Source of the DNA: Trichodesmium erythraeum IMS101
GTDB taxonomy: Bacteria > Cyanobacteriota > Cyanobacteriia > Cyanobacteriales > Microcoleaceae
Length of the DNA stretch: 32,000 nucleotides
Direction of reading: 5' to 3'
Assembly: GCF_000014265.1 (NCBI RefSeq)
Contig: NC_008312.1
Span: 2,490,001 to 2,522,000 of the forward strand
In this document: in pieces, positions 1-32,000 of the stretch
How the letters are laid out: each line of letters opens with the position of its first letter
Numbering within the stretch: position 1 is the first letter of the stretch
Made by a program: the position numbers and the translations under genes
The notes under the pieces: generated by a model
What the model was told of the DNA's origin: nothing
What the model saw: the letters and a program-made list of their open reading frames with translations, nothing else
Databases searched by the model: none

Positions 1-723
1 ATATCAATATGTTCGAGCTACTTTTTACCCCGCGATGTGGTAGAATCACCTTTTGAAAGACTTGATATTCAGTCAAACTCCAATACTTACAAGTTATCAT
101 TTAGTCAACCAATAATGCAAACACCCTGGCAAACCTTAAGTTTAGGTTTATCTGCAATTAAGCCACATAGTCAAACTTCTATATTAGGAGAGAATTATCC
201 ATTATCTGAGGGTGCTGATAAAAATGGGGAAACGAAATTATCAATTTTGTAGCTTTTCCCAAATTATGAACTACGGGGAAAAAATCAAGTTTTGGCGTTT
301 AATTCTCAGTTGAATGTAGGGTTGGGAATATTAGATGCCACAAAAAATAGTAATGAACCAGATAGTCGATTTTTTTATTGGCTGGGTCAGGGACAATGGG
401 TGCGTCAGTTAAGCAAAAATACTTTCTTGGTGGTAGGAGCATATCTACAGTTATCCCCATCACATTTAGTGCCTAAAGAAAAGTTTGGTTTAGGGGTTTA
501 TCAAAGTGTGAGAACTTATCGTCAGGATACTCGTTTGACAGATAATAAAGCGTTGGGAACACTAGAGTTACGGTTGCCAGTACCCTGGATATCTGGAAAA
601 AATAGATTATTTCAGGTAGTGCCGTTTATTGATGGGGGAGTAGCGTGGAATAGTGATGGTAAAGAGGTGGAAGGAAGTAAGGCTTTGGCGGCGGCCGGGG
701 TGAGGTTGCAGGTAAATTTATAG
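1..723 (+). pseudogene. C-terminal part of a ShlB/FhaC/HecB-type (TpsB, two-partner secretion) outer-membrane transporter, nonsense-interrupted and 5'-truncated by the window edge
   Basis: Frame 1 is open from base 1. ORFs 37..252 and 292..723 share that frame and are separated by an in-frame TAG at 250..252. Motifs FFYWLGQGQW and PFIDGGVAWN fit the ShlB-type beta-barrel C-terminus. Normally conserved GG / RGY / DNG positions read GV / RTY / DNK. Confidence 0.55.
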
Positions 724-898
724 GAGAAGATAAATATGCCCTTAGATAATTGAATTCCTTTAGTAGATGTGGGCTCGCCAGATAAAACGGCTCAGGAGGA
801 AGGGTTTTATTTTTCTTTTTTTACTACTCCTTTTTCTTTTTGATCAGGGAGGTAAACTGATGGGATGAAGCTTAGGTAAGTATGACACACCTAAAAAA

Positions 899-1046
899 TA
901 AAGTAGGTTGGGTAGAACAAAGTGAGACCCAACACGCCCTTTATTAAAGTCAACCCCCCCCCTTTTTTATCCCTCCCCGAGGGAGGGAAGCGAAGAGCTA
1001 AAAAGTAGGTGAACGGAACAAAGTGAAACCAAACACCCGCTTTATT
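899..1046. repeat. Two diverged direct copies (~47 nt; 899..945 and 1002..1046) of a short repeat unit with an internal hairpin
   Basis: AAAGTAGGTTGGGTAGAACAAAGTGAGACCCAACACGCCCTTTATT vs AAAGTAGGTGAACGGAACAAAGTGAAACCAAACACCCGCTTTATT. Copy 1 carries the GTTGGGT...ACCCAAC inverted repeat. A C9T6 run and a CCCTCC-CCGA-GGAGGG hairpin lie between the copies. Confidence 0.6.
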
Positions 1047-1378
1047 GTGGTTTAGTTACCCTTACGCGATAGGGAGGTAGACTGAAATCAACAGTTCAGT
1101 TTTGAACCCAAGTAGCATAAATAAAGACAGTTACAGATTATCATAGATTCTAGGAGATTATAGCTAACAGCTAGTAACCATGCCATACCAACTCCCCTAG
1201 CAACTAGAATTTTTGATTGAACAAGAGGAGAATTACTGGATCAAAATTTATTATTAGGCATGAAAGGTTAGTGTTGCTCAATTGCAAGTATGAAATTCCT
1301 GACTTAAGAAAATATTAGTAACTCGTAAGACGTCCATGCTACTAATGTAACGTACCCACATTCAGCAACACCTCAAAA

Positions 1379-2803
1379 CTAACCGGAAGTTTCCGGAACT
1401 TCTTCTGTTTCCGCTTCTGCTTTTCCAAACACTACTCGCAGTAGGGGAGGCGCTAGAAATGTTGTAAGAATCACCATCAGAATAATTGCCACATCCAAAG
1501 CAGGAGATAAAGCACCACTAGCAGAACCAACAGAGGCAAAAACCAAACCAACCTCACCCCGTGGGACCATACCAACACCAATAGCTAAACGATTAATTGG
1601 ACCCAAACCAAACACACTAAAACCGCAGGCAACCTTACCAACAATAGCAACTGCTATCAAAAAAATTGCAATCACCAAACCTTCACGGTTAGTAGGAATA
1701 GCTGGGTTGAGAACATTTAGATTAGTTTTTGTTCCCACAGTAACAAAGAAAATAGGAACGATCACATCAGAAATAGGACGAATTAGCTCTTCCAACTCCC
1801 GTCCAACTTCTTTTTGATCTAAATTATCTAAAACTAATCCAGCAGCAAAAGCTCCCAATATTGCCTCCAAATGGATAGCAGTACCAATGTAAGCCATAAA
1901 TAATGCGATAGTCAAAGCTGGAATAACTGCCCTTCCTCGGGTTTTAAATTTTTCAGCAAAGAACACAAAACCATCATTAAAGAAACGACCAAGTAAGATC
2001 GCACCTACCAAAAATACACTAGCACTAATAATTAGATAAACAACATTGATGATATCCACTTCACCAGTTTTTGCTAAACTTGCTACAACTGCCAAGATAA
2101 TAATACCCATCACATCATCTATAACTGCAGCACCAAGAATAATTTGACCTTCTTGTGTATTGAGACGGTTAATTTCTGTTAGTACCCTGGAAGTGATACC
2201 GATACTGGTAGCTGTAAGTGCTGCCCCAGCAAAAACTGCTGGTACTGCTGATACATGGAAGATCGCCATCATTCCTGCCGTACCTCCGACGAAAGGCAAT
2301 ACTACACCAACAGTTGCAACAATTAGCGACTGAACACCAACTTGCATTAAATCTCTAATATTAGACTCTAGACCAATTTCAAACAACAAAATGATCACAC
2401 CCAGTTCTGCTAGAACATCTAGTACCTCACTTTGAGCCTGCAATGTAGCCCCAGCAGCTTCAGGAGCTAAACCTGCTGTTGCCTCCAAAATGTTAATAAT
2501 TACTGACGAAGAACTATCGGCCCCACTTTCTGGAAAGATTACCAAGTGTAGGGCAGAAATACCTATAACTACACCCCCCACCAATTCTCCTAATACAGGT
2601 GGAAAATTCAGCCAGCTAAAAAATTCTCCTCCTGCTTTACTAGCTATATAAATGGCCACTAAACTCAACAACACTCCTGCTAGTACCATTTCTGGTTCGG
2701 CTCCCGTTTCTGTGGCCGTAGCTAGTATCGGTGCAATTTTTCCCGATAAAGGAAATAAGAAAATTTCACTAAAAAAATTGGACTCTGCCATTAAACTAAA
2801 CAT
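1379..2803 (-). CDS. Cation:proton antiporter (CPA2 / Na+-H+ exchanger family), polytopic membrane protein
   Basis: 474-aa ORF with ATG at 2803. It is hydrophobic throughout with many predicted helices. The N-terminal LGELVGGVVIG and central ...GAAVIDDVMGIIILAV... patterns are typical of Kef/NapA/NhaS-type exchangers. Confidence 0.8.
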   Translation of the reverse strand: MFSLMAESNFFSEIFLFPLSGKIAPILATATETGAEPEMVLAGVLLSLVAIYIASKAGGEFFSWLNFPPVLGELVGGVVIGISALHLVIFPESGADSSSSVIINILEATAGLAPEAAGATLQAQSEVLDVLAELGVIILLFEIGLESNIRDLMQVGVQSLIVATVGVVLPFVGGTAGMMAIFHVSAVPAVFAGAALTATSIGITSRVLTEINRLNTQEGQIILGAAVIDDVMGIIILAVVASLAKTGEVDIINVVYLIISASVFLVGAILLGRFFNDGFVFFAEKFKTRGRAVIPALTIALFMAYIGTAIHLEAILGAFAAGLVLDNLDQKEVGRELEELIRPISDVIVPIFFVTVGTKTNLNVLNPAIPTNREGLVIAIFLIAVAIVGKVACGFSVFGLGPINRLAIGVGMVPRGEVGLVFASVGSASGALSPALDVAIILMVILTTFLAPPLLRVVFGKAEAETEEVPETSG

Positions 2804-3317
2804 TAAGTCTTTCTAAATCATCCTGATTTAATTTAACAAGACTTTGGGCAGTAGTGGTTTGTTAATTTGGAAATGATCACTTCAGATAAGTATAGAGGAG
2901 CATAACCTTATGGAGTAGGAAAAATTAAAGTAATTATACAATTATAATGATATACTTAATAAACTCAATTCTACATAACAGATATCTTCTATAGCTTGGC
3001 CTCAGAGTAATATCTCTATAGAATAGTCTTTTTCGGTCTAAGTTATTAGTTATCCAATTAATACCTACCTACTATTTCAGGAAGAGGCTTAAAATACTTA
3101 GGGCTTTTTGAAATTTGTCAAATTCTGAGCTTACCACACCAAAAAGCTTGCATAGGCGCCCACATAAGTCTAAAGCCTTTATCTGTAAATGCTTTCAGTT
3201 TTTGCAACAAACTCTACTTATAATTTTTTTTGATCTCCAACTAGACTATACCTGATAACTTTTTTTCTTCAGATAAAACTTGACAAAATAAAGAAGTTAT
3301 GGGGAGATAATAATCTT

Positions 3318-3341
3318 CCTTTTTCTGTGATCAGAAAAAGG
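3318..3341 (-). terminator. Hairpin 62 nt downstream of the C-N hydrolase stop (possible terminator)
   Basis: CCTTTTTCTG-tgat-CAGAAAAAGG, a 10-bp stem. The flanking T-run is better on the + strand (GGTTTTAAAAG), so strand assignment is uncertain. Confidence 0.3.
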
Positions 3342-3402
3342 TTTTAAAAGTTACTTATAATGCATACCTGGAAAAGGGGAGATTTGAGTCCTGATTTTCT
3401 CG

Positions 3403-4218
3403 TCAAGATATAAATACCCTATGTTGGAGGGACGGCATTTGCCTACGAACTTGTTCTAAGCGAGTAGGGTCAATTTCTGCGATCGCCACTCCTGGTTTGT
3501 CCCCGGTATCTGCCAAAATCAAACCCCAGGGGTCAACTATCATTGCATGGCCATGAGTTTGTCTTCTACCGTAGTGATTACCTGTTTGGGCCGGGGCGAT
3601 AATATAACAGGTATTTTCTATAGCTCGTGCTTGGAGTAATACTTGCCAATGGTCTTTTCCTGTGTATGCAGTAAAAGCCGCTGGTATAAATAAAACTTCA
3701 GCTCCTGCATTTGAAAGATGTCGATAGAGTTCAGGGAATCTTACATCATAGCATACTGATATACCTAAATTTCCATAATCTTTAGATTCATACACTGATG
3801 GTAACTTCATTCCTGCTTTGACCGTATTTGATTCTTGATAAGTATTACCATCGGGTAAGTTAACATCAAATAAATGTGCTTTTTCATACCTTGCTACTTC
3901 TATGCCATTAGGCTCAATTAAAGATGCAACATTGTAAACTTTGCCATTTGTTGTCGGTACTGGATAACCACCTCCTAAAATTGTGATTTGATATTTTTGA
4001 GCAATTGTTTTGAGAAACTTTTCACTCTCCTTAGCGATCGCTTCTGCTTGAGATATTTTTTCTTCCTCTCCACCTAAGAAAGAAAAATTTTCTGGCAAGG
4101 TAACTAATTCTGCACCTTGACGGATAGCTAAGTCTATTAATTCTTCTGCTTGTAATAAGTTTTTTGCCAAGTCAGGCACACTTGTCATTGATATAGCCGC
4201 AGCGAGATAGGATTTCAT
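3403..4218 (-). CDS. Carbon-nitrogen hydrolase family protein (nitrilase superfamily, Nit/omega-amidase-like)
   Basis: 271-aa ORF. The Glu-Lys-Cys catalytic triad contexts are present: LPENF, YEKAHLFD, ISVCYDVRFPE. Confidence 0.85.
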   Translation of the reverse strand: MKSYLAAAISMTSVPDLAKNLLQAEELIDLAIRQGAELVTLPENFSFLGGEEEKISQAEAIAKESEKFLKTIAQKYQITILGGGYPVPTTNGKVYNVASLIEPNGIEVARYEKAHLFDVNLPDGNTYQESNTVKAGMKLPSVYESKDYGNLGISVCYDVRFPELYRHLSNAGAEVLFIPAAFTAYTGKDHWQVLLQARAIENTCYIIAPAQTGNHYGRRQTHGHAMIVDPWGLILADTGDKPGVAIAEIDPTRLEQVRRQMPSLQHRVFIS

Positions 4219-4459
4219 TAAGTCAGTTTTTTACAAAGTCTTAAAGTTTTTATTAGAGTAAAATATACAAGAAACAGATTTTAGATAATAGGAAATATAG
4301 GAAATAAAGAATAGACAATAGCAATCAATATTTTACCTGACATTATTATGGCCACAAACCCTATATTAGGCATTTTTTTTTGATATGTAAAATAAGTAAT
4401 TTATGATTTACTAACATTCAAAATCCTTTTTCAAACCTTATTTATTTCTTGGATATTTT

Positions 4460-4495
4460 ATGGATGCTTTTTCCTTAAAAGCATCCATATTTTTG
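4460..4495 (+). terminator. Rho-independent terminator-like hairpin with no annotated + strand gene upstream
   Basis: ATGGATGCTTTT-tcctt-AAAAGCATCCAT (12-bp stem) followed by ATTTTTG on the + strand. The minus-strand reading lacks a U-tract. Confidence 0.4.
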
Positions 4496-4721
4496 ACACA
4501 AATCAAATGAAATTATACAGATGGGGTGTCATCAATAAAATTATCAACTCCATTTTATTGACAATATTAATTTCTTTCTTCACCACCATTTTTAACTCTA
4601 CAATAAACTATTGAGTCGAGTCTTATCTTTTTTTTCATAGTATTACATTCAGTCTAAATATACATAGTTCAGATAATTCAGACAAATTGTAACTCTGATC
4701 AAAAAGTTCACCTTTTTACTT

Positions 4722-4847
4722 TTACATAGGATGAAAAAGCAGGTCTGGGAAAAACCGATTAAACTCAATTAAAATTCCAGCTGTGATAATCATCCAAACT
4801 GTAGCCAAAACTGGCGCTGTGGACAGATACTTAAGTAAGTCTTGCAT
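4722..4847 (-). CDS. psaJ: Photosystem I reaction centre subunit IX (PsaJ), 41 aa; not in the supplied ORF track
   Basis: My own translation of the minus strand gives [41 protein letters not shown]. This is the canonical PsaJ sequence pattern. It lies downstream of psaF as in other cyanobacteria. Confidence 0.9.
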
Positions 4848-5161
4848 GAATATTTCTCCTGAAACTGATTTAAATAATCAGGTATTGTTCAGCCCATGTT
4901 AATTAGCATTCAGCTAGCTTCCCACCCTAAAAATAGGTTAACAGCTTTTAGCACCTCTCAATTAAAATACCAAAAAACTATTATATCAGATAGTTAACTA
5001 GGAGTTCCCATCTCCTGTTTAGTTCAAAAAATGAGCTTACTAACTTGATAGTGCTGATAGCTTCTTTAAAAACATGGTTTTAGATCAAATTGGTAATTAT
5101 TAATTAGTATTTTTATACTGACTAAAATCACCATTATTTAACTACTCTTTTGGTCACTTTT

Positions 5162-5653
5162 CTAGCGAGGGGAAACAGTAATTTCATTATCCTTAGCAAA
5201 CATTTTACCAGAGGTATATTCCTTGAATGCTAATACAGGCCATAAAAATCCACCTAGCATTTTTTTAGTTGCTAAAGGCAAGTCAATAATAATCTCTTTT
5301 TCCTCTGGATTTTTTTCTGTTTGTACTGCTTGAAGATAGGAACGACCTACCCAACCGATCCAACCTGCAATATACAAAAATAAAATACCAGGAATTGTAA
5401 AGTCGCCTGCGTGGTTCCAGCTTCCATCTACAATTAAATGAGGCAGTCCATCGTCTTCTCCACAAAGTTGTTGAGAATAACGTTCAAATCGTTTTTTGCC
5501 AGATTCTGGATCTCCTGTAGTAGGAAGAGCATCTTCAGCTAGTGCCTGAAAAATAGGTGATTCTGAACAAGGTACTAAATTATATGCTGATGCTGTAGGC
5601 ACACAAGTTACCCAAAGACTAATGGCTAAAACCAAAGCCAAAAAACGTCTCAT
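5162..5653 (-). CDS. psaF: Photosystem I reaction centre subunit III (PsaF) precursor
   Basis: The ORF contains a signal peptide ([15 protein letters not shown]...ASA) followed by [11 protein letters not shown]... and a C-terminal TM region ([16 protein letters not shown]). Start chosen at the ATG at 5653 rather than the upstream ATG at 5695. Confidence 0.9.
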
Positions 5654-5997
5654 GGAATTGTTTCCTTTTATTACAAACTGTTGACAATTATCCATACTTT
5701 TGTACTTAAACTAAGCTCAAAGTAAGGATATTTTGATTGGCATTTTTCCAACTCCAAAAACAATAGCATTGGAGCGGTATTCTTTACTTTACATACAATG
5801 TTTTCTGCTTCAATGAATGCTAGTGGCGGCCAATCTTTCTGTTACCCTTTCTGCATCATCTCTACAGATATTTTACGGCAGATTTATCTCACCGCAGTTA
5901 TTTATTGTCTGTTTGATTTTATAATACTTTATTGATATCAACACTAAATTTTTTTAGTGTTAGTTGTTTGAAAAAATTAATATCAATTTATGTAGCA

Positions 5998-6954
5998 ATG
6001 ACAACGGTTTTAGCTATAGAAACAAGTTGTGATGAAACATCTGTGGCAATTGTTAAAAATCGTCAAGTTTTAAGTAACATTGTGAAGTCACAAATTAATA
6101 TCCATAGCTTTTATGGAGGAGTAGTTCCAGAGGTAGCTTCACGACAACATTTAGAAATAATTAATCAGGCGATCGCTCAAGCTTTCAGAGAAGCAAATTT
6201 AGACTGGCCAGACATTGATGGTATTGGAGCTACTTGCGCCCCTGGTCTAGTTGGCGCTCTGTTAGTTGGCCTGACGGCGGCCAAAACCTTAGCTATTGTC
6301 CATGAAAAGCCCTTTGTGGGAGTCCATCACTTAGAAGGTCATATTTATGCAACCTACCTAAGCCAACCCGAGTTAGTACCACCTTTTCTTTGTTTGTTAG
6401 TTTCTGGAGGTCATACCAGTTTGATTTATGTCAAAAATTGTGGGGAATATGAAACTTTAGGGCAAACAAGAGATGATGCAGCAGGAGAAGCTTTTGACAA
6501 AGTAGCTAGATTATTAAAACTTGGCTATCCCGGTGGACCTGTAATTGATAAATTAGCTGCAGAGGGTAATAAATTAGCATTTTCTCTCCCTGAAGGGAAA
6601 ATTTCTTTGCCTGGAGGAGGCTATCATCCTTATGATTTTAGTTTCAGTGGACTCAAAACTGCAGTATTGCGATTAGTCCAGAAAATAGAACAAGAAGGTA
6701 ATGAATTATTATCAGGGTCTTCAGTAACTAAAGACATTGCAGCCAGCTTTCAAGAAACTGTAGCAAAAGGGCTAACAAAAAGAGCTATCGCTTGTGCATT
6801 AGACTATAGCTTAAACACAATTGCTATTGGCGGTGGTGTAGCAGCTAATAGTAGTTTGCGACAGCACTTAAGTAGAGCAGTAGAAAGTCATAACTTGCAA
6901 GTACTATTTCCCTCACTCAGATTTTGTACGGATAATGCAGCCATGATAGGTTGT
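5998..6954 (+). CDS. tsaD: tRNA N6-adenosine threonylcarbamoyltransferase TsaD (Gcp/Kae1 family), exon 1
   Basis: [19 protein letters not shown]..., HHLEGH, ...[11 protein letters not shown]. The reading frame is then broken by GTGCG, the group II intron 5' consensus, at 6955. Start at the ATG at 5998, because the upstream extension has no TsaD similarity. Confidence 0.9.
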
Positions 6955-7551
6955 GTGCGGCTCGTTGGCCACTAAGACCAGATATTTAGGTAGAAATGGC
7001 CGTCCTAAATCAACAGATGAAGACAACCTCAGATTTATGGATAACTCTTATGACCTTGTAGGTGAAATTCCTACCGCCTCGTTGTTGGGCTGACAGCATA
7101 GACCACAGGGTAGCGAATGAACATCAATCCCTGAAGCTGGTCTAAATGCGGGACAACTTCAACTACCAGAAGTAAACTCTGCTAGCAGAGTCTGACAAGC
7201 GGACGAACAGGAAGGTAATAAAACTCTCGTAATCATCAACCACCCGCTAAGGTAGTCATGGGTGTAGGGCTGACCAGCCAGGGGGTCAATGGACAGTATT
7301 ATGCAACCGATATTGTCAACAACAATAATGCGCCCTCCGGGAGACTTTACCCCGCTAAATCAGACGCAACAAAGGCATAAGGGAACGAGAAAACCTCTCT
7401 AATACACCTAAGAATATCGCTCAAGAACTTAGGAAGCCATTCAAGGTTAATCTACGCATTTTGGACGTAGGTCTTAGAGAGAGTAGGATTGGGTAAAAAG
7501 CAGGAATGCTGACGTACCCACTTTTAGACGTAATGTAAAATAATTACTAGC

Positions 7552-8788
7552 AATGAATAAAGCTAAAACACTAAAGAGAAGACTGAATAATTCAGAGCCC
7601 TATTTAAGTGTGGCATGGAATACATACAATATATCTAATCAATTAGATGTCAACCCCAACTTTAAATGGAAAGACATAGACAGGCATTTGGCCATTGAAT
7701 AATGTGTTCAAGTTGTAAAAGTTAATTTACAAAGCATCCGGCCGTGGCGAAATCCGCAAAATGTGTAAACACCAAAAACTTTTAACCAAAAGCTATGACG
7801 CAAGGCTGTTGACTCTTAGACCATTAACTCAGGAGAATCAGGGCTAAAGAACTACGGGGATAAATGTCAGAAAAAGCCTGCCACCAAATTTCACAAATAT
7901 CTCAATGTAGCACTAAAAGCTAAAACCTTAATAAAGGAATGCTTGAAGCAAATAGGATTAAAACTCAAACCAGAAAAAACCAAGATTGGCCAAACACTCA
8001 AGGAATACCAAGGAAATCAACTCGGACTTTATTTCTTAGCATTTGAAGTGAGGTAATACGAGGTTAATTCAGCCAAGCTAGAATTTAAAACTAAGTATTT
8101 ATTACCGGAAATTAGCAGATATTTGTGATTCTCACAAATATGCCCCAGTTTCAGCCTTAGTAACTAAACTAAATCCATTAATCAGAGCAGCAGCTAACTA
8201 TTACTCAGCTCTAGTCAGTCAAGAAATATATACTAAAGTAGACTATCTCTTGTAGAAAAGGCTAGGTCAATGGGCAAGACTATTGGGATCTGAATAAGTC
8301 CGCTACCTGGGCAAAAAAAAGTATTTTCCCACAAGAGAGTTCAGAAATTAGATTCAGTTCGGATGGGAAATATACGTTAAATAAACACTCAGATGTACTT
8401 ATAGTTAAATACACTAAGCTAAGGAACGTACATTAAATAAGACCCGAAATTTGTAGTTTGTGCCTGAAAAATATATTGAGTGTCATTAATTTTCTCCGGC
8501 TTTATTTTATTCTCATTCCAAAAAGATACCAAGTCCATGACGGGGATTAGAATTATTGGAGTAATAGAATCACCAAAGCACCTAGGTATGAGGAAAGAAG
8601 TTTCAACGCTGTTGAAAATACAAAAAGGTAAATGCACATTTTGTAGATGAAAATTCAGACCGACAGATTTAATTGATATAGACCAAATTTTTCTCAGGTC
8701 TGAAAGCGCTAGTGACACATAAAAAAATCAACAAGTGTTGCACCGACATTGTCACGATACTAAAACTGCACTAGACAGGGAAGACTAG
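7552..8788 (+). pseudogene. Degenerate group II intron-encoded protein (reverse transcriptase/maturase/HNH), multiple stops, frameshifts and an internal RT deletion
   Basis: N-terminal remnant MNKAKTLKRRL...SVAWNT...FKWKDIDRH. RT-0/1-like text ...LLTKSYDARLLTLRPLTQENQG*. RT-7-like KPEKTKIGQT...LYFLAFEV. HNH remnant KGKCTFCR*KF...LIDIDQI...LHRHCHDTKTALD. No continuous ORF exists. Confidence 0.75.
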
Positions 8789-8901
8789 GCAGCCAAAAGG
8801 CTAAAAGAAAAACCTGACTTATCAGAAGGCTATCAATAGATAGACGATATGGTGATACTAGAAAGCAGGGATGTACCCATAGAAAGGGACGCCTAGGAGA
8901 G

Positions 8902-8935
8902 AAGCCGTGTGAGGTGAAAGTCTCACGCACGGTTT
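8902..8935 (+). other. Group II intron domain V (catalytic hairpin)
   Basis: AAGCCGTGT-GAGGT-GAAA-GTCTC-AC-GCACGGTTT. This is a 34-nt hairpin with the AGC triad, a GAAA tetraloop and a 2-nt AC bulge, as in the domain V consensus. Confidence 0.85.
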
Positions 8936-8991
8936 TGAAGACCAACAGGCCTTATAAAGGGTAATCTGGAAATAGGCTTGTTGAGTTTAAC

Positions 8992-9102
8992 GCTGCGGCT
9001 GACCATCTTAGTCGAGGCCATATTTCATCCCTGAACTTAGGAGCCAATTCTCGAATGGCCATTAAAGATGTGATGAAATTATACACTCTTTCATTGAGTT
9101 GA
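8992..9102 (+). CDS. tsaD: TsaD exon 2 (C-terminal 36 aa)
   Basis: AAADHLSRGHISSLNLGANSRMAIKDVMKLYTLSLS* follows the intron 3' end in frame with exon 1. AAADH.. after NAAMI(A/G)C matches cyanobacterial TsaD as I recall it. Confidence 0.8.
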   Translation, partial: AAADHLSRGHISSLNLGANSRMAIKDVMKLYTLSLS

Positions 9103-9218
9103 GCTATTTATTAGAGTAGTTATTTTAGTTATCAGTTAGCATCTTGAGACTAATCGCTGCATTTTTCATGTCGCGTTGGGAAACAGTGCCAACTGCTGAA
9201 ACCAGAGACTAAAAATAC

Positions 9219-9244
9219 CGTAAGCATTCAGCTGAATGCTTACG
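9219..9244. terminator. Perfect 26-nt palindrome downstream of tsaD exon 2 (possible terminator; the U-tract is only on the minus-strand side)
   Basis: CGTAAGCATTCAGCTGAATGCTTACG, preceded by CTAAAAATAC. Confidence 0.3.
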
Positions 9245-9306
9245 AAATACTCAATCGAATATTTTTTTGATTCCTACAATTGGGAAAGCTTCAAACATAA
9301 TCAGTA

Positions 9307-9843
9307 ATGAAAATCAGAAATGCCGAAGCCAAAGACTTAACTGTAATTGTAAAAATTTATAATTCCTCAATTCCTAGTCGTATTGCTACTGGAGATTTGG
9401 AACTTATATCAATTGAGAATCGTATTTCTTGGTATCAAGAACACTCACCAGATAGTCGTCCTATTTTAGTTGTAGAACTAGATGGTCAAGTTATAGCATG
9501 GTTAAGTTTTCAGTCTTTTTATGACAGACCAGCATATCAAGCTACAGCAGAAATAAGTATATATGTTGCTCCTGAATATAAAGGTCAAGGAATAGGAAAA
9601 AAGTTACTTTCAGAGGCAATTTATCGTAGTCCTCAGTTGGGAATTAAGACCTTGCTCGGCTTTATTTTTGCTCACAATATTCCTAGCTTAAGTTTATTTA
9701 ATAAGTTTGGTTTTCAACATTGGGGTTATTTACCAAAAGTAGCTGATTTAGATGGCATTAAGGGAGATTTAGTGATTTTGGGGCTTCATGTATTGGAAGT
9801 AAAAAATAAGAATAAGAGTGAGCAAGGGAATAGTCCCTCCTAG
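9307..9843 (+). CDS. GNAT family N-acetyltransferase (phosphinothricin/YncA-like subfamily)
   Basis: 178 aa. MKIRNAEAKDL..IVKIYNSSI..., and an acetyl-CoA binding Q/RxxGxG/A-type motif (YKGQGIGKKLL). Confidence 0.8.
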   Translation: MKIRNAEAKDLTVIVKIYNSSIPSRIATGDLELISIENRISWYQEHSPDSRPILVVELDGQVIAWLSFQSFYDRPAYQATAEISIYVAPEYKGQGIGKKLLSEAIYRSPQLGIKTLLGFIFAHNIPSLSLFNKFGFQHWGYLPKVADLDGIKGDLVILGLHVLEVKNKNKSEQGNSPS

Positions 9844-10418
9844 ACAATGGCCTGTTAGTCAGGCCCTAGATAGGGCTTGCTGAAAAAGATATGTATGAGT
9901 TCAGGTAGAACTAAGAACTCAGAAGAATGTAAAGATGTTCCATGGAACAAACCTAAATCGAAATGGGAATTAATTAGGAGATAGTCGGATATATTTATTG
10001 CTGGCCACCCTCTGCTATAGGAAGGCCAAAAATACTTTCTATGCCTTAGCTAAATGGAGCTGAAAAACGTCGAATTTTTTCAAAACAAAAATGTAAATTT
10101 CATTTTGTATCAATGCTTTGAGAGTTAATCAGTAAACCCTAGATTACCATCGGGCCAGAGACTATAAGGTACAAAATGTGAATAGTCAAATTCTTGTTGT
10201 TCCCCTAAATGTGTACCTTACGGCCAGCCTTAAGTGCTGTATATTGATATTCTGTAATAGTATTGCTAAGTCAATGACTATAGATAATTGGGATTGCAGC
10301 TAAATAATAAGTTAATTTTTACTAATCTTTTTGTTGAGTCGATTTGAAGTTCCTCCAATTCTAACCCATTCATAAAATAGACATTGATAATCTTCCGATA
10401 ATTCTGGAATTAGAGGTT

Positions 10419-10462
10419 ACCAGGGGTGACAACTTAAAAGTTAGCCATATATGAATAGAAGT
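10419..10462 (+). mobile_element. Possible solo terminal-repeat relic related to the IS4-like element at 21562
   Basis: ACCAGGGGTGACAACTTAAAAGTTAGCCATATATGAATAGAAG resembles IRL CACGGGGTGACAAGCTAGTTGAAAGCTATATATAGAAAGG (about 70% by eye). No partner end was found. Confidence 0.25.
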
Positions 10463-11222
10463 CCACTTGGAGATTGAGTGGAGGTACTCAATTAATTAAT
10501 GGCCTATTGAACTCCTAGAATATCTATAGTTGTCTGATGGTTATCAAACTCGGTCTAATACCCAAGGTAATCAGAGTATTTATTAAAAATGGTGAGGACA
10601 TTGTATGGAACAGACCTAGGTCAGATCGAAGTTGGAAGACCAAAGTTGAAATAAATCTTAAAAAAAAAAGGAGATATCAAGATTAATTGAATTAACTAAT
10701 TGTCTTTAATGAATTATGGTTACTCTCTTGAAACTACTTTTACTTAAATATACTACCATGAAGTAGATTTTTTTTTATACTTATTATCAAATTACTCTTT
10801 TTAGGAGCAAGACTGTTTATAGCTCAATAGGGTTCAGTTAAGGACTTTTTGGGACAGTTCCATAATCTACACAACTCATAAATCATGTTCCATACCATAA
10901 TAGTTTTGGTCTTATCTGAACCATTGTACCTAGGTTGGATATAACTATGATAGTTCTAATCCTTATCTAGAATAACTTTTTTCAATTGGTACACACAAAG
11001 AGCGAAAAGCTGTAAATTGAGAATAATCTCTATAAATAGCTTAAGAATGAAAAGGATTGTTATCCTAATTTCTCAATTATTGATGGTTTGTTGACAATGA
11101 TTGATAGTGTTTTAGTTATAAGCATTAATAGTTGTGGGTTTTAGAGATTTATTTGATATTAAACTCAGGCTTATTGCTTGAAGCTCAGAGCTCACTAAGA
11201 CGTATTTTAGATAGGTATGAGC

Positions 11223-11948
11223 TTAGTACCTCTCTCCCATCAATCTCTGTCGCACACCTTCAGCAATTTTTTGGCCGAGGTATTCTGGAATCAAACTTTC
11301 ATTTGGCCCCAGAAGATAAAGAATGAGGCGAGTACGCCCACGCCAAACTAACAAGTTGGCATTAACCACTAACAAATCTTCTTGCCAGATGGCATACATA
11401 ACTTTGTAGAATAGACCAGGTTGATTATCAGCTTCAATTAACAGTGCTGGTAGATGAAATACAGGATCAACATAAAATTCTGTTGCTACTTCTTCTAAAC
11501 CACTATCTAGATTAAATTCTACTGCCAACATTTCTTCCACCTGAAAGTGGCCTGCTAGTGATTCACGGATGGCGCGACAAACATTTTCTGAGGTTTTCTC
11601 TGTTAATGTTTTGCCCCCCCGAGATATGACTAATTTGATAAAGACCAACATCGGTTGGTAAATTTGTCCATAAAGACTAAGGCTATGAATAGTTAGTCCA
11701 TATGCAGCCAATACTCCAAAAATATCACTGAGTAAGAATGATTGATTTCTGTAGGTAAAGTACAGAGCACTTTTGCTACTTTCTGGTTTTAATTCTATTA
11801 CAGCTTGTTTGCTTCTATACAACTGATATGCTAATTTCAAATTTTGTAATTGAATATCACTACTAACAAATTGTTCATAAAACTGTGGAAACGCTCGGTT
11901 GAAGCGCTTTAGCAGTTCTAGTGTTGATGATTTTAAACCCGGAGCCAT
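11223..11948 (-). CDS. Conserved hypothetical protein, possibly tandem ACT-like regulatory domains
   Basis: 241-aa ORF with ATG at 11948. Two repeated beta-alpha-beta-like segments (LLSDIFGVLAAYGLTIHSLSLYG... and GLFYKVMYAIWQEDLLVVNANLLV...) are reminiscent of ACT folds. No catalytic motif was recognised. Confidence 0.5.
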   Translation of the reverse strand: MAPGLKSSTLELLKRFNRAFPQFYEQFVSSDIQLQNLKLAYQLYRSKQAVIELKPESSKSALYFTYRNQSFLLSDIFGVLAAYGLTIHSLSLYGQIYQPMLVFIKLVISRGGKTLTEKTSENVCRAIRESLAGHFQVEEMLAVEFNLDSGLEEVATEFYVDPVFHLPALLIEADNQPGLFYKVMYAIWQEDLLVVNANLLVWRGRTRLILYLLGPNESLIPEYLGQKIAEGVRQRLMGERY

Positions 11949-12021
11949 AATCGAAGAGAGGGAACGGGATATATACTATCTAATAATGTCATTCAACTTC
12001 TACTAACTTAACCACACCTGC

Positions 12022-12573
12022 ATGGGTTTCTGGAAAAATTTGTTTACCGGTTCTGAGCCAACATCTCAGTCTCAAAATTTAGATTTTGAAAGATACACAA
12101 CTATTGAGGAACAAGATGCTTCTTCTCAAGCTTTTTGTTCATCTAATAGAAGTAATGGCCGTATCTTTTTTACTACCGATCGAGATATAGATATCTATGA
12201 ACTCGAAGATCTTTGTAATGCTGTTGGTTGGTCTCGTCGTCCATTACGTAAAGTCAAAAAGGCCATTCAACATAGTTTTCTTGTGGTTTCCATGTGGCAA
12301 ATGCGAGGTAGTCAGCGAAGACTGATTGGTTTTGCTCGAGCGACATCTGACCATGCCTTTAATGCTACTCTTTGGGATGTAGTTGTTCATCCTGACTTCC
12401 AAAGCAAAGGCTTGGGAAAGGCATTGATGAATTACATCATCAAAAAACTTCGTAGTGAAGATATAAGTAACATTACCTTATTTGCAGACCCTCATGTTGT
12501 TGATTTTTACCGAAATTTAGGTTTTATCTCTGACCCTGAGGGAATTAAAGGAATGTTCTGGTATCCAGATTAG
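12022..12573 (+). CDS. GNAT family N-acetyltransferase (plant NSI/SNAT-like cyanobacterial type)
   Basis: 183 aa. [34 protein letters not shown] is a typical GNAT motif A. It is a paralogue of the 18813..19298 product. Confidence 0.8.
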
Positions 12574-12920
12574 CTGTTTTTGAGTTGATAGAATATAACT
12601 AAACATGTTATATTATAGTTGCTAATCTAAGATTTACATTTTTTGAGTAGAGTTATTTTTATAAATTTTATTCTTGAATAGATTTTGTAAAATGATATAG
12701 TTTTTTAAACTACTTTTGGTTAATATCCTCTTTAGTCTACTCTTACTAGAAAGCCTGGAATTAAGTCATCTGGCTTTTTCCAACTTTTTGTTTCTTGCCG
12801 AGCTACTTTAGGGAAATCTATTATTAGGGTTTTTCTACTAACTATAACTACTGGCTTGGAAATTTTTTCTAATTTTCTTGCAAAAATTAGAAAGGTGAGC
12901 TAAAATAGTTATAGTTAAGC

Positions 12921-12994
12921 CGGGATGTAGCGCAGTTTGGTAGCGCGCCTGCTTTGGGAGCAGGATGTCGCAGGTTCAAATCCTGTCATCCCGA
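12921..12994 (+). tRNA. tRNA-Pro (anticodon UGG), no encoded CCA
   Basis: Acceptor stem CGGGATG/CATCCCG. Anticodon stem CCTGC/GCAGG with loop TTTGGGA (anticodon TGG). T-arm GCAGGTTCAAATCCTGT. Length 74 nt. Confidence 0.93.
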
Positions 12995-14420
12995 TACTTT
13001 ATGAATTAGTCCACTTTGTTCCCTATATTTTCAGGTAGGTATACTCTGATACACATAATAGTTTATGGGGAAAAACTCTATGACTAACTACTAATCTACT
13101 AATCTAATTAAAATCTGTACAGTTGTCATTATTAGTCCAGCTCAAATTTTTCAAGTTAAGCTAATTTTGGTGACAATAATTATCTTGCCTGGGGAGGTTC
13201 CGACCTCTATTTTTCGGCATTAAACAGGTAAAAAGATTTGAAAAACTAGTGTCCTCAGGTTAAAAATCTTAAACAGCTGGACGAGGTCTACTTTGGACTA
13301 CGGTAGAAGAGACTCCAATATGTTTAATCCTATCAATTATTTATATGTATTTGAAGCCATGAAAAAACTCTAGTACAATACCAGCTAGTCTAGGGTTAGT
13401 AACTGTTAAAAGTGGCTAATCTAAAGTTGTTAATGACTACCCGTTGACAAAAATGCTGCTATAAATTGCTAGACAAAGAGTTACTTTTCCTTCAATATCT
13501 ATAATACGCTTCCTCTAGTGATACTAGGACAGGATCTGTTTGATGGTCAAAGTTTCACGTCGAGTTCTGAATAAAAAAATACTATAAAGGAATTACTCTG
13601 GAAATTATCTTACTTAGTTTAACACATTTCTGTATGAAGTCTAGGTAGGAAATTTTTCCCTTCCCTATTTCATAGCAATAGTCTTGAAAAACAGTTGGGA
13701 ATAATTAAGGCTCACAAGTAGTGTCCACAATTTTCGCGGGGTTAATCTTGATTCAATTGAACCTCAAATCTCACTTCGTTAAGCTTTCTCAAAACCAAGT
13801 TAAGTAAAGCTATCTGAGGCCAAAAATTCGGAAATGAAATATTTGTGTTGCACTTGCCTAGAATAATTATGATTTATTGAAAAATAGGATTTAAAGCCTC
13901 CCCCTTCTAAATTAAATAGTTGTTTTTTTTGAATACAAATGTTATAATAATAATTATGTGTATATATATTGAAGGTGCGTAACTTTGAGAATGTTTAATG
14001 TTGCACAATTTTTATCGCGAGTTTAAAAATATCTATAATCCTTATGGAATTAGGGGAGAAGGGAGAAAAATATAGTAACTAAGCAAAAATACTTTATATC
14101 TTCAAAAAAAATGTATTCTTTAATATACTTTTACCGATTACAAAAGCCTCTCAAAGGCTCAAATGTAACTTGTGTATTTTGTCAAGTTTTATGTTAGAAA
14201 TCAAAAAGATATTGATAAAGGATAGGTGTAGCTTGGCAGGCACTATCAATCTTTATATTTTGTCTATTGGGAATCTTTTGTAATTACACATCTGTGCCAG
14301 TCCTAATTCTCTATAAGTTCTTTCCTCAAATGAGAATTTTCGCACTGTGACTACTTTACTTAGTTAATGAATAATAAAATAACTGAAATTTTAGCTGAAA
14401 AATAACTCTGATTTGAGTTT

Positions 14421-14482
14421 GATAATTTAAGTAGTGGTGCAAAATTATTTACGCATTTATACAAGCTAAGTTTTTTGCCTTC
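14421..14482 (+). repeat. Copy A of a diverged ~60-nt direct repeat in a long spacer
   Basis: GATAATTTAAGTAGTGGTGCAAAATTATTTACGCATTTATACAAGCTAAGTTTTTTGCCTTC. About 75-80% identical by eye to copy B, 485 nt downstream. Confidence 0.6.
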
Positions 14483-14905
14483 TTGGGAGCTAAAATAATT
14501 AGGCTTGGCTGAAAAAACTGAAAGTATATACCTAAATACTACTTTAAATTTTCTTGGATGAAAAATGTATAATAAGGTGTTATAGCTCTGGGTAAAATGG
14601 ATATTGAACTATTAAGGTTAAAGGGTAGAAAAATTGAAAATAGTTCTTACAATCACATTCTCTGTAATTCCTATTGTTCCTTACTTCTATGTGTGCCTAA
14701 CTAAATATTTGTGATTCCCTGGCTTCTGCCCTTACCGGTAAAAACTAAGCATGCACGTCCTAATTAGAATAGTTATATAATTTAAGGTTACTTGATTTGT
14801 TTCATGGTTTAAATTTAAATTAGAATCAATAATTTGTGGCTCAATTAATAAATTAAAAGATGTTTTTAAGTATTATAAAAATATTCATAATTTAATGATT
14901 TTTGG

Positions 14906-14966
14906 TTGATAAGTGGCTGTGCAAAATTAATTCTACATTTATATCAAGCTGGATTCTTTTGCTTCA
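14906..14966 (+). repeat. Copy B of the diverged ~60-nt direct repeat
   Basis: GTTGATAAGTGGCTGTGCAAAATTAATTCTACATTTATATCAAGCTGGATTCTTTTGCTTC. Confidence 0.6.
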
Positions 14967-15158
14967 AAAAAGTGCAGATAATTAAAATAGGTAAATAATT
15001 TTGCTGGGGTACTTATTTTTGTTGAAAAAACATGAAATTATATCGCTTGGTGAGATTTGATAGGATAAATTTCTTATTTGACTTTGATGAATGTTTTCGC
15101 TGTGTCTGATGTTAATACTTTTTTTTGATGGTAATATCTTAAGAAAACTGGAGAATTT

Positions 15159-15914
15159 ATGAAATCATTAATTCGTTTAAGTGCAGTGTTAGGAGTAATG
15201 GTTAGCAGTTTGATTGGACCTTCTCTGAAAGATATGTCTGCATTAGCACTGCCGGAGAAAGAAGTGTTACAGAAGTTAACTCCTGTGCCGGTTTTTACAA
15301 TTACCGATCAAAATGGATCTCCTCTTGTCCGATCAATTAGAAGAGAAGGTAATGAAGTTAATTCTTCTGTGGCGGGAGTTTTTATTAGTAAGAGTGATGC
15401 AGATGCTTTTGTGAACAAATTAAAAGGAGAAAATCCTGATTTAGCTGCTACGGTTAAGGTTGTCCCTGTTTCTCTAGGTGAAGTTTATGAAAAGAGCCAA
15501 TCTATACAAGAGAATGGTCAAAGACTAGAATTTGCATATGTTCCTATTAGAAGACAGGTTGAATCTGCTAAGGCTTTGCTTGAGAAGAATGGCCAGGATT
15601 TTAACAATTTTAGTGGGGTACCTTTGTTTATGGCTAAAGGAGGACCTGATGATGGATATTTAACTATTCAGCGCGGAGAAAAGCAAGTTATTCCTATGTT
15701 TTTTAATAAGGAAGATTTGCAAGGAATGTTGGATAGGGCTGAAACTCAACAACCTGAAGTTTTTTCTTCTGTGGAGATTGAGGTTGTAAATCTTGAGGGT
15801 GTGATTAATGCTTTAAAGAATGATGACGATCCTTTCTTGGAAAAAATTATTTTTATTCCTCCACGGGAGTCTTTGGAGTTTGTACAACAGTTGAGAGAAT
15901 CTGATAATAAATAA
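15159..15914 (+). CDS. Tic22-like periplasmic/thylakoid-lumen chaperone family protein
   Basis: 251 aa with a signal peptide. L..VPVFTITDQNGSPLV...VAGVFISKSDADAFVNKLK...VKVVPVSLGEVY, and a second repeat with PLFMAKGG...IPMFFNKEDLQ. This is the duplicated Tic22 fold pattern. Confidence 0.7.
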   Translation: MKSLIRLSAVLGVMVSSLIGPSLKDMSALALPEKEVLQKLTPVPVFTITDQNGSPLVRSIRREGNEVNSSVAGVFISKSDADAFVNKLKGENPDLAATVKVVPVSLGEVYEKSQSIQENGQRLEFAYVPIRRQVESAKALLEKNGQDFNNFSGVPLFMAKGGPDDGYLTIQRGEKQVIPMFFNKEDLQGMLDRAETQQPEVFSSVEIEVVNLEGVINALKNDDDPFLEKIIFIPPRESLEFVQQLRESDNK

Positions 15915-15938
15915 GTTGAGATTCTGAGTGATTGATAG

Positions 15939-16844
15939 ATGAATTTTCCTTTTAGGTGGCTGGTTTCAGGTAATGAACTCTGGGAATGGTATTGTCAAAC
16001 TAAGGCTTGTGCTTTGAGGGCAGGTATATCTGTTGCTGAGGTTGATTTATTCTTAGAGGAGTTTGCTAGTCTCAATAGATTAACCCTGCGTTTGGAGTCT
16101 TTTAAAGATTGGCCTAATGTTTCAATGGAGCTTTCTTTAGTTGAGTTGGATAGTCTTTGGCGCCGACGTTTGGAAGATAGGGTTCCGCTTCAATATTTAA
16201 CTGGGGTTACTTATTGGCGGAATTTTTCTTTGAGGGTTGGTTCTGGAGTTTTGATACCTAGACCGGAAACAGAGCTTTTAATTGATCTGGTTTTGGTTGC
16301 TACTAATTCGGTTTTGGAGCTTGGGCACGGAAATTGGGTGGATATGGGAACTGGTAGTGGAGCGATCGCTTGTGGTTTAGCAGATATATTGACAGATGCT
16401 TCTATTTATGGTATAGATTGCAGTCCAGTAGCTTTGGCAATTGCTAGACAAAATGCTGTTAGCCTAGGTTATGGTGATCGAATCAATTTCTATGAAGGCT
16501 CTTGGTGGCAACCACTGGAACATTTGCGTGGCCAGGTGAGTGGGATGGTGGCGAATCCTCCTTATATTCCTAGTGATATGGTTTCTACTCTGGAACCAGA
16601 GGTCAGGAAACATGAGCCTCATTTGGCCCTTGATGGTGGTGTTGATGGTCTAGATTGTATTAGGTTTTTAGTTGAAACTGCTCCACTATATTTGGTTTCT
16701 GGTGGTGTTTGGTTGGTGGAAATGATGGCTGGGCAAAGTGAGGAAGTCGCTAAAATTTTGTATGATCATGGTTCTTATTGTCAGGTTGAGATTTTCGGTG
16801 ATTTGGAGGGGGTTGATCGCTTTGCTATGGCTTATTTAAAGTAG
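15939..16844 (+). CDS. prmC: Peptide chain release factor N5-glutamine methyltransferase (HemK/PrmC)
   Basis: 301 aa. VPLQYLTG, VLIPRPETE, SAM motif DMGTGSGAI, catalytic NPPYI. Confidence 0.88.
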   Translation: MNFPFRWLVSGNELWEWYCQTKACALRAGISVAEVDLFLEEFASLNRLTLRLESFKDWPNVSMELSLVELDSLWRRRLEDRVPLQYLTGVTYWRNFSLRVGSGVLIPRPETELLIDLVLVATNSVLELGHGNWVDMGTGSGAIACGLADILTDASIYGIDCSPVALAIARQNAVSLGYGDRINFYEGSWWQPLEHLRGQVSGMVANPPYIPSDMVSTLEPEVRKHEPHLALDGGVDGLDCIRFLVETAPLYLVSGGVWLVEMMAGQSEEVAKILYDHGSYCQVEIFGDLEGVDRFAMAYLK

Positions 16845-17250
16845 CAAAAGTAGCAAATATTATTTTTCTTAAGCTTAAAAAATTTGCGTCAAAAAATTGG
16901 GTTTGAAGTCTTGCCTATAAGTGGGCGACTTTTAAATAAGGTTTGCTGATTAAATATTAGAGTATTGACTGATATAGGCGCTTAGTTTTTTTTGGGGCTT
17001 TGAAAAAGTGCCTAGTTTTTGCTCCACAGATGTTAGTCTAGTCAGGTTTCCTGATCTTGGAGATTTAATATTGCTGGCAAAGCTTCACACTTATATATCA
17101 ACTTTTAATTATAATGAGGGTAAGTGTTTGGAATAATTTAATTTTAAGGCATTATCATTTTTTTAAGCTCCTAAAGTTACAGTTGTTTTGTGCTAGAGAT
17201 ATTAAAGTTAGTTATATTTTTAAAAAATTAAAAAATAAAAAACGAAAAAA

Positions 17251-17844
17251 ATGAGTTTAGTATCTATTGAGACTCTTATTGAGGGAGCAATATCTGGTAA
17301 TTTAGTTAGCTTTCCTACTGATACTGTACCAGCACTGGCAGCTCGACCTGATCGAGCAAATTTAATTTTTCAAGTAAAGGGTCGTAGTCAAGATAAACCT
17401 GTGATTTTAATGGGGGCAAATGCTGCATCTTTGTGGCCTTATATTTGTGGAAGTGATCAAGAGTTACAGTTATGGCAAAGGGTGGCTGGAAAGTATTGGC
17501 CTGGGCAGTTGACTTTGGTGCTACCTGCTTCAGAAATGGTGCCCAGGGTAATGAATCCTGTTGAGGGAACTACTATTGGAGTCAGGGTTCCTAATTGTGA
17601 TATTGCTAGAAAAATAATGGCTCGAACAGGGCCTTTAGCTACTACAAGTGCTAATATTTCTGGCCAGCCAACTTTAGGGAAAATGGCGGAAATTAGTCGT
17701 CAATTTCCAGAGGTTTTGGTTGTTTCGTTGTCCCAAAGTGAGGAGATAATGTTAACTTCTGGAGTCCCTTCGACTGTTGCTAAGTGGAATGGAATTGCTC
17801 GTTGGGAAATTTTGCGCCAGGGAGCAGTAAAGTTAAAATTTTAA
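17251..17844 (+). CDS. tsaC: L-threonylcarbamoyladenylate synthase, YrdC-domain type (TsaC/YwlC)
   Basis: 197 aa. FPTDTVPALAA, KGRSQDKPVILM, WPGQLTLVLP, IGVRVPN, GPLATTSANISGQP. Confidence 0.85.
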   Translation: MSLVSIETLIEGAISGNLVSFPTDTVPALAARPDRANLIFQVKGRSQDKPVILMGANAASLWPYICGSDQELQLWQRVAGKYWPGQLTLVLPASEMVPRVMNPVEGTTIGVRVPNCDIARKIMARTGPLATTSANISGQPTLGKMAEISRQFPEVLVVSLSQSEEIMLTSGVPSTVAKWNGIARWEILRQGAVKLKF

Positions 17845-17877
17845 GGTACTCTCAAAACATTTAGTATTTTTATTGGA

Positions 17878-18810
17878 ATGGCTGGGAACAATTTTATTTA
17901 TTTGGTACTAGGGTTTGGATTTGGGTTACTAGCTAGTAGGTTATGGTTTAGGCAAAAAAGTGAGGATTTATCAACCTCTTGTGTGGTTCCAAACCATTCT
18001 GAATCAAGTTCTGAGGAGCTAGAGAATATGTTTAAGCAACTGAAAAATACTCAACTAGCATATCAAATGGCTTCTGAAATGAGTAAGTTTAAAGCTGGTT
18101 TTTTGGCTCGAACTGCTCATGAGTTGCGATCGCCGATTAACAGTATGATTAGTGGACTACAGTTAATTATTTCTGATTTAGCGGATAATCCGGAGGAGGA
18201 ACGCCAGTTTGTTAACGAAGCTTATAATTGTGCTTTAAAAACTTTAGGTTTATTGGATGAGATTATTTATGTGTCTAAAACCGAACATGGTACTGAGAAA
18301 GTCGAGGTGGAGCCACTACAACTCATTCAAGTGTTTGAGGTGGTGGAAAATTTAACTTATATGCAAGCTGCTAATCGTGGTATTGGTTTGCAAATCTCAC
18401 CTCCGAAACCAGATATTTATGTTTTGGCGGATAGGTCTCGTCTCAAACAGGTTTTGTTGAGTTTGATTGATACTGCGATCAGGCAAATGAATGAGGGTAA
18501 TGTGAATGTTTCTGTTCATCCTGCATGGGAATCTGGTTATGTTCATATTTGGATTGACGATCAACGTCCGGTAAGTGCTTGGAGTGAGTCTTGGGATTTA
18601 CTCAAATATAATTTTGAGGAAAATGCTGAAAAAAATATGAGTGCTGATTTTCAGCTTTCTCCTGGTATGAGGTTATTAATGAATCAAACTTTGTTAGGAA
18701 TGATGAACGGACGTTTGGAAGTACTAACAACTCCTTGTGATGGTGAGGAGTCTAATTTTAATCGGACTCAATGTTCTATTCCTATGAGTATAAAGGGAAC
18801 TAAAGGTTAA
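17878..18810 (+). CDS. Membrane-anchored histidine kinase-like protein with intact H-box but degenerate ATP-binding (HATPase) motifs
   Basis: N-terminal TM (FIYLVLGFGFGLLASRLW). HisKA H-box FLARTAHELRSPIN. The N-box position reads LLSLIDTAIRQ (Asn lost), G1 reads IWIDDQRP, and G2 reads SPGMRL. Confidence 0.7.
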   Translation: MAGNNFIYLVLGFGFGLLASRLWFRQKSEDLSTSCVVPNHSESSSEELENMFKQLKNTQLAYQMASEMSKFKAGFLARTAHELRSPINSMISGLQLIISDLADNPEEERQFVNEAYNCALKTLGLLDEIIYVSKTEHGTEKVEVEPLQLIQVFEVVENLTYMQAANRGIGLQISPPKPDIYVLADRSRLKQVLLSLIDTAIRQMNEGNVNVSVHPAWESGYVHIWIDDQRPVSAWSESWDLLKYNFEENAEKNMSADFQLSPGMRLLMNQTLLGMMNGRLEVLTTPCDGEESNFNRTQCSIPMSIKGTKG

Positions 18811-18812
18811 CT

Positions 18813-19298
18813 TTATGTGGCAATTAGTGATGCTTGATTTCTAGTTGTTAATTCAATTTCTGCTTCTATAGGTTGATTGTACAATATCATTGTTGTGCTT
18901 TGATTATATTGAAATCCAATTCGTTTGTAGAAATTTTGTTGATAGGTTGTCATTAGATAAACTCTTTCTACATAGCACATTCGTGGATGACTTAAAATTG
19001 TTTGAACTAATTTTCGTCCTAGTCCTCCTCCTTGATAGTTTGGGTGAATGACTATATCCCAAATTGTACCTCTGTATACACAATCTGATGTGGCACGACC
19101 AAAACCTATCATTGTTTGGAGATCCCATACAGTGATGACTGGGTTACTGTTGGCAATAGCTATTTCTAAGTCTTCTATTTTTCTATTTTTTGCCCAGATG
19201 GCTGCAGAATTAAATAATGCTATAAGTTGAGGAATATTTACTTTTAAATGACCTTCGCAGAATTGAATATGACGATAATCTCTGGTAGTATTTTTCAT
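18813..19298 (-). CDS. GNAT family N-acetyltransferase (paralogue of 12022..12573)
   Basis: 161 aa. GFGRATSDCVYRGTIWDIVIHPNYQGGGLGRKLV. Converges on the kinase gene with a 2-nt gap. Confidence 0.8.
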   Translation of the reverse strand: MKNTTRDYRHIQFCEGHLKVNIPQLIALFNSAAIWAKNRKIEDLEIAIANSNPVITVWDLQTMIGFGRATSDCVYRGTIWDIVIHPNYQGGGLGRKLVQTILSHPRMCYVERVYLMTTYQQNFYKRIGFQYNQSTTMILYNQPIEAEIELTTRNQASLIAT

Positions 19299-19820
19299 TT
19301 TTTTTTAGCGAGCTCTCTATAGCTTCAATTTACTCAATTAATTATTTTAATTTTTCTATTTATGTTCAGATTCAATATAAATTAGGGCTAAGTTTTACCT
19401 ATATTTAATCATTTTTTTATGGTGAAAAATAGATCAAATCAGTAAATTTGAAATAATTTATTTTTAGCTTTAACTTGTATAGATTATTTAACTTGCCTCC
19501 ATATTTTCGGGTCATACCATTTATTTATGAAGTTACACTTAGATATAAGATTATAATAGTCATTATAATCAGATCTTATAAAAATTATTAAGGGTACTAT
19601 TATAGAGAAATAGTATTAGTAATATTGACCTTTTATAGTTTTTATTACAAGTAATCATAGACTTGGAGGGTAGTAAAAATTACTATAAACATCACAGAAG
19701 TTATTCAAAAATTAAATTGCCTTCATACATAGTTTTTAGAAAGATAAAGCTTAACTATACCAAAGTTTTTGAGAATTAGTATTATTTAGAAATATTTTTC
19801 TCTAGGAAAAAGCACTACTC

Positions 19821-19880
19821 AAACAATAAGTAAAGGCTATCTGATAGTTAAACAATAAATAGCCTTTACTTTTATTGTTT
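19821..19880. other. Long AT-rich hairpin (about 20-bp stem, one bulge) in a 1.1-kb spacer
   Basis: AAACAATAAGTAAAGGCTAT ... ATAGCCTTTACTTTTATTGTTT. The arms are complementary except for one extra A, with an 18-nt loop. Confidence 0.5.
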
Positions 19881-20403
19881 AACTATTTTGTATAGTATCA
19901 TTCTTTTTTCTAATAATCAATATATTTTTAAATATTTTTTTGTGTGTTTTGTTAAGGTTTGATGATAATAACCAATTTATAATCATACCGTTTCTTAAAA
20001 ACTTTTCTACCTGTGAGTTTTAGTAGGAGACATACCTTTAAAGCTGACCTTGGAGGGGAAGTTGAAGAGAGAAGTAAATATTTATAAAATTAATTAGCTT
20101 GAATTTTTTGTGTAATTATTGACTATTTTTAAGTGAATATTAATTATGATAGTCACCATGACTAGGGTGGATATATTCCAACTTATTCTTAGTATGATAA
20201 TTAAACTTTTATAGTAGTTTCCTACTTAATAAAGTATATCTATTTATAGTTTTATAGAGTAGGGGAGATAGAGAATAGGGAACAGGCCAAAAATATTTGG
20301 ACTTGGTGTTCAGTAGTAAAACTGTCCTACTAGAAAATGTAAACAGACTTAGAATATTCCATACTAGTAGAGTGTTTGGGATAGATTGAAAAATATAGGT
20401 AAT

Positions 20404-21453
20404 ATGAATTTTTGTAGTGATAATGTGGCTGAAGTATGCCCAGAAATTATGGCGGCTCTGATAGCTGCGAATGAAGGAGCTATGATGCCTTATGGTGAAG
20501 ATGAATACACTCAACGGTTAGAAGCTAAATTTTCATCAATTTTTGAAACTCCTGTGACAGTTTTCCCTGTTGCCACTGGTTCTGCTGCTAATGCTCTGAG
20601 TTTATCGGCGATCGCTCCTGGTTATGGAGCTATTTATTGTCATAGTGAATCTCATATTAATGTCGATGAATGTGGTGCTCCAGAATTTTACACAGGTGGT
20701 GCAAAACTGGTGACACTTAATGGTACAGATGCTCAAATTAATCCTTCTGAGTTGAGCAAAACACTCGAAAAAGCAGGGGCAGGTGTAGTGCATCATGTTC
20801 AACCTGCCGCAGTTAGTATTACCCAAGCAACGGAAGCGGGGACAGTATACTTGCCTGAGGAGATAGGTGAAATTGCTAAAATAACTCATGCTCATAATCT
20901 ATATCTGCATATAGATGGGGCACGCTTTGCTAATGCTGTTGTGAGTTTAGACTGTGCGCCAGCAGATATAACTTGGCGAGCTGGGGTAGATGTACTGTGT
21001 TTCGGTGCTACTAAAAATGGAGCGATGGCAGCAGAAGCGGTAATCTTTTTTAATCAAGATTTGGCAAAAACATTTGCTTATCGTCGCAAACGTAGTGGTA
21101 ATTTATTCTCAAAGATGCGATATTTGTCTTCTCAGTTGGAAGCTTATATTACTGATGATTTATGGTTGAAAAATGCTTTCCATGCTAACCAGATGGCAAC
21201 TAGGTTGGCTCAAGGTTTGGTAGACTTACCTTTGGTAAAGTTGTGTCATCCTGTGGAAGCGAATGAAGTTTTTGCAGAAATTCCTAAGTCTGTGGTTAAT
21301 GGTTTGAGAGGTGATGGTTTTCAATTTTATGTTTGGGAAGAGGGAGCTTTTCCGGTAATTAGACTCGTTACTGCTTTTAATACTAAAAAGGAAGATGTTG
21401 ATGCTTTGTTGAAAAGTATTCAACGTCATCTAAGAGTGAATTTAATAGAATAG
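20404..21453 (+). CDS. ltaE: Low-specificity L-threonine aldolase (PLP-dependent, beta-eliminating lyase family)
   Basis: MNFCSDN..., ...HIDGARFANA..., PLP-lysine context FGATKNG. ATG at 20404 is preferred over the TTG at 20386 given in the ORF track. Confidence 0.82.
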   Translation: MNFCSDNVAEVCPEIMAALIAANEGAMMPYGEDEYTQRLEAKFSSIFETPVTVFPVATGSAANALSLSAIAPGYGAIYCHSESHINVDECGAPEFYTGGAKLVTLNGTDAQINPSELSKTLEKAGAGVVHHVQPAAVSITQATEAGTVYLPEEIGEIAKITHAHNLYLHIDGARFANAVVSLDCAPADITWRAGVDVLCFGATKNGAMAAEAVIFFNQDLAKTFAYRRKRSGNLFSKMRYLSSQLEAYITDDLWLKNAFHANQMATRLAQGLVDLPLVKLCHPVEANEVFAEIPKSVVNGLRGDGFQFYVWEEGAFPVIRLVTAFNTKKEDVDALLKSIQRHLRVNLIE

Positions 21454-21659
21454 AAACTGGAAATTTTTACTGACAATTATCAGAAGGCTAGCACTATAAC
21501 CTTTGATGAATGTGTTTGGATGAATGGTGAAGATATAATTGTGATTCAATGTCACAATTATCTCACGGGGTGACAAGCTAGTTGAAAGCTATATATAGAA
21601 AGGAATTTGTGTTCGGGAACTAAAGAATATTTCAACAAAAAGAAAACGCTTATTGGACT

Positions 21660-21710
21660 GGGTAGGGGGTGTAGTGCGAGCGCAGAGCGCTCGCACTACA
21701 CCCCCTACCC
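21660..21710. other. Perfect 24-bp GC-rich hairpin (3-nt loop) inside the IS, between IRL and the transposase start
   Basis: GGGTAGGGGGTGTAGTGCGAGCGC-aga-GCGCTCGCACTACACCCCCTACCC. It stands out against very AT-rich surroundings. Confidence 0.9.
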
Positions 21711-21802
21711 ATGGTTGATTATTTATTCATTAAAACATTAAAAAAAACTGTTAAAAATATGATAAAAAAGGGTTAATAATTACAAAAAAAAAAGAAGAAA
21801 AA

Positions 21803-22951
21803 GTGAATATATTAGGCTTTTATCAAGACCATATTAAGCAAAAGTTGAGTCCATCTCAAGTAGTAACATTACAAATATTATTATACTTAATTTCAGTACA
21901 TAAAACTGTACAAATATCAAAGCTAACCAATTATTTTCAGCTACCAATTAAATCAGAAAGTAAGCGAAAACTTATGCGAAAGATTTTTAACCCTAAAGGA
22001 ATTAAGTTTACCTATATTTTGGTTCCCTTTAGTCAAAATAATGGTAAAAAATCTCTTCAGCTTTACCTCAGAGTTAGTGTTGATTTTAGACCGCACTCAG
22101 TGGCAAAATATTAATATTTTAATGATAACTGTAGCTTGGAAAAAGACAGCTTTACCTATATATTGGAAGATTTTATCTCATAAAGGAGCTAGTAATTTAA
22201 CCGAACAAAAATCAGTAATTCGCCCTGTATTAAAATTATTGAAAGTACACAAAATAATTCTCACAGCACCCTAGAATTCCACAGTATTTTCCTGTGCCAT
22301 TGGTTGAAAGAATATAAAAAAAAAGACGTATATTTTGTCTTGAGACAAAAAAAATCAACTATGATAAAACGAGGGAGAAAATATTTTCAACTCTCAGAGT
22401 TAAAAGTAAATATCGGTGAATCCCAACTATTATTGAATCAAAAAATTACCAAAATTTTGAAGGTAGGAACATATAATTTACTTGTATATAAAAGACAGAA
22501 ATATCGTCAAAATTCTGTTTCAGAGAAATGGTATATTCTCTCCAATTTATCATAGTAATGTGGAAAAGTTAAAAAAATATATAGCCAGAGAATGGGCATA
22601 GAAGCCATGTTTAAGGATTATAAAACTGGTGGTTATAATCTAGAATCAGCAAAAGCCAACGAAACTAGACTTAATAATCTAATTTTATTAATAGCTATTT
22701 CATACACAGTTAGTTCATTTAAAGGACAAGAAATTAAAAACAAAGGAGTTCAAGAATATATATCAAGAACTAATGAAAGAGGTAGAAAAGAAAGAATAAA
22801 CAGTAGTTTTTGCTTAGGTTTATCTAGTATTTATTGGGCAATAAATGATGATTTAATGTGGAAATTAGTAGAAAATTTAATGAGCCTTAATCCTCATAAA
22901 TTACTATATTATCGCAGGGGAATAAAAGCGATGAATAAAGTGGTTAATTAG
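21803..22951 (+). pseudogene. IS4-family DDE transposase broken into at least four ORF fragments
   Basis: ORFs 21803..22114, 22041..22274, 22304..22555 and 22592..22951 lie in different frames. A (D)REFHS-like text sits at about 22275. An exact Y-(2)-R-(3)-E-(6)-K signature (YSQRMGIEAMFKDYK) sits at about 22580..22625. Confidence 0.8.
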
Positions 22952-23872
22952 ACTGTAATTTTTGATTAAAAATTAATTAATAAAGTTAAGTTTTTTCATG
23001 ATATTATTCTACCGCACAACTTGAATTATTCCTCAGCCCCTGAAGGCAAATCCCTTTATATATATAGCTTTCAACTGGCTTGTCACCCCGTGAGCACAAT
23101 TATATACAAATATTTGTAGTTTATCTAGTAGAGATTTTGGATAAACTCTAATTATCATTTTGGATATGCTCAAAACACTCAGTTATACTTTACTCCTGGC
23201 AAAATAATCTACAAAGGCTTTGTTCTTTAATAACAAAAGATAATAATTTTCCTGTAGCTAAAAAGCTAAACTAAACTCTCAAGCAAGACTTGTTTCAAAA
23301 CAAACATTTACTGATATTATTACCATGTCAGTTCAAAAAAAAAGCAATAAAAGTTTGCGATCATACTCTTTAGCAACTATATCCGATAATGGTTCCTTAC
23401 ATTTAACTGTGGGAGAATACGACAAACTCCTTGTAGGTGGTATACAATTAAGTAATGGCAAAAATTTCGACCCCGGAAACAGCAAAGATAAAGCTTTTAA
23501 TATTGGGTCTTTAAGTGATAAGTTTCAGTTAGATGAATCTGTAGGTAAGAGCGATCGCCAAGACTTTTACAAATTTACGGTAGAAGAACAGAGGAAAGTA
23601 GAGATTAAACTGATGGGTTTGACGGCTAATGCAGATTTATATTTACTACCCGAAAAAGGTAAAGTCATTGACAAGTCTAAAAATGGCGGTAAGAAGAATG
23701 AAAAAATCACTGCGACTCTTGAGCCTGATACTACTTATTATTTGCAGGTGCAACCGAGAAATAAGACGATCAAAATGCTGATTATCATCTCAGTTTGGAT
23801 ATTAGAGAAGCAACAGATAATCCTATAGTTCACAGTGATTTTCTTGAGAGAGTCGTGGAACTTACCAACCAA

Positions 23873-25007
23873 TAGACATCTCCAAAATAGAAAATAAGGT
23901 AAAATTATCAAAACCATTTATGTATGAAGTCTCCCAAATGAATCCAACTTTAGAATATATTTATAATCATCCAAAAGAAACAAAAAGAATTATTGGCATT
24001 ACTTATGAACAGCTAATAAAATTAATAGCAAAGGCCCAAATAATAGAATCAGAGAAAAAGGAGGCAATCGCCAAAACAGAAAAAAGACTAATTAAAGCAG
24101 GTGGAGTCAGAAAAAAGAATTTAACAAAGGAAGAAGAAATAATGTTAACGTTATTTTATTTACATCAAATACCAACTTTTCAAACATTAGGAATTAACTT
24201 TGGTATAAGTGAATCAAGTGCTAATAATATTTTTCATTACTGGATAGATATTTTCAGAGAATTACTGCCAGCAAGTTTATTAGAAAAAGTAAAAAAAAAA
24301 GAAAATGAATTGGAATGGGTAAAGGAGATAGTAACAGAATTAGAATTAATTGTAGATAGTACAGAACAAAGTAGAGAAAGACCAAGTGAATATAAAGACC
24401 AAGAAAAATATCAAATATGAAAAAAGAAAAATCATACTTTTAAAAATCAAATAATAACGACACCAAAAGGAACAGAAATAGTAGATGTAATAGTAGGAGA
24501 AAAAGGTCCAGTAAGTGATGTAAAAATATTAAGAAAACAACTGGATAAATTTGATAAAAAACAAAAATTTTAAGGAGATAAAGCTGATGAAGGAGTAGAA
24601 AGAACTACTACACCAAAAAAGAAACCAAGAAAAAAAGAAATGTCGCTAGAAATCAAAGAAGAAAATCAAGAAAAAGCCAGAAAGAGAATATTTGTAGAAC
24701 ATATAATAAGATTAATTAAAATATTTAGAATTGCTAGAGAAAGATTCAGATTAAAATATAATAATTATCAAAAAGTAATCTTAACAATATGTGGTTTAGT
24801 GCGACTAAAAATTGGCTCTTTTATATTAGTATAAACCATCAAAAGCTGAGACAAAAATAATAAATTAAAGTACAATAAATATTTGAATTAGTAACACGAA
24901 GTATCTCTGATGCCCATAAAACTGTACAAATTAACTATCTTCATAAGTAGCGATAGCACCACTAAAGATAGTTAGGATAAGCGTTTGAGTATTTTTGGAG
25001 ATGTCTA
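23873..25007 (+). mobile_element. Small IS (about 1.13 kb) with Harbinger/PIF-type (DDE_Tnp_4, IS5-like) transposase, inserted in the PPC-CAP gene
   Basis: Terminal inverted repeats TAGACATCTCCAAAATA (23873..) and TATTTTTGGAGATGTCTA (..25007). The exact ends and TSD are ambiguous (AAT or TA). Confidence 0.7.
23920..24834 (+). pseudogene. DDE_Tnp_4-type transposase with two in-frame nonsense codons
   Basis: A single frame reads ...LIVDSTEQSRERPSEYKDQEKYQI*KKKNHTFKNQIITTPKGTEIVDVIVGEKGPVSDVKIL...KF*GDKADEG...RKRIFVEHIIRLIKIFRIARERFR.... The family pattern is D-x-T-E ... YSGKKK-HT-K-Q ... GD-GY-G ... R-x-VEH. TGA at 24418..24420 and TAA near 24571. Confidence 0.75.
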
Positions 25008-25728
25008 ATAGAATATGGCAGTGCAAGACTTTTATGAACATATTGGATTAGATGGTTCTTTAGGAGGCGATCATATTGAAGCTACAGGATATGACTTTTC
25101 AGCATGGGCAGAAAATATTGCGGTAGGATATCAGACACCAGAAGTAGTGGTAAAACTTGGATGAATAGTAAAGAACATCGTGCTAATATTCTCAATCCCA
25201 ATTTGCAATAAATTGGTGTTAGTTACTATTTCTTGGAGGAAGATACTGGTAGCGTTAACTTCAATTGTTATTGGATACAGGTTTTTGGTATGCCTGATAT
25301 GTAAATATGAGAGAGGTTTGACTTAGTGGGACTTACACAATTTTTAAGCCCAAATATAGTCTAAACTCTCCTTGGGAAGGGCAAATATGTCCCTGTTTTC
25401 AGTTAACTAATCAAAGAAACCCAAAGACATAGCTGTGCGAGCTTTTAAGGCTTCAGTAAATGTGTTCAAAGTTTCTTCGATCACTGTCTTTGTTAGCCTC
25501 CAGTTAATTTATGCAAATGATAAAAGTATAAGCACAAAACATCAAGATCAAATGGAGTAATGAACGCCATTTATCTCTCACTTGAAATTCTTTTAGCTTT
25601 AACCATTATGAGCGCTTTTATGTCAAAAACTTTGACCCAACAACTCTATTGAATAAGTCTTTACTATCCATTTTTTCTGATTGCTTAGAGTGCTTAAACT
25701 CTTATCTCAAAATAGCTTTGATTGCTTC

Positions 25729-26394
25729 TCAGTCCCTGATTTCTGAACCAGTAGAAGAATTATAAGTATAAATCGTAACTTCTTGAGAACGAACTAGCTT
25801 TCCATTAAACATATACCCTGGTCTTACAGTTTCACAGATTAGATCGTCTTTGTCTGGATCCTTCACAACCCGCGTAGCCATAATTTGCTGTTGCTCATAG
25901 TTATAGCTGCCAGTATCTTCTAGAGATTGCACCCCCTCTTTTTCCAAAACTTGCCCCAACTCTTGATATAAGGACTCTAGTAATTCAGGGGTATTTGCAT
26001 TGTCTCCTGTTTTGGCGAGTAGAACTAAATCCCGTAATTTGATTAGCTCTTTCGCCGTTTCGGATAACTCTGGCTCCCGAGCAACTTCTGTTACTGGAGG
26101 AATGATTGTAGATTTTTCTAAAGCGATCTGTTCCGCAATTGCGTTATTCGCATTTGCTTCTACAGTCTCAGTTTGTGCGATCAGAATATCACCGCGATCG
26201 AGCAACCGCTCCAAAAGTAAGTTAGCTGATTTTAACAGGGAAACAGTGTTGGTGTTTCCAAAATTGTTATTTTCTGGCTGCAAGCCGTTCAACTTTCGTG
26301 CATTTGCTTCAGTTTTTATAGCCTCTTCTTTTGCTTGTTGCTGTTGCGCCATCCAGGGGCAGAAAATATTAAATATGGAAAAATCGTTAAGCAT
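25729..26394 (-). CDS. GrpE-like (nucleotide-exchange-factor fold) protein, last gene of the dynamin operon
   Basis: The C-terminal third (LEKEGVQSLEDTGSYNYEQQQIMATRVVKDPDKDDLICETVRPGYMFNGKLVRSQEVTIY) follows the GrpE pattern GV..i...G..fdp..h.a......d....v.....GY..nG+.lR.a.V.V. A coiled-coil-like N-terminal half is present. Start at ATG 26394, preceded by AGGAGG and overlapping the upstream stop (ATGCTTAA). Confidence 0.6.
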   Translation of the reverse strand: MLNDFSIFNIFCPWMAQQQQAKEEAIKTEANARKLNGLQPENNNFGNTNTVSLLKSANLLLERLLDRGDILIAQTETVEANANNAIAEQIALEKSTIIPPVTEVAREPELSETAKELIKLRDLVLLAKTGDNANTPELLESLYQELGQVLEKEGVQSLEDTGSYNYEQQQIMATRVVKDPDKDDLICETVRPGYMFNGKLVRSQEVTIYTYNSSTGSEIRD

Positions 26395-27961
26395 AGGAGT
26401 CCTCCTGTTGTGCAATTTGATAGAGTATTTGTTCGTAGGAATGGGCTATTACAGTAGCTGCCTCAATGGTCTGGCTGTCAGCACTCATATAGTCATTGGC
26501 TCTCTGTCTCCAAGACTGTACTCGTTGTTGGGCGACATGAGTCATCTCGGCATCAGTGGCATTTTCACCAAGCTCAAGTCGTGCTTTTAGGGAGGTTCCG
26601 TTTTCACCGGTCACTGCTTGAAGTTGTCTAACCTCATCCTTGTTAAAACCGAGCTCGCCCTGGTAATAACTGTGTAATACTGCCAACTGCTGAAAGCCTT
26701 GTTCCTCAACCTCCAGCCTTTCAAACTCTCCTGCTATGTCGGCGACCATCTGAAAATCTGCACCCTCTAAACGCTGTTTTTCCATGAAACAAGCTGCTTT
26801 GATTTGTTGCAATGCAACGCTCAACTTAATCAGGAAAGCGCGGTTGCCAAAGTGGGATTTAATCAAGTCTAGTAGTTCTGATGCGCCACTTCGCTGGAAT
26901 AGTTTCCGAGCTAGCAATTCCTTTTCTCTAGTTCCACTGCGGATAAGATTGGCAGCCAACCAGATTCCGTATTGTCCAAGTCGGTCTAGTACCAATTTTC
27001 TCTTATCTGCGGGCGGTATCTCTGGCTCTTTTGGATACTCGCGCTCCCTAAGTCGCGTGGCATTTTTGACCAGACTCCGAAGTCTACTTTCCGGCAGTGC
27101 AGCTAGCTGCATTAGGGTATCAAACTCTTCTGGAGTTAGGGTTTGCGCTCCAAAAGCCAGAAGACCGCATACCGGCAGTGTGGTATAAAGCGCGCCGCGC
27201 AAATGTTCGGACTGCAATCGCTCTGTGATTTCACGACCTTTGAGAATCGGTTCTTCACCGTCCGACCAGTAATCATCTACTTTAGTCAGTACTCCAATTG
27301 CATTAATTGGCGTTGCTTGTCCGAATGCAGCACCTTGAAACTCAGCCATTGTGTTTTGGCTAGATTCAGAGAAGCTTTTAGCGAATAGGTATATTACGGC
27401 ATCAGCATTAGAAGCTTCTTCCTGGGTTGCTTGCGTTAGTTCCTGACCGTGCAATTGCAGGAAGTTTTTGGTGTTTTCTGAATCAGCTTCGTAAGCTGAC
27501 GCCAAACCCGGGGTATCTATTAGGTTAAATTTCTTCAGGATAGGGTTGGGATAAGATAACTCAATGTACTTAATGCTCAGTAAGTAGTTGAAGGAATCGC
27601 TGTTAGCTTCAGCCCGTAGGGTTAGATCTTCCAGTTCTTCAAACGATTTCGGTTCTGGCGGAGAGCCATTTTTGTAATGGACTAGCAGAGATTTGGATTC
27701 ACCATATTTCAGCCAGTTGACGTTGAATGTAGCTTCTACCGTGCCGGTAGCTACTATTTTTTCCCCCAGAAGAGCATTCATCATTGTAGATTTCCCAGCT
27801 TTTATCATGCCAACTATCGCTACTCGCATTGGTAAATCTAACTGCTGGTAACACTGATCAATCTTTCGGTATAGGTTCTGCAACTTGGGGCGATTCATGG
27901 TGCAACCAAGAGCAAACTGAAATACCTCTTCAGCGCGATCGCGTAATGCCCGATTATCCAT
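26387..27961 (-). CDS. Dynamin-like GTPase 2 (BDLP/LeoA-like), soluble, 524 aa
   Basis: G1 VAIVGMIKAGKSTMMNALLG, G3 IDTPGLAS, G4 VLTKVDD, followed by a long helical stalk. Start chosen at ATG 27961, which overlaps the stop of the upstream gene (ATGGATAA). The ORF-track extension to 28105 lies inside the upstream gene. Confidence 0.82.
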   Translation of the reverse strand: MDNRALRDRAEEVFQFALGCTMNRPKLQNLYRKIDQCYQQLDLPMRVAIVGMIKAGKSTMMNALLGEKIVATGTVEATFNVNWLKYGESKSLLVHYKNGSPPEPKSFEELEDLTLRAEANSDSFNYLLSIKYIELSYPNPILKKFNLIDTPGLASAYEADSENTKNFLQLHGQELTQATQEEASNADAVIYLFAKSFSESSQNTMAEFQGAAFGQATPINAIGVLTKVDDYWSDGEEPILKGREITERLQSEHLRGALYTTLPVCGLLAFGAQTLTPEEFDTLMQLAALPESRLRSLVKNATRLREREYPKEPEIPPADKRKLVLDRLGQYGIWLAANLIRSGTREKELLARKLFQRSGASELLDLIKSHFGNRAFLIKLSVALQQIKAACFMEKQRLEGADFQMVADIAGEFERLEVEEQGFQQLAVLHSYYQGELGFNKDEVRQLQAVTGENGTSLKARLELGENATDAEMTHVAQQRVQSWRQRANDYMSADSQTIEAATVIAHSYEQILYQIAQQEDSYA

Positions 27962-30014
27962 CTGCCCAGTCCTCTCCATAATCAGCATTGCTCGGTTCGT
28001 CGATTTGACTTGCTTCCAACACCTGCGAATCCCCATCCGATTTTGGTTGAAAATTTGCCATAGTTTCGGTCTGAACGACAGTTTCCTTTTGGGAAATTGT
28101 GGCATTGGCTAGATTTTCGACGCTGTTGTAGAGTTTGTTGAGTTGCTGCAAAGGAATTGCTAGCTGCTTGAGTTTTTCTTGCTTCTCTCGCTCGGTGAGC
28201 TTGCGAGTTTCCTGAATAGAACGTAACGTGCGATCGCAATTTTGCTTTAACTGTCCGATCTTTTCGCTCAAATCATCTGTCATCGCCCGCTTTAATTGTA
28301 TAACAGTTTTATTCAAAGACTGTTGACAAAGCTCTTGACTTTCTCTGATAAACTGCTGGATGTGCGGGTTGATTTCTCTTTGAGCGGCAGCTGTATCCTG
28401 TTTCTTAACTTGGGATACTCCTTGTACTACTCCAGATGTAAGTCCCGCTATTCCACCAATTGCAGCACCAATTGACGAACCAATAACAGCTCCGGGCCCG
28501 GCTCCCACACCACCAAACAGAAAGCCGATACCTGCACCAACTGCTCCTCCTACCGCACTAGCAAGAGTTCCCCCGGCCGTAGCATTAAACATCCCACTGC
28601 GCGTTACGCTCAGGGTTTTTTCCCACCATCCTGACTTCTTAATCTCTATGCTATCTGTTGATAGTTCAGTTTTTTCCCAGTCTAAAGAGTCAAGATTAGA
28701 GATACCAAGCTCCAATCCACTTGATGTCTCAATTTGGTAATGCAAGCTGGCTGCTTTGCTGCTAACTTGCTTTCCTATGTCAGACATCAGGGTATCAATA
28801 TCCCGCTCGACCAACTTAGCAATCTCCGCTGGTTTCTCTAACAATTTGCTATCTTTCATATAGTCATTTGCCCACCCCTGAACTTTGGTAAAGCCACTGC
28901 GCAATTGAGCGGACAATTCCATGCTGATATCTTCGATACCGCGACTTAACTGCTTTTGCCAGTTGGTGTTGTCATTTTGGAGATCTTGAAAGCGTTGCTT
29001 TTCATTCTGGAACTGGCTTTCCAGCTTATCAATCTCTTCTTTGCTTTGTTGCTGGCAAGTTGACAATTCAGCCTGGATCGGCATTTTCATATCCCTTAAA
29101 GCTGGTCCCAGTTCTCCCAGAGCACGGATCAGCAAAATGTAGCCCTTCTCTTGGGTGAGTAGTTTCCCCAATTCTGACTCTAATGCTATGAAGTTGCTAT
29201 CCTCTAAGTCTTCCTCATCTTCATGCTTTAAGTAGTCAAGGTAGTTGTGGCTAGATACAGGGACGATCGGAATTTCATTGCCAGGACGCTGTAGCACTTG
29301 GGCTAGTTTTTCCCTGTTATTCGCCACGATAGTTTGGTAGTCTGCTTTAGAATCTATTTTGGTAACAACGAAGATAACGTTGGAAATAACATTAGGACAG
29401 CGATCGACAATAAATTTCAGAAATTTGAGTTCGTCTTCTGACAGAGGGTTTTTGACATCGCTAACAAAAAGGATGGCATCGGCTTCGGGGATGAAACTGT
29501 AAGTAATTCCCGTATGTTGGGTATTGAGTCCCCCCACGCCAGGCGTATCCACCAATACTAAACCATCCTTCAGTTTTTGGTTAGGCGATTCTATAACCAG
29601 CATCCGAGCTTGACGCTTGTTTCCTTTATTGAATTTCTCGTTAGCATAATTGCCTATTTCCTGGCGTTGAATTTTCTCTTTCTTTTCTTTACCTGGTTTT
29701 CCCAGGATAACCGTAATTTGTTCCCTTTCTCCGTAAGCGATCGTGGATACAATACCGGTGGCAATATCAGCATCTACCGGGAATAAGTCGTCATTGGCTT
29801 CCTTGAGAAGTGCATTAATCAAGCTAGATTTTCCTTCCTTGAACTCACCGCAGACTACAACCAGCAACTTACCCTCAAGTAGACGTTTTTGAGCTTCGCC
29901 CAGACGCCGCTCTATATCTCTGTATTTATAGGTTTTGGCAAAGGATATTGCTGATTGCAACAGCTTTAGGGTCTGCTGCTTCTGTTCCTGATATCGTGCT
30001 TGGTAGGTAGGCAT
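27954..30014 (-). CDS. Dynamin-like GTPase 1 (BDLP/LeoBC-like) with glycine-zipper hydrophobic membrane segment, 686 aa
   Basis: G1 VVVCGEFKEGKSSLINALL, G3 VDTPGVGG, G4 VVTKIDS, helical stalk. GGTLASAVGGAVGAGIGFLFGGVGAGPGAVIGSSIGAAIGGIAGLTSGVV is followed by a coiled coil and an acidic tail. RBS GAGGAAAG precedes ATG 30014. Confidence 0.85.
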   Translation of the reverse strand: MPTYQARYQEQKQQTLKLLQSAISFAKTYKYRDIERRLGEAQKRLLEGKLLVVVCGEFKEGKSSLINALLKEANDDLFPVDADIATGIVSTIAYGEREQITVILGKPGKEKKEKIQRQEIGNYANEKFNKGNKRQARMLVIESPNQKLKDGLVLVDTPGVGGLNTQHTGITYSFIPEADAILFVSDVKNPLSEDELKFLKFIVDRCPNVISNVIFVVTKIDSKADYQTIVANNREKLAQVLQRPGNEIPIVPVSSHNYLDYLKHEDEEDLEDSNFIALESELGKLLTQEKGYILLIRALGELGPALRDMKMPIQAELSTCQQQSKEEIDKLESQFQNEKQRFQDLQNDNTNWQKQLSRGIEDISMELSAQLRSGFTKVQGWANDYMKDSKLLEKPAEIAKLVERDIDTLMSDIGKQVSSKAASLHYQIETSSGLELGISNLDSLDWEKTELSTDSIEIKKSGWWEKTLSVTRSGMFNATAGGTLASAVGGAVGAGIGFLFGGVGAGPGAVIGSSIGAAIGGIAGLTSGVVQGVSQVKKQDTAAAQREINPHIQQFIRESQELCQQSLNKTVIQLKRAMTDDLSEKIGQLKQNCDRTLRSIQETRKLTEREKQEKLKQLAIPLQQLNKLYNSVENLANATISQKETVVQTETMANFQPKSDGDSQVLEASQIDEPSNADYGEDWADG

Positions 30015-30034
30015 ACTTTCCTCGCAAAAATTAA

Positions 30035-30571
30035 TTAGTTTTTGGTTAAGAAGTGGTCAAAAAACTTTGAGCCTAGAACGCGATAATACGGCTCCAGGGA
30101 AGGTTCCATCAAAGTCCGCAAAAGCTGGCTAAATCCTTCTTTCCATTGTGGAGAAAAAGATTTCCCTTGAGCCAGTTTCTCAAGCATTTCCTCATACATA
30201 GCTAACAAGCGCCTGCGCTTTTCTTGATATTCCCCCACTGTCATCTGGGCTACTTCTGCATGAGGAAAAGTACCAACCTCCTTTTCCCAATTTGCTTCCG
30301 GCCAAGGATTGCTATAGCGGAAGTTGAGGTATTCGACTATCATTTGGTTAGACCAATCCCAGGTTATTTTGGCAAACGGTGGAAATAAAGCCGTCTGAAC
30401 TTTGCTCTGGGTATGAGCACCAAAAAAAGGTAAGGTGACATAGACTTTTCCACCTTTGCGTTGGGGAATTGGCCATCCGCTTTGCGCCTCCATTGGTACG
30501 AGCTGGCGAAAAAGTGGAGTTTTGCGGATGTCTTCCATCAAATTTTCAATTTTCTGCTTTGTTTGTTCCAT
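30035..30571 (-). CDS. Hypothetical protein (178 aa), no recognisable motif; operon member
   Basis: Clean ORF with ATG at 30571. It lies 18 nt after the upstream gene and 20 nt before the dynamin gene, with the same strand and composition. Trp/Pro-rich (WPIPQ, WDWSNQ, NPWPEANWEKE). Confidence 0.65.
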   Translation of the reverse strand: MEQTKQKIENLMEDIRKTPLFRQLVPMEAQSGWPIPQRKGGKVYVTLPFFGAHTQSKVQTALFPPFAKITWDWSNQMIVEYLNFRYSNPWPEANWEKEVGTFPHAEVAQMTVGEYQEKRRRLLAMYEEMLEKLAQGKSFSPQWKEGFSQLLRTLMEPSLEPYYRVLGSKFFDHFLTKN

Positions 30572-30589
30572 GATTTTCGTGCTTAGGTT

Positions 30590-31852
30590 TTAGACTCCTC
30601 CCAATATGCCAAATAAATAATAACCAACGCTAATAATATCGGTACCGCCGACGGCTTTTATCGTTCCACCCATATTATGAACCTTATGACAACTATCAAC
30701 CCATCCAACCTGAACTCCTTTGGCATCGTACACATTTCCATCGGCACCTAACTTTCCAACGTAATATCCTTGAGTGTTATAAAATTCACGGGCTTTGACA
30801 CTTCCCACCGAGCTACCATTTATATAGCAACTACCATCAGGATAGACATTAAAATAGTCGTTACAGCCCAAGATTAAATCATGGGAATCGTGTTGTTGCA
30901 GGTCTCCAGAAAAGATTAAATCTTGTTGGTGAGTATTCTGGTTGTCATGTACGTTAGTAGCAACTAGATAGTTACCGCCCGCGGCCCAAGCCTTCTCAAA
31001 TTGCTCCAAGGGAACCATCATCCCGCCTCCATCAGGAGAGCCGGGATCGTTGAGAACAACTTTTGGATGCAGGGGGTCTGACTCTGGGTATACAATCCCA
31101 GTAACTTCGACTGCATGGTCGGCTTGCTGGCCGGGAATACCTGAGTACTCATTTAAGGTTTGATTTAAGTTTGCCTCTTTCTCTGACATCCAGATTTCTT
31201 CAGAGTTTACTCCTACAATTACCTTTTCTCCACGAGCTAATTTGTCACTCAATTCTAGAGTAGTTCCACCAAAATGACGCTCTACGGGGATGCCGTGTTC
31301 TTCTAAGAGATGGCCAACATGGTATGCTGGTGTTCCGCTACCTGGGTGATAACATCCGTCAGCTATAGCTTCTCTACAGAGATCGTTTTCTGAGAAGTGC
31401 TTTCCCGTGAGGTTTTCCAGAACGAATTGTTGGGAGACAATGGCACAATCATCGGCGTAGCGTTGTTGATGCCAGCATTCCATGTCGTGACCAGGATCTC
31501 CAATCACTAAACCATCGGGGTGTTCTGGGTCAAAGTGTTGGTGAGCCGAATATTCTGACTGGTCTTCGGTGTCTCCTAATAAAGGGGAATAATCGCCGCT
31601 ATCTTCTGCGGGTTGAAAGTGCCAGTCGTCTAGCTGACTGCTAGAATCGTCTAAGAAACTGTAATAATCAGTTTCGTAGGCATCGAAAGTATGCAAATTC
31701 GAGTCATGCTCGTCGTTACCCAAATCATGCTCGGTGTCGGGGGTATCGGAGTCGTAATTATGACCGAGGTCATCAAGGTTCGAGTCAAGAACTTCAATGG
31801 CCGCCTCTTCTAAGCTGTCCGTAACTAGCGAATTGTTATCAAATATGTTCAA
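30590..31852 (-). CDS. Papain-fold cysteine peptidase, C39-like domain, with acidic/His-rich N-terminal region and hydrophobic C-terminal tail (420 aa)
   Basis: Q-x5-C context HQQRYADDCAIVSQQFVLENLTG (Cys codon 31445..31447). His context QADHAVEVTGIV. Asp context VVLNDPGSP. The order Gln/Cys/His/Asp matches C39-type peptidases. TTG start at 31852 with AAGGAGG 8 nt upstream. C-terminus ...IISVGYYLFGILGGV. Confidence 0.65.
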   Translation of the reverse strand: MNIFDNNSLVTDSLEEAAIEVLDSNLDDLGHNYDSDTPDTEHDLGNDEHDSNLHTFDAYETDYYSFLDDSSSQLDDWHFQPAEDSGDYSPLLGDTEDQSEYSAHQHFDPEHPDGLVIGDPGHDMECWHQQRYADDCAIVSQQFVLENLTGKHFSENDLCREAIADGCYHPGSGTPAYHVGHLLEEHGIPVERHFGGTTLELSDKLARGEKVIVGVNSEEIWMSEKEANLNQTLNEYSGIPGQQADHAVEVTGIVYPESDPLHPKVVLNDPGSPDGGGMMVPLEQFEKAWAAGGNYLVATNVHDNQNTHQQDLIFSGDLQQHDSHDLILGCNDYFNVYPDGSCYINGSSVGSVKAREFYNTQGYYVGKLGADGNVYDAKGVQVGWVDSCHKVHNMGGTIKAVGGTDIISVGYYLFGILGGV

Positions 31853-31886
31853 TTAACCATCCTCCTTGCTATGTAAATAGACGATC

Positions 31887-32000
31887 TTATGACAACAGTT
31901 TTTTGAAAAAGTTAGTCACTCCCGATAATGCTTTTGCTGCTGTTAAGGATTGACGAGCATCTTCGTGGCTAGGATCGAGGCGGATTGCTTCTTCATATTC
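31887..32000 (-). CDS. 3' end of a TPR-repeat protein gene (partial, continues beyond the window)
   Basis: The minus-strand frame reads EYEEAIRLDPSHEDARQSLTAAKALSGVTNFFKKLLS*. The ..A..yeeAirldP.h..A pattern is a TPR repeat end. The stop at 31887..31889 lies 34 nt upstream of the peptidase gene start. Confidence 0.6.
   Translation of the reverse strand, partial: EYEEAIRLDPSHEDARQSLTAAKALSGVTNFFKKLLS

Follow-up and report, generated by a model that had tools for sequence, protein, structure and literature searches.

Among bacteria, Trichodesmium erythraeum is the textbook example of an organism with many group II introns within housekeeping genes. In another cyanobacterium, Thermosynechococcus elongatus, the T.el4h family (group IIB, PDB ID: 6ME0) includes members that depend on the proteins of sister copies. 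For T. erythraeum, one account documents 17 splicing introns, 10 of which are ORF-less, likens the ORF-less introns to organellar introns, and describes trans-encoded splicing factors demonstrated in E. coli (PMC4649490). According to a secondary source, the dnaN introns are served by the maturase that the ribonucleotide reductase (RIR) gene intron encodes (Meng et al. 2005, via PMC12584367). The intron of Tery_1635 in T. erythraeum IMS101 has been reported as spliced in vivo, with only three split reads and no maturase (Pfreundt et al. 2014, Sci Rep 4:6187, Table 2; PMC4143802); the bacterial group II intron database also lists it as a prediction, and its host-gene product is described as a "putative metal dependent protease" (PMC4143802).

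We analyzed a window of 32,000 nt from IMS101 (contig NC_008312.1, positions 2,490,001 to 2,522,000), in which all coordinates given here refer to the plus strand unless stated otherwise. It is highly likely that tsaD in this window is split by a group II intron with an intact ribozyme and a decayed maturase gene, and that it is spliced to give a 355-aa TsaD, most probably with a maturase acting in trans. Exon 1 (5998..6954; codons 1-319) matches Pfam TsaD at 1.9e-97, and exon 2 (8992..9102), assigned from its translation and from comparison with orthologues, supplies AAADHLSRGH...LSLS plus the stop codon. The joined 355-aa product scores 426.7 bits against the NCBIfam equivalog profile TIGR03723 (cut-off 296.1), with a match over residues 4-325 that spans the 6954/8992 junction; the Pfam TsaD domain stops directly ahead of it, at residue 318. 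The translation contains both the His pair of VHHLEGH and the C-terminal Asp motif CTDNAAM, which are metal ligands in TsaD/Kae1, and the intron is inserted nine codons past the conserved Asp of CTDNAAM. An earlier, sequence-only reading of this DNA had the TsaD frame breaking at 6955 and resuming at 8992 with AAADHLSRGH, and this is borne out by an exact match between the joined exons and uninterrupted orthologues across the junction, in protein (...NAAMIGCAAADHLSRGH...) and in DNA (ATGAT[A/T]GGTTGT joined to GCTGC). The exon-1 product is identical to ABG50911.1 of IMS101. The public protein entry for tsaD, 325 aa long with a terminal VRLVGH, is an unspliced read-through as opposed to the 355-aa spliced product, and its annotation should be corrected.

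The intron is 2037 nt long (6955..8991) and has the ends expected of group II (GUGYG/AY), with GUGCG at 6955-6959 and AC at 8990-8991; a 5' end at this GTGCG, as had been proposed, gives the junction that restores an uninterrupted tsaD. Its nearest intact relative is an Okeania intron (L079:2408-4928) with 77% nucleotide identity. Domain V (34 nt; 8902..8935) contains the AGC triad (8903-8905), a GAAA loop (8916-8919) and the AC bulge (8925-8926). In domain VI (8939..8988), the putative branch point A8984 is the only bulged base, flanked by helices of 9 bp and 4 bp and lying 7 nt before the last intron base, C8991. Rfam scores and comparison with relatives agree with the sequence-only reading on both domains: Intron_gpII (RF00029) matches at 8900-8991 with 54.3 bits (gathering score 40), and the plastid domain V model RF04357 at 8899-8939 with 58 bits (gathering score 53). 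The intron probably belongs to the chloroplast-like (IIB) class.

The suggested folding against covariance models succeeded for domains V and VI, whereas the Rfam group-II-D1D4 models for domains I-IV gave zero matches to the tsaD intron at E <= 10. Those models cover other bacterial classes. Domains I-III were placed by comparison with relatives encoding intact proteins, using an RNAalifold consensus of seven sequences. Domain I is predicted to span 6961..7389, with an outer stem pairing 6961-6966 with 7384-7389, followed by domain II at 7393..7484 (consensus helices 19-22) and by a domain III-like hairpin at 7490..7520 (helices 23-24) that is assigned by position. The consensus comprises 143 pairs, with 97.3% of cells paired and compensatory change in 33 pairs; these statistics were matched by none of 500 shuffles, and slid controls were only 33-47% paired. 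The window intron retains ~96% of the consensus pairs and shows a double compensatory change (CACCC/GGGTG versus CATTC/GAATG), with slightly more unpaired consensus positions than the relatives that have intact protein genes.

The exon-binding sites were located by covariation in a set of six related introns with six different 5' exons. EBS1 (GCAACC; 7303..7308) lies in the terminal loop of a hairpin at 7292-7317 and covaries in 6/6 introns with IBS1 (GGTTGT; 6949..6954), the final 6 nt of exon 1, with a single mismatch in one of the six; in the window the two sites form five Watson-Crick pairs plus one G-U. EBS2 (ATCAT; 7232..7236) occupies an internal loop of domain I, where a variable block covaries in 6/6 introns with its complement IBS2 (ATGAT; 6943..6947), which is kept in empty sites. 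Two further strings raised by the sequence-only reading were evaluated as EBS1. The complement of the exon-1 end, ACAACCT, is indeed present at 7023..7029 but belongs to a conserved structural segment, and it is ruled out because CAACCTC from this segment recurs in L079 and in L085 despite their different 5' exons. The string ATCATCAACC at 7232-7241 had been offered as an alternative EBS2/EBS1; its first half is the covarying EBS2, but its CAACC half (7237-7241) is rejected as EBS1 because AACCA is invariant across relatives. For EBS3-IBS3, a pairing that together with the coordination loop is specific to IIB introns, the alignment offered no column able to pair with the first base of the 3' exon throughout the relatives, two of which may be chimeric. 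The ribozyme, made up of domains I-III, V and VI, EBS1, EBS2 and the branch-point A, is intact and conserved.

Domain IV holds the remnant of a reverse transcriptase (RT)/maturase/HNH gene (7553..8890), detected by Pfam and by tblastn with P0021, the intact protein encoded in the relative that shares 77% ribozyme identity with the tsaD intron (GIIM 6.2e-9, HNH 6.9e-5). P0021 itself matches the T.el4h maturase/RT (6ME0) at 4.4e-117, and the remnant is collinear with it. Translation and tblastn support the earlier description of an intron ORF riddled with stops and lacking most RT blocks: it contains at least 10 stops, which occur in all frames, as well as several frameshifts and a single large deletion. 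At the deletion junction (7886..7892), ~196 codons corresponding to P0021 residues 112-307 are gone, including RT blocks 2-5 with YADD. Remnants of the maturase (X) domain (LNPLIRAAANYY...; 8046..8330), with internal stops and with the X motif RGW changed to RAA, and of the HNH endonuclease domain and C-terminus (8576..8890) are recognized by both Pfam and tblastn. An insert of ~105 nt between them (8415..8519), which falls in a 32-residue gap of the alignment to P0021, has an 86% identical copy on the minus strand at L012:8062-8166 and is probably a small dispersed repeat. With these lesions, the reverse transcriptase/maturase/HNH gene of the tsaD intron is a pseudogene.

Sister species carry tsaD without the intron, so the proposed search of relatives for an empty site was successful, and the empty site equals the joined exons. 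Against intron-less orthologues, dN/dS is 0.06-0.14 overall; exon 1 taken alone has ~0.1 and exon 2 has 0.1-0.43, values that point to purifying selection on both exons. In a population set composed of the window sequence and 10 environmental copies, the ORF remnant has 24 variable positions out of 1308 and the ribozyme has 2 out of 729 (Fisher p = 0.0016); the exons have a single one out of 1068, and exon 2 has none. These population data indicate that the ribozyme is under selection and the ORF remnant is not. When metagenomes were scanned for the variant-block junction of L001, solely the paralogous intron L087 was returned; L001 is possibly an assembly chimera, because L087 and the tsaD intron have an exact 41-nt stretch in common, the alternative being a genuine gene conversion with a mismatched EBS.

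Tery_1635 is most likely the tsaD gene of the window, and its intron is probably the same object as the one described here, given the same organism, a corresponding host-gene description, the absence of a maturase and a fitting position. "Putative metal dependent protease" is the former COG0533 name for TsaD/Gcp. Tery_1627, a kinase with WD40 repeats, is ABG50904, and tsaD is ABG50911; the step from one to the other is +7 in protein accessions versus +8 in locus tags, which fits if one tag between them has no protein. A literature search with neighboring locus tags and ABG50911 returned no direct statement linking Tery_1635 to tsaD. The observation of a split tsaD with a dead intron maturase is correct, and by 2014 the intron had almost certainly been listed already, together with evidence of its splicing; our analysis is mostly confirmatory, and the intron is already among the published actively splicing, maturase-less introns. 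The view that an intron in a conserved gene is a rarity does not hold for T. erythraeum, where with 17 documented splicing introns (PMC4649490) it is neither rare nor new. What is added here is the naming of the host gene as tsaD, the layout of EBS1, EBS2 and the domains by covariation, the population evidence that separates a selected ribozyme from an unselected ORF remnant, and the recognition of the public tsaD protein entry as unspliced read-through. For Tery_1635, Pfreundt et al. 2014 do not name the gene tsaD or describe the protein pseudogene, EBS/IBS or population data.

The intron's own maturase gene is dead, and therefore expression of tsaD requires that the intron either splice itself or receive a maturase in trans. 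This dependence had been anticipated, and it is in keeping with the conserved ribozyme, the selected exons, the published split reads and the fact that the genome encodes a same-subfamily protein: the intact intron protein that was to be sought in IMS101 was found as P0043 (635 aa, RVT_N/RVT_1/GIIM/HNH), which is 82% identical to P0021. Other intact intron proteins of IMS101 are those of the apcD, nrdJ, Tery_3304 and Tery_3633 introns. We propose that the pre-mRNA would be spliced through the usual branching pathway, in which the 5' exon would be held by EBS1 and EBS2, the 5' splice site would be attacked by A8984, and the exons would be ligated in frame to yield the full 355-aa TsaD. Because the tsaD intron cannot make its own maturase, its splicing in the cell most likely relies on a closely related one, which by analogy with the dnaN introns would be provided by an intact sister intron of the same genome. 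We infer from this analogy that splicing of the tsaD intron depends on such help. Group II introns generally require protein assistance at cellular Mg2+, which argues against autocatalytic splicing in vivo, where loss of the intron protein would be without consequence. The full conservation of the ribozyme would suit such autonomy, as would the statement in PMC4649490 that an ORF-less intron has two options, self-splicing or the use of trans factors; however, the ORF-less dnaN introns required a co-expressed maturase in E. coli (PMC12584367), and high conservation with zero variable sites is seen in the segment immediately 5' of the protein start codon, where we expect the region at the beginning of domain IV that maturases usually bind. 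We consider splicing without any maturase unlikely.

The 325-aa public annotation ending in VRLVGH could also be taken to mean that this tsaD is a dead pseudogene, its function being provided by another copy or t6A being dispensable, and only three split reads have been reported (PMC4143802). Such reads nevertheless exist (PMC4143802), dN/dS is ~0.1 in exon 1 and below 0.45 in exon 2, none of the 10 environmental copies differs within exon 2, the reading frame continues exactly across the junction, and the ribozyme appears to be under purifying selection, making a dead gene the least probable of the readings. Only marginally less improbable is that the unspliced mRNA gives a functional truncated TsaD, consisting of exon 1 and the six read-through residues VRLVGH, with splicing optional. 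The end of the Pfam TsaD domain just ahead of the junction is compatible with this, but TIGR03723 reaches past the junction to residue 325, and exon 2 is conserved with orthologues across genera as well as invariant in the population. We favor splicing to the full-length protein, most likely with a maturase in trans.

The description of the intron as a regulatory or fragility point for tsaD may be apt. Tentatively, and with a rather low likelihood, the limiting factor for tsaD splicing could be a maturase from an intron of another housekeeping gene, for example nrdJ or apcD. If so, the expression of that other gene would be coupled to t6A modification of tRNA and, through it, to translation capacity, and the coupling would be a lineage-specific regulatory link missing in the intron-less sister species. 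Tery_1635 is differentially expressed under dust and iron treatments (PMC5776111), an observation that is compatible with coupling and does not show it. The gene at 17251..17844, previously called tsaC, does encode a Sua5/YciO/YrdC-family protein (Pfam 3.3e-36), but with 98.9 bits against TIGR00057 it stays below the cut-off of 123.2 for the NCBIfam TsaC-type profile, and we refer to it as a putative tsaC.

Among the known systems close to the tsaD intron, the T.el4h family belongs to the same cyanobacterial chloroplast-like lineage as P0021 but differs in host and in insertion sites. The dnaN introns of T. erythraeum are group II introns in the same genome, likewise in a housekeeping gene and with no working protein gene, and for both there are related protein-encoding introns in the genome; the dnaN introns have no ORF whatever and their help in trans has been shown experimentally, whereas the tsaD intron has a recognizable decayed ORF and a helper that is proposed. 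Plant chloroplast and mitochondrial group II introns, for which MatK or nuclear maturases provide the help, have similarly retained the ribozyme and lost the protein gene within essential host genes, and use trans factors. In contrast to these organellar introns, the tsaD intron resides in a bacterial host, still has a recognizable ORF remnant, and is lineage-specific, with empty sites in its sister species.

When the tsaD exons on either side of the intron are joined (6954 to 8992), they encode a 355-aa protein that matches Pfam TsaD (1.9e-97) and the TsaD equivalog TIGR03723 (426.7 bits; cut-off 296.1), the latter match spanning the junction. The exon-1 ORF product is a 100% match to ABG50911.1 of IMS101, annotated 'O-sialoglycoprotein endopeptidase'. 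This and the other public protein records for 5998-6975 are the unspliced read-through, 325 aa ending VRLVGH, and the annotation is therefore wrong; a record named in RecName style, apparently the curated UniProt one, gives the same read-through. The end of exon 1 (5998-6954) and the GTGCG start of the intron at 6955 read in the sequence as the sequence-only reading had claimed, and the empty sites it suggested seeking in relatives were found. Uninterrupted tsaD genes occur in Okeania, Dapis, Microcoleus and other Trichodesmium species (MAG_R02, R03, R04). Their protein reads ...NAAMIGCAAADHLSRGH... at the site and their DNA ATGAT(A/T)GGTTGT on its 5' side and GCTGC on its 3' side, both exact matches to the joined exons, and by this comparison 6954/8992 is the true junction. 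Intron-less Trichodesmium alleles (one of which, P0003, is present on 125 contigs) have ~90.5% protein identity to the spliced product, compared with 98-100% for intron-bearing alleles, so the insertion is confined to the T. erythraeum lineage. Public assemblies contain the window's allele in 94 blocks, some of them from TARA Oceans metagenomes and some from T. erythraeum metagenome-assembled genomes.

The gene is preceded by psaF, psaJ, a CN-hydrolase gene, a Na/H exchanger gene and an outer-membrane-protein gene fragment (ABG50910 down to ABG50906), and followed by ABG50912.1 (9307-9843). The proposed pathway partner tsaC (17251-17844) has a clear Sua5/YciO/YrdC domain but falls below the NCBIfam TsaC-type cut-offs (98.9 vs 123.2 bits), so it may be read as either TsaC or a YciO-like paralogue. 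Further along, on the minus strand (26387-30014), two neighbouring dynamin-family GTPase genes (572 and 686 aa) resemble a bacterial dynamin-like pair.

The intron (6955-8991) is 2037 nt long and ends in AC. Covariance models bear out the 3' domains that had been recognised from the sequence alone: domains V and VI are recovered at 8900-8991 (Rfam RF00029, 54.3 bits; gathering score 40), and a plastid domain V model matches 8899-8939 (58 bits). Domain V (8902-8935) carries an AGC triad (8903-8905), a GAAA loop (8916-8919) and an AC bulge (8925-8926). Domain VI (8939-8988) is formed by the helices CAACAGGCC/GGCUUGUUG and AGAC/GUUU, and its sole bulged base is A8984, 7 nt ahead of the last intron base. 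None of the Rfam domain I-IV models matched the intron, and we therefore compared it with relatives. Using the reconstructed pseudo-protein as query, 389 intact group II intron proteins were found, mostly from Okeania and Trichodesmium, and the loci of several were retrieved; one Okeania intron (L079:2408-4928) shares 77% DNA identity with the window intron across its first 933 nt. An alignment of seven intron 5' halves adopts the usual domain I/II/III architecture, with a consensus of 143 pairs in which 97.3% of cells are paired and 33 pairs show changes on both sides. These values were reached in none of 500 shuffles, and sliding the partner columns by 1-3 left just 33-47% of cells pairing. 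The window sequence retains ~96% of the consensus pairs, a figure that leaves out pairs with transcription errors. It has a double compensatory change at 7238-7263 (CACCC/GGGUG, against CAUUC/GAAUG in relatives).

Two short blocks of this alignment differ among the introns, and each is complementary to the 5' exon of its own intron. In the window, EBS2 (7232-7236, ATCAT) pairs with IBS2 ATGAT, and EBS1 (7303-7308, GCAACC, in the loop of the hairpin 7292-7317) pairs with the last bases of the 5' exon, GGTTGT. The corresponding EBS2/IBS2 and EBS1/IBS1 pairs in the related introns are ATCAAG/CTTGAT and AGCTCT/GGAGCT (L079), TGAAG/CTTCA and GCCAGG/CTTGGT (L085), TATGC/GTATA and TTCTAC/GTAGAA (L084), GCATT/AATGC and TTCTAA/TTAGAA (L082), and TTCCA/TGGAA and ACTTAC/GTTAGT (L080, the last with one mismatch). 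The string ACAACCT at 7023-7029, initially proposed as EBS1, is ruled out: L079 and L085 keep it although their exons differ.

The intron ORF had been described as riddled with stops and lacking most RT blocks, and comparison with the intact 614-aa protein P0021 of an Okeania relative agrees. Residues 1-111 are recognisable at 7553-7886 with one frameshift and two stops, residues 112-307 (RT blocks 2-5, with the YADD active site) are absent, and residues 308-613 are retained across three frames, in which at least eight more stops occur. In the X-motif the conserved RGW has become RAA, ~105 nt are inserted at 8415-8519, and the remaining Pfam matches are GIIM (6.2e-9) and HNH (6.9e-5). The protein gene of this intron is dead. 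The inserted segment probably represents a small dispersed repeat. A copy with 86% identity occurs on the minus strand of a Trichodesmium MAG_R03 contig (L012:8062-8166), where it sits ~1 kb downstream from the intron-less tsaD. An indel polymorphism at 8091/8092, in which seven of ten environmental intron copies have, following 8091, 26 nt that are absent from IMS101, L001, L003 and L007, lies within the remnant, so its decay is ongoing. The L003 and L007 copies are identical to IMS101 across the intron.

Among the window and ten environmental copies, with one aberrant block in L001 set aside, the ORF remnant has 24 variable sites in 1308 positions, compared with 2 in 729 for the ribozyme parts (Fisher's test, p = 0.0016) and 1 in 1068 for the exons (p = 7e-6). 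Overall dN/dS against intron-less orthologues is 0.06-0.14; for exon 2 (36 codons) it is 0.1-0.43, with changes mostly in the variable tail. The tsaD gene and the ribozyme are maintained, and the ORF remnant is not.

The aberrant block (L001:11145-11426, equivalent to 7142-7423), found on one metagenome scaffold, replaces ~280 nt of domain I with sequence ~27% divergent, and its EBS1 and EBS2 mismatch the tsaD exon. A paralogous intron, L087, matches exactly over 41 nt at its left edge, and the block could therefore have arisen by gene conversion, with a paralogous intron as donor, or be an assembly chimera. L087 itself (reverse complement, 86-2617) is full length with a 718-aa ORF, and its EBS1 and EBS2 regions have no complementarity to the adjoining 5' exon, which may reflect ectopic insertion or a chimeric contig. 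The introns L084:1900-4429 and L085:1908-4429 share a protein (P0034), a 3' intron half and a 3' exon upstream of rpmH-rnpA, while their 5' ribozyme halves, 5' exons and upstream genes all differ, a pattern suggesting that intron copies have recombined or that the contigs are misassembled.

The sequence-only reading had supposed that tsaD expression depends on self-splicing or on a maturase supplied in trans, and had called for a genome search for intact paralogues. Such a protein exists in IMS101: P0043 (635 aa; RVT_N, RVT_1, GIIM and HNH domains) is 82% identical to P0021 and, on that similarity, is a candidate helper for the tsaD intron. Among solved structures, P0021 is closest to the Thermosynechococcus T.el4h maturase/RT (PDB 6ME0, 4.4e-117), a match that assigns the P0021/P0043 family to the cyanobacterial chloroplast-like IIB lineage. 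With the exception of EBS1, the earlier observation is confirmed and its interpretation supported. Introns of this family seem to insert into host genes commonly: in Okeania, a relative whose protein gene is intact (L080:2399-4953) starts inside the last codons of a called AhpC/peroxiredoxin ORF (2000-2416), and the L079 intron likewise appears to split its host ORF.

A JGI entry in the protein cluster of the tsaD product bears the name 'metal-dependent protease', the old COG0533 name of TsaD. Upstream, the WD40 kinase ABG50904 lies seven protein accessions ahead of tsaD. According to PMC2176072, Tery_1627 encodes a Ser/Thr kinase that carries seven WD40 repeats, and this spacing fits Tery_1635 given one intervening protein-less locus tag. 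A TPS/ShlB outer-membrane gene that is intact in an environmental contig (L004:399-4244 region, 1281 aa) is broken in IMS101, where 292-723 encodes a 143-aa piece (ABG50906), suggesting a pseudogene; its fragmentation may explain the one-tag offset. The case that this tsaD is Tery_1635, a maturase-less intron host gene listed by Pfreundt et al. (2014), is strong but indirect. Differential expression under dust and iron treatments has been reported for a group of intron host genes that includes Tery_1635 (PMC5776111). As cited in PMC12584367, Meng et al. (2005) describe an intron protein from the ribonucleotide reductase (RIR) gene that assists the four dnaN introns. Reported totals for IMS101 are ~24 group II introns and ~100 chromosome copies (PMC8919778), and 17 of its group II introns are documented as splicing in vivo (Pfreundt et al. 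2014, PMC4143802); the tsaD intron is an already described member of this well-known set.

What the first reader, a model, noticed from the sequence alone, without database searches (positions are those of the whole stretch)
25729..31852. Compact five-gene operon: C39-like peptidase, unknown protein, tandem dynamin-like GTPases, GrpE-like protein (candidate undescribed system)
Seen in sequence: five minus-strand genes with 18-nt and 20-nt gaps, then two 8-nt ATGNNTAA start/stop overlaps (27954..27961 and 26387..26394), implying co-translation. The gene order is as follows. (1) A 420-aa papain-fold peptidase with an intact Gln/Cys/His/Asp set. (2) A 178-aa protein with no recognisable motif. 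(3) A 686-aa dynamin-like GTPase with a Gly-zipper membrane segment. (4) A 524-aa soluble dynamin-like GTPase. (5) A 221-aa protein whose C-terminus follows the GrpE pattern. A TPR protein gene ends only 34 nt upstream, so the unit may extend beyond the window. Established knowledge: paired bacterial dynamin-like proteins exist (Nostoc BDLP, the B. subtilis DynA fusion, ETEC LeoABC). A LeoA+LeoBC pair is the Eleos (formerly 'Dynamins') antiphage system. The sizes and membrane segment here fit a LeoBC/LeoA-like pair. Inference: I know of no described system coupling such a pair to a peptidase plus small partner and a GrpE-fold protein. The location, directly beside two dead IS elements and pseudogenes, has the look of an accessory or defence islet. 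Possible logic: a GTPase membrane-remodelling or sensing module with a protease effector and an exchange-factor-like regulator.
Basis: partly seen in the sequence, partly recalled or inferred. Interest (0 to 1): 0.86.

Follow-up and report, generated by a model that had tools for sequence, protein, structure and literature searches.

The report
Hsp70-linked dynamin–peptidase gene cluster
Five tightly packed genes in Trichodesmium (a cysteine peptidase, a small protein with no solved structural relative, two dynamin-like GTPases and a GrpE-like factor) belong to a gene cluster conserved across at least five bacterial phyla, which always includes an unusual Hsp70-type ATPase and whose function has never been tested.

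Summary
Five intact minus-strand genes lie at 31852..25729, with 18- and 20-nt gaps and two ATGNNTAA overlaps. The domain calls hold: a C39-like papain-fold peptidase, an unannotated 178-aa protein (G2), two dynamin-like GTPases (DLP1 with a glycine-zipper segment, DLP2) and a GrpE-domain protein.

The "TPR protein" upstream is an Hsp70 ATPase domain that lacks a substrate-binding domain and is fused to TPR repeats. It is the obvious partner for the GrpE-like protein.

The cluster recurs in Cyanobacteria, Actinobacteria, Acidobacteria, Chloroflexi and Gammaproteobacteria. In 16 well-flanked metagenomic loci seeded on DLP2, DLP1 and the Hsp70-like gene occur in 16, peptidase and G2 in 11, GrpE in 9. 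The repeat domain on Hsp70 changes by lineage (TPR, WD40, beta-helix). G2 is fused to dynamin GTPases in six diverged lineages.

It is not canonical Eleos, not a DO-GTPase system and not in a defence island. I read it as an NTP-gated, membrane-associated stress or conflict module. This is a new variant of known GTPase-plus-chaperone systems, with function inferred only.

In this genome (Trichodesmium erythraeum) the Hsp70-TPR gene is a pseudogene.

The parts
31887..32000 (-). 3' end (last 37 codons plus stop) of the Hsp70-NBD::TPR gene, the sixth component of the cluster. The rest lies outside the window.
   Evidence: The translation ...EYEEAIRLDPSHEDARQSLTAAKALSGVTNFFKKLLS* equals the C-terminus of the Hsp70-TPR ORF in L005. 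The intact orthologue in L008 has Pfam HSP70 positions 2-372 of 599 plus TPRs. In L111, which is 100% identical to window 26095-32000, the gene is split into 124+150+594 aa by a TAG nonsense codon and a 1-bp frameshift.
30590..31852 (-). Gene 1. A cytoplasmic C39-like (papain-fold, clan CA) cysteine peptidase. It has an acidic disordered N-terminal region (residues 1-105: 30 D+E, 0 K+R), a catalytic core at about 105-300, and a beta-rich C-terminal region at about 333-393 with a weak beta-flower signal.
   Evidence: AF2 core pLDDT is above 90. Foldseek PDB hits are 3ERV C39-like peptidase at E 3e-6, then Alr0975, PeiR, cathepsins, staphopain and PCAT C39 domains. Q130, C136, H246 and D269 are invariant in 35 homologues. 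Homologues carry PF13529. The window protein itself has no Pfam peptidase hit, only Bflower_2 at E 5e-4, below the gathering score.
30035..30571 (-). Gene 2 ('G2', Tery_1655). A strongly conserved 178-aa protein of unknown family with no solved structural relative. I predict it is an adaptor between the peptidase and the dynamin-like GTPases.
   Evidence: No hit in Pfam, NCBIfam, PADLOC or PHROGs. It is 43-88% identical across phyla, with 18 invariant residues. There are 406 representative clusters at E<=1e-3. The AF2 model has pLDDT 92 and no PDB match (best E 0.1). G2 is fused to Dynamin_N GTPases in six diverged representatives, and once to a peptidase fragment.
27954..30014 (-). Gene 3, DLP1 (Tery_1654). 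An IniA-like dynamin-like GTPase with a glycine-zipper membrane segment (about residues 479-540) and an acidic C-terminal tail.
   Evidence: Dynamin_N E 2.4e-25 and DUF6861 E 9e-10. IniA 6J72 5e-41, BDLP 2J68 4e-17, LeoA 4AUR 9e-5. Motifs GEFKEGKS, DTPG and TKID are present, the segment is 31% Gly, and KD19 reaches 1.61. PADLOC LeoA 5e-36 and LeoBC 7e-19.
26387..27961 (-). Gene 4, DLP2 (Tery_1653, annotated 'GTP-binding protein, HSR1-related'). The second, soluble dynamin-like GTPase. Its start overlaps the DLP1 stop (ATGGATAA).
   Evidence: Dynamin_N E 6e-19. The best solved relative is Campylobacter DLP2 5OWV_C at 2e-12. Motifs GMIKAGKS, DTPG and TKVD are present. It is adjacent to DLP1 in 20 of 20 and 16 of 16 loci.
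25729..26394 (-). Gene 5. A divergent GrpE-domain protein and predicted nucleotide-exchange factor for the cluster's Hsp70-like ATPase. Its start overlaps the DLP2 stop (ATGCTTAA).
   Evidence: Pfam GrpE 31.6 bits (gathering 25.8), residues 106-208 against profile positions 56-163 of 165. Homologues are named 'nucleotide exchange factor GrpE' by NCBI. It is present in 10 of 20 and 9 of 16 loci; each of the 10 G2-seeded loci that has it also has an Hsp70-like gene. It is far below the NCBIfam equivalog cut-offs for housekeeping GrpE (24 vs at least 186 bits).

Best explanation
SHOWN: the five genes are the downstream part of a conserved six-component module.
1. An Hsp70-type ATPase that has only the nucleotide-binding domain. 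In place of a substrate-binding domain it carries a lineage-variable repeat array: TPR here, WD40, right-handed beta-helix or WG repeats elsewhere.
2. A cytoplasmic C39-like cysteine peptidase with variable N- and C-terminal extensions.
3. G2, a strongly conserved small protein with no solved structural relative.
4. DLP1, an IniA-like dynamin-like GTPase with a glycine-zipper membrane segment.
5. DLP2, a soluble dynamin-like GTPase.
6. In about half of the loci, a divergent GrpE.

INFERRED MECHANISM: the DLP1/DLP2 heterodimer is the membrane-acting machine. The Hsp70-NBD::repeat protein is an ATP-gated recognition or assembly switch that binds a specific partner or signal through its repeats. 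GrpE resets it by nucleotide exchange. G2 docks the cysteine peptidase onto the DLP. Activation is thereby coupled to a proteolytic step: processing of a system component or, in lineages where the peptidase carries a zf-HC2 anti-sigma domain or an ECF sigma gene sits upstream, a transcriptional output.

INFERRED ROLE: an inducible response to insult at the cytoplasmic membrane. I think a conflict or defence-type system of the Aravind 'GTPase-centric, chaperone-thresholded' kind is most likely, rather than constitutive membrane housekeeping.

IN THIS GENOME the Hsp70-TPR gene is a pseudogene, so the copy in the window is probably functionally impaired.
For: Architecture and co-conservation:
- G2-seeded scan of one genome per species gave 20 loci. 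After removing near-duplicates and adding GrpE-seeded loci, 20 non-redundant loci had DLP1 in 20, DLP2 in 20, an Hsp70-like gene in 19, G2 in 19, the peptidase in 17 and GrpE in 10.
- DLP2-seeded metagenome scan, 16 non-redundant loci with adequate flanks: DLP1 16, Hsp70-like 16, G2 11, peptidase 11, GrpE 9.
- In actinobacteria the order is permuted (Hsp70-WD40, DLP1, peptidase, G2, DLP2) but the ORF junctions still abut or overlap. That argues for function, not inherited synteny.

Hsp70 component:
- The Pfam HSP70 match stops at about position 376 of 599 in every case. It is followed by TPR, Beta_helix/NosD, WD40 or WG_beta_rep.
- Several NBD paralogues occur in single loci.
- The TPR part evolves 8 times faster than the NBD between close relatives (dN 0.38 vs 0.047).

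G2 as adaptor:
- Six diverged G2::Dynamin_N fusions, one peptidase::G2 fragment, and one G2 fused to an N-domain that is also found on a peptidase.

Peptidase:
- Fold and invariant Q/C/H/D.
- zf-HC2 anti-sigma motif fused N-terminally in L056 and P0082.
- ECF sigma gene directly upstream of Hsp70-WD40 in five actinobacterial loci.

Conflict-type context:
- In Anabaena sp. 90 the module lies on plasmid pANA01, next to a CHAT protein. A DO-GTPase pair sits between the Hsp70 gene and the peptidase gene.
- Kinase, PP2C, vWA and FHA genes flank it in Scytonema.
- Published precedents for Hsp70/GrpE modules in GTPase-centred conflict systems: PMC7159879 and PMC11090510.
- DLP pairs defend against phage: Millman 2022 preprint.

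Internal consistency in Trichodesmium:
- The Hsp70-TPR gene carries independent lesions in two lineages.
- The GrpE gene shows 12 nonsynonymous against 3 synonymous differences, while DLP2 shows 5 against 14. This is what is expected if GrpE serves that Hsp70.
Against: - No experiment exists for any component.
- Flanks of 11 loci show no PADLOC defence family hit by more than 3 of 86 ORFs, and those hits are generic protein-kinase models. Only the 25 most frequent of 113 matched families were displayed, so single hits cannot be excluded. Otherwise the flanks are mostly housekeeping.
- In Trichodesmium the locus sits in stable housekeeping synteny.
- DLP1's closest solved relative is IniA, an envelope-stress protein. 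ECF sigma linkage is classically an envelope-stress signature.
- No J-domain protein was seen, and GrpE is absent from the actinobacterial and gammaproteobacterial loci, so a canonical Hsp70 cycle is not assured.
- The peptidase and G2 are absent from about one third of DLP2-seeded loci, so they are an add-on rather than core.
- No substrate for the peptidase is identified.
- In one locus (Actinomadura, L025) G2 occurs without a detected peptidase.
Confidence: 0.45

Rival explanations
1. Envelope or membrane-stress repair operon. This would be an IniA/IniC-like DLP pair that seals or remodels damaged cytoplasmic or thylakoid membrane. It would have a dedicated Hsp70-like ATPase and GrpE to assemble or disassemble the DLP polymer, and a peptidase for turnover. 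It would be regulated by an ECF sigma factor in actinobacteria and would have no role in conflict with invaders.
For: - DLP1 matches IniA at 5e-41.
- An ECF sigma gene lies directly upstream in five actinobacterial loci, and some peptidases carry zf-HC2 anti-sigma fusions.
- Flanks are housekeeping and show no evident enrichment of defence genes.
- DynA and IniA are published as membrane-integrity proteins (abstracts listed).
- Jilly et al. proposed membrane-dynamics roles for cyanobacterial BDLPs (PMC5827413).
Against: - The repeat domain on the Hsp70 NBD differs between lineages and diverges fast between close relatives.
- Single loci hold several NBD paralogues.
- The peptidase has variable accessory domains.
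- Phyletic distribution is patchy and one copy is on a plasmid.
- The module is physically linked to a DO-GTPase module and a CHAT protease.
- Two Trichodesmium lineages have lost the Hsp70 component.
All of these are more typical of accessory or conflict systems than of core stress machinery.
Confidence: 0.3
2. Constitutive membrane-remodelling machinery, for example for thylakoid or septum dynamics or vesicle release. The Hsp70-like protein would sort cargo and the C39-like peptidase would process a double-glycine leader of an exported product.
For: - Jilly et al. suggest that DnaK-like neighbours of BDLPs sort proteins during membrane remodelling.
- C39 peptidases classically cleave double-glycine leaders (established knowledge; PCAT and ComA structures are among the fold hits).
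- LeoABC was linked to vesicle-associated toxin release (PMC4159319 abstract).
Against: - No ABC transporter or leader-peptide gene was found in any of the loci I annotated.
- The peptidase has no signal peptide, and its core is closest to stand-alone C39-like and phytochelatin-synthase-like enzymes.
- The cluster occurs in non-photosynthetic actinobacteria, acidobacteria and symbionts, so it is not thylakoid-specific.
- It is absent from most genomes: only 20 loci in a scan of one genome for each of 185,579 species, although that scan was pattern-limited.
Confidence: 0.1
3. A canonical Eleos (LeoA + LeoBC) antiphage pair that merely has unrelated neighbours.
For: - PADLOC LeoA model hit on DLP1 (5e-36) and LeoBC hit (7e-19).
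- The Eleos (dynamin) system is reported from cyanobacteria and actinobacteria.
Against: - DLP2 matches the Leo models only over about 60-95 residues of the G domain.
- The NCBIfam LeoA/HP0731 subfamily score is 53.6 bits against a cut-off of 325.
- LeoA is a weak PDB hit (9e-5) compared with IniA.
- The neighbours are not unrelated. The Hsp70-like gene co-occurs in 16 of 16 loci, and G2 is fused to DLPs.
Confidence: 0.05

Closest known systems
GTPase-centric (DO-GTPase/GAP1-N2) conflict systems with HSP70 and GrpE (Kaur, Burroughs, Iyer, Aravind, eLife 2020; PMC7159879)
   Same: Both have a pair of paralogous TRAFAC GTPases, one of them membrane-associated. Both are coupled to an Hsp70 (sometimes NBD-only), GrpE and TPR-containing proteins, and in some neighbourhoods to kinase, PP2C and vWA genes. 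Both are enriched in filamentous or multicellular bacteria. In Anabaena sp. 90 and Dolichospermum, a DO-GTPase pair sits inside this very cluster.
   Different: The GTPases here are dynamin-family (Dynamin_N), and the DO-GTPase Pfam models do not hit them. There is no GAP1 and no FNIII component. The C39-like peptidase and G2 are not part of the described systems. The paper's main text never mentions dynamin.
Paired bacterial dynamin-like proteins: M. smegmatis/M. tuberculosis IniA-IniC, Nostoc BDLP1/2, Campylobacter DLP1/2
   Same: Two adjacent, translationally coupled DLP genes, one of them with a membrane-inserting segment. DLP1 matches IniA at 5e-41 and BDLP at 4e-17. DLP2 is closest to Campylobacter DLP2.
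   Different: As far as the papers at hand show, those operons are not described with an Hsp70-NBD::repeat protein, GrpE, a C39-like peptidase or G2. IniB is absent here.
Eleos ('Dynamins') antiphage system, LeoA + LeoBC (Millman et al. 2022)
   Same: A two-DLP operon in which GTPase P-loops are required for defence. PADLOC Leo models hit DLP1.
   Different: DLP2 is not a full-length Leo match, and the NCBIfam LeoA subfamily cut-off is not reached. There are four extra conserved components. No defence-island context was seen.
'HSR1 clade' and 'chaperone clade' of cyanobacterial BDLPs (Jilly et al. 2018, PMC5827413)
   Same: Tery_1654 (DLP1) is listed in the HSR1 clade together with the Anabaena 90 plasmid gene and the Microcystis genes, and its downstream 'HSR1-related' gene is DLP2. 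That paper also notes DnaK-domain neighbours for another clade.
   Different: That paper treats the downstream GTPase as a non-dynamin regulator. In the passages I retrieved it does not report the peptidase, G2 or an Hsp70-TPR link for this clade, and 'GrpE' does not occur in its text. It surveyed only cyanobacteria.
Staphopain-staphostatin type pairs (cytoplasmic papain-fold protease followed by a dedicated small partner)
   Same: A papain-fold peptidase gene is immediately followed by a small conserved protein gene. Staphopain is among the fold hits.
   Different: G2 has no detectable fold similarity to staphostatin or to any PDB entry. G2 is fused to dynamin GTPases, and in one locus it occurs without a peptidase. 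It is therefore not simply an inhibitor.

Membership tests
Dynamin superfamily / bacterial dynamin-like protein pair | Large GTPase domain matching Dynamin_N, with G1 (GxxxxGKS/T), G3 (DxxG) and G4 (T/NKxD) motifs | tested here: met
   Dynamin_N 90 and 69 bits against a gathering score of 27. Motifs are present in both proteins.
Dynamin superfamily / bacterial dynamin-like protein pair | Two adjacent DLP genes, one of them with a membrane-binding segment | tested here: met
   An 8-nt start/stop overlap. Glycine-zipper segment at residues 479-540 of DLP1. Adjacent in 20 of 20 and 16 of 16 loci.
Dynamin superfamily / bacterial dynamin-like protein pair | GTP-dependent membrane binding or remodelling | not testable with these tools
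   Requires biochemistry.
Eleos (LeoA + LeoBC) antiphage system | One protein matches LeoA and the other matches LeoBC over most of their length | tested here: not met
   DLP1 matches both models (LeoA 5e-36, LeoBC 7e-19). DLP2 matches only residues 143-237 and 143-207. NCBIfam LeoA/HP0731 scores 53.6 and 18.5 bits against a cut-off of 325.
Eleos (LeoA + LeoBC) antiphage system | Frequent location next to known defence systems | tested here: inconclusive
   Among 86 flanking ORFs of 11 loci, no PADLOC family was hit by more than 3 ORFs, and those were generic kinase models. Only the top 25 of 113 matched families were displayed. The sample is small.
GrpE nucleotide-exchange factor | GrpE domain (helical bundle plus C-terminal beta domain) above the Pfam threshold | tested here: met
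   PF01025 31.6 bits against 25.8, covering profile positions 56-163 of 165.
GrpE nucleotide-exchange factor | Equivalence to the housekeeping GrpE (NCBIfam equivalog cut-offs) | tested here: not met
   Best score 24 bits against cut-offs of at least 186. It is a divergent paralogue.
GrpE nucleotide-exchange factor | A cognate Hsp70 nucleotide-binding domain to act on | tested here: met
   Each of the 10 G2-seeded loci that has GrpE also has an Hsp70-like NBD gene; in the DLP2-seeded set all 16 well-flanked loci, including the 9 with GrpE, have one. In this genome, however, that gene is a pseudogene. Physical interaction was not tested.
Hsp70/DnaK chaperone (the upstream gene) | Nucleotide-binding domain plus substrate-binding domain, working with a J-domain protein | tested here: not met
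   The Pfam HSP70 match ends at about position 376 of 599 and repeats follow. No J-domain protein was seen among the core genes or the most frequent flank families. NBD catalytic motifs (DFGT..., DLGGGTFD) are visible; the comparison with DnaK is from my own knowledge.
Peptidase C39-like (clan CA, PF13529 Peptidase_C39_2) | Papain-like fold with a Gln/Cys/His/Asp(Asn) catalytic set | tested here: met
   Foldseek 3ERV at E 3e-6, probability 1.0. Q130, C136, H246 and D269 are invariant.
Peptidase C39-like (clan CA, PF13529 Peptidase_C39_2) | Sequence match to the Pfam model | tested here: inconclusive
   The window protein has no hit at E<=1. Many homologues, and the Anabaena orthologue, do hit PF13529.
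Peptidase C39 proper (bacteriocin-processing) | Fusion to, or adjacency with, an ABC exporter and a double-glycine leader substrate | tested here: not met
   No ABC transporter is among the conserved neighbours or the most frequent flank families.
DO-GTPase/GAP1 conflict systems (Kaur 2020) | GTPases of the DO-GTPase family, plus GAP1 | tested here: not met
   No DO-GTPase1/2 or GAP1 Pfam hit on any of the five proteins at E<=1. DO-GTPases occur only as an extra insert in the Anabaena 90 and Dolichospermum loci.
DO-GTPase/GAP1 conflict systems (Kaur 2020) | Auxiliary HSP70 (including NBD-only forms), GrpE and TPR theme | tested here: met
   compared with section 29 of PMC7159879.

The most novel reading that the evidence does not exclude
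This would be a previously undescribed, multi-phylum immune or stress-signalling machine. An SBD-less Hsp70 ATPase would use fast-evolving repeat arrays as a sensor. GrpE would set its threshold. A dynamin-like GTPase pair would execute at the membrane. A small protein with no solved structural relative (G2) would tether a caspase-like 'trigger' cysteine peptidase to the dynamin. In some lineages the output would be anti-sigma cleavage and ECF sigma release. G2 would define a new dynamin-adaptor fold, with one phage-encoded structural mimic.
Probability: 0.35. Interest if true: 0.85.

Novelty: new variant of a known kind. Interest (0 to 1): 0.7.

Why it matters
- Bacterial dynamin-like proteins are widespread, but how they are regulated and what they act on is largely unknown. 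A conserved, genetically defined partner set (Hsp70-NBD::repeat, GrpE, C39-like peptidase, G2) gives concrete and testable handles on DLP control.
- The cluster extends the recurring theme of Hsp70-type ATPases recruited to GTPase-centred systems (DO-GTPase systems, CoCoNuTs) to the dynamin family.
- It provides a confidently modelled protein family (G2, about 400 representative clusters) with no solved structural relative.
- It hints at a link between dynamin-type membrane machines and regulated proteolysis or ECF sigma signalling.
- For Trichodesmium specifically, it documents ongoing decay of one component of an otherwise conserved module.

Tried and rejected
- Promoter and terminator consensus scans of 25300-32000 gave counts equal to shuffled expectation, so they were not used.
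- Foldseek of G2 against the PDB found nothing. The weak 'cystatin-fold design' hits (TM 0.22/0.42, E 0.5) were rejected as evidence that G2 is a protease inhibitor.
- A profile of the peptidase alignment against PDB sequences gave no hit, so fold search was needed.
- PADLOC and NCBIfam gave nothing for the peptidase, G2 or GrpE beyond weak GrpE equivalog hits. PHROGs gave nothing for G2, and the hits to DLP1 fall only on its glycine-rich segment (residues about 467-650).
- G2 has no match in phage genomes by tblastn and one plasmid match.
- Literature searches for dynamin + Hsp70 + GrpE, for C39, for ECF sigma, for defence, and for locus tags Tery_1652-1657 found no description of the cluster.
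- I considered that the DLPs might be the 'DO-GTPases' of Kaur 2020 and rejected it on Pfam evidence.
- I considered that the adjacent IS fragments mark a mobile or defence island and rejected it by comparison with sister contigs.
- The Bflower assignment of the peptidase C-terminus stays unproven: it is below the gathering score, and model confidence there is only moderate.

Full report
**1. Observation**

The window is from Trichodesmium erythraeum IMS101. The exact protein sequences of genes 2-4 are Tery_1655, Tery_1654 ("Dynamin") and Tery_1653 ("GTP-binding protein, HSR1-related").

All five minus-strand ORFs exist as described: 420, 178, 686, 524 and 221 aa. The gaps are 18 and 20 nt. 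The two 8-nt overlaps read ATGGATAA and ATGCTTAA. Gene 1 starts at a TTG preceded by AAGGAGG. The upstream gene stops 34 nt earlier. Consensus promoter and terminator scans add nothing beyond shuffled expectation.

**2. What each product is**

- **DLP1 and DLP2.** Both match Pfam Dynamin_N well above threshold and keep the G1, G3 and G4 motifs. DLP1 has a 31%-glycine hydrophobic segment at residues 479-540 (DUF6861). Its best solved relative is mycobacterial IniA (5e-41), then Nostoc BDLP (4e-17); LeoA scores only 9e-5. DLP2 is closest to Campylobacter DLP2.
- **Gene 5.** It passes the Pfam GrpE gathering score over the C-terminal two thirds of the profile, and NCBI names its homologues GrpE. 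It is far below the equivalog cut-offs for housekeeping GrpE.
- **Gene 1.** It has no Pfam peptidase hit itself, but many homologues carry PF13529. In an alignment of 35 homologues, Q130, C136, H246 and D269 are invariant. The AF2 core (pLDDT above 90) matches a C39-like peptidase structure (3ERV, E 3e-6), followed by other papain-fold enzymes. Residues 1-105 are acidic and disordered. The C-terminal beta region gives only a sub-threshold beta-flower signal.
- **Gene 2 (G2).** It matches nothing in Pfam, NCBIfam, PADLOC or PHROGs. It is nevertheless 43-88% identical across phyla. It models at pLDDT 92 with no PDB relative. Its family comprises about 400 representative clusters.

**3. The missing sixth gene**

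Contigs from close relatives extend the window. The "TPR protein" is an Hsp70 nucleotide-binding domain fused to a long TPR array. The orthologue at 88-90% identity is intact, with Pfam HSP70 positions 2-372 of 599 followed by TPRs. It has no substrate-binding domain.

**4. Conservation**

I ran two independent scans.

*Seeded on G2.* A scan of one genome per species returned 20 loci:
- Cyanobacteria: Phormidium, Microcystis, Dolichospermum, Acaryochloris.
- Acidobacteria: Blastocatellia.
- Chloroflexi: Sphaerobacteraceae.
- Gammaproteobacteria: tubeworm endosymbionts.
- Actinobacteria: Streptomyces, Kitasatospora, Actinomadura, Pseudonocardiales.

Together with GrpE-seeded loci, 20 non-redundant loci contain DLP1 in 20, DLP2 in 20, an Hsp70-like gene in 19, G2 in 19, the peptidase in 17 and GrpE in 10.

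*Seeded on DLP2.* In metagenomes, 16 non-redundant loci with adequate flanks contain DLP1 in 16, an Hsp70-like gene in 16, G2 in 11, the peptidase in 11 and GrpE in 9.

The core is therefore DLP1 + DLP2 + an Hsp70-like ATPase. Peptidase+G2 and GrpE are frequent modules. Actinobacteria have a permuted order (Hsp70-WD40, DLP1, peptidase, G2, DLP2) with ORF junctions that still abut or overlap.

**5. Features that bear on mechanism**

(a) The domain after the Hsp70 NBD differs by lineage: TPR, WD40, right-handed beta-helix or WG repeats. Some loci carry several NBD paralogues. Between close relatives the TPR part has dN 0.38, against 0.047 for the NBD.

(b) G2 is fused to the N-terminus of Dynamin_N GTPases in six representatives that are only 24-55% identical to each other. 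It also occurs once fused to a peptidase fragment, once in tandem, and once fused to an N-domain that is also found on a peptidase. This is Rosetta-stone evidence that G2 works physically with the DLP and the peptidase.

(c) The peptidase's N-terminal extension varies. It is an acidic disordered region here, a zf-HC2 anti-sigma motif in two lineages, and an unknown domain elsewhere. Five actinobacterial loci have an ECF sigma gene directly upstream.

(d) In Anabaena sp. 90 the cluster lies on plasmid pANA01, beside a CHAT protein. A DO-GTPase pair is inserted between the Hsp70-NBD gene and the peptidase gene.

(e) One metagenomic siphovirus protein shares the G2 fold (E 4e-6, TM 0.67/0.74).

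**6. Context in this genome**

The window is 99.2% identical to sister-lineage contigs across the operon. Relative to them it carries two insertions (about 21561-23095 and about 23875-25010). The second holds HTH_Tnp_4 and DDE_Tnp_4 fragments and lies where the sister contig has its CAP-domain gene. The remaining neighbours are housekeeping genes: Sua5, a methyltransferase, Tic22, a GNAT, a histidine kinase and a beta-eliminating lyase, with RibD upstream. Flanks of 11 related loci show no evident enrichment of PADLOC families. The "defence islet" inference is not supported.

A contig 100% identical to window 26095-32000 shows the Hsp70-TPR gene broken by a TAG nonsense codon and a 1-bp frameshift. 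The sister lineage has a different nonsense codon two codons away. The more distant relative is intact. Between the two Trichodesmium lineages, GrpE has 12 nonsynonymous against 3 synonymous codon differences, DLP2 has 5 against 14, and DLP1 has none. The numbers are small, but they fit a GrpE that has lost its partner while the DLPs stay constrained.

**7. Interpretation**

Shown: a conserved six-part module centred on a DLP pair and an SBD-less Hsp70 ATPase.

Inferred:
- The Hsp70-NBD::repeat protein is an ATP-gated recognition or assembly switch, reset by GrpE.
- The DLP pair acts on the membrane.
- G2 docks a cysteine peptidase on the DLP, so that activation is coupled to proteolysis. In some lineages this could feed into ECF sigma control.

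Biological role. Several features favour an inducible conflict or defence-type system (about 0.45): variable sensor-like repeats, paralogue expansion, variable accessory domains, patchy and partly plasmid-borne distribution, linkage to DO-GTPase and CHAT modules, and published precedents for Hsp70/GrpE in GTPase-centred conflict systems (PMC7159879; PMC11090510). Other features keep an envelope-stress repair role a serious rival (about 0.3): similarity to IniA, ECF sigma linkage and housekeeping flanks. Constitutive membrane remodelling or export (about 0.1) and canonical Eleos (about 0.05) are less likely.

**8. Comparison with the known, and novelty**

- The DLPs are genuine dynamin-family members.
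- They are not a canonical LeoA/LeoBC pair.
- They are not DO-GTPases.
- Jilly et al. 2018 listed Tery_1654 in an "HSR1 clade" and noted DnaK neighbours for another clade. In the passages I retrieved they did not describe the peptidase, G2 or an Hsp70-TPR link for this clade, and 'GrpE' does not occur in their text.
- No searchable paper mentions Tery_1652-1657.

I therefore class the cluster as a new variant of a known kind: a GTPase-centred, chaperone-coupled system built on a bacterial dynamin pair. It includes one component (G2) that has no family assignment and no solved structural relative.

**9. Verdict**

Interest is 0.7. The copy in this window is probably impaired by loss of its Hsp70-TPR gene, so experiments should use an intact orthologous locus.

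Noticed in passing
L111:337-2965 (contig 100% identical to window 26095-32000) and L110:680-3308. This is just upstream of window position 32000.: The Hsp70-NBD::TPR gene of this Trichodesmium lineage is a pseudogene. It has a TAG nonsense codon (..VPATHSD*KK..) plus a 1-bp frameshift, which gives ORFs of 124+150+594 aa. The sister lineage (L005-L007) has a different nonsense codon (..TH*DYKK..), and L008 is intact (..THQDYKK..).
   Followed up: yes
window 21561-23095 and about 23875-25010: These are two insertions relative to sister Trichodesmium contigs. The second holds a degenerate IS (HTH_Tnp_4 ORF at 23920-24420, DDE_Tnp_4 fragment at 24640-24834) and lies where the sister contig has its CAP-domain gene. 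The first has three short ORFs with no Pfam hits. A segment at window 25010-25299 is repeated at 87% identity in the sister contig.
   Followed up: partly
window 8899-8991 (+): Rfam matches to group II intron domain V/VI (RF00029 at 54 bits; RF04357 at 58 bits), next to short ORFs. This is probably a group II intron or a remnant of one.
   Followed up: no
window 12921-12994 (+): A tRNA gene (Rfam RF00005, 71 bits).
   Followed up: no
L028 (Anabaena sp. 90 plasmid pANA01, NC_019428.1) 4601-16262; the same arrangement is in L013: The cluster here reads HTH, Hsp70-NBD, hyp412, DO-GTPase, DO-GTPase, hyp479 (a paralogue of hyp412), C39 peptidase, G2, DLP, DLP. It sits next to a large CHAT-domain protein. 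A described DO-GTPase module is nested inside the dynamin cluster.
   Followed up: partly
G2 model m155d1ab9ecb0 against BFVD: A single viral structural match: A0A8S5LSF7, an uncharacterised protein of Siphoviridae sp. ctMAv2 (E 3.9e-6, TM 0.67/0.74, 13% identity). It could be a phage-encoded mimic, or it could be contamination. The sequence could not be retrieved.
   Followed up: no
L056:5270-6895 and P0082: C39-like peptidases of this family with an N-terminal zf-HC2 (anti-sigma factor) zinc-finger motif. In five actinobacterial loci (for example L020:4112-4693) an ECF sigma factor gene lies directly upstream of the Hsp70-WD40 gene.
   Followed up: partly
L008:3297-6107: In this 88-90% identical relative, the Hsp70-TPR protein ends in a 2Fe-2S ferredoxin (Fer2) domain instead of the last TPRs seen in Trichodesmium.
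   Followed up: no
L044:5050-6939 and P0035: An unassigned N-terminal domain of about 230 aa (motif ..IYGRTY..DFR..) is fused to G2 in one locus and to the C39-like peptidase in another protein. This suggests domain shuffling among components of the system.
   Followed up: no
L003:17490-19783 (Aerosakkonema), about 7 kb downstream of the cluster: A Prok-E2_D, Prok-JAB and ThiF (E1/E2/JAB ubiquitin-like conjugation) gene set. L001 (Scytonema) has kinase, PP2C, vWA/TerY_C and FHA genes, plus two further Hsp70-NBD::repeat genes, beside the cluster.
   Followed up: no
window 27954-30014 compared with L005:6381-8441: DLP1 has zero nucleotide differences between the two Trichodesmium lineages over 2061 nt, while the adjacent DLP2 has 19 differing codons. 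This may reflect recent recombination or a sweep.
   Followed up: no

Follow-up and report, generated by a model that had tools for sequence, protein, structure and literature searches.

A GrpE-domain protein encoded behind a pair of dynamin-like GTPases in Trichodesmium erythraeum, and its putative Hsp70-type partners

What does a GrpE-like protein do when its gene is joined to that of a dynamin-like GTPase? The question is raised by a minus-strand locus of Trichodesmium erythraeum IMS101, contained in a 32,000-nt stretch of the chromosome (NC_008312.1:2490001-2522000) that was analysed as a whole and is called the window below. A preliminary description of the locus saw no Hsp70 gene nearby, and for that reason proposed that the protein either recruits a distant Hsp70 to the dynamin assembly or serves as a regulator of the GTPases.

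The GrpE-like gene (25729-26394, minus strand) is an intact ORF of 221 aa from the ATG at 26394. The mechanical ORF list takes the frame back to a TTG at 26415, and a Shine-Dalgarno-like AGGAGGA (26400-26406, minus strand), whose spacing and position were read directly from the sequence, lies within the 3' end of the dynamin-like gene DLP2, 5 nt 5' of the ATG. The resulting start residue is common to the closest homologues. The ATG overlaps the TAA of DLP2 in ATGCTTAA (26394-26387), and the stop codon of DLP1 overlaps the ATG of DLP2 in the same manner (ATGGATAA, 27961-27954). The ORF, the overlap, the AGGAGGA and the shared start show that the gene coordinates and the translational coupling to a dynamin-like gene were correct in the preliminary description, and the C-terminal string quoted there occurs verbatim in the translation. 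A simple scan detected no minus-strand terminator 3' of the gene, and two IS elements are present directly downstream of it in the window.

The C-terminal ~105 residues of the protein are a genuine GrpE domain (residues 106-211; 25762-26079, minus strand), consisting of two helices and a C-terminal beta-domain. Positions 56-163 of the 165-position Pfam GrpE model PF01025 align with residues 106-208 at 31.6 bits (E=1.6e-7), where a score of 25.8 is required for gathering, and on homologues from other phyla the model reaches 36-38 bits. Single-sequence phmmer with the protein returned no matches in the PDB, so that similarity to known structures had to be sought by profile search and Foldseek. 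A 17-member family profile matches Geobacillus GrpE (4ANI, E=8.4e-5), and an AlphaFold model built on the 17-member alignment (mean pLDDT 71, and ~82-90 over residues 106-211) places a helix pair and then a beta-domain in this region. The best 11 Foldseek matches of the model in the PDB are all GrpE or GrpEL1 chains with a probability of 1.00, among them 1DKG_B (E=5.6e-6, rmsd 2.9 Å over 102 columns, 24% identity), and the first match to anything else appears only at E about 1.8. The GrpE-type fold that had been proposed is thus confirmed by both the Pfam score and the structural search.

The likeness to GrpE (PF01025; 1DKG, 4ANI) lies in the C-terminal beta-domain, in the helix pair of the dimer's four-helix bundle and in a genomic link to Hsp70 genes (see below). 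The long N-terminal stalk helix, through which GrpE dimerises and touches the IB loop of DnaK, is lacking both in the AlphaFold model and in the PF01025 match, which begins at model position 56. The N-terminal half, previously called coiled-coil-like, is modelled instead as two shorter, family-specific helices (residues 13-35 and 50-66) and a disordered linker (70-105), and several homologues carry an N-terminal hydrophobic stretch resembling a membrane anchor. Within the GrpE-homology domain the family has a signature of its own, T-[VI]-R-P-G-Y...R-x-Q-E-V. An alignment to E. coli GrpE was read against the set of residues that we take, from the 1DKG literature, to be those contacting the DnaK ATPase domain. 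R186 corresponds to R202, which is invariant in the family, and the GY..NG motif is kept, but the equivalent of R183 is K199, which is variable across the family, the FDPxxH motif of GrpE has become FNYExQQ, and the position matching G122 is neither glycine nor conserved. The gene also differs from grpE in its linkage, which is to a dynamin pair rather than to dnaK and dnaJ, neither of which is adjacent to it.

The lack of an Hsp70 gene is an artefact of the window edge. A tblastn search with Hsp70 ATPase domains found no match in the 32,000-nt window, and to this extent the reported absence holds; however, the final 114 nt (31887-32000, minus strand) encode ...EYEEAIRLDPSHEDARQSLTAAKALSGVTNFFKKLLS and a stop codon, which are the last 37 codons and the stop of a gene for a fusion of an Hsp70 ATPase domain with TPR repeats, the remainder of which lies beyond the window. 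This tail is identical to the C-terminus of a 746-aa Hsp70-NBD+TPR product of metagenome contig L005, which is 99.2% identical to the window over 25010-32000. Since the matching gene of L005 lies upstream of p420, the Hsp70-TPR gene heads the operon. Full-length versions were found in contigs that are 99% to 67% related to the window; in the L005 product, as in its intact counterparts from L010 (936 aa) and L008 (801 aa), a match to positions ~2-372 of the 599 in Pfam HSP70 is followed by many TPR repeats, without a substrate-binding domain. The premise that no Hsp70 partner is nearby was therefore wrong, the fusion gene being just past the right edge of the window. A dnaK gene on the downstream side had been looked to as something that would overturn the original interpretation; the Hsp70 partner is found on the upstream side, as the first gene of the operon.

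The operon order is Hsp70-TPR, p420, p178, DLP1, DLP2 and the GrpE-like gene, of which all but the first form a compact run in the right third of the window. The product of p420 (30590-31852, minus strand) has an acidic N-terminus, a C39-like conserved core and a C-terminal region with a weak beta-flower-like match (Bflower_2, E=4.7e-4, under its cut-off), and the gene is syntenic across related loci. Its core displays a papain/C39-like Gln-Cys-His-Asn/Asp pattern, with Q130, C136, H246, N268 and D269 invariant in 10 homologues. Profile search gave no PDB relative and the Pfam family Peptidase_C39_2 matches only weakly, in two of the 10 homologues, so that the peptidase assignment rests on this invariant pattern. 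The small conserved protein p178 (30035-30571, minus strand) is always encoded just upstream of DLP1 and has no match in Pfam, NCBIfam or PADLOC. It has 49 homologues, including one named from Streptomyces, for which a contig placement was not found. The AlphaFold model of p178 has a pLDDT of 92, and Foldseek gave no PDB match to it better than E=0.1.

DLP1 (27954-30014, minus strand) is a bacterial dynamin-like GTPase of 686 aa with a glycine-zipper membrane segment at about residues 486-522. It matches Dynamin_N (E=2.4e-25) and DUF6861 (E=8.6e-10) in Pfam and the PADLOC models LeoA (123 bits) and LeoBC (66 bits), and in the PDB it is closest to IniA (5e-41) and Nostoc BDLP (4e-17). DLP2 (26387-27961, minus strand) is a second dynamin-like GTPase (Dynamin_N, E=7.6e-19). 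Although the mechanical ORF list takes its frame to 28105, DLP2 is most likely a protein of 524 aa that starts at the ATG at 27961, overlapping the DLP1 stop; gene calls in related loci give products of 523-538 aa and, here too, an overlap of 8 nt. Its best PDB relative is Campylobacter DLP2 (5OWV_C, 2e-12), and its PADLOC matches (LeoA 39 bits, LeoBC 31 bits) cover short stretches only. With two adjacent Dynamin_N genes, a glycine-zipper segment in DLP1 and significant matches of the two proteins to IniA, BDLP, Cj-DLP2 and the PADLOC LeoA/LeoBC models, the locus has the features of a paired-dynamin operon. It resembles Campylobacter DLP1/DLP2, the LeoA/LeoBC 'Dynamins' defence system, IniA/IniC and Nostoc BDLP in having two different dynamin genes in one operon, a stop/start overlap, and a membrane-inserting segment in one member. 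A GrpE-like gene or an Hsp70 fusion has not been described in the known paired-dynamin operons in the papers searched.

To see how the Hsp70, dynamin and GrpE-like genes are arranged elsewhere, 15 independent loci with sufficient flanking sequence were compiled from gene tables and a tblastn synteny table, the window lineage (contigs L005-L007) being counted once. The cyanobacterial examples come from Scytonema, Calothrix, [Phormidium], Coleofasciculus, a Gloeotrichia chromosome (CP197496) and several metagenome contigs, and the others from an isolate of Dictyobacter formicarum (Chloroflexota), a Blastocatellia MAG (Acidobacteria, 58% GC), a 67%-GC assembly and a 31%-GC MAG. All 15 loci have at least one gene with an Hsp70 ATPase domain, often two or three, on the same strand and inside or directly flanking the cluster, either at its head or straight after the GrpE-like gene. 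The position of the Hsp70 gene varies, whereas the GrpE-like gene is directly 3' of DLP2 in 14 of the 15, the exception being Dictyobacter, where an Hsp70-WD40 gene stands between the two. None of the loci showed a J-domain gene. A word-indexed profile search recovered 77 members of the GrpE-like family, and when 1.84 billion representatives were searched exhaustively with a profile, the result was 75, 294 and 1985 clusters at E-values of up to 1e-30, 1e-10 and 1e-3, respectively (clusters at 50% identity, counted without genomic context). The RPGY-like...RxQEV-like signature is present in 12 of 12 sampled matches, down to 82 bits among the matches listed. A pattern-based scan of species genomes returned 6 loci only and, set beside the 75 and 294 clusters of the exhaustive search, understates the family. 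The GrpE-like proteins are a discrete, fairly rare and patchily distributed paralogous family.

The Hsp70s of these clusters are themselves divergent. In the PDB they come closest to the Geobacillus DnaK of the crystal structure with GrpE. Aligned with Geobacillus DnaK, they retain the motifs for phosphate-1, phosphate-2 and adenosine as well as the E171-type glutamate, and should therefore bind nucleotide. K70, the catalytic lysine of DnaK, has given way to E, N, Y or D in each of the 15 cluster Hsp70s that can be aligned at this position; their turnover of ATP may therefore be atypical, and so may any requirement for an exchange factor. Compared with DnaK, the exposed loop of subdomain IIB has 4-8 residues fewer, and the IB loop, on which GrpE binding to DnaK depends, has at least three more. 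The C-terminal domains vary and include TPR, WD40, beta-helix, WG-beta, YbjN, FGE-sulfatase-like and GTPase domains. Presumed partners without a substrate-binding domain and a catalytic lysine are another respect in which the family departs from GrpE. Once the supposed absence of Hsp70 falls away, what most likely remains is a specialised GrpE serving Hsp70s of this kind.

Selection acts on the GrpE domain, which is under purifying selection: dN/dS is 0.17 and 0.12 in comparisons with relatives whose proteins are 77% and 67% identical, similar to the values for the dynamin genes (0.12-0.16). For the N-terminal part of the protein, the same two relatives give 0.59 and 0.78. This pattern indicates that the gene is real and that the GrpE domain is its constrained part; a chance ORF is ruled out by the domain values together with conservation across phyla.

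Three further known systems invite comparison. In chloroplasts, HSP70B-CDJ2-CGE1 or cpHsc70 remodel oligomers of VIPP1, a membrane-shaping protein of the cyanobacterial and plastid lineage; that system uses a canonical Hsp70, a J-protein and GrpE, its target is of the ESCRT-III type and not a dynamin, and its genes are not clustered. The second comparison is with the 'chaperone clade' of cyanobacterial dynamin-like proteins, in which genes with DnaK domains are adjacent to the dynamin genes and for which a link between membrane remodelling and Hsp70 activity was proposed (Jilly et al. 2018, PMC5827413). As judged from gene neighbourhood, the present operon, in which a DnaK-domain gene accompanies the dynamin genes, may be related to that clade. 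The main text and one supplementary file of that study make no mention of GrpE, and the study, which covered cyanobacteria only, does not describe p420, p178 or the variable Hsp70 C-terminal domains (PMC5827413). The third comparison is with the DO-GTPase/GAP1-N2 conflict systems of Kaur et al. 2020 (PMC7159879), which combine two paralogous GTPases with HSP70 and GrpE, sometimes with an HSP70 that lacks the peptide-binding domain and with TPR-bearing partners, and which are enriched in multicellular bacteria. They occur mostly in actinobacteria and firmicutes, and dynamin is never mentioned in the paper (PMC7159879). The combination of a GTPase pair, HSP70 and GrpE is shared, but here the GTPases belong to the dynamin family and Pfam searches with p178, p420, their homologues and the other cluster proteins returned no GAP1 family. 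Membership of the DO-GTPase/GAP1 systems was rejected, the GTPase family being a different one. No direct description of GrpE together with dynamin in bacteria, in defence or in cyanobacteria was found in the literature searched, coverage of which was incomplete, and the same search found no prior description of the GrpE-like member or of the full six-gene module.

With a probability of about 0.6, the GrpE-like protein is the dedicated nucleotide exchange factor of the cluster's Hsp70-type switches. This reading is the best available because the beta-domain of GrpE is a wedge specific to the nucleotide cleft of Hsp70, which it opens (PMC4753570), and because Hsp70 genes co-occur with the GrpE-like gene in every locus. 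With its beta-domain and paired helices, the protein would engage the Hsp70-type ATPase domain encoded in its own operon at the nucleotide cleft and accelerate the release of nucleotide, as GrpE does for DnaK, and in this way would set the switching rate of an Hsp70 in which TPR, WD40, beta-helix or other domains replace the peptide-binding domain. Tight coupling to DLP2 would place the exchange activity beside the membrane-bound dynamin pair, and the N-terminal hydrophobic anchors of some homologues would likewise place it at the membrane, where the Hsp70 might sense a signal through its repeat domain or might assemble or disassemble the dynamin complex. A physical link between Hsp70 activity and dynamin assembly through the GrpE-like protein is possible, given that its gene directly follows DLP2 in all loci but one. 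We infer binding to the operon Hsp70, the exchange activity and a cellular role in either membrane repair and remodelling or anti-phage/conflict defence.

The GrpE domain, the constraint upon it, the distance from housekeeping GrpE, the discreteness of the subfamily, the co-occurrence with Hsp70 genes, the nucleotide-binding motifs of these Hsp70s and their relation to Geobacillus DnaK, and the precedents (GTPases combined with HSP70 and GrpE, and the cyanobacterial 'chaperone clade') all support an exchange factor. Counting against it are the absence of the stalk, the altered equivalents of R183, FDPxxH and G122, the shortened IIB loop, lengthened IB loop and replaced K70 of the Hsp70s, the lack of a J-domain gene, the stop codon in the Hsp70 gene of L005-L007 (described below), and a gene position that tracks DLP2 and not the Hsp70 genes. 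As judged from the alignments, both partners seem to have diverged at the classical GrpE/DnaK interface, which is compatible with co-evolution of two putative binding partners.

The gene position could also mean that the target of the GrpE-like protein is DLP2, alone or in complex with DLP1, whose assembly or GTPase cycle it would modulate, either independently of Hsp70 or mainly as a tether that brings an Hsp70 to the dynamins. The close succession of the two genes in 14 of 15 loci where Hsp70 positions vary, the overlap with the DLP2 stop in the window and its closest relatives, the divergence of the canonical DnaK-contact motifs, and the family-specific N-terminal helices and occasional hydrophobic anchors, which have no counterpart in GrpE, would all fit such an adaptor. 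Yet it is the GrpE domain that is constrained (0.12-0.17) and not the N-terminal part (0.59-0.78). Dynamins release nucleotide fast and need no exchange factor, the wedge of the GrpE beta-domain is specific to the Hsp70 cleft (PMC4753570), Hsp70 genes accompany the pair in 15 of 15 loci, and in Dictyobacter it is an Hsp70-WD40 gene that separates DLP2 from the GrpE-like gene. On balance, an adaptor of the dynamins is an unlikely alternative to an Hsp70 exchange factor.

A less probable explanation is that the chaperone arm is decaying in the window lineage and that the GrpE-like gene is an intact but functionless remnant. It derives from a premature stop in the Hsp70-TPR gene, the sole cluster Hsp70 gene in L005-L007, codon 123 of which reads TAA in frame in these three independent, 99%-identical assemblies; the TAA was read in L005-L007 only, codon 123 of the gene in the T. 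erythraeum genome lying beyond the window. When the window is compared with L005, the differences in the GrpE-like gene are 13 nonsynonymous to 3 synonymous, while the remaining four genes together show 12 to 18 (Fisher p=0.012), and the two IS elements just downstream in the window could be taken as a further sign of decay. Against this, the GrpE-like ORF is intact in every copy, DLP1, DLP2 and p178 have hardly changed, and 8 of the 12 amino-acid changes in the GrpE-like protein fall in the linker, which is weakly constrained in all comparisons.

The retention of the ORF in the L005 lineage, despite the interrupted cluster Hsp70, and the GrpE fold itself would also accord with the first of the original proposals, in which the protein recruits the housekeeping DnaK to the dynamin assembly. 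This is slightly more improbable still: elements that contact DnaK (the stalk, the R183 equivalent and FDPxxH) are lost or changed, GrpE equivalog scores are far under their cut-offs, and the cluster always has dedicated, divergent Hsp70 genes of its own. That the gene is simply the canonical grpE of the genome, as the NCBI pipeline name 'nucleotide exchange factor GrpE' on several homologues might suggest, is very remote and was rejected, in agreement with the preliminary description, because the NCBIfam GrpE equivalogs reach at most 24 bits on the protein against cut-offs of 184-266, the neighbours are dynamin-like genes with no dnaK or dnaJ adjacent, and the family has few and scattered members (~300 clusters at 50% identity, E<=1e-10).

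In the module as a whole, features reminiscent of conflict or defence systems are the variable, sensor-like Hsp70 domains, the several paralogues per locus, the scatter across phyla and the LeoA-like dynamins; housekeeping membrane repair and a role in conflict or defence are equally possible. A tentative and rather doubtful extension is that the six genes form a previously undescribed surveillance or defence machine, in which the lysine-less Hsp70 fusions, with their variable repeat or ligand-binding domains, would be STAND-like sensors rather than chaperones, the GrpE-like protein a gate and the dynamins the output. In such a machine the GrpE-like factor, sometimes membrane-anchored, would gate the nucleotide state of the sensor, and the dynamin pair would reshape or seal the membrane with the aid of the C39-like peptidase and the new-fold p178. 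The module is patchy in its occurrence and is here found mostly in filamentous bacteria.

The GrpE-like protein is thus a specialised GrpE paralogue inside a conserved, uncharacterised dynamin module. Bacterial dynamin pairs are widespread, and their regulation and cellular roles are poorly understood; to our knowledge, Hsp70s without a substrate-binding domain are essentially unstudied. By joining a dynamin pair and atypical Hsp70s through a dedicated exchange factor, the module would offer a testable coupling of Hsp70-type nucleotide cycling to membrane remodelling, in parallel with the action of Hsp70 and GrpE on VIPP1 and of Hsc70 on clathrin coats. To those who study bacterial dynamins or look for new defence systems, the proteins p178 and p420 are of use as candidate partners. 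In genome annotation, a 'nucleotide exchange factor GrpE' encoded beside dynamin genes is to be read as a member of a separate paralogous family and not as the housekeeping co-chaperone.

All 15 of the cluster Hsp70 ATPase domains that could be aligned in this region (from the clusters of L001, L002, L008, L010 and L018-L022) carry E, N, Y or D where DnaK has its catalytic lysine, K70. Nucleotide-binding motifs are retained despite this replacement, and the C-terminal domains of the same proteins are very diverse, including TPR, WD40, beta-helix, WG-beta, YbjN, FGE-sulfatase-like and GTPase domains.

The Hsp70-TPR fusion gene at L005:1881-4508 corresponds to DNA directly past position 32000 of the window. 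Its codon 123 is an in-frame TAA in L005 and likewise in L006 and L007, three metagenome assemblies that are independent of one another and share 99% identity with the window, and gene callers divide it into products of 122 and 746 aa. The translation around the stop reads PATH*DYKK in all three, with Q at the stop position in the relative L010.

Two conserved proteins are encoded between the Hsp70-TPR gene and the gene for the dynamin-like GTPase DLP1. The first, p420 (window 30590-31852, minus strand), has invariant residues Q130, C136, H246 and N268-D269, and this conservation suggests a papain/C39-like peptidase. The N-termini of p420 homologues carry Asp-rich, EF-hand-like DxDGDG repeats. 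The C-terminus of the window protein is weakly beta-flower-like. The second, the small protein p178 (window 30035-30571, minus strand), has 49 homologues, one of them named from Streptomyces, and its gene is always directly upstream of DLP1. No Pfam family was found for p178, and its very confident structure model (pLDDT 92), which possibly represents a new fold, had no PDB fold match with an E-value better than 0.1.

The GrpE-like protein (window 25729-26394) differs from its L005 equivalent (L005:10001-10666) at 12 of 221 residues; eight of the differences fall within the linker (residues 70-108) and five are changes to lysine. In contrast, DLP1 (686 aa) is identical between the two, and p178 differs at one residue. 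Since divergence is mosaic in this way, the sequences suggest relaxed or diversifying selection, or recombination.

Downstream of the operon are two insertions. The first (window 21562-23094), which is not present in the 98–99% identical L005, has terminal inverted repeats of 74 nt that are 85% complementary, and may be an insertion sequence. None of its four short ORFs matched Pfam, and a transposase domain was not detected. Within it, at window 21659-21711, two perfectly matching 25-nt arms (TGGGTAGGGGGTGTAGTGCGAGCGC / GCGCTCGCACTACACCCCCTACCCA) form an inverted repeat around a loop of 3 nt. The second, IS-like insertion (window 23873-25007) has perfect 15-nt terminal inverted repeats (TAGACATCTCCAAAA) and split transposase fragments (HTH_Tnp_4 and DDE_Tnp_4); compared with L005, it stands in place of part of a CAP-domain gene.

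In Scytonema, the cluster is directly followed by a vWA gene, a PP2C phosphatase, a TerY_C-like gene and an FHA gene (L001:17160-20670), and a Ser/Thr kinase is encoded upstream (about L001:3183-4226). Such surroundings are typical of signalling or conflict systems.
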